From positions 1-47,324 of the forward strand of contig SICQ01000002.1 in assembly GCA_009691385.1 (NCBI GenBank): a stretch of 47,324 bases of DNA. Direction: 5' to 3'. Positions within the stretch are counted from its first letter, which is position 1. Each line of letters opens with the position of its first letter. The stretch comes from Candidatus Ryanbacteria bacterium. Lineage in GTDB: Bacteria; Patescibacteriota; Minisyncoccia; Ryanbacterales; GWA2-47-10b. The notes under the pieces were generated by a model that saw nothing but the letters and a program-made list of their open reading frames with translations, did not search any database and was not told the DNA's origin. Positions 1 to 47,324 of this stretch are shown here, piece by piece. A program made the translations under genes and the position numbers.

Positions 1-437
1 GCGACCGCCTTCACGATGAAGGCCTCGCCCGATGCTGGTCCGTAGCGCCGGCCGTTCCATTTGAGCATCCCCTTGGCGTTGGGGATCACCACACCCGAGT
101 TGCAAGCACGCTCGATGAGCTCGCCAACCTTCTCGCGGGCACTTACACCTTCGATGGCGCATGCCGGCAATTGATCGAGAATAGCAACCGCCGCCGCGCA
201 CATGCGGTAGTAGTTGCTGAGCACGGGGTTCTGACGCAGAAAACGCGTCATATCTCCCGATACAAACTCGGCGACACGCCTGACGAGTGCGAGATCGTCA
301 GTGTTGATGCCGGCACCACCCGAGAGCTCTGTGGCACGAGTGCGCACCACCTCCTCGAGGATCAGCCGCTGACTCTCGCGCACGACATCCGTGGCGAGCG
401 TGCCCAACACATCTTCGCGTCCTTGTGTTGCGGGCAT
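1..437 (-). CDS. hypothetical protein, first 145 codons only (gene runs off left edge); GC-rich
   Basis: Uninterrupted minus-strand frame from ATG (437-435) to position 1 (MPATQGREDVLGTLATDVVRESQRLILEEVVRTRATELSGG...). AAGGAGGG SD (rc of 443-450) lies 5 nt upstream. Missing from the ORF track because it has no stop in the window. No family recognised. Confidence 0.5.
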   Translation of the reverse strand, partial: MPATQGREDVLGTLATDVVRESQRLILEEVVRTRATELSGGAGINTDDLALVRRVAEFVSGDMTRFLRQNPVLSNYYRMCAAAVAILDQLPACAIEGVSAREKVGELIERACNSGVVIPNAKGMLKWNGRRYGPASGEAFIVKAV

Positions 438-499
438 GATACCCTCCTTTCTTTGTCTTGGCGCTTTCGCGCGTTTTTCTGGTGCTGAAGTTCGAAAAA

Positions 500-527
500 A
501 GTATATCATTTTATTCTATTTTGTCAA
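500..527 (-). promoter_or_regulatory. sigma70-like promoter for the left-edge gene
   Basis: On the minus strand: TTGACA (527-522), 16-nt spacer, TATACT (505-500). About 55 nt upstream of the ATG at 437. Confidence 0.45.
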
Positions 528-535
528 GTTATCCA

Positions 536-563
536 TTGACGAAGCTGAATCTCTTCGCATACT
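536..563 (+). promoter_or_regulatory. possible promoter of the dprA-topA-rel operon
   Basis: TTGACG (536-541), 16-nt spacer, CATACT (558-563). The -10 ends only 9 nt before the dprA ATG. Confidence 0.25.
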
Positions 564-572
564 CTCAAAACT

Positions 573-1442
573 ATGGAGCCTTCTATATATAGCATTACGC
601 ACACGCACCAAGGATGGCCTGCGCTCCTGCGCGAACTACCCCCAAAGGCAGTTCCTGCCGCGCTCCATATAAAAGGTGCTCTCCCCTCACCTGACACGCT
701 CATTGTAGGTATCGTGGGTAGCCGTAACCCCACTCGCTACGGCAAAGATATGACCGAGGAGATAGCGCGAGCACTCGCTCGTCGTGGCATCGTCATCGCG
801 TCTGGTATGGCGCGAGGTGTCGACACCATTGCGCATCGTGCCGCACTTGATGTGGGTACGCCAACGATCGCAGTACTCGGCTCGGGACTTTCTGAAAAAG
901 TAATATACCCTAAAGACAACATTGGCCTTTCGCGTGAGATCGCCACCAAAAATGGCGCAGTGATATCCGAATACGGCGCTGACCAAAAACCCGAGCTCTG
1001 GACATTTCCCCAAAGAAACCGTATTATTGCGGGCATCGCGAAAGCAGTCATTGTGACCGAAGCTGGCGAGAAGTCGGGCGCGCTTATCACCGCGCGCTAC
1101 GCTCTCGAATACGGGCGTGATGTGCTCGCCTTGCCGGGACAGATGACAAGCCCCCTCTCGCGCGGCACCAACGCTCTTATCAAAGAAGGCGCGATACCAA
1201 TTGTGAGCATCGATAGCATCTTTGAAGCGCTTGGCATTGAAATATCATCGGAGATAAAAAATACTATGGCTTATTCGCCCGATGAGCAAACTATTTTAGA
1301 ACATTTGACCGAAGAACTTTCGACCGACGAGATTATCAAACGAACGCGTCTCGCCCCTCAAGTGGTGCTCGCCAGTACCGCGTCACTCGAGATTGAGGGT
1401 ATGATTAAACAGACAGGAGGAGTATGGCGTAAACTCATCTAA
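573..1442 (+). CDS. dprA: DNA-processing protein DprA/Smf
   Basis: 289 aa. Rossmann-like SMF core (VGSRNPTRYG, GMARGVDTIAH, FPQRNRIIAG, VIVTEAGEKSGALITA) plus a C-terminal winged-helix-like tail. Followed by topA as in many bacteria. Confidence 0.9.
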   Translation: MEPSIYSITHTHQGWPALLRELPPKAVPAALHIKGALPSPDTLIVGIVGSRNPTRYGKDMTEEIARALARRGIVIASGMARGVDTIAHRAALDVGTPTIAVLGSGLSEKVIYPKDNIGLSREIATKNGAVISEYGADQKPELWTFPQRNRIIAGIAKAVIVTEAGEKSGALITARYALEYGRDVLALPGQMTSPLSRGTNALIKEGAIPIVSIDSIFEALGIEISSEIKNTMAYSPDEQTILEHLTEELSTDEIIKRTRLAPQVVLASTASLEIEGMIKQTGGVWRKLI

Positions 1443-1444
1443 CT

Positions 1445-3517
1445 ATGGCAACAAAATCAAAACCGAGAGCGAAAAAACTCAAAACACTCGTCATCGTCGA
1501 GTCACCTACCAAAGCGAGAACCATCTCGCGCTTTTTGAGCTCCGCCTACATCGTTGAATCAAGCTTTGGTCATATCCGCGATCTACCAAGCTCCAGTCTC
1601 GGCATCAATGTCGAGGGAGATTTTGCGCCCAAGTACATCATCCCCCGCAAAAAAAGTCCCGCGGTCAAAGTACTCAAAGCGGCGGCAAAGAAAGCAAACC
1701 GTATCATTCTTGCGACTGACGAGGATCGCGAAGGTGAGGCAATCGCGTGGCATTTGGCTGCCGCGCTCAATATCGAAGTACCCGAACGCATCGTATTTCA
1801 TGAGATCACCAAAACTGCGATTGAAGAAGCGCTCTTGCATCCGCGCCCGCTCGATCTGCATCTTGTCGATGCCCAGCAAGCACGCCGCGTTCTTGACAGG
1901 CTTGTAGGATACAAACTCTCGCCCTTTTTGTGGAAAAAAGTTATGCGCGGACTTTCTGCCGGCCGCGTACAGTCAGTAGCATTGCGCTTGATTGCTGAGC
2001 GCGAACGCGAACGCGAAGCATTTATCAAACAAGAATATTGGACCATCGGTGGATCATTTTTTACGCCATCGCGCGCGCAATTTACCGCAGAGCTCGTATC
2101 TATCAGCGGTAAGTCTCTCGAGAAGTTTGATATACCATCAGAAGAAGCTGCAAAAAATCTTGAGAAAAAACTTGCGGGCAGAGAATGGCTCATCGAATCA
2201 GTCGAAAAAAAGCGATCATCGCGCGCGCCTGCCGCACCCTTTACTACGAGTACCCTTCAACAAGAAGCCTCGCGCCGCCTGCGCTTTAGTGCAAAGCAAA
2301 CCATGATGCTCGCCCAACAGCTCTATGAAGGTATCGAGGTGACTGAGGGCTCGGTGGGTCTGATCACCTACATGCGTACCGACTCGACCAATCTCTCGGT
2401 ATCGTCGCAGACAGCGGCGCGTGAGTATCTGACAAAAGAACTTGGTACCGAGTACGCTATGGAAACCGCGCGCGTATACAAGACAAAATCAAAAGGCGCG
2501 CAAGAAGCTCACGAAGCTATCCGCCCGTCTGATGTATGGCGTACACCCGAGTCAGTAGCGCCCCATCTCGATCCCAAGCAGGCAAAACTCTACGAGCTTA
2601 TCTGGCGCCGCTTTGTCGCCTCACAAATGCCCAACGCCATCTTTGATGTCTCGACTATTGTCGTCGCGGACAAAAAAGAAGTGGGCACCAAATTTCGCAC
2701 ATCGGGTCAGATAATCTCCTTTGATGGTTTTTTAAAAGTATGGAAAACAAAATCCGAAGAGCTCGAACTGCCTGATGTAAAAGAACAACAAATCGTATCA
2801 CTCGAATCGATTGATCCCACGCAACACTTTACCGAACCGCCCGCGCGCTTTTCTGACGCGACACTGGTCAAGATACTTGAAAAAAATGGCATCGGACGGC
2901 CATCAACCTACGCACCGACCATCTCGACAATCATCGAGCGCGGCTATGTAGTACGCGATCCACAGCGGCGCTTTCAACCATCAGAGGTTGGCCTCATCGT
3001 AAACGATCTTATCGTAGAACACTTCCCCGAGGTTGTTGACCTTGCCTTTACCGCCGAGATGGAAGAAAAATTTGACCAGATTGCAGAGGGAGAGAAAGAA
3101 TGGATGCCGATTATTAAAGATTTTTACGAACCGTTTGCCAAGCACCTCGAAGAAAAATATGAAACGGTAGAAAAGCGTGAGATGACCGAACCTGCGGGTG
3201 AAGATTGCCCAAACTGTGGCAAGCCCATGATCATCCGTCATGGCCGCTTTGGTAGATTTATCGCCTGCTCCGGATTTCCTGACTGTAAAACGACCAAAAC
3301 CCTTCCGCCAAAATCAATCGGCATCAAATGCCCCGAATGCAACGAGGGTGATTTAGTTGAACGCAAAACACGCCAACGCCGACTTTTTTACGGATGCTCA
3401 CGCTACCCTACCTGCAAATATGCTACCTGGAAACGCCCCGGTAACCCTGATGCTGAAGGTGAAGAGGCAAAAAAAGATGACGACAAAGAACAGGAGCAAG
3501 AACCAGACGACGAATAA
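1445..3517 (+). CDS. topA: DNA topoisomerase I (type IA)
   Basis: 690 aa. Toprim start (LVIVESPTKARTI, ATDEDREGEAIAWH), catalytic-Tyr region (GLITYMRTDS). Two C-terminal C4 zinc ribbons (CPNCG...CSGFPDC, CPEC...CSRYPTC) and an acidic tail. Confidence 0.95.
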   Translation: MATKSKPRAKKLKTLVIVESPTKARTISRFLSSAYIVESSFGHIRDLPSSSLGINVEGDFAPKYIIPRKKSPAVKVLKAAAKKANRIILATDEDREGEAIAWHLAAALNIEVPERIVFHEITKTAIEEALLHPRPLDLHLVDAQQARRVLDRLVGYKLSPFLWKKVMRGLSAGRVQSVALRLIAEREREREAFIKQEYWTIGGSFFTPSRAQFTAELVSISGKSLEKFDIPSEEAAKNLEKKLAGREWLIESVEKKRSSRAPAAPFTTSTLQQEASRRLRFSAKQTMMLAQQLYEGIEVTEGSVGLITYMRTDSTNLSVSSQTAAREYLTKELGTEYAMETARVYKTKSKGAQEAHEAIRPSDVWRTPESVAPHLDPKQAKLYELIWRRFVASQMPNAIFDVSTIVVADKKEVGTKFRTSGQIISFDGFLKVWKTKSEELELPDVKEQQIVSLESIDPTQHFTEPPARFSDATLVKILEKNGIGRPSTYAPTISTIIERGYVVRDPQRRFQPSEVGLIVNDLIVEHFPEVVDLAFTAEMEEKFDQIAEGEKEWMPIIKDFYEPFAKHLEEKYETVEKREMTEPAGEDCPNCGKPMIIRHGRFGRFIACSGFPDCKTTKTLPPKSIGIKCPECNEGDLVERKTRQRRLFYGCSRYPTCKYATWKRPGNPDAEGEEAKKDDDKEQEQEPDDE

Positions 3518-3520
3518 TAT

Positions 3521-5236
3521 ATGCACAAAACATGGGATCAATTTGCCAGCACCCTCACCCGCTTCTCAGATGCGGAACGAGCTCTTATTAAAAAAGCATT
3601 TGATCTCTCGGTAAGTTCGCATGCAGGACAAATGCGCGCGTCGGGTGACCCGTACATCACGCACCCAGTCGCGGTTGCCGAAAAACTTATCACACTCAAG
3701 CTTGACGCACCCGCCATCGCAGCCGCGCTCTTGCATGATGTTTTAGAAGATACCGAATTAACCAAAGAAGAAGTTGAGCGCGAGCTTGGATCAGAAGTAG
3801 CATTTTTAGTAGAGAGTCTGACAAAATTTGACCGTGTACGCTACCGCGGATTTGAGCGAGCCGCCGAATCGATGCGTAAAATGTTTTTGGCAGTCGCCCA
3901 AGATATTCGCGTAGTCATCATCAAGCTCGCTGATCGTCTGCACAATATGCACACTATTGGCGCACTCGCGCCCGAAAAACAAAAACGCATCTCCGCCGAA
4001 ACACTCGAGATCTACGCGCCGCTCGCCTACCGCCTCGGCATGGGTGAGATGAAGGGTGAACTTGAAGATTTGGCATTTCCTATTATCTATCCCGCGGAGG
4101 CAAAAAAACTTGCGAATGATGTCAAAAAAATATTGCCCCAGCGTACCGAATATGTCTCGCGGGTAGCGCCTATCGTGGAGCGTGAACTGGGTGCGGGTGG
4201 CGTAGCACACTTTACCGTAAACTTTCGCGAGAAACATTACTATAGTCTTTGGAAAAAACTTCAGCGCTATGACAATGATCTTTCGCGCATTGCGGACTTA
4301 GTGGCGCTGCGTATCATTGTCGATACCGTTGAACAGTGCTATCAAGCGCTCGGTATCATCCATGCGACCTGGCGCCCCGTACCCGGCCGTATCAAAGACT
4401 ATATCTCGATGCCAAAACCAAACGGCTATCAATCACTCCATACAACCGTCTTTTGTGAAGATGACATTGTAGCCGAATTTCAAATACGCACGCGCGCCAT
4501 GCATGAAGCAGCTGAAGTCGGCGTTACCGCCCACTGGGCGTATGTCGAGGGAGGCAAAAATAAAGCCGGTGTTAAAGTAGCCGAAGAAAAAATCGCGTGG
4601 ATACGCAAACTGCAAGAGTGGCAACAAGACTTTGCGGAAGGCGCATCAAATGAAGACTTTGTCGAAGCGCTCAAAATAGACTTTTTCAAAGATCGTATTT
4701 TTGTACTTACCCCGCGCGGCGAAGTCATCGATCTACCCGAGGGCGCGACCCCCATCGACTTTGCCTACCATGTACACTCCGAGATCGGTGATCGGATGAC
4801 GGGCGCCAAAGTAAACGGTAAGATGGTGCCCTTTACCTACGCACTCGCATCAGGCGATACCGCCGAGGTCATCACCGCAAAAAATGCAAAACCCAAACCT
4901 GACTGGCTCACCATTGCGCGATCAACCGTAGCACGCGGACATATACGCGTGGCACTCCGCCGCATGGGCATTGAGCCGGTGACGGTACGCAAATCAAACG
5001 CGCGGGCGCCAAAACACTCAACCCTCAAAATAACGCGCGTAAGCCGCGTGGGACTTCTCAAAGAGATTGTCACCCTTTTGACCAAAGAGAAAATCAATAT
5101 GCAAAAAACTGACGCGGACGCCCAAAATCCCGTCATGACTATCGAATGCATCATACCCAAGGCGTGTGACACCAAAAAACTCACGACGCGCCTCCGTCGC
5201 ATCAAAGGCGTGAAGTTAGTGGAGCTTACACCGTAA
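3521..5236 (+). CDS. rel: bifunctional (p)ppGpp synthetase/hydrolase (RelA/SpoT homolog)
   Basis: 571 aa. HD hydrolase motif (LLHDVLEDT), synthetase motif (NGYQSLHTTV), TGS region (IFVLTPRGEVIDLPEGATPIDFAY), C-terminal ACT-like end. Confidence 0.9.
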   Translation: MHKTWDQFASTLTRFSDAERALIKKAFDLSVSSHAGQMRASGDPYITHPVAVAEKLITLKLDAPAIAAALLHDVLEDTELTKEEVERELGSEVAFLVESLTKFDRVRYRGFERAAESMRKMFLAVAQDIRVVIIKLADRLHNMHTIGALAPEKQKRISAETLEIYAPLAYRLGMGEMKGELEDLAFPIIYPAEAKKLANDVKKILPQRTEYVSRVAPIVERELGAGGVAHFTVNFREKHYYSLWKKLQRYDNDLSRIADLVALRIIVDTVEQCYQALGIIHATWRPVPGRIKDYISMPKPNGYQSLHTTVFCEDDIVAEFQIRTRAMHEAAEVGVTAHWAYVEGGKNKAGVKVAEEKIAWIRKLQEWQQDFAEGASNEDFVEALKIDFFKDRIFVLTPRGEVIDLPEGATPIDFAYHVHSEIGDRMTGAKVNGKMVPFTYALASGDTAEVITAKNAKPKPDWLTIARSTVARGHIRVALRRMGIEPVTVRKSNARAPKHSTLKITRVSRVGLLKEIVTLLTKEKINMQKTDADAQNPVMTIECIIPKACDTKKLTTRLRRIKGVKLVELTP

Positions 5237-6116
5237 ACTGCTCTTCGGTTGCTTGCGTCAACCGTTCGTTCTCGATTCGTTCTTCGCGCTCACGCATAAG
5301 TTTTGCCGCGATACCATAGAGCTCTTCGTCTGAGAAAAATTCGATAGAGATTTTGCCCTTACCACCTGCCTCTTTGTGAATCTCAACGCGCGTACCAAGT
5401 ACATTGCCAAGCCGTTCTTCTACCGCGCGAGTCTCGGCACTCGGCAGATCTTCTACTTTGCGTGCGCGCTCACGAGCAATGCGGCGCGAGATACGCTCCG
5501 CCTCACGCACCGAGATATGGTGATCAAGAATATCAAGAAATAATTCTTTTTGTTCTTCGGGTCGCGTAGATAACATGAGGAGAGGCCGCGTGTGACCTTC
5601 GGTTATTTTCCCACCGCGTACCGCTTCCTGCATGTCTTGGGGCAACATCAAGATACGAATAGTATTGGCAATCGATTCGCGTGACTTGCCTACGCGTCCT
5701 GCGATCTCGGGCTGCTTCATCCCAAACTCATCGATCAACCGTTTGTAGGCGATTGCGCGCTCAATAGCGTTGAGATCTTGGCGTTGCACATTTTCTACCA
5801 AGGCAAGCTCAAGACGAACCTTTGCCGGCTCTTCGCGACGAATAGTAACAGGAACTTCACGAAGACCAATCATTTGCGAAGCGCGAAAACGCCTTTCACC
5901 TGCTACGAGCTCATAGGTCACCTCAGTACCGGTCTCACTCTCACGCTCGATGCGGGTTACGACCAGCGCCTGCAAAATACCATATTGGCGGATTGATTCG
6001 GCAAGGCCCTTGAGTGCCGCCTCGTCAAACTCGGTACGAGGCTGGTAGGGATTGGGCTTGATCTTTTCTATGGGTATCCAGAAGACACTCTCTTTTTCTT
6101 TCAATTCGTCAGGCAT
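5226..6116 (-). CDS. parB: ParB/Spo0J-family partition protein
   Basis: 296 aa. ParB N-terminal box (IKPNPYQPR...GILQALVV...GERRFRAS) and HTH (QPEIAGRVGKSRESIANTIRIL). Its 3' end overlaps the rel 3' end by 11 nt (convergent). Confidence 0.9.
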   Translation of the reverse strand: MPDELKEKESVFWIPIEKIKPNPYQPRTEFDEAALKGLAESIRQYGILQALVVTRIERESETGTEVTYELVAGERRFRASQMIGLREVPVTIRREEPAKVRLELALVENVQRQDLNAIERAIAYKRLIDEFGMKQPEIAGRVGKSRESIANTIRILMLPQDMQEAVRGGKITEGHTRPLLMLSTRPEEQKELFLDILDHHISVREAERISRRIARERARKVEDLPSAETRAVEERLGNVLGTRVEIHKEAGGKGKISIEFFSDEELYGIAAKLMREREERIENERLTQATEEQFTV

Positions 6117-6182
6117 GCATCCAGAATAGAGAAATATTGGAAAAATGACAACGGAATGCTAGTATGGTGGAGAATCATATTT

Positions 6183-6266
6183 GCCGCGGTGGCGGAATTG
6201 GCATACGCGCACGACTCAAAATCGTGTGTCCTCACGGGCGTGTGGGTTCGACTCCCACCCGCGGCA
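6183..6266 (+). tRNA. tRNA-Leu (anticodon CAA), type II with long variable arm
   Basis: GCCGCGG acceptor pairs with CCGCGGC. D-arm GCGGAATTGGCATACGCGC. Anticodon stem CACGA/TCGTG with loop CTCAAAA. Long variable arm. T-arm TGGGTTCGACTCCCA. Discriminator A; CCA not encoded. Near-identical layout to bacterial tRNA-Leu. Confidence 0.9.
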
Positions 6267-6281
6267 CAGTATAATAAAATA

Positions 6282-7127
6282 ATGCATTTTCTCTTTCCAC
6301 TTGTAGGAAGCGTCTCTCAAGGCACTTCGTTTGTCATTGATAAGACAATCCTTTCGATGCGGCGCGTGAGTTTCCGTACTCATATGGGTGTTGGGTTTCC
6401 TATCTTTTGGCTGATGATGCTGGGCGCTTTTTTTATCTATCGCCCACCACTTTTCCCATCTACCGACATCTACCACTTGGGACTTATGGCTATCGGCATC
6501 GTGTTATCGCTCGTCACCAATATTTTTTACTATCGCGCGCTCGATGCTGATGAACTCTCTGACCTTGAAATCGTCGATTTGTTTCGCAACATCCCCATCA
6601 TCATCGTCACAAGTATCTTGTTCGCTGATGAACGCAATCCTATATTGTTTGGAGCGGGCCTTGCCGCGTCTCTCGCCATCATCTGGTCGCATTGGCAACG
6701 CGGGCATTTCTCCATGCAAAAACGCACCGTGCCGTTTCTCTTGTGGGGCATGCTGGCGGCACCCGTATCTGCAGCTATCGCAAAAGTACTCCTCGCAGTC
6801 TGGCATCCGGTAGCGCTCTTTTTAATACAAGACGCTGTGGTAACGCTCGCCGCCATATATCTGTACCATCACGAATTTAAAAAAATCACCCCAAAACTTT
6901 TGGGGCTCTTGATACTATCGAGCGCGCTTAGTGTTGGCGGATGGATCTTGTTTGGTTTGAGCTACCAACAGCTGGGCGTCGTACATACCACGCTTCTGTT
7001 CTCACTCCAGCCACTTATTGTTTATTTTGCTTCACTCGTCATACTCAAAGAGCCGCATCATTGGAAAAAAACAATAGCGTTTTTTGTGGTGCTTGTGGCA
7101 ATCCTTGTCGCAGAATTTTATCGCTAG
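6282..7127 (+). CDS. polytopic membrane protein, DMT/EamA-like (weak)
   Basis: ATG at 6282 chosen because the track ORF start (6156) would run through the tRNA-Leu gene. About 281 aa, roughly 8-10 hydrophobic helices in two halves. Confidence 0.6.
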   Translation: MHFLFPLVGSVSQGTSFVIDKTILSMRRVSFRTHMGVGFPIFWLMMLGAFFIYRPPLFPSTDIYHLGLMAIGIVLSLVTNIFYYRALDADELSDLEIVDLFRNIPIIIVTSILFADERNPILFGAGLAASLAIIWSHWQRGHFSMQKRTVPFLLWGMLAAPVSAAIAKVLLAVWHPVALFLIQDAVVTLAAIYLYHHEFKKITPKLLGLLILSSALSVGGWILFGLSYQQLGVVHTTLLFSLQPLIVYFASLVILKEPHHWKKTIAFFVVLVAILVAEFYR

Positions 7128-7168
7128 GTCTTGCATAAATCATCAGAGTTTCGTACGCTAGCGGCAGA

Positions 7169-7861
7169 TTGTTCGTCATCAAAAGAAAGAGAGGTGCTCT
7201 GGTGACAGAAGTTGAAGCGCTCGCTATCCTCAAACGCACAGACGCGATCCGGATGGGCGGCCACTATGTCTACGCGTCATGGGATCATGGCGACACCTAT
7301 GTCGACAAAGATCGCATCCTCCAAGACCCCCACGCGGTCTTTGCGGTGACCATGGGCATCGCGGAGCTCTTGGCGCCGCACGATCCCGAAGTCATTGTGG
7401 GCCCAGAGCTTGGTGGTATCGGCATCGCGATGTTTGTCGCACACCACCTAACCGAGATCCTCGGTAAAACAGTCAAAGCGGCGTTTGCTGAGAAGATTGG
7501 CGATGAGCCACCATTTCGGTACCGGCTTCGCAAAGGACACTATGCTATCGTTGCCGGCAAACGCGTAGCGATCGTCGAAGATGTGATCAACACAGGTCAC
7601 ACCATCGAACGCGTCGTGGGCGCAGTCATGCCTCACGCAGGCAGTATGGTCGCTATCGGTGCTATCTGCGATCGCGGTGCCATCGAGCGCCGACATGTAG
7701 CTGGTGTCAGCCCCGTATGTGCGCTTACCAGCATCAAGCTCCGTACGCATGATTGGCACAATTGCCCTCTGTGCCGCCGTGGAGACGCCATCAATATCGA
7801 TCTCGGTCACGGAGTCGCTTTCCTCGCTCGCCAAGCGCGTGCGAATTCGCACCGACTCTAG
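7169..7861 (+). CDS. phosphoribosyltransferase, orotate-PRTase-like (GC-rich)
   Basis: PRPP-binding motif VAIVEDVINTGHT; C-terminal CPLC. Start ambiguous: TTG 7169 or GTG 7202, the latter 7 nt after AAGAGAGG. Possible promoter TTGCAT(7131-7136)-17-TACGCT(7154-7159). Confidence 0.75.
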   Translation: MFVIKRKRGALVTEVEALAILKRTDAIRMGGHYVYASWDHGDTYVDKDRILQDPHAVFAVTMGIAELLAPHDPEVIVGPELGGIGIAMFVAHHLTEILGKTVKAAFAEKIGDEPPFRYRLRKGHYAIVAGKRVAIVEDVINTGHTIERVVGAVMPHAGSMVAIGAICDRGAIERRHVAGVSPVCALTSIKLRTHDWHNCPLCRRGDAINIDLGHGVAFLARQARANSHRL

Positions 7862-7863
7862 TC

Positions 7864-7888
7864 ATCCCGCATCTGCGGGATTTTTTAT
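7864..7888 (+). terminator. intrinsic terminator after the PRTase gene
   Basis: ATCCCGC-atct-GCGGGAT followed by TTTTTTAT. Overlaps the folD stop region. Confidence 0.6.
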
Positions 7889-8709
7889 TTCTCCAAGAAA
7901 GTTACAAGATTTTGAAACACCAGCGCTACGGTAAGCGGCCCTACCCCACCCTTGAGTGGCGTCATGTGCGATGCTTTTTTTGATACCGATTCTTGATCGA
8001 CATCACCTACCAATACACCGCCATCTTCCGATGTACCTACATCAACGACGACAACGCCGTCCTTGACCATCTCGCCTGTAATGACGCGCGGCTTGCCAAG
8101 ACCTGAAATAACAATATCGGCATCTTTGAGCATCTCATGATTTACCTGATCGGCGCCGTGAAGCACGGTGACGACGGCGCCCGCCCGCATCGCCCACATC
8201 GCTACCGGTTGACCTACGAGGCGCCCGGCACCCACCACAACTATTTTTTTACCTGATACTTCAACGCCATAATGCTCGAGTAATAATTTTACCGCCCCTG
8301 CTACCGGTGGCATGATGTGTGACTTGCCAACGGACACATTGCCTACCGCGCGCGCCGAGAGTACATCAACATCTTTTTCAGGAATAATCGCGTTGAGTAT
8401 CGCTTGCGCATCAATCTGCCCTGGTAGTGGAAGCTGTACGATCACGCCACTATTGCGTGGCTCGTGCACAATATCACGCATGCGCTCGCGTAAATTATTT
8501 GTTGAAATATCTACCGGCATCTCATATCGCTGTGTCTCAATGCCAACACTTTTTGCAAATACCTCTTTGAGCTCAACAAATTTTTTAGACGGCGCTGACT
8601 CGCCCACCATCACGATAGCAAGACGCGGCTTTGGTGATATACCCGATACGCGAGATGCGATATCATTTTTTATTTTTTCAAGTATTGGCTTTGCCTCTAA
8701 AAAAATCAT
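7885..8709 (-). CDS. folD: bifunctional methylenetetrahydrofolate dehydrogenase/cyclohydrolase
   Basis: 274 aa. GESAPSKKFV, VIVQLPLP, VVVGAGRLVGQPVA, TPLKGGVGPLTVA. Confidence 0.9.
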   Translation of the reverse strand: MIFLEAKPILEKIKNDIASRVSGISPKPRLAIVMVGESAPSKKFVELKEVFAKSVGIETQRYEMPVDISTNNLRERMRDIVHEPRNSGVIVQLPLPGQIDAQAILNAIIPEKDVDVLSARAVGNVSVGKSHIMPPVAGAVKLLLEHYGVEVSGKKIVVVGAGRLVGQPVAMWAMRAGAVVTVLHGADQVNHEMLKDADIVISGLGKPRVITGEMVKDGVVVVDVGTSEDGGVLVGDVDQESVSKKASHMTPLKGGVGPLTVALVFQNLVTFLEK

Positions 8710-9926
8710 TTCTGTTGGGGAAACTGCTTGGCAAGGCGCGCGACACTTTTTTTGACAACATCACCGTGGATACCGCGCAATACTTCGTCGATAAAACCCG
8801 CGATCATACGCATTTGCGGCTCACGCATACCGCGTGTGGTGACATCTGCCGTACCGAGCCGAATACCTGATGGATCGCGGGGCGAACGAGTATCATACGG
8901 AATAGTATTTTTGTTCACAATAATACCAACTTCTTCGAGTGCGTCGCTCGCACGAGCACCCGAGATATCCTGCACTTGCGTATCGAGAAGTATCAAATGC
9001 GTATCGGTGCCACCTGATACAATACGCCAGCCATAGTGCGAGAGTTCACCTGAAAGCGCTCGGGCGTTTTTTATAATCTGCTTTGCATATTTTTTAAATG
9101 CTGGAGACTGCGCTTCTTGCAATGCTACCGCAACTGCGGCAATCTGGTTGGCATGTGGCCCGCCCTGCAGACCCGGAAATACTACTTTATCAATCTTTTC
9201 TGAAAATTCTTTTTTGGAAAAAATAAGCGCTGAGCGAGGACCACGAAGTGTTTTGTGTGTCGTCGTCATCACAATATCTGCATACGGAAATGGTGATGGA
9301 TACGCCTTACCGGCTACGAGTCCTGCAAAATGTGACATATCAACGAGCACCAACGCGCCAACATTATCTGCAATAGCGCGAAACTTTTTAAAATCAATAA
9401 TGCGCGAGTATGCGGTAAAACCCGCCACAATAAGTGCGGGTTTTTCTTTTTGTGCGATACGACCTATCTCATCGTAATCGAGCATCTCGGTTTTTTTATC
9501 GACACCGTAGGCGACCTGCTGCCAGACCTTACCCGTCATACTTACCTTGTGCCCGTGTGAGAGATGCCCACCCATAGTTAGCTCAAGCCCCATGATCTTG
9601 GCACCAACCGACACAAGCGCGAAATATATCGCAAGATTCGCGGGAGACCCTGAATACGGCTGCACATTGACTCCCCAAGTTTTTGACGAAAGACCAAAGA
9701 GCTTGAGTGCGCGAGCCTTTGCCAACTCTTCGAGCTCATCTATATACTCATTGCCACCGTAATAGCGAGCTTTTGGATATCCTTCGGCATATTTGTTGAC
9801 GAATATGCTACCGAGCGCCTCGCGCACATCAGCCGATGTATCATTCTCTGATGCGATCAAATTGATCACGCTCGTCTGGCGCTTTGATTCGTTCTTTATC
9901 AACTTGTCTATGTGTTTGTCTTTCAT
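8706..9926 (-). CDS. glyA: serine hydroxymethyltransferase
   Basis: 406 aa. LIASEN, YAEGYPKARYYGG, PLP-Lys region TTTHKTLRGPR. 4-nt overlaps with tsaC and folD. Confidence 0.95.
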   Translation of the reverse strand: MKDKHIDKLIKNESKRQTSVINLIASENDTSADVREALGSIFVNKYAEGYPKARYYGGNEYIDELEELAKARALKLFGLSSKTWGVNVQPYSGSPANLAIYFALVSVGAKIMGLELTMGGHLSHGHKVSMTGKVWQQVAYGVDKKTEMLDYDEIGRIAQKEKPALIVAGFTAYSRIIDFKKFRAIADNVGALVLVDMSHFAGLVAGKAYPSPFPYADIVMTTTHKTLRGPRSALIFSKKEFSEKIDKVVFPGLQGGPHANQIAAVAVALQEAQSPAFKKYAKQIIKNARALSGELSHYGWRIVSGGTDTHLILLDTQVQDISGARASDALEEVGIIVNKNTIPYDTRSPRDPSGIRLGTADVTTRGMREPQMRMIAGFIDEVLRGIHGDVVKKSVARLAKQFPQQK

Positions 9927-10534
9927 TGAAATGTTGTCTTAAAAATTTCTTGCAGGCGCTCGCGCGATACAGGCCCCATGCGCAAAATCTTTGGTGGCAT
10001 GATGGTAAAATCAACCACAGTCGATGCCATACTATCGGGGATATCGCCTCCGTCAACCATCAGCATATCTGAATCCGTCGCATCTTGAAAGTCTCGCGCG
10101 ACTGCCGCGACATGGGTTTGAGCAAGCTGGCCCGACTTGTTTGCTGATGTCATCCACAACGGCTTACCATACGCATCAATGACAGCGCGTACAAATACAT
10201 GATTGGGCACGCGCATGCCTTCCTTACCCTCACCTGATATTTTTTGAAAAACTCCGGTGAACGGCCCTGGCCATACTTCCATAAGGCCTGCTTTTATTTT
10301 TGGCAAAATAATTGCGTACTCTGCAGCCATTGCAAGACTTCCTGCCAAAAGAGCAATGGGCTTTTGCTCATCACGCCCTTTCAGAGCAATGATACGCTCG
10401 AGTGCTGTGGGTTTATCGTATGCGCAACCAATACCGTACACCGTATCGGTTGGCATGATGACTACGCCACCCTCGCGCAGAATGGCAACAGTTTTTTCTA
10501 CTGCATCTGCGTCGTCAATAAGAATCTTTTTCAT
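9923..10534 (-). CDS. tsaC: L-threonylcarbamoyladenylate synthase (YrdC/TsaC type)
   Basis: Start taken at internal ATG 10534 (MKKILIDDADAVEKTVAILREGGVVIMPTDTVYGIG). The longer track ORF would overlap the upstream gene. PTDTVYG and SANKSG motifs. Confidence 0.85.
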   Translation of the reverse strand: MKKILIDDADAVEKTVAILREGGVVIMPTDTVYGIGCAYDKPTALERIIALKGRDEQKPIALLAGSLAMAAEYAIILPKIKAGLMEVWPGPFTGVFQKISGEGKEGMRVPNHVFVRAVIDAYGKPLWMTSANKSGQLAQTHVAAVARDFQDATDSDMLMVDGGDIPDSMASTVVDFTIMPPKILRMGPVSRERLQEIFKTTFQ

Positions 10535-10809
10535 CGCCTGCGCCACCAATAGCGTTTTTCTATATAGATAATCTTCCACCACACAACGCCGAGCATATAG
10601 CCACCGGCGATACCAATAAACACAAGGACGATGGAAAGTGCATGATGAATCTGCCAAAGTTGATCCCACGAAAAACCAAAATTCCAGCGATCAAAATCGG
10701 CAAGCAACAGATTGATATACCACATCTCGATGAGTGCGTGCGCAATCAATTGCAATAAAAATCCGAGAATGGTAGCGGCAAAAAGATATACCGTACGCTT
10801 TATCTGCAT
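10531..10809 (-). CDS. small membrane protein (2-3 TM), unknown function
   Basis: 92 aa, hydrophobic, Trp-rich C-terminal basic tail. ATGA overlap with tsaC. Confidence 0.5.
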   Translation of the reverse strand: MQIKRTVYLFAATILGFLLQLIAHALIEMWYINLLLADFDRWNFGFSWDQLWQIHHALSIVLVFIGIAGGYMLGVVWWKIIYIEKRYWWRRR

Positions 10810-10813
10810 GAGC

Positions 10814-13150
10814 TTATTGTACCAAATTAATCAATTTCTTTGGTACAAAGATTGTTTTCTTAGGTTCACTACCTGCGAGTGCCATTTTAATCTTTTCCCG
10901 TGCAAGCGCTAGCGTACGCGCGTCTGCCTCGGTGATATCCGTCGCTACGCTGACGATATCACGCACTTTGCCGTTGATCTGGATAACCAGCTGGAATGTA
11001 TCATCGATGGTTTTTGCCGGATCATATTGCGGCCATGGGCCTTTGTGAATAGTCTCGCGCGATCCTCGCTGGGCAAAAATCTCTTCGGTGATAAATGGAG
11101 CAAAAGGTGCGAGCATCAACAAAAACACGGAATCAGCAAACGCATCGGGTTCGCGCTCCATCTGTGTCAATAAAACCATAAGCGCTGATATAGCTGTATT
11201 GTTTTGCAATTCTTCCATATCTCGAGTTACTTTTTTAATCGTCTTGTGAGCCAACCGCCCGGTCACTTCATTCGATATGCTCGCGTCACGCTTTTCATTT
11301 ACATAATAATCCCATGTGCGAAACAAAAAGCGCGTGATGCCCTTGATGCCGTCATCGCGGAAATCGCCCCCTTGGTCAAATGGCCCTAGAAACATGAGAT
11401 ACATGCGCAAGACATCCGCACCATATACTGCTAGATACTCGTCTGGATTGACCACATTGCCCCGTGATTTTGACATCTTGGCACCATCTTTAATAATCAA
11501 TCCATGCGCACGAAAGCGTGGCATTGGCTCACCACCAGTGTTCTTAGCAAAATCGGCAAGCTTTAAATCATGCAGTGCTATTGAGATGAACCGCACATAG
11601 AGTAAGTGAAGTACGGAATGCTCGGCACCACCAATATACGAAGCGACGGGCAACCACCTACGCGCGCGGTCTTGTGAGAATGGCTCTTTATTATTTTTTG
11701 GATCGAGATAACGCAAGTAGTACCAACTTGAATCCAAGAAAGTATCACACACATCCGTCTCGCGGCGTGCGGCGCCCCCGCACTCGGGGCAGGTGGTCTG
11801 GTAAAACTCAGGAAAGTTTGCAAGCGGCGATTTATCGGTACCGGTAGGGCGGAACTCTTTGACATCAGGTAACAGTACGGGTAAGTTTTCTTCGCGTTCT
11901 GGCATCCACTTGGTACATGAGTCACACCAAATCATGGGAATAGGCGCGCCCCAATAGCGCTGGCGTGATACCAGCCAATCACGCAGACGATAATTTGTCG
12001 TGCGCTTGCCGCCAGCTTTTTTGATAGCCTCATCAAACTCTATGAGAGGCGCGTCACTGACCGGAAGATTGAATTTTTGAGCAAACTCACGATCACGCTC
12101 ATCATGCGCAGGCACTGCCATGATCGCGCCCGTGCCATAACCGGCAAGTACATAATCAGAAACCCACACGGGTATTTCTTTATCAGTTGCTGGATTTACT
12201 GCGTTGATGCCTGAAAATATACCTGTCTTTTCTTTTTCCTCGGCGCGCCTGTCCGCGCCCGCGCGGCACCTGAGTGCATCTTTGATATATGCGCGCACAT
12301 CATCAGATGTCTGCCAACCCACATCGAGCCAACTTTGTGCTAGCTCTGGCGAGATGACGCAAAAAGTCGCGCCAAAAATAGTATCGGGCCGCGTAGTAAA
12401 TATCTTGAGTGCGTGCTTGCCATTTTCTTGCCCTCTGATGCCTGTGAGCACAAAATCAATCTCGGCCCCTTCTGATTTACCAATCCAATTGCGTTGCGCG
12501 ATTTTTATTTTTTCTGTCCAATCAATCGTATCGAGACCTGCGAGCAACTTATCTGCATAGTCAGTAATCTTAAAAAACCACTGTTCAAGCTGTTTTTTGG
12601 CAACAATCGTACGGCATCGCTCGCACTCGCCCGCAATAACCTGCTCATTGGCAAGCACTGTCAAACAGTGCGGACACCAGTTGACCTCAGCTTTTTTGCG
12701 ATATGCAAGACCCGCTTTAAAAAGTTGGATAAAAAGCCATTGCGTCCAACGGTAGTATTCGGGGTCGTATGTCTCAAGTTTTTGTTCCCACGCAAAACCG
12801 TTGCCAACAGACGCGAGCTGACGGTAAAAGTTTTTTTCAGAATCAGCAGCGTGTTGTTTTGGGTGTTTACCTATTTTGATCGCATAATTTTCGGAATGAA
12901 TCCCAAATCCATCAAGCCCTATGGGTTCGAAAACATCAAACCCTTCCATGCGCTTTTTGCGCCCACAAATATCGGCGCCCACAAACGCGTACATATTGCC
13001 CACATGCAAGCCTTCCGCAGATGGGTAGGGAAACATCATGAGGTTGTAAAATGGTTTTTTGGCATTATCCAAATTAGGCTCGTAGATACGATCTTTGAGC
13101 CACAGGGACTGCCATTTTTTCTCGAGCGCCTGCGGATTATATTTCTTCAT
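10814..13150 (-). CDS. leuS: leucyl-tRNA synthetase
   Basis: Start at ATG 13150 (MKKYNPQALEKKWQSLW). HIGH-type (PYPSAEGLHVGN), KMSKS (GAKMSKSRGN), CP1 editing region. Confidence 0.95.
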   Translation of the reverse strand: MKKYNPQALEKKWQSLWLKDRIYEPNLDNAKKPFYNLMMFPYPSAEGLHVGNMYAFVGADICGRKKRMEGFDVFEPIGLDGFGIHSENYAIKIGKHPKQHAADSEKNFYRQLASVGNGFAWEQKLETYDPEYYRWTQWLFIQLFKAGLAYRKKAEVNWCPHCLTVLANEQVIAGECERCRTIVAKKQLEQWFFKITDYADKLLAGLDTIDWTEKIKIAQRNWIGKSEGAEIDFVLTGIRGQENGKHALKIFTTRPDTIFGATFCVISPELAQSWLDVGWQTSDDVRAYIKDALRCRAGADRRAEEKEKTGIFSGINAVNPATDKEIPVWVSDYVLAGYGTGAIMAVPAHDERDREFAQKFNLPVSDAPLIEFDEAIKKAGGKRTTNYRLRDWLVSRQRYWGAPIPMIWCDSCTKWMPEREENLPVLLPDVKEFRPTGTDKSPLANFPEFYQTTCPECGGAARRETDVCDTFLDSSWYYLRYLDPKNNKEPFSQDRARRWLPVASYIGGAEHSVLHLLYVRFISIALHDLKLADFAKNTGGEPMPRFRAHGLIIKDGAKMSKSRGNVVNPDEYLAVYGADVLRMYLMFLGPFDQGGDFRDDGIKGITRFLFRTWDYYVNEKRDASISNEVTGRLAHKTIKKVTRDMEELQNNTAISALMVLLTQMEREPDAFADSVFLLMLAPFAPFITEEIFAQRGSRETIHKGPWPQYDPAKTIDDTFQLVIQINGKVRDIVSVATDITEADARTLALAREKIKMALAGSEPKKTIFVPKKLINLVQ

Positions 13151-13201
13151 TGGTTTTCTTATCGTACGCCAAAAAGTGTTTCTCTGCAAAGAAAAAGCGC
13201 C

Positions 13202-13984
13202 TCACCCGTGTGGGGAGGCGCGCGAGGCATGGCGAGCGAGCATGCGCTCGATCTGGGCACGCGTCTCGGTCATGAGTGATAGGACCGTGTCCCATTCGTG
13301 GACGATGATGGGCTTGCCAAATTCAACCGTGACATGTACGCCGGGCGTGACGCGCATGATTGAATTGGGTGGCAATACGCGGAACGCGCCTGAGATTGCC
13401 ATAGGTATGATCGGCAACTTGGTATCGAGCGCAATATGAAACGCACCCTTTTTGAAGGGGCCCATCTCGCCAGTTCGTGTACGTGTTCCCTCCACGAAGA
13501 TGACGAGACGCGCGTTGGGCCATACCTTGATGCCCGCATGAATAGCGGCAACGGCCTGCGCGTTGTTGGCACGATCGACAATGATCTGACCGCCGTGAAG
13601 CGCGGCCTTGCCGAACACGGGAAGGCGGGAAATCTCGCGCTTCACAATGAATCGCCCACCCTCAACGATGCCGACTGCAAGTGGGATATCGAACGCGCTT
13701 TCATGATTTGCGGCGACGATGTAGGCACGCGCGTCATCAAGATGTTCGCGACCAATCACCTCAACTCGCGCGCGGGTTAGGTTGATGATGGGCTGCGCCC
13801 AAAATCGGCGCGCGACCCGCCAGATATAGCGGCCTCGCACCTTATCACTCGCCCTCGACTGATAACGCGCAAGATTGCGTACGGCACCGCATCCACGCCG
13901 ATGAAACCACGAGATGTAGGTTGTCAGAAGTACCGCGCGCACGAGTATAGACAGGCGCCAGAAAAAAAGTTGGAACCCCTTCAT
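13202..13984 (-). CDS. plsC: 1-acyl-sn-glycerol-3-phosphate acyltransferase (PlsC family), GC-rich
   Basis: 260 aa. Acyltransferase HX4D box (ANHESAFD), FVEGTRTRTG, PIIPMAISG. GGAGAT SD before ATG 13984. Confidence 0.8.
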   Translation of the reverse strand: MKGFQLFFWRLSILVRAVLLTTYISWFHRRGCGAVRNLARYQSRASDKVRGRYIWRVARRFWAQPIINLTRARVEVIGREHLDDARAYIVAANHESAFDIPLAVGIVEGGRFIVKREISRLPVFGKAALHGGQIIVDRANNAQAVAAIHAGIKVWPNARLVIFVEGTRTRTGEMGPFKKGAFHIALDTKLPIIPMAISGAFRVLPPNSIMRVTPGVHVTVEFGKPIIVHEWDTVLSLMTETRAQIERMLARHASRASPHG

Positions 13985-14025
13985 GAGCTATCTCCTTTTG
14001 TAAAGGACTTCGCACTATTGGTAGC

Positions 14026-14370
14026 ATGATTGACGACTTACCTGCAATACCGTACAGTATTTGCGGAAGGAGACATGCCTTGAAACATCCGTGTGCCGCA
14101 TGTGACCATCTGAACGGTCCACTCGAATATTCTGACGGCCACCGCGTGTGCGCTGCCTGTAAGGAGGAATGGGAAAAAATCCGCAATGGATCCCATGAGG
14201 TACGATCTCGGCCCGTGCTCCAGCTCTATATCGATACTCAAGTGCGAGCGTTCGCACCCAGCATACCAAGAAGGAGACTTCGTTTTGTCGGCTCTCTGAC
14301 AACGCCGCAGATGCTCAAAATGGCCCGCCTGTTAACCGAGATTCGCTCGGCTGCCATGAACGCAGCATAG
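14026..14370 (+). CDS. hypothetical zinc-ribbon protein
   Basis: 114 aa. Cys pattern C13...C23-x2-C26...C42-x2-C45 (ICGRRHALKHPCAAC...HRVCAAC). Followed by a terminator. No clear SD. Confidence 0.5.
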   Translation: MIDDLPAIPYSICGRRHALKHPCAACDHLNGPLEYSDGHRVCAACKEEWEKIRNGSHEVRSRPVLQLYIDTQVRAFAPSIPRRRLRFVGSLTTPQMLKMARLLTEIRSAAMNAA

Positions 14371-14398
14371 CCCCACACCCTGGGGCTCTTTTTATTTT
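14369..14398 (+). terminator. intrinsic terminator
   Basis: AGCCCCA-caccc-TGGGGCT followed by CTTTTTATTTT. Confidence 0.5.
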
Positions 14399-15231
14399 AA
14401 ATGAAAAATACGAGACGCGTTGCTGACGGTCGCCTTTGCTACTTCATCAAAACTGATACCGCGGAGCTCGGCTACTTTTTTTGCGATCTCTTCTACATAT
14501 AAAGGCTCATTGCGCCGGCCTCGGTACGGTACGGGGGCTACATAAGGTGCGTCGGTCTCTACCATGATGCGATCAAGTGGCATATTTTTTACCGTTTCAT
14601 CATAATCGCGCGCAAAAGTGATAACGCCCGTAAATGAAAGTCCGAACCCCAAATCTAAAAACTTTTGCGCGTCACTCCATGTGCCCGCAAAAAAGTGAAT
14701 CGTGCCACCAACCTCACCCGCGTGCTCTTCGATAAGAATCTTGTGCAAATCATCGTACGCGTTTCTACAATGAATGATAAGGGGTTTTTGTACTTCGCGC
14801 GCAAGCTTGATATGCCCGCGCAACACTTCAAATTGTTTTTCTCGCTCCACCTGCGTGCCACCTGACCGAAAATAATCAAGCCCACACTCGCCGATAGCTA
14901 CCGTTTTTGGATGCATAGCGAGCGTTTTGTATTTTTTATAATCAAACTCTTCAGGTCGCGAACTAAATCCCGGCACGCCTGATGTCGATATTTCTTCGGC
15001 ATCGACATGAATCTCACCGCCCACATGGATAGGGTGGAGACCTATTGCCGCCCATGCAGCCTCGGGATATCGCTCGGCATACTCAATAGCACGCGCTGAA
15101 GTATCATATTGCGAACCGACTAAAATCATACCGACACCACCGGCAAGCGTGCGGCGCATCACTTCGTCGCCATCATCACGAAAAGCGTTGAAGTTTACAT
15201 GCGTATGAATATCAATCAGTTTTAGGTCCAT
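14392..15231 (-). CDS. tatD: TatD-family metal-dependent hydrolase/DNase
   Basis: 279 aa. IDIHTHVNF start, AIGECGLDY, IIHCR, ETDAPYV motifs. Confidence 0.9.
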   Translation of the reverse strand: MDLKLIDIHTHVNFNAFRDDGDEVMRRTLAGGVGMILVGSQYDTSARAIEYAERYPEAAWAAIGLHPIHVGGEIHVDAEEISTSGVPGFSSRPEEFDYKKYKTLAMHPKTVAIGECGLDYFRSGGTQVEREKQFEVLRGHIKLAREVQKPLIIHCRNAYDDLHKILIEEHAGEVGGTIHFFAGTWSDAQKFLDLGFGLSFTGVITFARDYDETVKNMPLDRIMVETDAPYVAPVPYRGRRNEPLYVEEIAKKVAELRGISFDEVAKATVSNASRIFHLK

Positions 15232-16795
15232 CTGCTTTTGAGGGAAAGAGTGCCTCGCTCAATGTTATATGAATCGAAGTCGGATCTTCTTTTTGCTTGA
15301 GCTCGGTACCAAATACTTTTACTATTTTTTCTGCGGTACTTGGCATAAAGGATTCCAAAAGCTTGGCAGCGCGGATAATATGCAGAGCTACATTCCACAA
15401 CACCGCTTTGGTTTTGTCTGGATCAGTTTTAACGAGACGATACGGCTCATAGTCTTGGATATATCCATCTAGTAGCGAGAAAAAACTGGAGAGTATAGTG
15501 ATCGCATCAGTGAGACGATATTCAAACATCGCGCGCGAAAACTCTTCGGCGATATCGCGCTCAAAATATGTATTGAGAGCTGAACCATCAAGCGATACGC
15601 GCGAAGAAAGCACTTCGTGTTTGAGCACGCGACGGGTAGGCACGCCCGCGAGCGCTTCTGCAGACGGCGCTTCAATATGTCCTTCAAAATATTTATTGAT
15701 CATGGCGGCCGTACGCGAGACAAGGTTGCCCATACCGTGCGCAAGATTGCCCTCGTAGACATCGCGAAATCGTTCACGGGTAAAATCACCATCTTCGCCG
15801 AGTGGAATTTCACGCAAAAGAAAATAACGAAACGCATCCTTGCCGTATTGATCAATAAATTCTGTAGGATCAATCACATTGCCAAGCGTTTTTGACATCT
15901 TCTGCCCGCCCGAACGGATCATGCCCGTCACCAAAAGCATTTTAGGTAAGGGCAAACCAGCCGAAAGCAACATGCCCGGCCAAATAGCCGCATGAAAACG
16001 CAAAATATCTTTGCCTATGATGTGCGCGTCAGCCGGCCAAAAAGTTTTGAAGTTTGTATCGTCACCCCTCCCATATCCGAGCGCACTAATATAGTTTGTC
16101 AGTGCATCAGCCCACACATACATGGTATGCTCGCGATCGCCAGGCACCGGAATGCCCCACGAAATATCTTTTGAGGGTCGAGAAAAGCTGATGTCTACAG
16201 CTCCCTCCTCCAAAAACGCCAAGATTTCTTTCTTACGACTCTCGGGCATGATCCGCATCTCGTCAGATGCGATGGCACTTTTGATACGATCTTTATATTT
16301 AGAAAGCCTAAAAAAATAATTTTCTTCCGCGATCTTTTCAGGCGTTTGATTATGGTCAGCGCATTTGCCATCAACCAAATCTTTCTCGGTCACAAACGCT
16401 TCGTGGCCCACGCAATAAAGCCCCTCGTATGTTGCTTTATACAAATCATCCGCATCTACAAGTTTTTTCCAAAACGCCTCGGCGCCGGGCCAGTGCCGCT
16501 CGCTATCCGAAGTATAGATAAAATCATCTTGCTGGGCGCCAAGAGAAGCGAGTAATTTTTTGAATTCATCGCGATGCTTTTCTACAAATTCTTTAGTGGA
16601 AACATTGGCTTTTTCTGCTGCGCGCACAATTTTTGCCCCGTGTTCATCGGTACCTGAAAGGAAAAAAGTTGCCTCGCCCCTTGCTCGATGCCAGCGCGCA
16701 AGCGTGTCTGCAACCACATCAGCATATGCGTGCCCCAAGTGAGGTGCGGCATTTACATAAAAAATAGGCGTGGTGACATAAAACTTTTTATCCAT
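15212..16795 (-). CDS. metG: methionyl-tRNA synthetase
   Basis: 527 aa. HIGH (APHLGHAY), KMSKS (QKMSKTLGN). 20-nt overlap with the tatD start. Confidence 0.95.
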   Translation of the reverse strand: MDKKFYVTTPIFYVNAAPHLGHAYADVVADTLARWHRARGEATFFLSGTDEHGAKIVRAAEKANVSTKEFVEKHRDEFKKLLASLGAQQDDFIYTSDSERHWPGAEAFWKKLVDADDLYKATYEGLYCVGHEAFVTEKDLVDGKCADHNQTPEKIAEENYFFRLSKYKDRIKSAIASDEMRIMPESRKKEILAFLEEGAVDISFSRPSKDISWGIPVPGDREHTMYVWADALTNYISALGYGRGDDTNFKTFWPADAHIIGKDILRFHAAIWPGMLLSAGLPLPKMLLVTGMIRSGGQKMSKTLGNVIDPTEFIDQYGKDAFRYFLLREIPLGEDGDFTRERFRDVYEGNLAHGMGNLVSRTAAMINKYFEGHIEAPSAEALAGVPTRRVLKHEVLSSRVSLDGSALNTYFERDIAEEFSRAMFEYRLTDAITILSSFFSLLDGYIQDYEPYRLVKTDPDKTKAVLWNVALHIIRAAKLLESFMPSTAEKIVKVFGTELKQKEDPTSIHITLSEALFPSKADGPKTD

Positions 16796-16809
16796 ACAAT
16801 CCGTCAGAA

Positions 16810-17844
16810 TTAAATCGTCCGCTTGTGCAGGGCGACATCGTTAAAATACTCGACAAAAATCACCGCGAGAGGAATCGCAATAATAATACCCACCGCGCCA
16901 GCGACCGTACCACCAACCAAAAGCGCGATGATCGCCAAAAGTGGGTGGACGCCCACCGTCTTACGCACTACCTGCGGATAGATAAGATGATTTTCCATTT
17001 GCTGTACCAAAAAATAAATACCCGCGACAAGCAGACCTAAGAGCGGGTCTTTGATGGCGGTCACCGCAATGGCAGGGATAGCGGCCATGACAGGACCGAA
17101 ATACGGAATGATTTCAAAAATTGCTGATAACACCGCAAACAAAAACGCATGCTCGACACGCAATACCGTAAGCATAATAAATACGAGCACGCCCACCAAA
17201 AGACCGAGTAAGAGCTGACCTTGGAGCCACCTGCCTATCTTGCGTTGCGAGCGCGCCCAGAGATCAAGCGCGTACTCTTCGTATTCTTTGGGCGTGACGA
17301 TACGAAGTACATCGGCAATCCCATCTTCTTGCGCTGTCAGATAAAATGAAATGATGACGATAAAGCCAAACGAGAGAACACTAGAGAAAAAGGTAGATGA
17401 AAAGCTAAAAAAGCCGCTCACTGCCCCTTGTATATATTGATCAGCGGTGAGTGCGGAATGACGGATCGCCTCAATGACAAAATCAAACGAAAGGAATGGT
17501 ACCTTTTGCTGAAAGCCGACAAGTGCTGTCTCAATAAGCGTAGGAAGCCGCGAGAAAAATATTTGGAAATCACCCGCGAGTGGTGGTACCAAAAGATAGA
17601 AAATGCCAACTACAAAGACCATTCCTGAAAGATAGATCAGCAATGTAGCAAGTACGCGTGGGAAACGCCACCTGATAAACCATTGCACGAGGGGCTCTAC
17701 CGCTGACGCGATAACAATCGAGACCAAGATGATCATCAAGATGTCGCGAACAACCCACAGAAAAGCAATCCCGAGTACTACCAAAGCGAGGCGAACCAGA
17801 GTGCTTGTTGAAATATCAATCGATGCGCGAGGAGGACGGCTCAC
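16810..17844 (-). CDS. AI-2E family transporter (PerM-like permease)
   Basis: 344 aa, about 8 TM. Typical AI-2E layout with IPYFGPVMAAIPA motif. Confidence 0.8.
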   Translation of the reverse strand: MSRPPRASIDISTSTLVRLALVVLGIAFLWVVRDILMIILVSIVIASAVEPLVQWFIRWRFPRVLATLLIYLSGMVFVVGIFYLLVPPLAGDFQIFFSRLPTLIETALVGFQQKVPFLSFDFVIEAIRHSALTADQYIQGAVSGFFSFSSTFFSSVLSFGFIVIISFYLTAQEDGIADVLRIVTPKEYEEYALDLWARSQRKIGRWLQGQLLLGLLVGVLVFIMLTVLRVEHAFLFAVLSAIFEIIPYFGPVMAAIPAIAVTAIKDPLLGLLVAGIYFLVQQMENHLIYPQVVRKTVGVHPLLAIIALLVGGTVAGAVGIIIAIPLAVIFVEYFNDVALHKRTI

Positions 17845-19115
17845 AGTGCTTTTTTAAGTATTTGCTCGTATGGACCTTTCTCGAGTTTGGGGCCAATCAT
17901 GGAGAGATACAATCTGTCGCGACGGAAAAGAGTTTTGGCGACCCGCGCAATATCTTCGCGCGTAACAGCATCAACTTTTTTGATAAGTTCGTCGGGCTTT
18001 TTTATTTTGCCGAGCATAATTTCTTGCGTACCTAAAAATGACGCGACTTCATCAGTTGATTCGAGTGAAATCGCAAGGTGCCCCTTGATATTGTCTTTCG
18101 CGCGTTTGAGTTCTTCTGCGGTAGCACCGCCCTTCTTGATCTTATCAAGATGGCTGACAATTCGCTCGACGACTTCAACGCTGCGCTCATGTGGCACGCC
18201 TGCATATGCGCCGAAATAACCCGTTTTGAGATACGCGTCGTGCCCTGCGCGAATAGCATACGCAAGCCCGTGCTTGCCACGAATATCAGCCCAGAGACGC
18301 GAGCTCATATAACCACCCAAAATGGTGGAGAGTACATCAGCTACTACGCGATCTTTGCTCTCGAGCGGATAACCAAGAGCACCGACCACAATATGCGACT
18401 GATCGGTATTTTTCTCAAAAAGGCGCATCCGTGGGCCCGCCTTGGGCTCTTTGAATGCTGCTGCTTTTACGGGTGTGCCAACACGCAATTTTCCAAACGC
18501 TTTCTCAATCTTGCGAAGTGTCTCTGTCTCTTTGATATTGCCTGCCACGGTCACCACAGTATTGCGCGCAACATATTGGCTCTTCCAATACTTGAGAAAA
18601 TCAGATCGTTTGATCGTGCGAATATTCTCAGCGGTACCAATCACATCCCATCCATACGCATTATCACCGTACACAAGCTCTTCGAAAAGCGACCATACAT
18701 AGCGCCGCGGATCATCCCAATACATTTTCATTTCTTCTAAAATAACGCCTCGCTCGCGGTTGATCTCTTCTTCCTTCAAAAGCGCGTTTTGCAAAATATC
18801 AGAAACAAAAAGAAGCGCTAGATCGAACTGCTTTGCATCTACTTTGATCCAATAGCCCGTCTCTTCTCTGGTGGTAAACGCGTTGTGAATAGCGCCTACC
18901 GAGTCGAGCAACCGATCAAGCTCACCGGGCTTGGGATATTTGGTAGTACCCTTGAAAAACATGTGTTCAAGAAAATGTGAAAGGCCGCTGATGTCTCTAG
19001 CCTCGTAGTTTGAGCCGGTGCCTACCAATACCAGAATAGTAATCGTCTGGGTTGATTCCATAGGGGCGACGATTGCGCGCAGACCATTTTTGAACTTCTT
19101 TTCAGTAAATTTCAT
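17841..19115 (-). CDS. M16-family zinc peptidase (pitrilysin/insulinase-like)
   Basis: 424 aa. Inverted zinc motif HFLEHMFFKGT. Confidence 0.85.
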   Translation of the reverse strand: MKFTEKKFKNGLRAIVAPMESTQTITILVLVGTGSNYEARDISGLSHFLEHMFFKGTTKYPKPGELDRLLDSVGAIHNAFTTREETGYWIKVDAKQFDLALLFVSDILQNALLKEEEINRERGVILEEMKMYWDDPRRYVWSLFEELVYGDNAYGWDVIGTAENIRTIKRSDFLKYWKSQYVARNTVVTVAGNIKETETLRKIEKAFGKLRVGTPVKAAAFKEPKAGPRMRLFEKNTDQSHIVVGALGYPLESKDRVVADVLSTILGGYMSSRLWADIRGKHGLAYAIRAGHDAYLKTGYFGAYAGVPHERSVEVVERIVSHLDKIKKGGATAEELKRAKDNIKGHLAISLESTDEVASFLGTQEIMLGKIKKPDELIKKVDAVTREDIARVAKTLFRRDRLYLSMIGPKLEKGPYEQILKKAL

Positions 19116-19175
19116 AGCATCATCATATCACAAAAACCCCGAAAAGAAAGCGGGCGCATATCGGCAAAAAAATGC

Positions 19176-20471
19176 CTAGATGAGCTTTTCTCGAAACAAT
19201 GCCGCGACCTCCGAGATCGCCACACGCTCTTGTTTGGCGGTATCACGATCGCGAACAGTTACCGTGCCGTCTTCGAGTGTTTGGTAATCAATCGTCACAC
19301 ACCATGGCGTGCCAATCTCATCTTGCCTACGGTACCGCTTGCCGATGTTGCCGATATCATCCCAGCGCACCATAAACTCGCGGCTGAGCACATCAAATAC
19401 TTCTTTTGCCTTTTCGGTAATATGCTCTTTGTTGGATACGAGTGGAAAGACTGCGACAGTTATGGGTGCGAGCCGTGGATGCAGACGCAAGACTACCCGT
19501 TTGTCCCCCGCGAGCTCGTCTTCATCATACGCATCAATCATAAACGCCAGAAACGCGCGATCAACGCCAACTGACGGCTCAATGACATTGGGTACAAACC
19601 CTGCGTCAGATTTGATAAAGTCATCCCCCGTCCAGTGATATTCGGGGAAATGATTTTTGAGATCAAAATCGGTACGATTAGCCACGCCTTCGAGCTCCGA
19701 GAAACCATCTTGTGAAAGGCCAAAACGATATTCGATATCGGTCGTCGCCTTTGAATAGTGTGCAAGCTCGTCGCCTGCGTAATCACGAAAGCGTAAATTT
19801 TCTTTTTTAATGCCGAGATTTAAAAACCACTGCATGCGCATAGCGCGAATCTCGCCAAAATATTGGTCGGCATCTTTGGGATCGCAAAAATATTCGAGCT
19901 CCATCTGCTCGAACTCGCGCGAGCGAAACACAAAATTGCGTGGGGTAATCTCGTTGCGAAACGCTTTGCCGATCTGAGCGATACCAAACGCAAGCTTGGG
20001 ATGAAACGCGTCAACGACATTTTTAAAATTGATAAAAATACCCTGCGCGGTCTCAGGGCGCAAATACGCCACCGCTGATTCATCCTCAATCGCGCCCGCA
20101 TGCGTCTTGAACATCATATTGAATTGGCGTGATTCGCCGAGCGCTCCTCCACATTCAGGGCATTTGGTGTCTTCTATATGATCAGTGCGAAAACGGCGTT
20201 TGCATTTTTTGCATTCAACAAGCGGATCGGTAAAGTGATCAGTATGTCCTGACGACTGCCAAACCTTAGCGCTCGAAATAATCGCTGAATCGAGAGGGAA
20301 AATATGCGGTTTGCGCATAGACTTCCACCATTCGCGTTTGATATTTTCTTTGAGAAGAACTCCTAACGGACCATAGTCCCAAGTACCCGCAAGACCGCCG
20401 TAGATGTCGGATCCGGGAAAGACAAAACCTTTGCGTTTTGCGAGCGATACGATTGTTTCGAGTGAAGTCAT
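19176..20471 (-). CDS. glyQS: glycyl-tRNA synthetase (alpha2 type)
   Basis: 431 aa. Class II motifs (YLRPETAQG, FRNEITPR, GVDR), zinc-like CKKCKRRF...CPECG insertion. Confidence 0.95.
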   Translation of the reverse strand: MTSLETIVSLAKRKGFVFPGSDIYGGLAGTWDYGPLGVLLKENIKREWWKSMRKPHIFPLDSAIISSAKVWQSSGHTDHFTDPLVECKKCKRRFRTDHIEDTKCPECGGALGESRQFNMMFKTHAGAIEDESAVAYLRPETAQGIFINFKNVVDAFHPKLAFGIAQIGKAFRNEITPRNFVFRSREFEQMELEYFCDPKDADQYFGEIRAMRMQWFLNLGIKKENLRFRDYAGDELAHYSKATTDIEYRFGLSQDGFSELEGVANRTDFDLKNHFPEYHWTGDDFIKSDAGFVPNVIEPSVGVDRAFLAFMIDAYDEDELAGDKRVVLRLHPRLAPITVAVFPLVSNKEHITEKAKEVFDVLSREFMVRWDDIGNIGKRYRRQDEIGTPWCVTIDYQTLEDGTVTVRDRDTAKQERVAISEVAALFREKLI

Positions 20472-20508
20472 AGAAAAAACTTAGCACGAGGAAGCCGTTA
20501 TGCCAACG

Positions 20509-22404
20509 CTACTCTTCTACTTCCCCTCCTTCGCGGAATGCCCGCGGATCATCACGGAGAGCGGTAGTGGCGCGGGCTGTTGTCTGGGTAATCGTAATAT
20601 TGGCAAACGAATCACGCCCTTCAAATCGTGCTGCGGACACGAGTTCTGCGGGCTGTCCTACTTGCGGGAGCGAGGGGGTAAACGCTATCTGAAAAGCCAC
20701 TTCGCGCGCCCGATCACTACTACCGGTACCGGCTGGGATACTGCCCGGGAGCCACGATATCTCGCGCGTTGCTTCATCAAAAGTAATCGGCGCGCCACTT
20801 GGCGGATCGACCACACCCCTCCAGCGTATATATGATGGCAATGTGGCACGCACCACGCCATCTGTCAGATCGTTGGTCGCGTTGGTCACCGACCATACGA
20901 TAAGATAGGTCGATTCCTGCCCTACACGCGGAGGAAAGGGCCCCGAATTTTGTACGCGCGAATCATAAAAATATCCTTTTTGAGAAAACGAGGCGCGGGT
21001 CGCAAGTTTGTAGGTCACTCGTTCTTCGCCTGAAATATCTACCCCTTCATATCCTGACGGCAATTCGCGTGTCTGCATGGTAGAACGAAACACGAGCGTA
21101 GGATTGCGTACGCTAATAGTTTTTTTGGTTGTGATGCTAAATCTAAATGCACCACTCTCGCCCGGATCCACCACTAAGAGTTCGGGTATGCGCCCTGGCA
21201 CCCAGCGTAAAGAATTGCGATCTTGGTCAAACTCGCCACGGTCACTAATAAGTGTCTTGATATCAAACGCTTCGCCTTCAAACGTGACTTCGACCGTAGC
21301 ATTGGAAACGGCAACGGGAAGATTATTTTGCCATTCAAGAACGGCTTTGATCGAAGTGCCAGCAAGCAACACTCCCGTATCAAGATCATCTTCGGCATTA
21401 ATCGTAAGCTTGGTCACCAACAGCGGCGGTGTAATAGCAAATGTTTTTTCAGACGAGGTGAATATATCAAATTCGTTCTTTGTGCGATCATACACGCCGA
21501 CCTTTGCTTTCATAGATTGTGGTGCTATCGAATCTTTGATGCGTCCCTTGACGGAAAGTTTGAAGGTATCGCCCTTGCCAAGGTCTCCTATGGTCCAGAT
21601 GGTATTGCCTTTGGTCGGCTTTATATTTGATGAAATAAATTCAAATGCGTCAGGGTACATCATTTCAACCGATATACCACGAAATGGCGTCTCGGCACTC
21701 GATACGAGCGAGAGCTGCGCTTCAATCTGCTGACCTGCCTTAAGCTCTTTTGGCAATAGCAACTCAACGCCCAAGAGCGACCCTTTGACGGGAGACTCGT
21801 AGGCAGTTTCTTTGGCGAGCAACACCGACGAATCGCGTGGACGATATTCGATCTTTACCTGTCCTTTTAAAATTTCATCTTGCGCGCCAAACACAATAGC
21901 TGAAAACAGTTCTTCTTTTTTATCACCTGGATTGATGGTGCCAAGCTCTCGCCGTTCAGGTCGTAAACCACCTTTCATATAATCACCTGAGAGCGGCTGC
22001 GACATAGGTGGATAGGCAAAAACAAGTACTGCTTTATCAAGCGCGATATCGTTTTTGTTTTCGTACACCACACGCCATACGAGTTTTTTGCCCGCGATAG
22101 CGTCATCAGCGCTCTCAACCGTGAGGTTAATATTTTTACGGGTATCAACGCCGAGAACAGACCATTTCCCTGAAATCAGTAAATAGCCCACCATCACAAT
22201 AGCGATAGTCCCCAATCCTCCACCAATACCCCACCACAAAAGTTTACGAAGAAATTTTTGCATAGAATCTTCCTCGACTACGGCGTCCTCCTTCCATGAC
22301 ACTGGAGCTTGCGTATTGTTTCTGCGAAGACGCCACGAATGTTCGCGGTCTTCAAACCCCTCGCCCTTTTTAAAAAGCCGCCGCCTTAGATCATCAAGCG
22401 CCAT
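20509..22404 (-). CDS. membrane-anchored surface protein with repeated beta-sandwich (DUF11/CARDB-like) modules
   Basis: Start at ATG 22404 (MALDDLRRRLF), because the longer track ORF would overlap recO. One TM (LLWWGIGGGLGTIAIVMVGYLLI) followed by about 550 aa of repetitive beta-rich sequence. Confidence 0.7.
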   Translation of the reverse strand: MALDDLRRRLFKKGEGFEDREHSWRLRRNNTQAPVSWKEDAVVEEDSMQKFLRKLLWWGIGGGLGTIAIVMVGYLLISGKWSVLGVDTRKNINLTVESADDAIAGKKLVWRVVYENKNDIALDKAVLVFAYPPMSQPLSGDYMKGGLRPERRELGTINPGDKKEELFSAIVFGAQDEILKGQVKIEYRPRDSSVLLAKETAYESPVKGSLLGVELLLPKELKAGQQIEAQLSLVSSAETPFRGISVEMMYPDAFEFISSNIKPTKGNTIWTIGDLGKGDTFKLSVKGRIKDSIAPQSMKAKVGVYDRTKNEFDIFTSSEKTFAITPPLLVTKLTINAEDDLDTGVLLAGTSIKAVLEWQNNLPVAVSNATVEVTFEGEAFDIKTLISDRGEFDQDRNSLRWVPGRIPELLVVDPGESGAFRFSITTKKTISVRNPTLVFRSTMQTRELPSGYEGVDISGEERVTYKLATRASFSQKGYFYDSRVQNSGPFPPRVGQESTYLIVWSVTNATNDLTDGVVRATLPSYIRWRGVVDPPSGAPITFDEATREISWLPGSIPAGTGSSDRAREVAFQIAFTPSLPQVGQPAELVSAARFEGRDSFANITITQTTARATTALRDDPRAFREGGEVEE

Positions 22405-22408
22405 AGTG

Positions 22409-22978
22409 CTAGTATAGCATGTGATTAGCGCGCAGTATCCCCTCGATACCTTCTTCAAATGCTTCGCGCTCATTGGAGTCAGCAAAAAGACTATCATCTG
22501 ACCTCTCTGTGATAAACGCGCGCGCCTTTGGAGTAAAAAATTTTCCCTGCTCTGGAGTGTCTGGCAAAAAACCACTAACCTCTAGTACTCGGAGTTTAAA
22601 GCGCATCTCGTCAGAAAAATTGCGCACGGCGCGTATATCCAATACCGCATCCCATAAATCAAGATCGGGCTCTTCGTCTCCCGTCATGCGCAACATAAAA
22701 TCGGCGCATCGTTTATGATATGGCGTAGCCCCGCTCTCTAAAGCCCCTTCTGATTCTGCATCAATCACACGCCACACGGTACTGCCTCGCGTCAACATCA
22801 GACGCAGTGGCGTAAAAAGAGTCAGATGCCCACGCAATTTTGATTTGGCAAGACGCACACCGGTAGCAACCGCACTCACCCGACCCAAGTCTTTGGTAAA
22901 AAAAGTAAGATACACATCAGCCTCCCCCCGCTCGCGAGATGCGAGCACAATGGCATCCGTACCGTAATACCCATTCAT
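22409..22978 (-). CDS. recO: DNA repair protein RecO (short form)
   Basis: 189 aa. N-terminal OB-fold signature (DAIVLASRERGEADVYLTFFTKDLGRVSAVATGVR). Confidence 0.8.
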   Translation of the reverse strand: MNGYYGTDAIVLASRERGEADVYLTFFTKDLGRVSAVATGVRLAKSKLRGHLTLFTPLRLMLTRGSTVWRVIDAESEGALESGATPYHKRCADFMLRMTGDEEPDLDLWDAVLDIRAVRNFSDEMRFKLRVLEVSGFLPDTPEQGKFFTPKARAFITERSDDSLFADSNEREAFEEGIEGILRANHMLY

Positions 22979-22980
22979 AT

Positions 22981-25900
22981 TTAGACCTTTTCGACAGAGA
23001 CGATGCTGGGGCCTTTGTTGGTATCGGCGACTTCTAAGCGCTTGGCACGCGTGCCTTTTTTGATAGCCGCGAGCGCTGTGGGCGAGAAAGTACCTGTAAT
23101 AATGAGTGATACGGTATCGAGTGGCTGAAGACCCGCCTTTTTACGAGCATCTTGCGCGAAACGGATAAGCTCGCGCACCTCGCCTTCTTCTTTGAGTTCA
23201 GGGGAAATGACCATGTCGAGTGCCGCGTCTTCTGTTAGTTTTTTATTTACTACAATGCCTTTGACATTGAGCTCTTCTTTTAAAATATCAAGGAGTGACG
23301 CGTCGCGCACAGTGATACCCTTTACCATCAAAGATGCGAGCGGCTGGCGTACTTTGATACCGGCGCGCGCACGAAGCTCAAGCCCACGCGCGGCAAGCGC
23401 GCGCACTTCGTCCATGCCGCTCACAAGTGCTTTGTTATATGCCTGCTTTTTATGCCAATCTTCCAGATGCACGCTCTCGCGTTTACCACCTGCCGCGCGA
23501 TATATGATCTCTGCGGTAAATGGCACAAAGGGCGCTGCGAGTACTGCGGTCTGCAAAAGCGTTTTGCGTAAAATCTCAACACCCTCGCCTGAGCGCATCC
23601 GTTCGCGCGACCGGCGCACATACCAGCGCGAGATATCATTGCCCACGAAATCTTCGATAAGGCGCGCCGCACCCACCACATCATACGCATCCATGCGACG
23701 CGCGACCTCGGCGCTCACCTGAGCAGATTTCGCCTCCATCCACAAATCAAGGGTATTTTTGCGTGATGTTTTTTTGGCGACTGGTTTATACATCTCATAG
23801 AAATTGAGTGTATTGAGAAAAAGATCGATAAATGTTCGTTTTGATTTTTCAAGATCAGAAGTATCAAAGAGCTTGGAATCACCTGGCTGATTGATAGTAA
23901 AGAAATACCAACGCACCGCATCGGCGCCATATTTTTCAAAAAGATCCATGGGTTCTACCACATTGCCTTTTGATTTCGACATTTTCTTTCCTTCTGCATC
24001 CAACAAGTGCCCGAGTGAAATAACATTTTTATACGGCGCTTTTTTGCCCAAAAGCGTCGAGACTGCGAGCAGCGTATAAAACCACCCTCGTGTCTGATCG
24101 ATCGCCTCAGAGATAAAGTCAGCGGGGTAGGCCGTGCCCTTGTCGATACGGGCTTTATTTTCAAACGGATAGTGTTGTGCAGCAAATGGCATCGCGCCCG
24201 AATCAAACCATACATCAGCGACCTCGGGCGTGCGATCCATCTTTGTAAGACACCCCGAACACATCACGGGAAAATTATCGATAAACGGTTTATGAAGATC
24301 CGTCTCGCCAAACTCATTGCGCGGCACCGCCACGGGTACGATGCGATGCACATCAGCATTTTTGAGATATTTGGCCTGTGAAAACTCATCTGGCTGTTGT
24401 GTGCCACGCATGATCGCCTCTAAAAACCAGAGCGGATCTCCATGACCTACGATCAAAATCTTTTTCTTTTTGTGCAATGTCTCGAGTCTTTGAAAAAATC
24501 GATAACTGCGCTTTTTGACATCAGCCCACGACTCGCCACCCGGAAACGGGTGTTTGAGGATTTCTTCGGCGGTATGCTTTTTCCAAATGTCTTCGACAGC
24601 ATCGCCCTCATAATCTCCTGGATTGTGCTCGCGCAAGTCAGCATCGTACAAGACCGGCACGCGAAGTTCGCGCGCTAAAATCGCCGCCGTCTCGCGCGTA
24701 CGGGTGAGGTCTGATGAAATAATCAATTGAATACCTGATTTTTTGAGAACCGCTGCTGCTTTTTTTACCTCCGTCTTACCGCGTGGCAAAAGCCCATACG
24801 AATTATTGAGTTTGGCGGTTGCGATACCGAGTAAATTATTTTTCGCAAACCCGTGACGCATCAAGAAATAAGTGTTGGTAGATTTTGGTGCGCGCTCTGA
24901 TATCTCGGCGATTGAGCCAAAAACATCCCTGCGATTACATTCTTTGCATGACCATACCGGTAGCGGCGTGCCCCAATAGCGCTCTCGAGAAAATGCCCAG
25001 TCTTTGTCCTCGCGAAGCCATTGGCCAAAGCGACCATCACGCAAATGCGCCGGATGCCAGTTGATCGATTTGTTTGCTTCTACCATCTTGGGACGCACCG
25101 CACTGACCTTCACCCACCATGACTTGCGTACACGATAGATAAGCGGCGTATCGCATCGCCAGCAAAATGGATAATCATGCTCGTAGAGCGCCTCGCGAAA
25201 TAACAGCCCTTTTTGTATCAAATCTTTTACTACAAACGGATCAGCTTCTTTGACAAACATCCCTTCCCACTGCGGTACTGCTTTGGTAAATTTACCTGCG
25301 TCATCAACCGTAACAAAAGTCGGCAATCCTTCGCGCTTGCCTACCTTTAAGTCATCGTCGCCGAACGCGGGCGCGATATGCACGATACCGGTACCCTCTT
25401 GGTCAGTGATAAAAGTGCCTGCAACCACACGATACGGAATATCAGGCGCGGGATAGGGCGGATCATACTCAAGACCCAAAAGCTTTGAGCCCGGCTCGCG
25501 CCAGAGAGGTTCGAGCCCGGGGAAGAGTTTTGCCGCAAGCGACCCGAGTACGATAAGCTGCTCGCCCCGGTCATCAATAGTCACATATTCAAGCTCGGGG
25601 TGTACGGCTGCTGCCACATTGGCCGGTAGTGTCCACGGCGTTGTAGTCCATACCAAAAGTGATGCTCTGCGTGTTTTGAGACGAAAGCGCACAAATACTG
25701 ATTGATCTTTTACTTTTTTATATCCTTGCGCGAGCTCGTGAGACGACAATGCGGTACCGCACCGCGCGCACCACGGCACCACCTTGTCATCCTGATACAG
25801 CAATTTGCGCGCATTAAACTCTTTGACGATATGCCAAAGTGATTCAATGTATGAATTTTTATAGGTGACATAGGGATTTTTGGTATCAATCCAATACCCC

Positions 25901-26280
25901 ATGCGCTCGGTGACTTTCTCCCACTGGCTTGTATACAGCCAGACGGATTCTTTACATTTGCGATTAAACGGTTCGATACCGTACGCCTCGATATCTTGTT
26001 TCAATTTAAAACCGAGTGCTTTCTCAACAGCGATCTCGACAGGCAAACCATGGGTGTCCCAACCCGCACGGCGCTCAACCAAAAAACCTTGCATAGTCTT
26101 ATAGCGCGCGATGACATCTTTGAACGCACGGGCTTCTACATGATGCAACCCCGGCATGCCGTTTGCCGTAGGTGGCCCCTCAAAAAAAACAAAGCGCTTT
26201 GCCTGAGCGCGTTGCTTAATGCTTTTTTCAAAAATATTTTTCTGGGTCCAGAATCCAAGGACGCCACGCTCATCTCGCAT
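22981..26280 (-). CDS. ileS: isoleucyl-tRNA synthetase with an inserted histidine-phosphatase-like domain
   Basis: 1099 aa. HIGH-type (PPTANGMPGLHHV), CP1 editing (TTTPWTLPAN), KMSKS (KKMSKSKGN). An RHG/His_Phos-like insertion at aa ~465-660 is described in findings. Confidence 0.95.
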   Translation of the reverse strand: MRDERGVLGFWTQKNIFEKSIKQRAQAKRFVFFEGPPTANGMPGLHHVEARAFKDVIARYKTMQGFLVERRAGWDTHGLPVEIAVEKALGFKLKQDIEAYGIEPFNRKCKESVWLYTSQWEKVTERMGYWIDTKNPYVTYKNSYIESLWHIVKEFNARKLLYQDDKVVPWCARCGTALSSHELAQGYKKVKDQSVFVRFRLKTRRASLLVWTTTPWTLPANVAAAVHPELEYVTIDDRGEQLIVLGSLAAKLFPGLEPLWREPGSKLLGLEYDPPYPAPDIPYRVVAGTFITDQEGTGIVHIAPAFGDDDLKVGKREGLPTFVTVDDAGKFTKAVPQWEGMFVKEADPFVVKDLIQKGLLFREALYEHDYPFCWRCDTPLIYRVRKSWWVKVSAVRPKMVEANKSINWHPAHLRDGRFGQWLREDKDWAFSRERYWGTPLPVWSCKECNRRDVFGSIAEISERAPKSTNTYFLMRHGFAKNNLLGIATAKLNNSYGLLPRGKTEVKKAAAVLKKSGIQLIISSDLTRTRETAAILARELRVPVLYDADLREHNPGDYEGDAVEDIWKKHTAEEILKHPFPGGESWADVKKRSYRFFQRLETLHKKKKILIVGHGDPLWFLEAIMRGTQQPDEFSQAKYLKNADVHRIVPVAVPRNEFGETDLHKPFIDNFPVMCSGCLTKMDRTPEVADVWFDSGAMPFAAQHYPFENKARIDKGTAYPADFISEAIDQTRGWFYTLLAVSTLLGKKAPYKNVISLGHLLDAEGKKMSKSKGNVVEPMDLFEKYGADAVRWYFFTINQPGDSKLFDTSDLEKSKRTFIDLFLNTLNFYEMYKPVAKKTSRKNTLDLWMEAKSAQVSAEVARRMDAYDVVGAARLIEDFVGNDISRWYVRRSRERMRSGEGVEILRKTLLQTAVLAAPFVPFTAEIIYRAAGGKRESVHLEDWHKKQAYNKALVSGMDEVRALAARGLELRARAGIKVRQPLASLMVKGITVRDASLLDILKEELNVKGIVVNKKLTEDAALDMVISPELKEEGEVRELIRFAQDARKKAGLQPLDTVSLIITGTFSPTALAAIKKGTRAKRLEVADTNKGPSIVSVEKV

Positions 26281-26323
26281 TTTTTAACTCTAATCGAAAA
26301 ACGGTCTTTTTTCAAATGCGCAC

Positions 26324-26352
26324 TTGCGAAAACGGTCACCGTTCTCTAGGAT
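26324..26352 (+). promoter_or_regulatory. possible promoter with embedded palindrome upstream of the HtrA-like gene
   Basis: TTGCGA (26324-26329), 17-nt spacer, TAGGAT (26347-26352). The spacer contains the palindrome AACGGTcACCGTT (26331-26343). Confidence 0.3.
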
Positions 26353-26388
26353 AGACGCTAGACAACGACCCTCGACAAGGAGGTAATA

Positions 26389-27597
26389 ATGTACTGGAGA
26401 AAGAACTGTGGAATCGTAGGATCTCTAACCTTCACACTCGCGTGCTTCGCCGCGACAGCCGCGGCGAAGCAACCGACCAAACAGGAAATCGTCGAGCACT
26501 ATGCGAAAGCGGTCGTGCTCGTCGAGCGCTTGACCGTCGGCGAAAGCGTGAAAGTCCAAGGGTCGGGCGTATTCTACAGCCCCACCCGCATCGTCACCAA
26601 CGCCCATGTGATCGGCGACATCCCCGAAAACCGCGAGACAGTCGAACGCGTGTACATGGATACGGATCTCTCACGCGCCGTGTTCTGGGTGACCTTTCTA
26701 GGCAAGAAGTACAAGGCACGCCTTGTAGGACGCGACCCCGATCTTGACCTTGCAATCCTCGAGATCGACCACGCTGTAGACGGCGTGCGCCCTGCGCGGT
26801 TCGGTGACTCCGGCAAGTGCGCGGCCGGACACGAAGTCTATGTGTTCGGCAACCCGCTCGGCATGGAAAACTCTGTGACTTCGGGTATCGTCTCGGGCAA
26901 GGAGCGGCGCATTGGCATGCTCAGCTACGAAGAGCTCATCCAGACAGACGCGCCTATCAATCCTGGTAATTCAGGTGGTGCACTCGTCTCGATGGAGACC
27001 GGCGAGCTGCTTGGTATCCCCAACTCCAAGATTCCCTTCGCTGACAATATGGGCTTTGCCGTACCGATCAATCTGTTTCGCGACATCGAGCCACAGCTCC
27101 AAGGCACCATCAAACATAGCTGGCTCGGCATCTCATTCCCCGGACCCAAGTTCACCGATTCTGAAGGTTTTCAGGGATTGAAAGCAATCCACGAGCTCAC
27201 GGGTGCCAATCACCTTGAGGTACTCGACGGTATCAGACGCGAGGTGTTTGATAAAGACAAAGGCGGGGTACTCGTCACCAATGTGATGCGGGCGCATGTC
27301 GATAAGCTCTACGCGATACTCGCCTCCGATGGCGAGAACGCCGCCGCTGAAGCGACTGCCCGTACGCCACCCGCGCTCAAAGCAGGATTCGAGCTCGGTG
27401 ATGTCATCACCAAATTCGGAGAGTTTGAGATCAAGCGCGATCTCGACCTCATCCGCGCCATCTTCCGCAGTAAACCTCGCGAAACACTACCCGTGCGCAT
27501 AGTACGTTTCGACAGTACAGACAAGCGTACCGAAGTCGTACTCATGGTCACCCCCATCGTCCGCAATCCAGACGGCGTGGCGGGTGGCTTCTACTAA
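26389..27597 (+). CDS. secreted trypsin-like serine protease, HtrA/DegP-like with C-terminal PDZ-like region (GC-rich)
   Basis: 402 aa. Signal peptide; catalytic triad contexts TNAHV, DLAILEI, GNSGGALV. AAGGAGG SD at 26377-26383. Confidence 0.85.
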   Translation: MYWRKNCGIVGSLTFTLACFAATAAAKQPTKQEIVEHYAKAVVLVERLTVGESVKVQGSGVFYSPTRIVTNAHVIGDIPENRETVERVYMDTDLSRAVFWVTFLGKKYKARLVGRDPDLDLAILEIDHAVDGVRPARFGDSGKCAAGHEVYVFGNPLGMENSVTSGIVSGKERRIGMLSYEELIQTDAPINPGNSGGALVSMETGELLGIPNSKIPFADNMGFAVPINLFRDIEPQLQGTIKHSWLGISFPGPKFTDSEGFQGLKAIHELTGANHLEVLDGIRREVFDKDKGGVLVTNVMRAHVDKLYAILASDGENAAAEATARTPPALKAGFELGDVITKFGEFEIKRDLDLIRAIFRSKPRETLPVRIVRFDSTDKRTEVVLMVTPIVRNPDGVAGGFY

Positions 27598-27616
27598 CAT
27601 GTGCGCAAAAAGCACA

Positions 27617-27648
27617 AGAGCGAGCCCCACGGCTCGCTCTTTTTCTTT
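27617..27648. terminator. intrinsic terminator between convergent genes
   Basis: GAGCGAGCC-ccac-GGCTCGCTC followed by TTTTTCTTT. An A-rich run precedes it, so it may act in both directions. Confidence 0.6.
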
Positions 27649-27668
27649 GTTCTATAATTTCTAAAATA

Positions 27669-28364
27669 TTATTCAGTGATCACTACCTCGGTCATCGCAT
27701 CACCTTGTGCAACCTTCAGGAGAACATCCATGCCCTTGGTCACGCGACCGAATACGGTATGACGACCATCGAGATGCACTTGCGCACTCTCGGTGATGAT
27801 GAAGAACTGGCTGCCGTTGGTATTGGGACCACGGTTTGCCATGGCGATAGCGCCGACATCGTTTTTCATTGATTTGAGATCGTAGTTGTACTTATATCCT
27901 GATGCCTCGAGCCTTGAGATCATGTCTGCTGGCACACCGAGTACTTTTGGATTGATCTCATCTTCAAACTCATAGCCGGGGCCACCCGTACCGTTACCTG
28001 ATGGGTCACCACCCTGTGCCATAAAGCCAGCGATCACACGGTGAAAGACAAGGCCGTTGTAAAATCCTTTTTTACTAAGTGTGACAAAGTTTGATACAGT
28101 CTTTGGCGCTACCTCGGGATACAGCTCAAGCTCGATATCACCTTTTTGTGTTTTGATTGTTGCTTTCACAGTTTTTCCATTAAATTGCATAATCTCGGGC
28201 CCTGCCATGACTTCTGGAGGCGGTGGCACGGTCTGATCAGTCAGAGAAGCAGTACCTGCATCATTTGTCGCAGGCTTGCTCGTGCCAAGCCAAACAACTC
28301 CCCCGAACACGACGAAGAGTGCGAGAAGTCCGATAATAACATTGCGTGGTTGTTGCATATCCAT
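27669..28364 (-). CDS. cyclophilin-type peptidyl-prolyl cis-trans isomerase, membrane-anchored
   Basis: 231 aa. N-terminal TM; [21 protein letters not shown] motifs. Confidence 0.9.
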
Positions 28365-28403
28365 GGAGAAATACTAAACTATTTTTTTTGCAGACGCAAC
28401 TGT

Positions 28404-30050
28404 TTACATCGTATCAGGGGTAGAGATACCCATGAGCTTACATTGCCTCTGCATGGTCTCACGAAAGAGCGATACGAGAGCGAGGCGCGCATATTCAAGA
28501 TCAGCGCGCTCACCTATCACATGCGTCGTTTCATAAAAACGCGTGAAGGCGCGAGCAAAATCAAGCGCAAAGCGTGAAAGACGCTGGAGCTGAAAATCTT
28601 CGGCAGTTTGCGAAATCGCATCGGGCAACGCCAAGACCATCTTGATGAGTGTGAGTTCGGCCTCAGTCTCTAAGATAGGCCATGCCACTTTTTTGTAATT
28701 TATCTTGCGTTTACCTTGATATCCGGCCTTTTTGAGGATGCTCGATGCGCGGGCGTGTGCGTACTGTATATAGTAGACAGGATTGTCTTTTGACTTGGCG
28801 CGTGCCAAATCCATATCAAAGGTCATGGCTGATCGTGGCGCGTACTGCAGCATGAAAAACCTAAAGGCGTCCTTACCTACGGTATCGAGTAGCTCTTCGG
28901 CGGTGACAAAAGTGCCCTTGCGCTTGGCCATCGATACCACCTGCCCGTCTTTTTTGAGCGTCACAAGACCGTGAACCACAATTTTGAGATTTTCTTGCGG
29001 GAATCCAAATGCATCGGCAATCGCACGAAGTTTTGGTATATGACCTTCATGCCCATCGCCCAATTCATCTACTACGAGATCCGCGCGCTTAAACTTTTCT
29101 GCGTGATATGCAATATCACCCGCAAAATATACATAGGTGCCATCACTCTTGATGACGACCGATTCGCGCTCGCCCAAATTGTCATCCTTGGGTGTAAACC
29201 ACACCGCGCCTTCTTTTTTGGTCAGCAATCCTTTTTTATCGAGCAGGGCGAGCGCGCGCTTGGTCTTTACCTCGAGATCACTCTCAGCGACAACTTTGTC
29301 AAAGACAATACCCATGCGCTTTGCGAGCGCCAAGTTATCTTTGAGCATGCCTGCGAGCGCAGCCTTGGTAATGCGTTCTTTATACAGATCGGGTTTTTGT
29401 AAAATCTTGGCGCCGTATTTTTTATGCACGGCCTTGCCCATCTCTTGGATGTACTCGCCCTGATAACCATCTTCTGCGAGCACTGACTGCTCTCCGCACG
29501 CAATCATGTACCAATGCCATAGTGAGTCAGCAAAGCGGCCGATCTGCGCGCCCGCGTCATTGTGAAAATATTCACGCACTACTTTGTATCCGCGATCTTT
29601 CAGTAAGTTCGCCACTACATCGCCGATGGGTCCTGACCGCGCGTTGCCAATATGCATAGGGCCCGTAGGATTGGCTGAAATATATTCTACCGATGCCGTA
29701 CCAAGCTTGGGCTTTGGTTCTGACGCAAACGAATCACGCAAGATCTCGATCAAGTATTGTTTGTCAAAATAAAAATTTAAAAAGCCAGGCGAGGCCGCCT
29801 CAATCTTACTAAAAACAGGCAGGTGTTTTTCTTTGATGCGGATTGCGATATCTTCGGCAACTGCCATAGGCAGGCGCTTCTCAACTTTGGCGCGTACGAG
29901 CGCGATGTTTGATGAGTAGTCTCCCCTTGCCTCGCCTTGGGCGGGCCGGCCTTCTTGGCGTTCAACCGAAAAAGGCACATCAGATCCTATCTCGCGATGC
30001 AAAATGTCTTCTATATAGGTACGAAGATTGCGTTCCATGTCAGTAAGCAC
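28404..30050 (-). CDS. argS: arginyl-tRNA synthetase
   Basis: 548 aa. ANPTGPMHIGNARSG (HIGH region), SMAKRKG (KMSK-like), C-terminal DALR anticodon-binding region. Confidence 0.95.
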   Translation of the reverse strand: MLTDMERNLRTYIEDILHREIGSDVPFSVERQEGRPAQGEARGDYSSNIALVRAKVEKRLPMAVAEDIAIRIKEKHLPVFSKIEAASPGFLNFYFDKQYLIEILRDSFASEPKPKLGTASVEYISANPTGPMHIGNARSGPIGDVVANLLKDRGYKVVREYFHNDAGAQIGRFADSLWHWYMIACGEQSVLAEDGYQGEYIQEMGKAVHKKYGAKILQKPDLYKERITKAALAGMLKDNLALAKRMGIVFDKVVAESDLEVKTKRALALLDKKGLLTKKEGAVWFTPKDDNLGERESVVIKSDGTYVYFAGDIAYHAEKFKRADLVVDELGDGHEGHIPKLRAIADAFGFPQENLKIVVHGLVTLKKDGQVVSMAKRKGTFVTAEELLDTVGKDAFRFFMLQYAPRSAMTFDMDLARAKSKDNPVYYIQYAHARASSILKKAGYQGKRKINYKKVAWPILETEAELTLIKMVLALPDAISQTAEDFQLQRLSRFALDFARAFTRFYETTHVIGERADLEYARLALVSLFRETMQRQCKLMGISTPDTM

Positions 30051-30093
30051 TACTCTAACGCAAAAACCATATTTGTTCTATATTGGAGAAGCG

Positions 30094-30534
30094 ATGACCA
30101 CGCAAAACAAAAAAGTACACTTTGACTACGAGATACTCGAAACCTATGAGGCGGGCATCGAGCTTTTTGGCTTTGAGGTCAAATCAATACGCGCGGGCAA
30201 CGCTCATCTGGAGGGCGCACGCGTACTCATCCGTGGCAATGAGGCATTTTTGGTGGGGGCGAGTATACCCCCCTACCAGCAGCCAAATACCCCGCCATCA
30301 TACGAGCCTGACCGTACGCGCAAGCTCTTGCTTCATAAAAAAGAGCTCTCGTACCTTGCTGGCAAAGAGCACGAAAAGGGCTTGACATTGGTGCCGATTA
30401 AGTTGTATAATAAAGCCCGTACCATCAAACTAGAGTTTGGCGTGGCACGCGGAAAACGAAACTTTGACAAGCGCGAAACCATCAAAAAACGCGAGGTCAA
30501 GCGATCGATTTCTCGAGAATTGAAAAAATACTAA
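30094..30534 (+). CDS. smpB: SsrA-binding protein SmpB
   Basis: Start at ATG 30094 (GGAGA SD at 30085-30089). FDYEILETYEAGIELFGFEVKS..., basic C-terminal tail. Immediately upstream of ssrA. Confidence 0.9.
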   Translation: MTTQNKKVHFDYEILETYEAGIELFGFEVKSIRAGNAHLEGARVLIRGNEAFLVGASIPPYQQPNTPPSYEPDRTRKLLLHKKELSYLAGKEHEKGLTLVPIKLYNKARTIKLEFGVARGKRNFDKRETIKKREVKRSISRELKKY

Positions 30535-30597
30535 AGCAGTTTGGTGCTTCCAAAAAATGTCGCGAGCGCGATTCAAAACGTGCTCATAGCATGTTTT

Positions 30598-30952
30598 GGG
30601 AGTGACAGGCCTCGACGGGGTCTCGACTCTTTGAAAATCAGGCAAGAGCAGGTGTGGTCACCTCTTTCAAAAATGCCACACGCCAATAAGTGCAAACTTA
30701 TTTAACCGCCAACCGGCAATGGCTTTTGCCTAAGCCGTAGGCGTTTCTCTGGCCACTATGCGCCAGAGCATCGGTCCGCAACCGCTGAGTGCGTGGAATG
30801 CCGGTGTTATAATCCTCAGCTAGTGCGCATCATGCTCGATACACGCGCGCGAAACTAATCGAGCAAACTCTCTGGCTTCGTGCTTGAGTACGCCTGTATA
30901 AATTTTTATTGAGAAGAACTTTCGGACGGCGGTTCGATTCCGCCCACTTCCA
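30598..30952 (+). ncRNA. ssrA: tmRNA (ssrA), one-piece
   Basis: 5' GGGAGTGACAGGCCTCGACGGGG pairs with the 3' CACTTCC acceptor (one G-U). T-arm GGCGGTTCGATTCCGCC. Discriminator A; CCA not fully encoded. Candidate tag frame 30692-30733. Adjacent to smpB. Confidence 0.85.
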
Positions 30953-30961
30953 CAAAAAAAT

Positions 30962-30989
30962 AAAAAGCCTGATGTAGATCAGGCTTTTT
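30962..30989 (+). terminator. intrinsic terminator after ssrA
   Basis: AAAAAGCCTGAT-gtag-ATCAGGCTTTTT. Confidence 0.65.
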
Positions 30990-31080
30990 GTTTGACAAAA
31001 TGTTATATTTAGTATAAAGTATTTCCCAGAGTTCACATGTGAGAGTGGCTTTCGATCACCCTCTCACCAACCATGAGGTG

Positions 31081-31287
31081 ATGATGGCACGATGCAGTAA
31101 ATGCGAAGCATCCGGCAGGGAGCACAAACAGGGCTTCTGCCCTCCGAAGCCGGGTGACCGCGCCCGCGCGCGCAAGGCCTTCCTGGCGCGGGGCAGCGCC
31201 CCGCCCGCCGAGACCTCGGACATTCCGGTCCGCGGCGCGCCCATCCCGGGAACGGGCAGCCCCAAGGAGGCGCCTGCCGCCGGATAA
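31081..31287 (+). CDS. small basic, Pro/Ala/Gly-rich hypothetical protein (extremely GC-rich)
   Basis: ATG 31081 preceded by GAGG. This frame has G/C at most third positions and is followed by a strong + strand terminator. All six frames are open here, so the frame choice is tentative. CSKC...C near the N-terminus. Confidence 0.35.
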   Translation: MMARCSKCEASGREHKQGFCPPKPGDRARARKAFLARGSAPPAETSDIPVRGAPIPGTGSPKEAPAAG

Positions 31288-31294
31288 GACCCAA

Positions 31295-31331
31295 GCCCCG
31301 CTCGAGCACATGCTCGAGCGGGGCATTTTTT
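31295..31331 (+). terminator. intrinsic terminator
   Basis: 13-bp perfect stem GCCCCGCTCGAGC-acat-GCTCGAGCGGGGC followed by ATTTTTT. Confidence 0.65.
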
Positions 31332-31346
31332 ATATATAAAGATTTT

Positions 31347-31700
31347 CTACCCCTTCTTTTTGAACTTTACCGAAAACACGGGTTCATACTGGTTTGAGTG
31401 TTCATCGGTAATCTCCACCTGCTCCCCTTTCATCATGTGCGTGAGAGCTATGTCGCTGAGCATTTCTTGATCACTCTTGAGATTATTTTTCATACTCTCG
31501 AGCTTTGCGAACTCTGCGGCTGATTCGCGCTTTATCTTTTGTTCGATCGATACTTTTTTGTCACGGATTTTGTTGTATTCGTGCACAATCTCGCGATACC
31601 CTGTAGCATTTTCGAGTGCGTCTTTGTACGAACCCTTCAAATCACGCTGTTCACGCTTGATGTCTTGGATGCGGTTAAATATTTCTTGAGCACTTTTCAT
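31347..31700 (-). CDS. hypothetical coiled-coil protein (AT-rich)
   Basis: ATG 31700 preceded by AAGGTGG with a 5-nt spacer. 117 aa: charged heptad-like N-terminal 85 aa, then a short beta-like C-terminus (GEQVEITDEHSNQYEPVFSVKFKKKG). No family recognised. Confidence 0.6.
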   Translation of the reverse strand: MKSAQEIFNRIQDIKREQRDLKGSYKDALENATGYREIVHEYNKIRDKKVSIEQKIKRESAAEFAKLESMKNNLKSDQEMLSDIALTHMMKGEQVEITDEHSNQYEPVFSVKFKKKG

Positions 31701-31846
31701 AATGCCCACCTTACACTACAACTACCCTCCGTGTCAGCATTGGATAACTTTTTGATTTGCTCAAAAGGTACAGGGTACGATACGATGCGAAAAGAACCTC
31801 GCCGACCCTTTGAAATCTCGTGGAGAACGAAAGGAGAAGTGTATAC

Positions 31847-32902
31847 ATGCAAACCCAGCAAGCAGGAGGAGATGCGTATCGTGCACTAGTCAGTGAAATT
31901 GTGCGTATGGGCAAGGTTGATCGGAGCATCGTGATGCGCACCGCGCATGTGGGATCGGGTGAAGCATACCAGCTCATCGACCGTATGCAGGAAGATGGCA
32001 TCATCAGCAAACCCGACCGAAAGACCAGCGAGCGACGCGTGCTCATCACGCCCGAAGAGCTCGCCCGCCAAGCTCGCGTGAGTGGAGCGCCACGCGAGCT
32101 TGATGCCGAGACACGCACGATACTTGAACTACTCACACCGACACTTGCTGAACGCGAAGAGCTCTCAGTCGATAGCATCCGTACTGAGTTCGCTGTAGAG
32201 GCCGATGTCGCACGCGATGTCATTGCCGAGCTCGCGCGACAACACAAGACTGGCGAGCCCGACAAACACGGCACCGCCATGGTACTCATCACCACCGGTG
32301 GCAACGACCGCGCGAAAGCGCCGAAGCCGATCTTGGCACGCGCGCCGGTCAAAGACCCGCCAACCGGCATTCGCGGTAGCATCGGTATGCGGCCCCCACT
32401 TCTCCGAGGAGAAGTGCCGCCGCCTACGCCCGCACCGGCAGCAACAACTATTGCGCGAAAATGTGTGTGGCCTGACTGCGAACAAACCAAAATCCAATCG
32501 CGCAATCTCTGTCAAAAACACTACATGGTCGCCTACATGCATTGGAAAAAAATTGGCGGCGGCCAGCGCACTTCCAAGCCCTTCCCGATACCCGCAGAAG
32601 TGATCAAGGCGAAGAGCGAAGGAGTGGCGATACCTACGCCACCACCCGCCCCCGAGAAGCGTGCGAGCATCCCCGCACTACCATCTCCGCCGGCAGCACC
32701 GACAGACGAGCGGCCGTGGCAGACCCGAGTCGCAACGGCGCAGCAGCGCGCTGACAGAGTAGAATCTGAAAACATGGGCCTTCGTAACACCATCGCGCGG
32801 TTCGAGCGTGAAGCACGCGAGCACGAGACCGCGTGGAAAACGCTCGCAGATTTTATCGAGCGTCAGCCGACTCTCCGCCGCCTTCTTCACCTCCAATCAT
32901 AG
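31847..32902 (+). CDS. putative DNA-binding protein: two winged-helix modules (first FtsK-gamma-like), Cys3His zinc knuckle, C-terminal coiled coil (GC-rich)
   Basis: ATG 31847 with AAGGAGA SD (31831-31837). YRALVSEIVRMGKVDRSIVMRTAHVGSGEAYQLIDRMQEDGIISKPDRKTSERRVLI resembles the FtsK gamma wHTH. CVWPDC-x11-CQKHY resembles the (G/N)LCxxHY zinc motif. Pro-rich linkers. Confidence 0.7.
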   Translation: MQTQQAGGDAYRALVSEIVRMGKVDRSIVMRTAHVGSGEAYQLIDRMQEDGIISKPDRKTSERRVLITPEELARQARVSGAPRELDAETRTILELLTPTLAEREELSVDSIRTEFAVEADVARDVIAELARQHKTGEPDKHGTAMVLITTGGNDRAKAPKPILARAPVKDPPTGIRGSIGMRPPLLRGEVPPPTPAPAATTIARKCVWPDCEQTKIQSRNLCQKHYMVAYMHWKKIGGGQRTSKPFPIPAEVIKAKSEGVAIPTPPPAPEKRASIPALPSPPAAPTDERPWQTRVATAQQRADRVESENMGLRNTIARFEREAREHETAWKTLADFIERQPTLRRLLHLQS

Positions 32903-32910
32903 TCCCCCGA

Positions 32911-32946
32911 GCCTTCGGCGTGCACATGCGCCGAAGGCTTTTTTTA
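32911..32946 (+). terminator. intrinsic terminator
   Basis: GCCTTCGGCG-tgcacatg-CGCCGAAGGC followed by TTTTTTTA. Confidence 0.65.
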
Positions 32947-32957
32947 TAGATACATCC

Positions 32958-32986
32958 TTGAAAAAGCCTTCCTTGCGGGCTATAAA
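32958..32986 (+). promoter_or_regulatory. sigma70-like promoter for the 33013 gene
   Basis: TTGAAA (32958-32963), 17-nt spacer, TATAAA (32981-32986). Confidence 0.4.
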
Positions 32987-33012
32987 GAGACAGACACAAC
33001 ACGGAGGTGCTC

Positions 33013-33300
33013 ATGGATCTTGATCGAGAGTGTAACTATGACCACCGGGAGTTCCGCACAACCGAGTACATCCCAGTCACCGCAAGTCCCTGCATGCTCT
33101 TTTCCAATGACAGCGGCGTCAATGCCGGACTCATCGCGCGATTCACTGGCGACCGCTGGGCGCAGTTCCTCGCCTCGATCCTCGCGATCGAAGGGGTGGG
33201 CGCTATCGAAGTCCACCAATTCATGGTGATTGTCTACAAACGCGCCGACATCCCATGGGACTACGTAAGCCCCGCTGTCGAGAAGCTACTCGGTACCTAG
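33013..33300 (+). CDS. hypothetical protein, Nfu_N-like pattern (weak)
   Basis: ATG 33013 five nt after GGAGG. 95 aa. The C-terminal half (LASILAIEGVGAIEVHQFMVIVYKRADIPWDYVSPAVEKLL) follows the GV..V....fitV.K....W....p pattern of the Nfu/NifU N-terminal domain. Confidence 0.55.
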   Translation: MDLDRECNYDHREFRTTEYIPVTASPCMLFSNDSGVNAGLIARFTGDRWAQFLASILAIEGVGAIEVHQFMVIVYKRADIPWDYVSPAVEKLLGT

Positions 33301-33320
33301 CGGATAGGCGCGCAGCATGA

Positions 33321-33360
33321 GGCGTCGTCGGAATCATCCGACGACGCCATTTTCTTTTTT
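33321..33360 (+). terminator. intrinsic terminator
   Basis: 12-bp perfect stem GGCGTCGTCGGA-atca-TCCGACGACGCC followed by ATTTTCTTTTTT. Confidence 0.7.
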
Positions 33361-33378
33361 ATAATATTTTATAATATT

Positions 33379-33537
33379 TTAACGCTGCGAGCGTGATACT
33401 TCAGCCGTCGCTATTTCGTTCATCTCACTATCAAGCTCGAGGATGGTGTACTGAATATACCCCCACAAGCTAAACCCGACAATAACGATGAGCGAGACGG
33501 CCCAGAAAAACCACCTATCGCGAATCATACTATCCAT
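33379..33537 (-). CDS. possible 52-aa single-TM peptide
   Basis: Hand translation: MDSMIRDRWFFWAVSLIVIVGFSLWGYIQYTILELDSEMNEIATAEVSRSQR. Below the ORF-track length cutoff; no clear SD. Confidence 0.3.
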   Translation of the reverse strand: MDSMIRDRWFFWAVSLIVIVGFSLWGYIQYTILELDSEMNEIATAEVSRSQR

Positions 33538-33582
33538 GCTTTCTATAATAATAGGTATGTATCAATTCGCCAACCCCCACTC

Positions 33583-33611
33583 TTGACTTTCGGGCTGAAT
33601 ATCCTTACACT
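33583..33611 (+). promoter_or_regulatory. sigma70-like promoter of the infC-rpmI-rplT operon
   Basis: TTGACT (33583-33588), 17-nt spacer, TACACT (33606-33611). Confidence 0.4.
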
Positions 33612-33620
33612 ATAGGGACA

Positions 33621-34223
33621 TTGGTACCACGAATACGCATCAATCAAGCGATTTCCGCCCCTGAGCTCCGAGTGATCGGCGCTACGGGTGATAATGTCGG
33701 TATCAAAACAAAAGACGAGGCGCTCGCACTTGCACGCGAAGCTGGCCTCGATCTTATCGAGATTTCGCCTACGGCAAAACCGCCGGTAGCGCGCATCATG
33801 GACTGGGGTAAATACCAGTACCAACAGGAAAAGGAAGCTCGCAAGGCAAAAAAGAAATCGCACGAAGTTGAGATCAAAGGCATTCGTGTACGCCTCGGTA
33901 CCGGCTCCCATGATCTCGTCATGAAAGCCAAGCAAGCAGAAAAGTTTTTGAAAGCGGGTCACCGCCTCCAGATACAGCTCACCTTGCGCGGCCGAGAAAA
34001 ATATATTGATAAAAACTTTGTCCACGACAGGCTCACCAAACTTCTTGAGGCGATCACCGTCCCCCACAAGATTGCGGAAAAGCCCAAGAAAGGTCCCCGC
34101 GGACTTATTATGACTATAGAACCTGAACACCATGGCAAAAACAAACAAAGCAGTCCTGCGCCGAGTGCGAGTAACCAAAAACGGGAAAGTACTCAAGCGC
34201 CGACCGCATCAAAACCACTTTAG
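33621..34223 (+). CDS. infC: translation initiation factor IF-3
   Basis: RINQAISAPELRVIG N-domain; C-domain EIKGIRVRLGTGSHDLVMKAKQAEKFLKAGHRLQIQLTLRGRE. Non-ATG start (TTG 33621; ATA 33633 and ATC 33639 are also in frame). The low-complexity tail overlaps rpmI. Confidence 0.85.
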   Translation: MVPRIRINQAISAPELRVIGATGDNVGIKTKDEALALAREAGLDLIEISPTAKPPVARIMDWGKYQYQQEKEARKAKKKSHEVEIKGIRVRLGTGSHDLVMKAKQAEKFLKAGHRLQIQLTLRGREKYIDKNFVHDRLTKLLEAITVPHKIAEKPKKGPRGLIMTIEPEHHGKNKQSSPAPSASNQKRESTQAPTASKPL

Positions 34224-34320
34224 CGCCAAAAAAAGCCGTTCACGACAAATGGCAAACAAAAAAACCAAAGAATTTGCTTTTGGTAAAATTATCAAAAATC
34301 GCTATCTCCCAAACACCTAA
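34132..34320 (+). CDS. rpmI: 50S ribosomal protein L35
   Basis: 62 aa, MAKTNKAVLRRVRVTKNGKVLKRR... matches the basic L35 N-terminus. Sits between infC and rplT. Confidence 0.85.
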   Translation: MAKTNKAVLRRVRVTKNGKVLKRRPHQNHFSAKKSRSRQMANKKTKEFAFGKIIKNRYLPNT

Positions 34321-34329
34321 ACCACTACT

Positions 34330-34674
34330 ATGACACGCGTAAAACGAGGCGTTACCGCCCTCAAGCGCCGCCGCTCGGTCCTCAAGCAAACCAAAGGTTT
34401 CCGCTGGCAGCGCAGTAAAAAAGAACGAGCCGCCAAAGAAGCGCTCCTCCATGCCTATACCCACTCATTCCAAGACAGACGCAAGAAAAAGCGCGTTATG
34501 CGCAAGGGTTGGAATGTGAAGATTAGCGCGGCCGCAAAGCTTTCCGGCACTTCTTACAGTAAGCTCATGGGAGCGCTCAAAAAGGCTGATATCAAGATTG
34601 ATCGCAAGATCCTCTCGACACTCGCCGAGCAGTACCCCAAGGCATTCGAAAAAGTCCTCGCTGAGGCAAAGTAA
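34330..34674 (+). CDS. rplT: 50S ribosomal protein L20
   Basis: 114 aa, MTRVKRGVTALKRRRSVLKQTKGFRW... canonical L20 start. Confidence 0.95.
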   Translation: MTRVKRGVTALKRRRSVLKQTKGFRWQRSKKERAAKEALLHAYTHSFQDRRKKKRVMRKGWNVKISAAAKLSGTSYSKLMGALKKADIKIDRKILSTLAEQYPKAFEKVLAEAK

Positions 34675-34681
34675 ACCAAAC

Positions 34682-34706
34682 AAAAAATCCCCGTACGGGG
34701 ATTTTT
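34682..34706. terminator. bidirectional intrinsic terminator
   Basis: AAAAATCCCC-gtac-GGGGATTTTT between convergent rplT and the 34715 gene. Confidence 0.65.
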
Positions 34707-34714
34707 TGTTTCAT

Positions 34715-36076
34715 CTAAAATGCCAGTTGCAGCTTCAGTTCGCCAAGGCTTTTGTAGCGCTCATCGCCACTTTCACGAAGCTTTTCGCCTGTAGAATAAA
34801 TAGTTTTTGTACTTGCATCATACTTGAGTGCCGCGCCATCAAAAGGATCTTCTGGCACCTTAGACAAGTATTTTGGTATCAGTTCTGTGAGCGAAGCTGG
34901 GTATACTTTTGTATCGTTCTTAAACGCCTTTATCGCCATGGCGACCTGTGTGCTTGCTACAAGATAATCTTCTCGACAACGCTTGTATTGCGCATTACCA
35001 AAGGCTGCCGCAACAACATCATGAAGTGTTTTCCCAACAACATTCTCAGTTATGTATTGTTGAGCAAGAATCGTCCAACTATCTCCATAAGGCACTGATG
35101 GCTTTATTTCTTGCAATTCTAAAGCCCCGCAATGCTTTTTTGAATCACGCACTTGAGCTCGGGCTAAATCAGCAAAGAGTAGTTTTGTTTCGTTAGGGCG
35201 AAAGTGATAAGAGTCTACAGCTCCACCAAATTGCTCACCGAAATTTTCTTTAAATGCCTTTACCTTTTCAGGATCTTGGGAAGTCATTGCATTAATAGCC
35301 CACACGGTCATACCCCAATATTCAGCCTTAAATGCAGTCGCCATTGCTTCCTCGTTATCATAAAACCGCTCTAACCGTGCAGTATATGTCTTTAAACTCT
35401 GGCTATCAATCTCTGACTCTTGCAAAATTATCTGCATTGTTCTAAGTGCCCTACTTTTTATAGCAAAACCGACCAAATATCCAATAAAATGAGACTGGGA
35501 ATTTTGCATTTTCTGCCCTATCGAAGCAGCGCGAAAAGCCTCTTCAAGCGCTTCGACTATTTTCCCTTGTCTATACAAAGCTAGAGACTTCACGGCGCTC
35601 ACATCGGCCATGTTACGAAATGTATTAAGTGGCGGCAAAATAACATTTGGCGAGAACTGCGCTTGGTCTGCAACATTTGGATCCTGATAATAAGATTTTT
35701 GAGCGGCACTTTCAAAATACATGAGTGCCTCAGCATTTTTTTGCAAAATATCAGCCGCCGCGCGTTCATCCCATAGTTTTCCATCAACAATCTCCCCGAG
35801 CTTCGACGGACCTTGATCAATAACCTTGCTCATCTTTATCAAATCAAAATAGGCATTTTGATCATCCGGGATGCTTATCTTTTGAAGACGCAAATCTGAG
35901 TCATCAATAGGCGCGATGTCTCTGGAAAACAAACCGAGAATGCTGGGTAAAAAATACCCAAAAGCACCGAGGAAAACGACGACTGCAAGTATAACCCACG
36001 GCCACCTACGCCTTTTTCTGTGTGGTGGATCTATTAGTTGAGGAATAGCAGGCTGGACCTGCTGACTTTCATCCAT
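34715..36076 (-). CDS. hypothetical N-terminally anchored, mostly alpha-helical exported protein
   Basis: 453 aa. Basic stretch plus TM (RKRRRWPWVILAVVVFLGAFGYFL). The C-terminus (LIPKYLSKVPEDPFDG) resembles the tail motif of pseudopilin-like proteins. No enzymatic motif seen. Confidence 0.7.
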   Translation of the reverse strand: MDESQQVQPAIPQLIDPPHRKRRRWPWVILAVVVFLGAFGYFLPSILGLFSRDIAPIDDSDLRLQKISIPDDQNAYFDLIKMSKVIDQGPSKLGEIVDGKLWDERAAADILQKNAEALMYFESAAQKSYYQDPNVADQAQFSPNVILPPLNTFRNMADVSAVKSLALYRQGKIVEALEEAFRAASIGQKMQNSQSHFIGYLVGFAIKSRALRTMQIILQESEIDSQSLKTYTARLERFYDNEEAMATAFKAEYWGMTVWAINAMTSQDPEKVKAFKENFGEQFGGAVDSYHFRPNETKLLFADLARAQVRDSKKHCGALELQEIKPSVPYGDSWTILAQQYITENVVGKTLHDVVAAAFGNAQYKRCREDYLVASTQVAMAIKAFKNDTKVYPASLTELIPKYLSKVPEDPFDGAALKYDASTKTIYSTGEKLRESGDERYKSLGELKLQLAF

Positions 36077-36115
36077 AGTAGAATTATATCTCTAAACTTG
36101 CTGAAAATAAACAAG

Positions 36116-36146
36116 AAAAAGAGCCGTTCGCTGACGCGAACGGCTC
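36116..36146 (-). terminator. intrinsic terminator of the 36956-36157 operon
   Basis: On the minus strand: GAGCCGTTCGC-gtca-GCGAACGGCTC followed by TTTTT. Confidence 0.65.
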
Positions 36147-36156
36147 TGAACTGCGG

Positions 36157-36429
36157 TCAATCGACCTTGCAGTCTACCTGACCTGACTTGAAGAGATTGC
36201 ACGGGTAGGTGCGCCGACCGTTGATGACCGAGGCGATGAGCTCCTCGTTGCTCGTGCGCCCCTTATGCTCTCCGCAGTCGAAGTTGAGCTGAAGCCCCGT
36301 GGCGTCTACGAGAGTGCACTCGCCCTCCCAAATCTTCACCGAATCGAGGATTTCCTTGTGGAACCCGACTTGGATGAAGGCGACAAGCACGATCACTATC
36401 CACATCAGAACGACGCGAGACCACTTCAT
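36157..36429 (-). CDS. small signal-anchored/secreted 4-Cys protein (GC-rich)
   Basis: ATG 36429 with AAGGAG 7 nt upstream; ATGA overlap with the upstream gene. 90 aa: MKWSRVVLMWIVIVLVAFIQVGF, then a soluble part with 4 Cys (EGECTLV, FDCGEH, YPCNLF, VDCKVD). Confidence 0.6.
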   Translation of the reverse strand: MKWSRVVLMWIVIVLVAFIQVGFHKEILDSVKIWEGECTLVDATGLQLNFDCGEHKGRTSNEELIASVINGRRTYPCNLFKSGQVDCKVD

Positions 36430-36956
36430 GATACATCTCCTTCCGACGAAGACTGTGCCCCCACGAAGGTGAGCTGCGGGCAGATCGCCTTCTTCTTGGC
36501 GATTGCTCGCTCTGCAAGGAGTTCGCCGAAATTCCATCCTCGACGCGCAAGATTCGGTATTCTCGTGCGAATTACCGCCTCACCACTTCTATGGAACACC
36601 CATTCGAAGAAGCCCCAGACAGTGACCATGGCGACTATGGCCAGAACAACACTGATCACGACCACGCCGACCATGAAAATCGTGTTGGTGTAGCCGACGA
36701 TGCCAAATAGCTTGATCGGTAGGAAGACAGCTGCCCACACCAAGCCCAACGCCGTCGCCGCGTAGGCGGCGAGGATGAGCGGGGTGTAGACGAGGATGAC
36801 CCGCATATAGTGGCACAGATTCGTGCCACCCTTGAATCGGCTCTCGTAGCTCTTCATCTTCCATTCCCATAACTCCTCCCGCCCCGTGAACATGTCCACA
36901 AGCAGGAGACCGAAATGAAAAAGGTAGAAGTGCCAACTTCCTCTCGTGACGACCAT
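36426..36956 (-). CDS. polytopic membrane protein, unknown family (GC-rich)
   Basis: ATG 36956 with GGAGG 6 nt upstream. 176 aa, about 3-4 TM. Conserved-looking NLCHYMRVILV near TM2 and a C-terminal KKKAICPQLTF motif. Confidence 0.65.
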   Translation of the reverse strand: MVVTRGSWHFYLFHFGLLLVDMFTGREELWEWKMKSYESRFKGGTNLCHYMRVILVYTPLILAAYAATALGLVWAAVFLPIKLFGIVGYTNTIFMVGVVVISVVLAIVAMVTVWGFFEWVFHRSGEAVIRTRIPNLARRGWNFGELLAERAIAKKKAICPQLTFVGAQSSSEGDVS

Positions 36957-36982
36957 ACAACACCTCCTTGTTATTGATTGTT

Positions 36983-37003
36983 GTTAGTCGGAAGTCGACT
37001 AAC
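36983..37003. promoter_or_regulatory. 8-bp inverted repeat just downstream of the cassette promoter (operator or 5'-UTR hairpin)
   Basis: GTTAGTCG-gaagt-CGACTAAC, between the -10 element (37016-37021) and the SD (36963-36967). Confidence 0.35.
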
Positions 37004-37015
37004 AGATCCGATCAA

Positions 37016-37044
37016 TTTTTACTATATTTCTCTACTTATGTCAA
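37016..37044 (-). promoter_or_regulatory. sigma70-like promoter of the two-gene cassette
   Basis: On the minus strand: TTGACA (37044-37039), 17-nt spacer, TAAAAA (37021-37016). Confidence 0.4.
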
Positions 37045-37072
37045 GCAGAATATTGAGAAAAGTTCTCCACGC

Positions 37073-37807
37073 CTATTCGTGTACAAACATGCCAACCGTT
37101 GCCACCAGTAGCACGCCAGCCAAGATGAGTATGATTTGCATGATAGACGAGCGTGAACCGTGCTTGTGATGTAGCTCGGGTATAAGGTCTGCTGCCGCCA
37201 CATAGAGGAAGTTACCAGCAACCAACGCCAAGAGTATACCTATATAACCTACCGAAACCGTTAGGTAATATCCGATGATAGCTCCTACAACCGTGGTGAC
37301 CGATACAACTGTATTCCAAAAAAGTGCTCGTTTTTTGCTAAACCCGCCGTGAAGCATGACCGCAAAATCACTCGCCTCCTGCGGAATCTCATGCAATATG
37401 ACCGCGATGGCGGCAAGCACGCCCGTAGGAAATCCCGCGCTAAACGCAAACGCGATAAATACACCATCGATAAAGTTATGGATAGCATCACCAATGAGCA
37501 CTAAATAGGCAGATGCATGCGTCTCACACACGCCATCATGGCAGTGATACCAAAAAAGGAGCTTTTCGAGTACAAAAAAGGCGAGAAATCCGCCCAGTAC
37601 CCACGGCAAAGCTTTCTCGGGAGGCAAAAACTCAAATGTCTCGGGTAAGATATCAAAAAAGACCGTGCCGAGCATCACACCCACTGCAAAGCTGATCACC
37701 CAATGCACTACGCGCATCACCCGCTTTTCGTTGAGGATGACCGCAACGCCTGCGAGAAACGAGACAATGGATTCGGCAATACTGGCTATAAGGATAGAAA
37801 GAAGCAT
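37073..37807 (-). CDS. zupT: ZIP-family divalent metal transporter (ZupT-like)
   Basis: 244 aa. HNFIDGV and HEIPQE signature motifs, about 8 TM. Confidence 0.85.
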   Translation of the reverse strand: MLLSILIASIAESIVSFLAGVAVILNEKRVMRVVHWVISFAVGVMLGTVFFDILPETFEFLPPEKALPWVLGGFLAFFVLEKLLFWYHCHDGVCETHASAYLVLIGDAIHNFIDGVFIAFAFSAGFPTGVLAAIAVILHEIPQEASDFAVMLHGGFSKKRALFWNTVVSVTTVVGAIIGYYLTVSVGYIGILLALVAGNFLYVAAADLIPELHHKHGSRSSIMQIILILAGVLLVATVGMFVHE

Positions 37808-37811
37808 AGCT

Positions 37812-38288
37812 TTATGATACCAAAGGTGGCTTTTTTACGCCCATGCGCAAAATTTTCGCATTGGCTTTCTTGAGAAGCTCTCTGCTATTTTTATGTTTGA
37901 TAATTTTCATGGCTTTCTCAAAAGGCGCCCACACAAAACCCTTGTGTTCTTCTGATATTTTGATGGTGCGGGCAAACACCTCACCTAAGTAGAAGGTGAT
38001 AAACTTGAGTCGCTGCTCTGCGTCCTCAGTTTTGGGTGGCCACTGATAGCGAAAATGAATCGTTTCTTTGTATCCGGGGATAAATTTGACGCGCGAGATG
38101 CCAGTCTCCTCCTCTATCTCACGGCGCGCGGCATCAATAGGTCGCTCGCCTTCTTCGAGGCGCCCGCGCGGAAAGGTCCAGTGATTGCGTGTCGCATACT
38201 GAAGAAGCACATACCAGACGCGCCCACCCTGCCGCCGGAATATGATAGCTCCCGCGGACCGTTCTACTATTACTTTTTTTTCAGTCAT
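37812..38288 (-). CDS. NUDIX hydrolase
   Basis: 158 aa. Nudix box GRLEEGERPIDAARREIEEETG. 4-nt overlap with polX. Confidence 0.85.
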   Translation of the reverse strand: MTEKKVIVERSAGAIIFRRQGGRVWYVLLQYATRNHWTFPRGRLEEGERPIDAARREIEEETGISRVKFIPGYKETIHFRYQWPPKTEDAEQRLKFITFYLGEVFARTIKISEEHKGFVWAPFEKAMKIIKHKNSRELLKKANAKILRMGVKKPPLVS

Positions 38289-40012
38289 AAGAGATGACGC
38301 TTTTGTTTTGGGGTCGCCAAAAACTTCTGTAACGCCGGCAATGCAAGCGTGTTAAGAACATGATTTTTGGGAAGACCTGCGCGTCGCGCTTGCCCTATAC
38401 CATACTCCAAATACGAGAGCTCCGCAAGAGAGTGAGCGTCCGTATCAATGCTAAACATCGCACCCGCATCTACTCCGCGTTTTATATGATCATCTTTCAA
38501 ATCAAGTCGCCACGGATGCGCGTCGATCTCAAGCACCGTACCAGTTGCGACAGCGTGCACAATGATGCGATCAATATCAACCGCGTACGGATCTCTTTTT
38601 TTAAGCACGCGACCGGTCGGATGAAATAAAATATCGACATGCGGATTGGACATCGCGCGCATGATGCGCTCGGTCTGTTCATCTTCTGATAAGTTAAAAT
38701 GCGAATGAACAGCCGCGCCCACAATATCAAGCTCTGATAACACTTCGTCAGAGATATCGAGCGTGCCGTCTTTCATAATATTTACTTCGGCACTTTTTAA
38801 AATTTTGATGCCTGATATTTTTTTACCAAGCGCATCAATCTCACGCATTTGTTTGCGTAATTTTTTTTCGTCTGATCCGCCCGTCATCGCAAGACTTTTG
38901 GTATGATCAGTGATCGCGATATATTCGTGACCAAGTCGCTTGGCCTCGCGCACCATCGCCTCTAGTGAACCTGTGCCATCAGTCCAATCAGTTTGTGTTT
39001 GGAAGTCTCCGCGTAAATCTGTAAAACCTACGAGCTCACTATATTTTTTTTCAAGCTCATCTCTCCCTTCGCGTAGTTCAGGTGGCGGCATGATGACTCC
39101 GAGTGCTTTGTATACTTCTTCTTCGGTCGCCCCTGCGATTATTTTCGTACCACGATACAGGCCATATTCGTTGAGCTTTAATTTGCGTTTGAGTGCGAGC
39201 GAGCGCAGTATGACATTGTGATCTTTCGAACCTGTAAAATAAATAAGTGCCGCACCAAAAGATTTTTTGGGTAGTACACGCACATCGACATCAATGCCGT
39301 CTTTAATACGCACTGAACTTTTGGTCTCGCCATGTGCAATAATGTGCGCGACATCTTCGCGTGATACAAATGCATTCATCACCGCATCCGCATCAATAGC
39401 TTCTACCAAAATATCAATATCACCTGATGTCTCGCGCCATCGTCTGATCGATCCTGCAATCTCTACGCGAGAGACGCCTTTTACTTTGCGTAAGTCATCG
39501 GCGATGCGCCGCGCAATCGGCAACGCTTCACCCAATAAAAATCTTCCGCGCGATGATTCGAAAAACTCAATGCCTTTTAAAATTTTCTGTTCAGACTTGA
39601 GACCGAACTTTTCGAGCTTTTGGATCTTGCCCGCGAGCGCCGCCTTTTTGAGACTTGCTACATCTTTTACTTTTAATTTCTCAAAGAGTGTTTTTATCGC
39701 CTTGGGACCAACACCTTCAATGCTTCGCAACTCTTCCATGTTGACCGGCATTTTTTTGCGCATGGCACCCAACTCGCGCACGCGACCAGTCTTGATATAT
39801 TCTTCGATGGTTTGTGCGATTCCCTTGCCGATACCGGGGATTTCTTCAAGTGCTTTGCGTCCGGCGCTCTCATATATCGCTCGCACATCACTATCGAGCG
39901 TCGAGAGCGTCTCGGCTACTTTTTCGTACGCGCGCGCTTTAAACGGTTCATCAAACACCGTAAAGTATTCTGCGATGGCAAAGAGTATATCTGAAATGTC
40001 CTTATTCTTCAT
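38285..40012 (-). CDS. polX: family X DNA polymerase with C-terminal PHP domain (PolX)
   Basis: 575 aa. HhH motifs (IPGIGKGIAQ, IEGVGPKAIK), polymerase core (GSIRRWRETSGDIDILV), PHP (HTKSLAMTGG, AHPWRLD, DTDAH). Confidence 0.9.
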   Translation of the reverse strand: MKNKDISDILFAIAEYFTVFDEPFKARAYEKVAETLSTLDSDVRAIYESAGRKALEEIPGIGKGIAQTIEEYIKTGRVRELGAMRKKMPVNMEELRSIEGVGPKAIKTLFEKLKVKDVASLKKAALAGKIQKLEKFGLKSEQKILKGIEFFESSRGRFLLGEALPIARRIADDLRKVKGVSRVEIAGSIRRWRETSGDIDILVEAIDADAVMNAFVSREDVAHIIAHGETKSSVRIKDGIDVDVRVLPKKSFGAALIYFTGSKDHNVILRSLALKRKLKLNEYGLYRGTKIIAGATEEEVYKALGVIMPPPELREGRDELEKKYSELVGFTDLRGDFQTQTDWTDGTGSLEAMVREAKRLGHEYIAITDHTKSLAMTGGSDEKKLRKQMREIDALGKKISGIKILKSAEVNIMKDGTLDISDEVLSELDIVGAAVHSHFNLSEDEQTERIMRAMSNPHVDILFHPTGRVLKKRDPYAVDIDRIIVHAVATGTVLEIDAHPWRLDLKDDHIKRGVDAGAMFSIDTDAHSLAELSYLEYGIGQARRAGLPKNHVLNTLALPALQKFLATPKQKRHLL

Positions 40013-40245
40013 AGTGTATAAGCTTAGTATAGCGCAGAGAAAAGTTTTCCACAGCGAAATGTATCATAAAAACTTTTTACACTCTATACTTATATCAGAA
40101 CTTAAGAGCACCGAAATTCAGAGAAGAGCGAGGTTCGCGTAATGGCCAACAACCGGCACTGACACTCATGTGTCACCTACACACCTCCCCCTTCCTTGCA
40201 GTTCCCCTGCTCCACGCACCTTTCACAATTTTCTCTTCACACAAT

Positions 40246-40280
40246 GGCCTGCCCTTCACGGACAGGCCTAAACTTTTTTA
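40246..40280 (+). terminator. terminator-like hairpin on the + strand in a gene-free region
   Basis: GGCCTG-cccttcacgga-CAGGCC followed by TAAACTTTTTTAT. No annotated + strand gene precedes it. Confidence 0.3.
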
Positions 40281-40304
40281 TACCAAGATTTTATTTTTTA
40301 AATA

Positions 40305-40931
40305 CTAAAAGAGAGAAACTTGTGGTGCATCTTCTTCGGAAGATTTTTTTGTTTGAGCAACTTCCGGTTTTATTACTTCAACCTCGCCCGATACGATTGC
40401 GGGGAGCTTGGCAAATGTTTCTTTAAATTGGTTGAGTACTGTAGTACCGCGCAGAGCTGCTGCCGGATGAAACATCGGTACGATTTTTTTATCATCCACA
40501 ATAAATGTTTTTCCTTGGTCGCGAGAAATCTTCGCATCAGGCAAAAAATAATTCATCGCGAATCTGCCGAGAGGCACAATAATGCGTGGGCTAATGATTT
40601 CTATTTGTCGCGCAAGATAGGGTTTATATACCTCAATCTCTTCGGGTAGTGGATCACGATTTTCTGGCGGTCGGCGTTTTACAATATTGGTTATGTATAC
40701 TTGCTCTCGGTGCCACCCGATACTTTTAATACACTCGGTGAGCAACTCTCCTCCCCTCCCTACAAACGGGCGGCCTAACCTATCTTCATGAAACCCTGGT
40801 GCCTCGCCAATAAATAAAACTTCTGCGTCCGCATTCCCTTCACCAAACACCAAGCGAGATTCTTGGAGTGGGAGTGAGCTGTCGCCAATCATCTCTTGCT
40901 CGAGACCTGCGAGCAATTCTTTTTTGGTCAT
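40305..40931 (-). CDS. uracil-DNA glycosylase, family 4-like (no Fe-S cysteines seen)
   Basis: 208 aa. GEAPGFHEDRLGRPFVGRGG, HPAAALR motifs. Confidence 0.85.
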   Translation of the reverse strand: MTKKELLAGLEQEMIGDSSLPLQESRLVFGEGNADAEVLFIGEAPGFHEDRLGRPFVGRGGELLTECIKSIGWHREQVYITNIVKRRPPENRDPLPEEIEVYKPYLARQIEIISPRIIVPLGRFAMNYFLPDAKISRDQGKTFIVDDKKIVPMFHPAAALRGTTVLNQFKETFAKLPAIVSGEVEVIKPEVAQTKKSSEEDAPQVSLF

Positions 40932-42025
40932 ACTATTCCTGTGACTCGTATGAGTTCAAAGATTGCACCGGCCGCAAGTGCGAGTGCTACACCACCTGCA
41001 ACGAGCATGCGTGTACCGAGTACGCGGCGCGCGAGAAGCGCTATGATCACACCTTCAACACCAACACCAACCGCGCCGATGATATCGAGCAATAAAATAA
41101 AACTGCGTACACCCGCAAGATAGATGACGAGCGGTACAAACGCGGTAAGTGCCCATGCAACTTTTTGTGAGCGACCAAGATCATACTCAAATGTGTAGCG
41201 CAATTCTAAACCGAGCGCGATGTATGAGGTGATGACTGCGAGAAGCCCGAGCAATGTGCCAACAACATATGCACGATGACCAATACTTGTCGCGAGCACC
41301 GACAACGAATCATGTGGCGGCACGCCACCCGCAAGGCCAATGATCGTCAAACTAAATGCTGCGTAAACTAGTATCGCAATCACGCTACCGGCGATAATCA
41401 CAGGAAATATTTTTTTATGCGCGGATGCCCCGAGCGTATCGATTACCTCTGGTATCACTGAAGCTCCCGATAATGCGAAAAGAAAAATACCGTACGGCAA
41501 AAACCAATCACCATGACCTCCAAGTGTCACTGTAGAAAAATCAAACTGTGGCCACCATATGAAAAAGAAAATGAGTGGCAAAAACACTTCGGGTAGGGTA
41601 AGTACAAAATTGATCGTACCGATGCGCGAGAGGCGAAAAAGAATAAGTGGTGAAACAAGAATAAAAAAAGTGATAGCGAGCGTTGTCTCAGACAACGGAA
41701 TGATATGCGCAAAAAAATCACCGATGATAATGCCGTACGCGAGCAAAAATCCCCAATACGCAAGCAGGCGAGAAACAAGCGCTATCCAAAAACCACTCTC
41801 GCCCAAATATTCACGAGCGTATCCTGGGAGGCGCGCGTGCCTACGGTCTTTTAAAATAACGCCCGCATAGAGTGCGTGCGTGAGCGTCACCAATACCAGT
41901 ACGACAACAGCATGAATGAGTGACCAACCCATGCCCGCCCGCACAATCGTATACGGCAAGGCAAACATGCCAGCACCGATAATCATGCCTGCTAAAAGCC
42001 CCGTCGCTTTGAGCGTGCGGAACAT
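40928..42025 (-). CDS. amino-acid permease, Trp/Tyr-permease-like
   Basis: 365 aa, about 11 TM. N-terminal GMIIGAGMFALPY motif. Confidence 0.7.
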   Translation of the reverse strand: MFRTLKATGLLAGMIIGAGMFALPYTIVRAGMGWSLIHAVVVLVLVTLTHALYAGVILKDRRHARLPGYAREYLGESGFWIALVSRLLAYWGFLLAYGIIIGDFFAHIIPLSETTLAITFFILVSPLILFRLSRIGTINFVLTLPEVFLPLIFFFIWWPQFDFSTVTLGGHGDWFLPYGIFLFALSGASVIPEVIDTLGASAHKKIFPVIIAGSVIAILVYAAFSLTIIGLAGGVPPHDSLSVLATSIGHRAYVVGTLLGLLAVITSYIALGLELRYTFEYDLGRSQKVAWALTAFVPLVIYLAGVRSFILLLDIIGAVGVGVEGVIIALLARRVLGTRMLVAGGVALALAAGAIFELIRVTGIV

Positions 42026-42033
42026 ATAGATTT

Positions 42034-42615
42034 CTAGACTGCGTCTATCTTCTCTCGCTTGAGAATGGCGACGAGTTTTTCTACAAGCTCTTTTGGATCG
42101 TTTGAATAGACAACAAGCGGATTGTCCTTTGCTCGGTGAGATTCAGCTATCACTTCATCGATAAGCTCGGTGGTGCCTCCTGTCTCGGTAAGAATGCCGA
42201 TGGGTTTTTTATCTTCAAAAGCAATAGTGAACTCGTTGAGCGTGCCAATACGCCCACAACCGATTATCACGGCATCGCTCGAGCGAGTAAGAAGTAAATT
42301 GCGCCCTGACATACCAGCTCCCGTATAGATAATCATATCCATATAGTCGAGTGGGAGATCAAAAGTCTCACGATGCTCTTTTTCGGTTGCCGCAGGTGAA
42401 ATACCAATAGTTGCCCCGCCAGCTTCTTTGGCGCCAATAGCCGCCCAGTACGGAAAGCCTGTGGTAGCACCATTGACCAAAATAGCGCCGATAGTCGCTA
42501 TCTCTTTGCCGATTGCTTTTGCCTTATCAAGCGCATCCGCCGAACAATGCGCGGTATCGGCAGCTCCCGATACGCAGATTTTGAGTTTCAGATGATTGTG
42601 TGCGGGTTTATTCAT
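42034..42615 (-). CDS. TIGR00725/LOG-like (SLOG superfamily) Rossmann protein
   Basis: 193 aa. ICVSGAAD start, GGATTGFPY, GGTTELIDE pattern typical of LOG/DprA-like nucleotide-binding folds. Confidence 0.65.
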   Translation of the reverse strand: MNKPAHNHLKLKICVSGAADTAHCSADALDKAKAIGKEIATIGAILVNGATTGFPYWAAIGAKEAGGATIGISPAATEKEHRETFDLPLDYMDMIIYTGAGMSGRNLLLTRSSDAVIIGCGRIGTLNEFTIAFEDKKPIGILTETGGTTELIDEVIAESHRAKDNPLVVYSNDPKELVEKLVAILKREKIDAV

Positions 42616-42627
42616 AAACCCAGCGTA

Positions 42628-43977
42628 TCAGAACTCGTAGACCTCACCAAGGCGTGGAGCGTGCGATTGCAGACCCAAATAGTCACGAATGCGCTGTGAA
42701 AGAAAAAGCGCCGCTGATGGTTCGCCCTGCACCACAAAAACTTTTTCAAGCGTGTCTACATTTTGCTGTACAAATTCAAGAAGCATATTGGTATCGGCAT
42801 GCGCGGAATACCCATGGATAGAACGAACCTCGGCATTCACCGAAACTTTTTCACCCATGATGGTGACTTGTCGCTCACCGTCCATAATGCGCCGGCCAAC
42901 GGATCCAGCACCCTGATACCCAATAAACAAAATAATACTATTTTTATCGTGGAGATGTCGTTTTGCGTGATGTAAAATCCTCCCACCCGTCATCATGCCC
43001 GCACCCGCCAAAATCACCTTGGGACCCTGCACATCATTGATCGCTTTTGATTCGTCAGTGGTAAGTGTCCGATGAAGCCCGGGGAATTGAAAAAGATCAT
43101 CTCCCGCCTTGATGAGCGCTTTGGCGTCAGGACCAAAATAGCTCGTATGCTTGCGGTACACATCAGTCGCGCGAATAGCCAAAGGACTGTCAAGAAACAC
43201 GGGAATGCGTGGCACGCGTCCGTGCTCCATCAGATCATTGAACTCAAAGAGAAGCTCTTGGGTGCGTTCGAGCGCGAACGCAGGTATCATCAGTGTGCCG
43301 CCGCGCTTTGCGATATCTTCAATAGCTCGCTCAAGTTTTATCTTGCGCTCACTGTTATCTTCATGCACACGATCGCCGTACGCGGATTCGATGATCATCA
43401 TATTGACCCCTACGATTGATTCGGGTGGATTGAGGAGTGGCATGGGCTTGTTGCCGAGGTCTCCCGTAAACAATATCTTTTTATCACCAATCTCAAAGAG
43501 CACCATGAGTGACCCTAAGATATGCCCCGCTTCGTAAAAAGTCACACCAATGTCGCCCACCATAAAACGCTGATGATACGGCACGGCCTCCCAAAGCTTG
43601 AGCGCGCCCTCCACATCTTCCATGGCGTAGATTGCCTGCTCGCCGTTGCGTGACGCTTCTTTCTCGAGCACGCCGAGACTATCTTCGAGCATGAGTTTAC
43701 CAAAATCTTTTGTAGGTGGGGTTGAGAAAATTTTACCCTTGAATCCATATTTAATAAGTTTTGGGATGCGCCCCGTATGGTCGATATGCGCATGAGTTAC
43801 AAAAAGCGCGTCGATAGTCGCCGGATCGTAGGGAAATTCGTTTGCGTTGCGAGCGGCGCAAAAGCGCGGACATTGAAACATACCACAGTCAACGAGCACG
43901 CGCGCCTTTTCAGTTTCAATAAGATAGTTCGCTCCCGTGACCTCTTGAGCTCCTCCACAAAAAGTAATTTTAAACAT
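42628..43977 (-). CDS. MBL-fold beta-CASP ribonuclease (CPSF73/RNase J-related)
   Basis: 449 aa. HxHxDH (THAHIDHTG), GHILGS, ESAYGDR, beta-CASP motifs, terminal H (GYSAHAD). Confidence 0.85.
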   Translation of the reverse strand: MFKITFCGGAQEVTGANYLIETEKARVLVDCGMFQCPRFCAARNANEFPYDPATIDALFVTHAHIDHTGRIPKLIKYGFKGKIFSTPPTKDFGKLMLEDSLGVLEKEASRNGEQAIYAMEDVEGALKLWEAVPYHQRFMVGDIGVTFYEAGHILGSLMVLFEIGDKKILFTGDLGNKPMPLLNPPESIVGVNMMIIESAYGDRVHEDNSERKIKLERAIEDIAKRGGTLMIPAFALERTQELLFEFNDLMEHGRVPRIPVFLDSPLAIRATDVYRKHTSYFGPDAKALIKAGDDLFQFPGLHRTLTTDESKAINDVQGPKVILAGAGMMTGGRILHHAKRHLHDKNSIILFIGYQGAGSVGRRIMDGERQVTIMGEKVSVNAEVRSIHGYSAHADTNMLLEFVQQNVDTLEKVFVVQGEPSAALFLSQRIRDYLGLQSHAPRLGEVYEF

Positions 43978-44365
43978 TACCTTTAGTATACCGATTCGCG
44001 AACACTGCGACTAGCATGGCGGCAATCACATCAAAAAAAAGATCCATGAGCGTATCGAGTATCCAGAGTGAATCGGCAAAACTCGCCTCCCCCACGCCAA
44101 AAAATGGCACATTGAACATATACTCGAGTACCTCCCAACCGATACCGATGAGAAACACAAAACTTATGATGGCAATCGGCCGCGCGCGTCTTCTCAATAC
44201 TAAAAATAGATACGCAACCCATGCGCCACCCATAAAATGCAGTATCCAATCAAGCCACCAAAATTGGTTGTACCAATCATACTTGGGCATGATGCTCACC
44301 GCGTGCAAGCCCAAAATCGCCACAAGCGAGAGTAGGAGTACGCTAAGGCGAGACGCCATGGTCAT
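43970..44365 (-). CDS. small polytopic membrane protein (VanZ-like, weak)
   Basis: 131 aa, 4 TM. 8-nt overlap with the downstream RNase gene. Confidence 0.5.
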   Translation of the reverse strand: MTMASRLSVLLLSLVAILGLHAVSIMPKYDWYNQFWWLDWILHFMGGAWVAYLFLVLRRRARPIAIISFVFLIGIGWEVLEYMFNVPFFGVGEASFADSLWILDTLMDLFFDVIAAMLVAVFANRYTKGNV

Positions 44366-44368
44366 GTG

Positions 44369-44959
44369 TTAAAAAGTAAGATCTTCTTCAGAACGCTTGT
44401 ACCCGTGAATTTCTGTAGGTGTGAACCAGAGAGCCATCTCGTGCGCTGCTTCTTCAGGCGTTTCTGACGCATGAACAAGATTGTGCACCGATCGTTTTTC
44501 GCGATTTGCTGACGCCGGAGAGTCTACCGAAAAATCACCGCGAATCGTACCCATCTCTGCGTTTGACGGCATGGTATTGCCGGCGATCTTGCGTACCATA
44601 TCGATGGCATGCACACCCTCGACAATCATCTTGACCACGGGGCCTGATGCCATAAAATCAAGCAGCCAACCGCGTACCATCGGGCCTATCTCTTCGGGTT
44701 TTTCGGTACCAAGCTCTTTGATCGGATCGTAACCGTATTTTTTATAGGTGTTGAGCGTCTTCTCGCCGATGCGATTTACCCATGCCGGATCTTTTGGATA
44801 ATGATTATCAAACTGATCGCGACCAGGGGCAGTCATTTGCATGGCAATAATCTTTAAATTGCGCTGTTCTAAGCGACGAACAATCTCGCCGGTAAGCCCG
44901 CGCTTTACGCCGTCAGGCTTTACGAGGAGAAATGTGCGCTCTTCTTTCGGATGTTTCAT
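44369..44959 (-). CDS. ndk: nucleoside-diphosphate kinase (long form with insertions)
   Basis: 196 aa. ERTFLLVKPDGV, GPVVKMIVEG, GTIRGDF, catalytic His context NLVHAS. Confidence 0.9.
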   Translation of the reverse strand: MKHPKEERTFLLVKPDGVKRGLTGEIVRRLEQRNLKIIAMQMTAPGRDQFDNHYPKDPAWVNRIGEKTLNTYKKYGYDPIKELGTEKPEEIGPMVRGWLLDFMASGPVVKMIVEGVHAIDMVRKIAGNTMPSNAEMGTIRGDFSVDSPASANREKRSVHNLVHASETPEEAAHEMALWFTPTEIHGYKRSEEDLTF

Positions 44960-45001
44960 AGATTCGTATATACTAATATAGTAAGCCCAAGCATAGCATA
45001 C

Positions 45002-46672
45002 ATGAGCACTTTTTCAAGACTTTTTATGAACGCCGCTGTAGTCACACTCTCCTTTGTTGTGGGTACTTTTTCTTATGCGCAGACAAGTGGCACTGAGCCT
45101 TTGTTGAATGTCCCGAGCGGCGAGCTCGCGGGGACTGTTCATATACAAGTACTGACCCTCGCGGCAATTCCTGGACCTATCGGTCTTTTTTTGGCACCAC
45201 CACAAATATTTCTCGGAGCATTGGTACGATCAACGAGCAACCCCCTCAAATGGGAATATGAATGGGACACAACACAAACTCCCAATGGCGCCTACCAGCT
45301 TATCGCACGGACCCAAACTGGCACCGAAGTATCACGGCCCGTTATCATACATAACGCTACGCAAAGCGGCACTGGATCTGATGCGACCACTCAACCGCCA
45401 CCTCCGCCGACAACCTCAGGCAATACTATACCGCCTCCACCAACAATCGCACTTCCACCACCGCCCCCGCCAACGACTTCGCAGCCTATTGTCGTCGAAC
45501 TCTCTCAAACGGGCGTCGTGCGTGAAGCGCTCTATATCACTCTTTCTGTAGAAAATGTGAATAATATAGAAATTTTTCTTGGCAAACTGTCCGAGAGCGA
45601 GGGTCGCCCTATTGGCAAAGCGGAGCGAACTCCTACAAATCCAAATCTTTGGCGATTTCGCCTCGATACTACAAAGTATGACAATGGTCTGTATAGCGTT
45701 GGCGCAAAGATACAATCAAATGGAAGTTCTTTTTGGACGAAAATTGACGAGATAACAATATTAAATGCAGTACCCCCCCCACCGCCAACACCATCAACCG
45801 TCATCGCTCCTCTATCACCAAAACCAATACTCAAACAACCCACGCATGAATCCACACTGCCCACAAAACAAGAACCGCCCGCACAGTATACTCAACCTCT
45901 CACCGAAACTGAAAAAGATGCTATCAAGCGCCGGATTCGTGATGATGTCAGTGCGATTACACAGACAACAGAAGCGATAGATAATCGTCCTCGAGAAAAT
46001 GCTGAGCTGCCGGATTCGGACGGCGACGGCATTACGGACTACGACGAGAAAAATATTTATAAAACAAACCCTGTACTCAAAGACTCCGATAAAGACGGTA
46101 TCAACGATAGTATCGAGCTTCTCTCAAACCAAGACCCAAACAACGCGACTGCGGCCACCATCACCTATCAAAGCCCAAAAGAAGCGGGTACCCCACGACC
46201 AGAGATTCTCGCGGTAGCTGATATCATACCTCTACTCATCACCGAACCTTCGGGCGCACAAACGGTTGATAAAATAACACTTACCGGAAAAGCCCCGCCC
46301 CACAGTCTTGTGACACTCTATATATTTAGCACGCCATTTGTCGTCACCGTACAGACAAACGCAGACGGCCAATGGGTCTATGTTTTTGATAAAGAATTGG
46401 CGGATGGCGAGCATGCTATCTACGCAACGATCACTGACAGTAAAGGATCGGTACTCGCAAAAAGCAATCCTCTGCCATTTATCAAAACAGCAAACGCCAT
46501 CACAAAGACTCCTTCGCTCGTCAAAACCACGGAGGTAAAGCCGAGTATCTACGGTAAACACCCGACATCATTTATCATCGCGCTTATCGCCTCTACTATC
46601 GGCATCGCTTTTATCGTGATCGGTCTTGTTGTGCGACGCAAACGCGCCGAAGCCGTGTTGCCACCCCAATGA
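45002..46672 (+). CDS. cell-surface protein: signal peptide, Ig-like modules, poly-Pro linkers, thrombospondin type-3-like Ca-binding repeats, C-terminal TM anchor
   Basis: ATG 45002 (MSTFSRLFMNAAVVTLSFVVGTFSYAQ), because the track start 44951 would overlap ndk. PPPPPTTSGNTIPPPP..., DSDGDGITDYDE and DSDKDGINDSIE, C-terminal FIIALIASTIGIAFIVIGLVVRRKR. Confidence 0.75.
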   Translation: MSTFSRLFMNAAVVTLSFVVGTFSYAQTSGTEPLLNVPSGELAGTVHIQVLTLAAIPGPIGLFLAPPQIFLGALVRSTSNPLKWEYEWDTTQTPNGAYQLIARTQTGTEVSRPVIIHNATQSGTGSDATTQPPPPPTTSGNTIPPPPTIALPPPPPPTTSQPIVVELSQTGVVREALYITLSVENVNNIEIFLGKLSESEGRPIGKAERTPTNPNLWRFRLDTTKYDNGLYSVGAKIQSNGSSFWTKIDEITILNAVPPPPPTPSTVIAPLSPKPILKQPTHESTLPTKQEPPAQYTQPLTETEKDAIKRRIRDDVSAITQTTEAIDNRPRENAELPDSDGDGITDYDEKNIYKTNPVLKDSDKDGINDSIELLSNQDPNNATAATITYQSPKEAGTPRPEILAVADIIPLLITEPSGAQTVDKITLTGKAPPHSLVTLYIFSTPFVVTVQTNADGQWVYVFDKELADGEHAIYATITDSKGSVLAKSNPLPFIKTANAITKTPSLVKTTEVKPSIYGKHPTSFIIALIASTIGIAFIVIGLVVRRKRAEAVLPPQ

Positions 46673-47324
46673 TCTCCACTCTGTCACGATTCATAACCCG
46701 CAGCGTAGCGTTTGTGCGCGACAATCCGCAGCTTGTCTATACGCTTTTTTTGGTCATCACGCTCCCACTCGCTTTTTTATGGACCGCGGAAAAATTTCTT
46801 GAAGTAAGCGCGCGCAACCAAGAGCGCCTTGAGGAAGACCGTATCGGCACGATGCATGATGTGTTTGTAGGTTTTGCCCGTGATCACATGAATGATCCGG
46901 CGTTTCTTGCCGTACGCATCGCCGAATTTGCCCGTCAAAACGAATCATTTGTAGAAATGCGCATCGTAGATTATCCCGATCACACCATCGTCGCGTCACG
47001 AGACAGCGAAGAACTTGGCTCGCCCGATAGCCAGTACGCTGACTATTACACGCTCGCAGGACCCGAGAGTGAGACGCTTGTATTTGAAAATGTAAAAAAT
47101 AATATCCGCTATCGCCCCGCCTTTCGAGCTATCGTCGATACGAACGGACAGATGCTCGGACATCTCATGACCAATACTTCTATGGAGCATATCGACGCCT
47201 TGTCCGCGCAAAACATCCGACGCGCCTACCTGCTCCTTATTGCTATCATTGTAGCGCTCGTAGTGTTACTCGCACGCCACGCGCGCATTATTGACTACAC
47301 CGTACTGTATCGTCGACTCAAAGA
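46669..47324 (+). CDS. membrane sensor-domain protein, N-terminal part (possibly a histidine kinase); runs off right edge
   Basis: ATGA overlap with the preceding gene. Open frame to the window end (hand-checked). TM1 (LVYTLFLVITLPLAFLW), about 150-aa extracytoplasmic region, then TM2 (AYLLLIAIIVALVVLLA). No kinase core inside the window. Confidence 0.5.
   Translation, partial: MISTLSRFITRSVAFVRDNPQLVYTLFLVITLPLAFLWTAEKFLEVSARNQERLEEDRIGTMHDVFVGFARDHMNDPAFLAVRIAEFARQNESFVEMRIVDYPDHTIVASRDSEELGSPDSQYADYYTLAGPESETLVFENVKNNIRYRPAFRAIVDTNGQMLGHLMTNTSMEHIDALSAQNIRRAYLLLIAIIVALVVLLARHARIIDYTVLYRRLK

What the first reader, a model, noticed from the sequence alone, without database searches (positions are those of the whole stretch)
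24301..24888. Isoleucyl-tRNA synthetase carries an inserted, apparently intact histidine-phosphatase (PGAM-like) domain
In other IleRS enzymes (e.g. Thermus type) only about 20 residues separate the WGTPLPVW...C-x2-C segment from the D-x-H-K/R-P-x-ID...C-x2-C...DVWFDSG segment. Here those segments are separated by about 190 aa (aa ~465-660). The insert contains the full histidine-phosphatase branch-1 signature in the correct order. The motifs are FLMRHGFAKNN (RHG at nt 24850-24858), SSDLTRTRETA, LREHNPGDYEG and ILIVGHGDP (His at 24442-24444). The reading frame is continuous and the flanking synthetase motifs are intact. This therefore looks like a domain insertion, not an assembly chimera or frameshift. 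I know of no described aaRS with an embedded His_Phos domain. Speculative roles: hydrolysis of a phosphorylated nucleotide by-product (e.g. ApnA), tRNA 3'-phosphate end healing, or inhibitor detoxification.
Basis: partly seen in the sequence, partly recalled or inferred. Interest (0 to 1): 0.7.

Follow-up and report, generated by a model that had tools for sequence, protein, structure and literature searches.

The report
Phosphatase domain nested inside isoleucyl-tRNA synthetase
A complete, apparently active histidine-phosphatase domain sits inside the catalytic core of this candidate-phyla-radiation bacterium's isoleucyl-tRNA synthetase; in relatives the same phosphatase is either nested in the same way or encoded as a separate gene directly in front of ileS, which points to an undescribed partnership between a phosphatase and tRNA charging.

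Summary
ORF 22981-26280 (-) is a 1099-aa type-2 IleRS (TIGR00392, 826 bits). Residues 465-660 (nt 24301-24888) are a full His_Phos_1 domain (E=1.9e-31), lying between the two CxxC halves of a zinc knuckle in CP2. It is not an artefact. All 120 closest IleRS clusters, all from Patescibacteria, carry it, and R475, H476, R527, E/D551, E583, R591 and H613 are invariant or nearly so.

New here: ~190-aa free-standing orthologues lie immediately upstream of insert-less ileS. In 80 of 80 metagenomic loci holding this subfamily, the phosphatase is either inside IleRS (55) or adjacent to it (25), and the adjacent genes usually overlap start on stop. The same subfamily is nested at a different loop in ValRS (32 of 120 clusters), and 2-4 catalytically intact copies occur per synthetase.

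Its closest structural relatives are small-molecule phosphatases (PspA, PhoE, CobC), not true mutases. No paper found describes it.

Best reading: an active phosphomonoesterase that works alongside class Ia synthetases. The substrate is unknown; a small molecule is more likely than a tRNA end. Verdict: real, conserved, a new variant of a known kind, interest about 0.7.

The parts
22981..26280 (-). ileS: type-2 isoleucyl-tRNA synthetase with nested phosphatase, 1099 aa plus stop codon
   Evidence: ORF. TIGR00392 scores 826 bits against a cut-off of 621. Best PDB relatives are 8c8w/8c8v IleRS2 and 1ile. AF2 model: pLDDT 92.9, pTM 0.86.
24889..26280 (-). IleRS aa 1-464: first half of the HUP/Rossmann core, the CP1 editing domain (WTTTPWTLP, invariant W211-W216) and CP2 up to the first half of the zinc knuckle
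   Evidence: Query 6-464 aligns to 8c8w 16-478. Invariant columns are listed.
26140..26151 (-). GLHH (aa 44-47): the GXHH variant of the class I HIGH signature
   Evidence: Sequence. GxHH in the 121-sequence alignment. Meaning of the motif is from PMC10485003.
24937..24948 (-). First CxxC of the CP2 zinc knuckle (C445, C448)
   Evidence: Cys in 120 of 121 homologues. Coordinates.
24301..24888 (-). Nested histidine-phosphatase (His_Phos_1) domain with its linkers, aa 465-660. The Pfam envelope is aa 472-647 (nt 24340-24867).
   Evidence: PF00300 E=1.9e-31 in the whole protein and 8.3e-33 alone. Domain model: pLDDT 88.9, TMq 0.84-0.85 to PspA 4ij5/4ij6, 0.83 to PhoE 1h2e.
24850..24858 (-). RHG motif: R475 and the nucleophile H476 (G477 follows)
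   Evidence: R475 and H476 present in 121 of 121. Intact in nearly all of 296 domain copies.
24700..24702 (-). R527, the second phosphate-binding arginine (SSDLTRTRETA motif)
   Evidence: Present in 121 of 121.
24628..24630 (-). E551 (LREHNPG motif), the position of the general acid in branch-1 enzymes
   Evidence: A carboxylate in 121 of 121 (76 Glu, 45 Asp). The assignment to the acid role rests on established knowledge of the family (E89 of E. coli dPGM).
24508..24534 (-). GGES...R segment: E583 and R591, conserved core residues of the family
   Evidence: E583 in 120 of 121, R591 in 121 of 121.
24442..24444 (-). H613, the second catalytic histidine (ILIVGHGDPLW, the subfamily signature)
   Evidence: Present in 121 of 121. 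The signature is shared with the free-standing orthologues.
24250..24261 (-). Second CxxC of the zinc knuckle (C674, C677)
   Evidence: Cys in 120 of 121. Coordinates.
22984..24300 (-). IleRS aa 661-1099: DLHKPFID, the DVWFDSG helix (W691), the second HUP half with KMSKS (aa 766-770, nt 23971-23985), the anticodon-binding domain and the type-2 C-terminal domains
   Evidence: Query 660-1033 aligns to 8c8w 486-869. Anticodon_1 and DUF5915. KMSKS.
22409..22978 (-). recO, the conserved downstream neighbour of ileS in the syntenic block
   Evidence: RecO_N at 2.9e-15. The same order is seen in L001-L006 and in many of L087-L166.
28404..30050 (-). argS, the conserved upstream member of the block ArgRS-[His_Phos]-IleRS-RecO
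   Evidence: DALR_1, tRNA-synt_1d and Arg_tRNA_synt_N. Synteny.

Best explanation
The insert is a genuine, catalytically competent histidine phosphatase of the compact PhoE/PspA/CobC type. It is nested in the CP2 zinc-knuckle loop of a type-2 IleRS, about 27 residues before helix alpha3, whose Trp lines the isoleucine pocket. It is the fused form of a two-gene module (phosphatase gene plus ileS) that is conserved in Patescibacteria.

Inferred chemistry, from the family:
1. The substrate's terminal phosphate is held by R475, R527, R591 and H613.
2. H476 attacks to form a phospho-histidine intermediate, while E551 protonates the leaving group.
3. Water then releases phosphate.

Inferred biology:
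- The phosphatase works together with the synthetase rather than merely travelling with it.
- What selection keeps is proximity and 1:1 (or higher) stoichiometry with IleRS or ValRS, not a fixed geometry.
- It most likely removes a small phosphomonoester that is produced at, or interferes with, class Ia charging. Nucleotide-like species such as 5'-, 2'- or 3'-AMP are my first candidates, at perhaps 0.2 on their own.

Shown here: the domain's identity, its intact catalytic set, clade-wide conservation, exclusive genomic linkage with ileS, and independent nesting in ValRS. Inferred: catalytic activity, functional coupling and the class of substrate.
For: Identity and integrity:
- Domain and host identity.
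- All 120 nearest IleRS clusters carry PF00300.
- The catalytic set is invariant across 121 IleRS and essentially all 296 domain copies, including every copy in 2x and 4x proteins apart from one.
- The insert evolves faster than the body (39% against 58% mean pairwise identity), but the two identities are correlated (r=0.74), so they are co-inherited.

Linkage:
- Free-standing ~190-aa orthologues with the same signature sit directly upstream of insert-less ileS.
- In 80 of 80 metagenomic loci the subfamily is inside IleRS (55) or adjacent to it (25).
- In 21 of 26 adjacent cases the phosphatase stop codon and the ileS start codon lie within -10 to +11 nt of each other.

Independent nesting:
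- ValRS carries the domain at a different loop, in 32 of 120 ValRS clusters.
- Some IleRS carry a second copy at a further site, or tandem copies.

Small-molecule type:
- The nearest sequence and structural relatives are PspA, PhoE, a riboflavin-pathway phosphatase, GpgP and CobC (TMq 0.81-0.85, rmsd 2.1-2.7 A), and the cap helices are retained.

Not the glycolytic mutase:
- dPGM and CobC equivalog cut-offs are not met.
- The ValRS::His_Phos locus has two iPGM genes next to it.
Against: - No activity or substrate has been measured, and nothing in the sequence names the substrate.
- Gene order is generally well conserved in these small genomes, so part of the ileS linkage could be inherited synteny rather than functional coupling.
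- Some Patescibacteria IleRS have neither an insert nor a phosphatase gene within 5 kb (L007, L011, L012, L028, L081, L083, L086). The partnership is therefore dispensable, or the gene lies elsewhere in those genomes.
- No obvious phosphomonoester is specific to Ile or Val charging. Hydrolysing AMP would waste adenylate.
- I could not obtain model coordinates, so the distance and orientation of H476 relative to the synthetic site and the tRNA path are unknown.
Confidence: 0.4

Rival explanations
1. tRNA acceptor-end healing. The tethered phosphatase removes a blocking 3'(2')-phosphate or 3'-pyrophosphate from tRNA(Ile) or tRNA(Val) bound to its own synthetase, restoring a chargeable CCA-OH end. 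This would be a built-in repair or anti-toxin activity.
For: - The linkage is exclusive to tRNA-charging enzymes: IleRS in 80 of 80 loci, with independent nesting in ValRS.
- The insertion sites differ. This is compatible with a long, flexible macromolecular substrate.
- Enzymes that pyrophosphorylate tRNA CCA ends exist and can be isoacceptor-specific (10.1101/2021.04.30.441581 and PMC11559606, found).
- A His_Phos domain fused to a nucleic-acid enzyme has a precedent in the family named 'bifunctional RNase H/acid phosphatase', NF005567 (weak hit).
Against: - All close structural neighbours are capped small-molecule phosphatases.
- The domain retains the cap helices. By established knowledge of the superfamily, members that act on macromolecules tend to have open sites.
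- There is no match to any PADLOC defence model.
- No toxSAS or other tRNA-modifying gene was seen in the neighbourhoods examined.
- It is unexplained why only Ile and Val isoacceptors would need such repair.
Confidence: 0.2
2. Hitch-hiking housekeeping phosphatase. The domain is an ordinary metabolic enzyme, for example a phosphoserine, sugar-phosphate or nucleotide phosphatase. It happened to lie next to ileS in an ancestral operon and was captured into permissive surface loops. It gains only co-expression and has no mechanistic link to aminoacylation.
For: - The closest relatives are metabolic phosphatases.
- Gene order (ArgRS-X-IleRS-RecO) is strongly conserved in these genomes anyway.
- An ArgRS-His_Phos C-terminal fusion (P0196) looks like a trivial read-through of adjacent genes.
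- Several CPR IleRS lack the partner.
Against: - Moving a neighbouring gene into an internal loop of an essential enzyme is not a simple read-through event.
- Three or more different nesting sites occur in two different synthetases, and tandem arrays of 2-4 intact copies also occur.
- None of the 80 sampled loci shows the subfamily away from ileS.
- Tight start/stop overlap implies coupled translation.
Confidence: 0.25
3. Protein phosphatase. The domain reverses inhibitory phosphorylation of the synthetase itself, as Hip-type kinases do to other aaRS, or of a translation partner.
For: - The histidine phosphatase superfamily includes protein phosphatases (SixA, PGAM5, Sts-1; established knowledge).
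- There is a weak sixA hit, E=4e-5.
- Tethering to the target would make sense.
Against: - The structural neighbours are small-molecule enzymes.
- The sixA score is far below its cut-off, 23.5 against 74.5 bits.
- No kinase gene is seen in the conserved neighbourhood.
Confidence: 0.07
4. Non-catalytic module. The fold is kept as a structural or tRNA-binding appendage, and the phosphatase chemistry is irrelevant.
For: The insert evolves faster than the synthetase body. Class I synthetases often recruit insertions for tRNA binding (for example INS in ARD2; 10.64898/2026.02.03.703510).
Against: Every catalytic residue is invariant over sequences that are only about 39% identical overall. This also holds in the free-standing proteins and in each copy of the multi-copy arrays.
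Confidence: 0.03
5. Artefact: an assembly chimera, a frameshift or a gene-calling error created the apparent fusion.
For: None found.
Against: - The reading frame is continuous.
- Base composition is uniform.
- The identical architecture occurs in more than 120 protein clusters and 55 further loci from independent projects (NCBI, ENA, JGI, Logan), on contigs of up to 539 kb.
- The insert length is tightly distributed at 195-212 aa.
Confidence: 0.005

Closest known systems
Type-2 isoleucyl-tRNA synthetase (IleRS2), e.g. Priestia megaterium IleRS2 (PDB 8C8U/8C8V/8C8W) and Thermus thermophilus IleRS (1ILE)
   Same: - Same fold and domain order: TMt 0.78 to 8c8v and 0.90 to 1ile.
- TIGR00392 scores above its cut-off.
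- Shares the CP1 editing motifs, KMSKS, a type-2 C-terminus (DUF5915), and the GXHH form of HIGH described for hyper-resistant IleRS2 (PMC10485003).
   Different: It carries a ~195-aa phosphatase domain where IleRS2 has a loop of about 8 residues in CP2. No solved or described IleRS has this.
Compact branch-1 histidine phosphatases: PspA phosphoserine phosphatase (4IJ5), PhoE/YhfR (1H2E), CobC alpha-ribazole phosphatase (6E4B, 3HJG), GpgP Rv2419c (4PZ9)
   Same: - Same fold and size: TMq 0.81-0.85, rmsd 2.1-2.7 A.
- Same catalytic residues, RHG/R/E/H.
- 22-26% identity.
   Different: - It does not reach any equivalog cut-off: CobC 77 against 163 bits, dPGM_arch 68 against 225, PspA 58 against 350.
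- It has its own signature, SHGDPLW.
- It is always nested in or adjacent to a class Ia synthetase, whereas the known enzymes are stand-alone metabolic proteins.
CP1 editing domain of class Ia synthetases (a catalytic domain nested in the Rossmann fold)
   Same: The architectural principle is the same: a complete second catalytic domain inserted into a connective peptide of the HUP core of IleRS, ValRS or LeuRS.
   Different: CP1 is universal in these enzymes, hydrolyses mis-acylated tRNA, and has a different fold. The phosphatase is lineage-specific, lies in CP2 (IleRS) or after alpha3 (ValRS), and performs phosphoryl rather than acyl chemistry.
IleRS with an extra N-acetyltransferase domain (NCBIfam NF040702, 'ileS_w_GNAT')
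   Same: It is a precedent, recognised by curators, for an IleRS that carries an additional enzyme domain.
   Different: The added domain is of a different family. The window's protein scores 295 bits against that model's cut-off of 1999, so it is not a member. I found no paper on it.
Bifunctional RNase H / acid phosphatase (NCBIfam NF005567; Rv2228c-type)
   Same: A CobC-like His_Phos domain is fused to an enzyme that acts on nucleic acid.
   Different: That protein is an end-to-end fusion with RNase HI, not a nesting. The score here is 65 bits against a cut-off of 326.

Membership tests
Histidine phosphatase superfamily, branch 1 (Pfam PF00300 His_Phos_1) | Profile match above the curated gathering score | tested here: met
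   109.7 bits in the whole protein and 114.1 bits for the insert alone, against a cut-off of 21.7. Profile positions 2-179 of 194 are covered.
Histidine phosphatase superfamily, branch 1 (Pfam PF00300 His_Phos_1) | Catalytic core: the RHG nucleophile His with its Arg, a second Arg, a carboxylate acid and a second His, in that order | tested here: met
   R475-H476, R527, E551, H613, plus E583 and R591. They are invariant or conservatively substituted (E/D) in 121 IleRS and in 296 domain copies.
Histidine phosphatase superfamily, branch 1 (Pfam PF00300 His_Phos_1) | The alpha/beta fold of the family | tested here: met
   Domain model pLDDT 88.9. TMq 0.84-0.85 to 4ij5/4ij6 and 0.83 to 1h2e.
Histidine phosphatase superfamily, branch 1 (Pfam PF00300 His_Phos_1) | Phosphomonoesterase or mutase activity through a phospho-histidine intermediate | not testable with these tools
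   This needs a recombinant enzyme assay with an H476A control.
Cofactor-dependent phosphoglycerate mutase (dPGM; TIGR01258, NF038349 and related equivalogs) | Score above the equivalog cut-off | tested here: not met
   dPGM_arch 68-71 bits against 225. pgm_1 30 bits against 81.7. GpmB 51-56 bits against 261.
Alpha-ribazole phosphatase CobC (TIGR03162) | Score above the equivalog cut-off | tested here: not met
   77-82 bits against 162.9.
Isoleucine-tRNA ligase (TIGR00392) | Score above the equivalog cut-off, spanning both halves of the enzyme | tested here: met
   826 bits against 621.4, in two stretches that flank the insert.
Isoleucine-tRNA ligase (TIGR00392) | Class I signature motifs (HIGH or its GXHH variant, and KMSKS) and the CP1 editing motif | tested here: met
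   GLHH at aa 44-47, KMSKS at aa 766-770 and WTTTPWTLP at aa 211-219. All are conserved in the alignment.
Isoleucine-tRNA ligase (TIGR00392) | Isoleucylation of tRNA(Ile) | not testable with these tools
   It is the only IleRS in the window. Activity is inferred only.
Acquired mupirocin-resistance IleRS MupA/MupB (NF000257, NF000258) | Score above the 'exception' cut-off | tested here: not met
   759 and 773 bits against 1900. It is a relative of type-2 IleRS, not MupA or MupB.
IleRS with GNAT domain (NF040702) | Score above the cut-off; presence of an acetyltransferase domain | tested here: not met
   295 bits against 1999, and no GNAT Pfam hit.
Intein or other mobile intervening sequence | Hint or homing-endonuclease domains; splice-junction residues | tested here: not met
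   Pfam finds only His_Phos_1 in aa 465-660. The insert is a conserved enzyme domain that co-evolves with its host.
Known anti-phage defence components (PADLOC-DB) | Match to any defence-system model | tested here: not met
   There were no hits for the insert or for the free-standing orthologue P0128.

The most novel reading that the evidence does not exclude
The phosphatase is a third catalytic site of the synthetase, acting on its own tRNA. It would strip a 3'-phosphate or 3'-pyrophosphate block from the CCA end of tRNA(Ile), or of tRNA(Val) in the ValRS version, immediately before charging. Such blocks are installed by toxSAS-type enzymes or left by nucleases. Candidate-phyla-radiation bacteria would then have a built-in, isoacceptor-specific tRNA-end repair or anti-toxin function, a kind of aaRS quality control not known anywhere.
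Probability: 0.15. Interest if true: 0.9.

Novelty: new variant of a known kind. Interest (0 to 1): 0.72.

Why it matters
Aminoacyl-tRNA synthetases are among the best-studied enzymes, and their accessory domains have repeatedly revealed new biology: editing, signalling and resistance. Here a whole radiation of bacteria keeps a catalytically intact phosphatase physically or translationally coupled to IleRS, and in another lineage to ValRS. No current model of aminoacylation needs a phosphatase.

If the coupling is functional, it exposes an unknown step or hazard in tRNA charging. Candidates are a phosphorylated inhibitor, nucleotide by-product handling, or blocked tRNA ends. That step would be directly testable with one recombinant protein and an H476A mutant.

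It also gives a clean natural example of one functional module existing in three forms: an adjacent gene, a nested domain, and tandem nested arrays. Finally, it matters for annotation: pipelines call these proteins 'class I tRNA ligase family protein', and they may mis-score the embedded domain as a PGAM or PhoE gene in metabolic reconstructions of CPR genomes.

Tried and rejected
1. The search for related loci with the broad 56-sequence alignment A2 failed because no stretch was conserved enough.
2. A GTDB genome scan with an insert-deleted IleRS returned mostly Bacillota IleRS2 and only a few Patescibacteria, because the tool chose peptides specific to the query. It was useful for outgroups and for the 'none' state, but it is not a taxonomic survey.
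3. An NJ tree of 296 domain copies did not separate free from embedded forms: there were 90 pure clades. An NJ tree of the IleRS body showed phylogenetic signal (13 Fitch changes against 25.7 in shuffles), but the states are interspersed on short branches. I make no claim about the number or direction of insertion or fission events.
4. I tested whether the phosphatase correlates with the GXHH variant of HIGH. It does not: both motif forms occur in the embedded, adjacent and none states.
5. PADLOC gave no hit. PHROGs gave only a family of unknown function, phrog_12933.
6. Eight literature searches, plus term searches within three papers (two on IleRS), found no description of the architecture.
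7. Glycolytic mutase idea: rejected as the main reading. The equivalog cut-offs fail, the nearest structures are phosphatases, and iPGM genes sit beside the ValRS::His_Phos gene.
8. The ArgRS-His_Phos fusion (P0196) was at first taken as a third independent host. It is more simply explained as a read-through of adjacent genes, since there is a 4-nt gap between them in L003. It is a single cluster.
9. I could not measure the distance from H476 to the synthetic site, because model coordinates and PAE are not returned by the tools.
Full report
**1. The observation**

The minus-strand ORF 22981..26280 is uninterrupted and encodes 1099 aa.
- Pfam finds tRNA-synt_1 (1.4e-111), Anticodon_1 and DUF5915. 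Between the two halves of the synthetase it finds His_Phos_1 (PF00300) at aa 472-647, with E=1.9e-31 and 109.7 bits against a cut-off of 21.7.
- The stretch named in the finding (24301-24888, aa 465-660) scores 8.3e-33 on its own.
- NCBIfam identifies the host as isoleucine-tRNA ligase: TIGR00392, 826 bits against a cut-off of 621.
- The quoted motifs and their coordinates are exact. RHG is at 24850-24858 and H613 at 24442-24444.
- Against P. megaterium IleRS2 (8c8w), residues 6-464 and 660-1033 align to 16-478 and 486-869. About 195 residues therefore replace a loop of about 8.
- Base composition is uniform across the junctions.

**2. Not an artefact, and not a one-off**

- All 120 best IleRS relatives carry PF00300 in their precomputed annotation. 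They are 46-90% identical and 1100-1212 aa long. They come from NCBI, ENA, JGI and Logan assemblies, on contigs of up to 539 kb, and all are Patescibacteria (Ryan-, Nealson-, Wildermuth-, Niyogi-, Taga-, Giovannoni-, Uhr- and Pacebacteria).
- The insert is 195-212 aa long in all of them.
- In the 121-sequence alignment, R475, H476, S523, R527, R591 and H613 are invariant. E583 is present in 120 of 121. Position 551 is always Glu or Asp. The four flanking Cys (C445, C448, C674, C677) are present in 120 of 121.
- The insert evolves faster than the synthetase body (mean pairwise identity 39% against 58%). The two identities are correlated (r=0.74), so insert and body are inherited together.
- The synthetase itself looks functional. 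GLHH (a GXHH variant of HIGH), KMSKS and the CP1 editing motif are all conserved.
- AlphaFold2 models the whole protein confidently, with pLDDT 92.9 and pTM 0.86, and 88-97 across the insert. The model matches IleRS2 and T. thermophilus IleRS with TMt 0.78-0.90.

**3. Where the domain sits**

Brkic et al. give the HUP core of PmIleRS2 as residues 40-168 and 513-632, separated by CP1 and CP2 (PMC10485003). The insert maps to PmIleRS2 478-486. That places it in CP2, inside a Cys4 zinc knuckle, about 27 residues before helix alpha3 (DVWFDSG). From my own knowledge of the 1ILE structure, the Trp of that helix (our W691, T. thermophilus W518) lines the isoleucine pocket. The tools do not return model coordinates, so I could not measure the distance from H476 to the synthetic site.

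**4. What kind of histidine phosphatase it is**

- No equivalog cut-off is met: CobC 77 bits against 163, dPGM_arch 68 against 225, PspA 58 against 350, and pgm_1 30 against 82.
- By sequence, the nearest solved structures are PspA phosphoserine phosphatase (6e-9), PhoE, CobC, GpgP and TIGAR.
- A domain-only model (pLDDT 88.9) superposes best on the same compact ~200-aa phosphatases. These are PspA (TMq 0.84-0.85, rmsd 2.1-2.2 A), PhoE, a riboflavin-pathway phosphatase, GpgP and CobC. All rank ahead of true mutases.
- 'PGAM-like' should therefore be read as 'small-molecule phosphatase type'.

**5. The key new result: a phosphatase-ileS module in three forms**

An exhaustive search of 1.84 billion representative proteins with the insert alone gave 673 hits at E<1e-10. 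I classified the best 150:
- 83 are IleRS, full-length or fragments, with the domain embedded.
- 65 are free-standing proteins of 300 aa or fewer, mostly about 190 aa, with the same signature (...YFxLRHG...LTxKG...SSDxxRxxQTA...RLRExNxG...GESWxDVxKR...ILIVSHGDPLW...).
- 2 have other architectures.

The free-standing genes lie immediately upstream of an ileS whose product lacks the insert. They sit in the same syntenic block as the window, ArgRS-[His_Phos]-IleRS-...-RecO-surface protein-GlyRS-M16 peptidase-AI-2E-...-MetRS.

A systematic scan of metagenome contigs with a sub-alignment of the subfamily returned 80 loci. In all 80 the phosphatase is either inside IleRS (55) or a separate ORF next to an insert-less ileS (25). 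In 21 of 26 adjacent cases the phosphatase stop codon and the ileS start codon are within -10 to +11 nt of each other, often as a 4-nt overlap. That spacing is typical of translational coupling.

Some Patescibacteria IleRS have neither an insert nor a phosphatase gene within 5 kb. Bacillota IleRS2, which is 43-47% identical to the window's IleRS, never showed the subfamily.

**6. Independent nesting events**

- The same subfamily is embedded in valyl-tRNA synthetase. P0271 scores 948 bits on NF004349 against a cut-off of 704.
- The ValRS insertion is at a different loop, after the DTWFSSG helix rather than before it.
- 32 of the 120 closest ValRS clusters have it and about 88 do not.
- One ValRS fragment has at least four tandem copies.
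- Several IleRS have two copies. These are either in tandem or at a second site, in the loop that opens the anticodon-binding domain (P0147, P0161, P0260).
- Virtually every copy keeps the full catalytic pattern. RHNSREGERH or conservative variants occur throughout, and only one copy of P0124 deviates.
- An ArgRS with a C-terminal His_Phos (P0196) is a single cluster. It sits in the syntenic position where ArgRS and the phosphatase gene are normally 4 nt apart, so I treat it as a read-through fusion.

**7. Evolutionary order**

Neither the domain tree nor the IleRS-body tree separates the embedded, adjacent and none states cleanly (both are NJ trees without support values). There is phylogenetic signal, with 13 Fitch changes against 25.7 in shuffles, but the states are interspersed. 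I therefore cannot say whether nesting happened once or in which direction. A supported ML analysis is needed.

**8. How it most likely works**

Shown:
- An intact branch-1 catalytic site under purifying selection.
- Exclusive genomic linkage to ileS.
- Independent physical fusion to two class Ia synthetases at three or more sites.
- Multi-copy arrays.

Inferred, from established knowledge of the family:
- H476 attacks a terminal phosphate held by R475, R527, R591 and H613.
- E551 acts as the general acid.
- The phospho-histidine intermediate is then hydrolysed.

The nesting sites differ and a free-standing form works in trans. What is selected therefore seems to be proximity and stoichiometry, not a fixed channel. 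Because the fold is the capped, small-molecule type, I favour a small phosphomonoester that arises at, or interferes with, class Ia charging (0.4). Nucleotide-like species are the first candidates.

The rivals are:
- tRNA acceptor-end healing (0.2). It is made plausible by toxSAS enzymes that pyrophosphorylate CCA ends with isoacceptor specificity (10.1101/2021.04.30.441581 and PMC11559606).
- A hitch-hiking metabolic phosphatase (0.25).
- A protein phosphatase (0.07).
- A non-catalytic module (0.03).
- An artefact (<0.01).

A role as the glycolytic mutase is unlikely. The equivalog cut-offs fail, and the ValRS::His_Phos locus sits beside PGK, enolase and two iPGM genes.

**9. Comparison with what is known, and novelty**

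- The host is a member of IleRS (type 2) and the insert is a member of PF00300.
- It is not a member of dPGM, CobC, PspA, MupA/MupB or the GNAT-bearing IleRS family. All of these were tested and not met.
- The architecture resembles the CP1 editing domain in principle, as a catalytic domain nested in a connective peptide. It also resembles curated oddities such as 'ileS_w_GNAT'.
- Eight full-text searches, plus term searches within two large IleRS phylogeny and structure papers, found no mention of a phosphatase in or beside IleRS or ValRS.
- Database pipelines do see the domain. One JGI name reads 'valyl-tRNA synthetase/broad specificity phosphatase PhoE'. The sequences are therefore public, but the feature appears undescribed.
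- I rate it a new variant of a known kind, namely a multi-domain aaRS. A categorically new function is possible if the tRNA-end reading is right.

**10. Verdict**

The finding is larger than reported. It is a clade-wide phosphatase-synthetase module with adjacent, nested and arrayed forms in IleRS and ValRS of Patescibacteria. The function is unknown but testable. Interest 0.72.

Noticed in passing
window 26140-26151 (-): The IleRS has GLHH in place of the canonical HxGH signature. This GXHH swap is reported to give mupirocin hyper-resistance in type-2 IleRS (PMC10485003). Among CPR IleRS both GxHH and HxGH forms occur, with no link to the phosphatase state.
   Followed up: partly
window 10814-30050 (-): Five aminoacyl-tRNA synthetase genes lie within 20 kb: LeuRS 10814-13189, MetRS 15212-16795, GlyRS 19176-20471, IleRS 22981-26280 and ArgRS 28404-30050. 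Only IleRS carries the phosphatase. The order ArgRS...IleRS-RecO-surface protein-GlyRS-M16 peptidase-AI-2E-MetRS is conserved in related contigs.
   Followed up: partly
L167 8001-11423 (ValRS P0271); P0121; one search list: Valyl-tRNA synthetases of another Patescibacteria lineage carry the same phosphatase subfamily nested at a different loop (after the DTWFSSG helix). 32 of the 120 closest clusters have it. One fragment (P0121) has at least four tandem intact copies.
   Followed up: partly
P0147/P0275 (1419 aa), P0161 (1419 aa), P0260 (1468 aa): These IleRS variants have two intact phosphatase domains. The copies are either in tandem in CP2 or split, with one in CP2 and one in the loop that opens the anticodon-binding domain. 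In P0161 the CP2 zinc-knuckle cysteines are absent.
   Followed up: partly
L001/L002 8001-10070 (P0196): An ArgRS has a C-terminal His_Phos domain and is followed directly by recO, with no ileS in between. It is probably a read-through fusion of neighbouring genes after ileS moved elsewhere. It is a single cluster, seen in two assemblies of what looks like one sample.
   Followed up: partly
L150 5382-6576; L121 1527-2171 (-) and 2254-5907 (+): One locus has two tandem free-standing phosphatase genes in front of an insert-less ileS. Another has an IleRS with the embedded domain plus an extra free copy on the opposite strand.
   Followed up: no
L167 1-5951: Directly upstream of the ValRS::His_Phos gene lie PGK, enolase and two adjacent cofactor-independent phosphoglycerate mutase (iPGM) genes. 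That genome therefore does not need the nested domain as its glycolytic mutase.
   Followed up: no
window 30598-30953 (+): A tmRNA gene with tag peptide ANLFNRQPAMAFA lies just beyond argS. In related contigs smpB occupies the neighbouring position.
   Followed up: no
window 6183-6267 (+): tRNA-Leu(CAA) lies inside the mechanically listed ORF 6156-7127. The real start of that ORF, if it is a gene, is probably downstream.
   Followed up: no
window 20509-22575 (-) and 22409-22978 (-): The 688-aa DUF11-type surface-protein ORF, as listed from its first GTG, overlaps recO by 167 nt. Its true start is probably further downstream. Relatives have a DUF7619 protein at this position.
   Followed up: no
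window 24301-24888 (-); P0128: Both the insert and the free-standing orthologue match a phage protein family of unknown function (phrog_12933, E about 1e-20). Related histidine phosphatases therefore also occur in phage genomes.
   Followed up: no

Follow-up and report, generated by a model that had tools for sequence, protein, structure and literature searches.

The ssrA-infC interval of a Parcubacteria genome is probably a native hotspot of flexible single-gene units

The window, that is, the whole 47,324-nucleotide stretch of DNA analysed here, contains a variable interval whose left anchor is ssrA (tmRNA; positions 30598-30953, + strand; identified by ARAGORN and by Rfam RF00023 at 89.5 bits) and whose right anchor is infC (33621-34223, + strand). 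A terminator hairpin with A- and T-tract flanks, bidirectional in form, follows ssrA (30958-30993). The adjoining O1 unit (30992-31331, + strand) consists of a promoter-like site (TTGACA-17-TAAAGT, 30992-31020), a hairpin in the 5'UTR (31039-31067), an ORF (31081-31287) and a terminator (approximately 31295-31331). The O2 gene (31347-31700, - strand), convergent with ssrA, encodes a 117-aa coiled-coil protein that gave no family match above threshold with the Pfam, NCBIfam and PADLOC profiles. An intergenic region (31701-31846), characterized by blastn and by alignment to relatives, separates O2 from the divergent O3 ORF (31847-32902, + strand, 351 aa), whose terminator lies at approximately 32909-32946 and for which a consensus scan found no promoter; comparison with the relative L072 delimits an indel-like O3 unit at 31756-32970. 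The O4 unit (33013-33360, + strand), with a terminator at approximately 33321-33360, encodes a predicted small alpha/beta protein of 95 aa, and O5 (33379-33537, - strand), a 52-aa ORF with a single TM segment, adjoins the promoter-like site of infC (TTGACT-17-TACACT, 33583-33611). The original prediction had placed four ORFs between ssrA and infC, missing O5. Its hairpin-plus-T-tract terminators at the end of each of the three + strand ORFs were confirmed, the terminator scan placing them at 31295-31324, 32909-32940 and 33321-33348, and SD-like sites are present, by reading the sequence, before all four of the ORFs it had listed.

Synteny comparison with five relatives revealed a conserved backbone, smpB-ssrA-O2-O5-infC followed by rpmI-rplT, in Parcubacteria of the same lineage. 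The ssrA tag, ANLFNRQPAMAFA, is identical in L001-L004 and L072. Amino acid identity of O2 amounts to 96, 93, 90, 72 and 74% in L072, L001, L002, L004 and L005, respectively, and tracks that of SmpB; O5 is 87, 75 and 39% identical in L072, L001 and L004, at an unchanged position. O2 and O5 are conserved backbone genes that change in step with SmpB and InfC. Slot 1, between ssrA and O2, is occupied by O1 in the window and in L072, by an M19 dipeptidase and a 161-aa ORF in L001, and by a putative GIY-YIG-type ORF (recognized by eye) and membrane ORFs in L004. In L002 it is empty: a hairpin of other sequence stands at the same place at the end of ssrA and directly abuts the O2 stop codon. Slot 2, between O2 and O5, contains O3 and O4 in the window. 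In L072 it has O4 and, in place of the O3 unit, approximately 440 bp of filler, within which lie a hairpin and an ORF of 52 aa on the minus strand. In L001 the slot accommodates O3' along with other genes, one of them encoding a CopC-domain protein, and in L004 it is empty (approximately 400 bp). The interval thus differs between close relatives, as had been predicted. The presence or absence of O1, O3 and O4 is mutually independent among the relatives (identity table), and the closest of them, L072, has O1 and O4 at the same sites and lacks O3. The single islet originally proposed, interrupted by an AT-rich gene, is not what the comparison shows: O2 and O5 belong to the backbone, and the other three genes come and go independently of one another. 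An ancestral locus, common to the lineage, was found only in part, namely for O1 and O4 in L072 and for O3 in L001.

The O3 protein comprises an FtsK-gamma-like winged helix-turn-helix (wHTH; residues ~6-65), a second wHTH (~87-132), a disordered P/A-rich linker, a zinc knuckle C-x4-C-x10-C-x2-H (206-225), accompanied by the conserved segment HWKKIGGGQRTSKPFP, then another linker and a coiled coil (289-350). The domain calls of the original prediction were broadly right, holding for the tandem wHTH, zinc knuckle and coiled coil of O3 and only weakly for O4 as an Nfu_N-like protein. The first domain matched Pfam FtsK_gamma (PF09397) at 27.8 bits (E 2e-6), under the gathering cut-off of 30.6. 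In an AF2 model with a local pLDDT of ~80 in the wHTH, Foldseek matched this region to the gamma domains 2VE8 and 2J5P (TMt 0.72-0.87, rmsd 1.2-1.9 Å over 58-61 residues), and the three-helix winged-helix fold of these solved FtsK domains can be superposed on the model; a sequence search of the PDB with O3 returned 0 matches. Residues ~6-65 are therefore modelled with the fold of the FtsK/SpoIIIE gamma domain, but O3 has no translocase motor and joins this domain in one chain to another wHTH, the zinc knuckle and the coiled coil. We infer the biochemical roles of all five ORFs; O3 is probably a dimeric DNA-binding protein and would most likely act as a lineage-specific transcription or nucleoid factor.

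The O3 relatives P0003 and P0004 surfaced in an exhaustive HMMER scan, whereas a word-indexed search gave the query alone. P0003, which is O3' of L001 and lies at the same site as O3, is the sole full-length relative among 1.84 billion representatives, with an identity of 38-42% that varies with the aligner. Housekeeping proteins of the window are 75-95% identical to those of L001, as against 38% for O3. The zinc module of O3 is 71% identical to that of the O3-like gene P0004 of L082 but 37% identical to that of L001, and the SmpB proteins of L082 and L001 are 69% and 95% identical to that of the window. Judged from these identities, the history of O3 is at odds with the species tree. The DNA upstream of O3 is conserved in spite of the divergence of the gene: the O2/O3 intergenic sequence is kept with L001 as far as the O3 start codon (blastn 31348-31837, 84%), and with L072 only as far as 31755 (alignment).

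The O1 product is a basic 68-aa CCHC zinc-knuckle protein with an RGxPxxGTG motif at its C-terminus. Family members were found in L003/L074, L005, L075 and L076/L077, all of them stand-alone genes that have an SD in front and are followed by a hairpin; they occupy unrelated contexts, most of them not adjoining ssrA, and by sequence similarity the family is scattered through Patescibacteria. L002 and L001 lack the O1 unit; its counterpart in L072 is 96% identical at the DNA level and carries a 2-bp frameshift. Compared with L072, the ssrA+O1 block is 98-100% identical, as against 75-95% for the flanking genes; such identity fits a recent import and could equally reflect constraint. A word-indexed homology search with O1 gave the query alone, a sequence search of the PDB gave 0 matches for the family, and Pfam on four further relatives gave only noise. 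A structured RNA instead of the O1 ORF was rejected on the basis of folding-energy z-scores of -0.60, -0.88 and +0.42 against shuffled controls in three family members, and Rfam produced no match close to a gathering score near O1. An ArfA/BrfA-like rescue factor made from non-stop mRNA was considered because O1 adjoins ssrA; it was dropped because the stop codon precedes the terminator in intact family members and most members lie away from ssrA.

The only homologue of O4 is P0032 (79%), located at the same site in L072, L078 and L079. Residues 49-93 of O4 matched Pfam Nfu_N (PF08712) at 14.9 bits (E 0.027), short of the cut-off of 27, and the best PDB fold match, to S. aureus SAV1430 (2FFM/1PQX; TM 0.50-0.56, E 0.014), was obtained with a single-sequence model of pLDDT 61. 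Among the fold matches of O4 that to the Nfu_N family ranks first, but at E values of 0.014-0.027 and with a low-confidence model O4 is only a candidate member; furthermore, there is no C-terminal Nfu Fe-S domain near O4. The model points weakly to a small alpha/beta protein of Nfu_N-like character.

We propose that the ssrA-infC interval is probably a native flexible-gene hotspot and not one integrated island. The backbone (smpB, ssrA, O2, O5 and infC-rpmI-rplT) frames at least two slots, which in this genome contain three autonomous single-gene units, each equipped with an SD and an intrinsic terminator of its own and, in the case of O1, also with a consensus-like promoter. O1, O3 and O4 would be gained, lost and replaced one by one; most likely, the conserved flanks would serve for homologous recombination with the DNA of other Patescibacteria, a mechanism that we infer. 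Recombination of taken-up DNA is plausible because the window encodes DprA (573-1442), and site-specific integration was apparently not the route. The jump in G+C beside the tmRNA had looked like a captured foreign island; synteny corrects this picture to a mosaic of backbone and orphan genes.

Mean G+C is 0.495 in the whole window and 0.551 in the 2.4-kb interval (approximately +3 sd among 2.4-kb windows). The top G+C of the window falls in the interval at the 120-bp, 300-bp, 1000-bp and 2400-bp scales, with 120-bp maxima of 0.808 at 31144 and then 0.725 and 0.70 within O3. The hand counts behind the original prediction are exact (96/120 for 31141-31260, 39/60 for 32281-32340, 24/60 for 1441-1500, 29/60 for 31381-31440 and 24/60 for 31441-31500), but the line of 40% taken as backbone is unrepresentative: the backbone has 49.5%, and the contrast is about 6 points, not 25-40. 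O1 has an observed G+C of 0.73 against 0.63 expected from its amino acids and the codon usage of the backbone; the corresponding pairs are 0.60/0.56 for O3 and 0.58/0.50 for O4. The GC3 z-scores of O1, O3 and O4 after amino-acid correction are 5.1, 3.4 and 4.4, respectively, which bears out the atypicality of the + strand ORFs. The interval does hold the highest peaks, but it is not singular, since other genes of the window are equally deviant in GC3 (26389-27597, 36157-36956 and 13202-13984). Among strain-specific genes outside the interval, an HtrA-like gene reaches a GC3 z of 8.0, and the overlapping ORFs 36157-36537 and 36426-36956 reach 4.5 and 5.2. The high G+C of O1, O3 and O4 is in part P/A/G/R-rich protein sequence and in part a raised GC3 common to strain-specific genes. 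The source of this raised GC3 could be gene conversion that is GC-biased and acts at a hotspot of recombination, instead of a GC-richer donor pool.

Composition also bears on a reading with no horizontal origin, in which O1, O3 and O4 would be old lineage-specific genes shaped by intrinsic G+C, codon or GC-biased conversion effects, loss and fast divergence. Of the G+C excess, amino-acid composition accounts for approximately 0.14 out of 0.24 in O1 and approximately 0.07 out of 0.10 in O3, but for nothing in O4, and GC3 remains 3.4-5.1 sd off after correction. The O1 family is GC-rich in each host examined, its genes having a GC3 of 0.60-0.82 inside contigs of 0.44-0.51 GC. The synteny of O1 and O4 with L072, and that of O3 with L001, together with the conserved DNA upstream of O3, agrees with old residence; the AF2 model predicts disorder for approximately half of O3, which would allow fast drift. 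However, the similarity of the O3 zinc module conflicts with the SmpB tree, and the slots of L001 and L004 are filled by unrelated genes, so that we consider this reading unlikely.

The tmRNA 3' end had been pointed out as a classical integration site, and L082 carries a 4.56-kb serine-recombinase element precisely there. Its 517-aa serine recombinase, on the reverse strand, overlaps ssrA by 60 nt, and the flank past attR matches the post-ssrA flank of L001. The ssrA 3' end is therefore a genuine integration target in the clade. The interval, in part or as a whole, might then be a decayed ssrA-integrated mobile element, for example of the large serine recombinase type, that lost its integration module and left its cargo. 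The sequences of the relatives diverge right from the last base of ssrA, which is also the expected product of site-specific integration, and the units are compositionally atypical; yet the interval shows no homology to the L082 element, the backbone genes O2 and O5 sit within the supposed island, and O1, O3 and O4 vary independently. As originally stated, there is no integrase or recombinase in the interval or across the window (Pfam, PHROG and NCBIfam profiles), and the L082 recombinase matched none of the window ORFs of at least 35 aa. Nor is there an att-like repeat of ssrA's 3' end, again as stated: its 23-mer, with up to 3 mismatches, finds only ssrA itself, and 13-mer matches occur at chance level, none of them on a unit boundary. 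A 13-mer likeness before infC, considered as a relic attR, proved to be the conserved infC -35 region in the alignment. Serine recombinases leave almost no repeat, and for this reason the missing repeats are compatible with an old integration. P0004 was rejected as cargo of the L082 element, and the derivation of O3 from such an element through it was dropped, because attR maps upstream of P0004, which lies in host DNA. PHROG profiles had no match in the interval, the PADLOC defence models gave only coiled-coil noise (E > 0.003), and NCBIfam likewise yielded noise alone. With viral and plasmid matches also lacking, we regard a decayed element as improbable.

Comparison with known systems separates the interval further from integrated islands. 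The tRNA/tmRNA-linked genomic islands of the Islander/TIGER class (PMC4383910) have in common with it a location directly 3' of ssrA and strain-variable content deviating in composition from the host, as O1, O3 and O4 do in GC3 z and top G+C windows. Those islands, however, have an integrase and a displaced ssrA fragment at the far end, both missing here, where backbone genes are interleaved and the units vary gene by gene; no contiguous block is missing whole from the relatives. The dsiB ssrA islands of Dehalococcoides, old examples of which are proposed to become fixed, to ameliorate and to lose their signatures (PMC3146451), also form a plasticity zone downstream of ssrA, and the reverse-strand large serine recombinase of L082 likewise overlaps the ssrA 3' end. 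In contrast to these multi-kb islands, the interval spans only 2.6 kb with single small genes and has neither an integration module nor 20-bp direct repeats. Integron cassettes resemble O1, O3 and O4 as short single-gene units of one orientation ending in a palindrome, but the interval has no IntI integrase or common attC-like sequence, and an opposite-strand backbone gene stands between the units. An integron-like reading of the three hairpins was rejected, as they are unrelated in sequence and are plain intrinsic terminators.

A self-contained regulatory, exclusion or partition-like module, with O3 controlling the divergent O2, is very unlikely. The two genes flank a common conserved intergenic region of 146 bp, O3 has DNA-binding domains modelled as FtsK-gamma-type, and the content is non-enzymatic. 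Nevertheless, the 96% identical O2 of L072 is intact without O3 and the O3 promoter region, and O2 also occurs without O3 in L004 and L005. Moreover, O1 relatives are found in unrelated contexts, each unit has a separate terminator, and the interval offers neither a PADLOC match nor a ParA/ParB-like partner.

A native hotspot of flexible genes is a hypervariable spot of an ordinary kind, here with small orphan gene families. It documents plasticity downstream of ssrA in Parcubacteria, including a serine-recombinase element that targets ssrA in L082, and it defines two protein families, O1 and O3, restricted to Patescibacteria. The O3 slot may harbour a hypervariable DNA-binding gene whose modules move between lineages only ~70% identical in core proteins while the regulatory flank stays fixed; such swapping would suggest that diversifying or frequency-dependent selection acts on a protein that recognizes DNA, for instance one involved in immunity, in exclusion or in controlling interactions with a host. 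The members of the O1 family, small CCHC zinc-knuckle proteins, may represent a new protein class, with genes 15-25 points GC-richer than every host. That all of this holds jointly (integrase-free swapping of promoter-to-terminator units, allele swapping at O3, and O1 as a new protein class) is unlikely. The raised GC3 that flexible genes have in common in this genome is relevant to the shaping of very small genomes by gene flow or by GC-biased conversion.

Every homologue of O1, O3 and O4 that was found is patescibacterial, so the best hits stay within the phylum, and the high-GC foreign donor once proposed found no actinobacterial, phage or plasmid relative. Viral contigs (IMG/VR) gave no match to O1, O3 or O4; tblastn with O3 gave none against INPHARED (50,697 phage records) or PLSDB (72,556 plasmid records), and the O3 zinc module gave none against the phage records even at E = 1. 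The suggestion of an actinobacterial epibiont has no basis because the organism, a groundwater genome, belongs to the Parcubacteria group and not to Saccharibacteria. An actinobacterial host with high GC, or an actinophage, is thus an extremely unlikely donor; only the style of the zinc knuckle speaks for it, and all full-length or near relatives are patescibacterial. At the domain level, the zinc knuckle matched proteins that carried no taxonomy in cluster look-ups and have repeated CxWPxC...GLCxxHY units, some of these proteins ending in HNH nucleases.

The interval between the tmRNA gene ssrA (positions 30598–30953, + strand, located with ARAGORN and Rfam) and infC comprises five ORFs: O1 (31081–31287, + strand; 68 aa), O2 (31347–31700, - strand; a 117-aa coiled-coil protein), O3 (31847–32902, + strand; 351 aa), O4 (33013–33300, + strand; 95 aa) and O5 (33379–33537, - strand; 52 aa, including a single TM segment), the last of which was missing from the original prediction. 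That prediction described a compositionally foreign islet inserted 3' of ssrA, and its hand-made G+C counts all proved exact on recounting, both within the islet (96/120 at 31141–31260 and 39/60 at 32281–32340) and elsewhere (24/60 at 1441–1500, and 29/60 and 24/60 in two lines of the coiled-coil gene). At every window size tried, the top G+C of the whole window fell in this interval, with 120-bp peaks of 0.808 at 31144 and of 0.725 and 0.70 within O3, and maxima of 0.683 over 300 bp, 0.609 over 1 kb and 0.556 over 2.4 kb. The mean G+C is 0.551 for the interval as a whole and 0.495 for the window; consequently, the 40% line taken as typical of the backbone is unrepresentative. The three hairpin/T-tract terminators and the SD-like sites upstream of the ORFs were present as described. 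The remainder of the window is of housekeeping nature, encoding DprA, TopA, RelA/SpoT, ParB, several aminoacyl-tRNA synthetases, SmpB, InfC and PolX.

The GC expected for each protein, calculated from its amino acids with backbone codon usage, was exceeded by the observed value in O1 (0.73 vs. 0.63), O3 (0.60 vs. 0.56) and O4 (0.58 vs. 0.50). Amino-acid content accounted for a little over half of the GC excess of O1 (0.14/0.24), about 70% of that of O3 (0.07/0.10) and none of that of O4. What was left corresponds to raised third-codon-position G+C (GC3), which reached 0.81, 0.61 and 0.71 in O1, O3 and O4, respectively, against an expected value of ~0.51 (z, the deviation from the GC3 expected for the protein's amino acids, of 5.1, 3.4 and 4.4). 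The compositional anomaly is thus real but not unique to the interval, since raised GC3 was also found in window genes without counterpart in close relatives (26389–27597, 36157–36537 and 36426–36956). An acyltransferase gene (13202–13984) likewise showed a GC3 z of 4.5.

SmpB-anchored loci were compared across 69 genomes, all 69 belonging to Patescibacteria, mainly Paceibacteria/Parcubacteria. The nearest relative by SmpB was the Hainich groundwater contig L072 (= L079; 98%), followed by L001, a 'Patescibacteria group bacterium' (95%), and L002, a 'Cand. Ryanbacteria' (91%). The order smpB-ssrA-O2-O5-infC-rpmI-rplT is kept among relatives. O2 shares 96, 93, 90, 72 and 74% amino acid identity with its counterparts in L072, L001, L002, L004 and L005, and O5 shares 87, 75 and 39% with those in L072, L001 and L004, the divergence of both proteins being in step with that of SmpB and InfC. 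Consequently, the AT-rich gene O2, previously thought to interrupt the islet, belongs to the backbone, and the GC-rich ORFs occupy slots around it. O2 lies 3' of and convergent with ssrA in all the relatives that have it (L072, L001, L002, L004 and L005); it was not found in L003, and it matched no known family. Its C-terminus is invariant (...EHSNQYEPVFSVKFKKK), and within the clade O2 is as conserved as SmpB.

In the ssrA-O2 gap (slot 1), the window and L072 have O1, L001 has an M19 dipeptidase together with a 161-aa ORF, and L004 has membrane ORFs together with an ORF of putative GIY-YIG type, identified by eye from its sequence. In L002, slot 1 is empty and the O2 stop comes directly after the ssrA hairpin. 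The O2-O5 gap (slot 2) contains O3 and O4 in the window, a ~440-bp filler (a hairpin and a 52-aa minus-strand ORF) and O4 in L072, and an O3 homologue, a CopC-domain protein and two more ORFs in L001; it is essentially empty in L004. Since the slot contents differ among relatives, O1, O3 and O4 have independent histories, and the interval does not represent a single insertion. The remaining picture is that of a hypervariable region adjoining ssrA, with small uncharacterised genes restricted to the phylum. We consider it reasonably probable that this region is a native flexible-gene hotspot, in which homologous recombination within the conserved flanks would drive the turnover of single-gene units. 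DprA is among the proteins encoded within the window.

Relatives of O1 were identified in L003/L074, L005, L075 and L076/L077 (L003:15233–15496, L005:19111–19329, L075 and L077:5950–6183), forming with the window ORF a previously unnamed family of small CCHC zinc-knuckle proteins with the consensus C-x2-C-x(7-10)-H-x4-C-P-P, a basic stretch and R-G-x-P-[VI]-x-G-[TV]-G. Every member stands alone as a unit with its own SD and a 3' hairpin, in unrelated genomic contexts, and GC3 ranges from 0.60 to 0.82 in host contigs of 0.44–0.51 GC. The family had no match in Pfam, PDB or Rfam, and its RNA structure was not in excess. Its domains suggest that O1 may be a small nucleic-acid-binding zinc protein. 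The O1 unit of the window (30954–31340) is 96–98% identical in DNA to L072:5874–6262 and to L078, an independent assembly, and the ssrA+O1 block is 98–100% identical to that of L072, whereas the flanking protein genes are only 75–95% identical; such a difference would fit a recent import of the block, with constraint as the alternative. In L072 and L078, a 2-bp insertion shifts the O1 frame after about residue 43, with loss of the conserved C-terminal motif, and the shifted ORF continues through the terminator hairpin. The near-identical yet frameshifted unit of L072 may have been imported recently and then inactivated, or may be under constraint. A 5'UTR hairpin with a 9-bp stem (GTGAGAGTGG...CCCTCTCAC; 31039–31067) lies immediately 5' of the O1 SD and is identical in L072, and a 'TTCCCAGA' element 3' of the O1 promoter is common to the L003 family member.

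The double-wHTH/zinc-knuckle/coiled-coil architecture proposed for O3 was borne out by Pfam, an AlphaFold model and Foldseek. Residues 10–68 matched FtsK_gamma in Pfam slightly below the cut-off (E 2e-6), and this first domain superposed in Foldseek on solved FtsK gamma domains (TMt 0.72–0.87, rmsd 1.2–1.9 Å). The model comprises, in order, a wHTH (6–65), a second wHTH (about 87–132), a disordered linker (135–202), a zinc-knuckle region with two helices (203–257), another disordered linker and a ~60-residue C-terminal helix. Judging from these domains, O3 might bind DNA as a dimer, acting as a regulator or a nucleoid factor.

When 1.84 billion representatives were scanned exhaustively with HMMER, O3 had a single full-length relative, the L001 protein P0003 (38–42% identity depending on the aligner), and a single partial one, the L082 protein P0004 (139 aa, zinc module); other matches were domain-level, to gamma-type wHTH proteins or to proteins in which CxWPxC...GLCxxHY units recur. 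The window and L001 share a conserved O2/O3 intergenic sequence that extends up to the O3 ATG, and their O3 proteins are 38% identical vs. 75–95% for housekeeping proteins. The O3 zinc module shows 71% identity to P0004 of L082 (SmpB 69%) and 37% to L001 (SmpB 95%), a conflict with the species tree that favours exchange of O3 sequence between Patescibacteria over simple vertical inheritance and also speaks against an out-of-phylum donor. Purely vertical descent of intrinsically GC-rich orphan genes is in our opinion unlikely.

O4 had a single homologue, P0032 (79%), which occupies the corresponding site in L072/L078/L079. The Nfu_N-like label given to O4 appears plausible but unproven: the Pfam profile match is weak (E 0.027), and the best PDB fold match of a low-confidence model was the Nfu_N protein SAV1430 (E 0.014).

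The tmRNA 3' end had also been invoked as an integration site, and it is one in the relative L082 (Logan SRR11567540 contig; SmpB 69%), where a 4.56-kb element (L082:3322–7941) is located precisely at ssrA's 3' end. A reverse-strand gene for a 517-aa large serine recombinase covers the last 60 nt of ssrA and is followed by a Gp49/HTH_3 pair and then small ORFs; the far boundary, at about 7941, carries an imperfect copy of the ssrA end (10/12 nt), beyond which the DNA is the flank found after ssrA in L001. The same arrangement has been described for the Dehalococcoides dsiB ssrA islands (PMC3146451). The window, however, has no sequence in common with the L082 element, and, as anticipated, neither an integrase nor a recombinase was found in the interval or the rest of the window, nor was the ssrA 3' end found to be repeated. 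On balance, there is little likelihood that the interval derives from a decayed element once integrated at ssrA. P0004 was ruled out as cargo of the L082 element, since it lies outside attR and is therefore host DNA.

Two facts weaken the idea of a co-functional module, which we regard as quite improbable: O2 is retained where O3 is missing, and relatives of O1 lie elsewhere. Transfer from actinobacteria is highly improbable: the observation itself was largely accurate, but its reading as foreign DNA derived from a high-GC actinobacterial donor was not supported and, the genome not being Saccharibacteria, the suggestion of an actinobacterial epibiont is without footing.

Several other sites in the window are variable. 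A second strain-specific insertion is an HtrA-like (trypsin/PDZ) protease gene (26389–27597; GC3 0.68, z 8.0); the IleRS-PPIase junction, otherwise collinear, lacks it in L072, L001 and L002. The region from rplT to a ZIP transporter gene (34715–36956) is a strain-specific block found in neither L072 nor L001, with overlapping ORFs at 36157–36537 and 36426–36956 (z 4.5 and 5.2; GC3 0.70), a 453-aa ORF with no Pfam match and unusually low GC3 (0.37), and a 30-nt palindrome at its left edge (34665–34724). Between the PolX and UDG genes, L078/L079:14926–15930 encodes a 334-aa reverse transcriptase (RVT_1) and small ORFs, whereas the window has merely a 293-bp gap (about 40012–40305). In the 1099-aa IleRS (22981–26280), a His_Phos_1 (histidine phosphatase) Pfam match located between two tRNA-synt_1 matches suggests an inserted domain. 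Finally, the listed start of an EamA-family ORF (6156–7127) overlaps tRNA-Leu(CAA) (6183–6267), and therefore its true start must be 3' of the tRNA.
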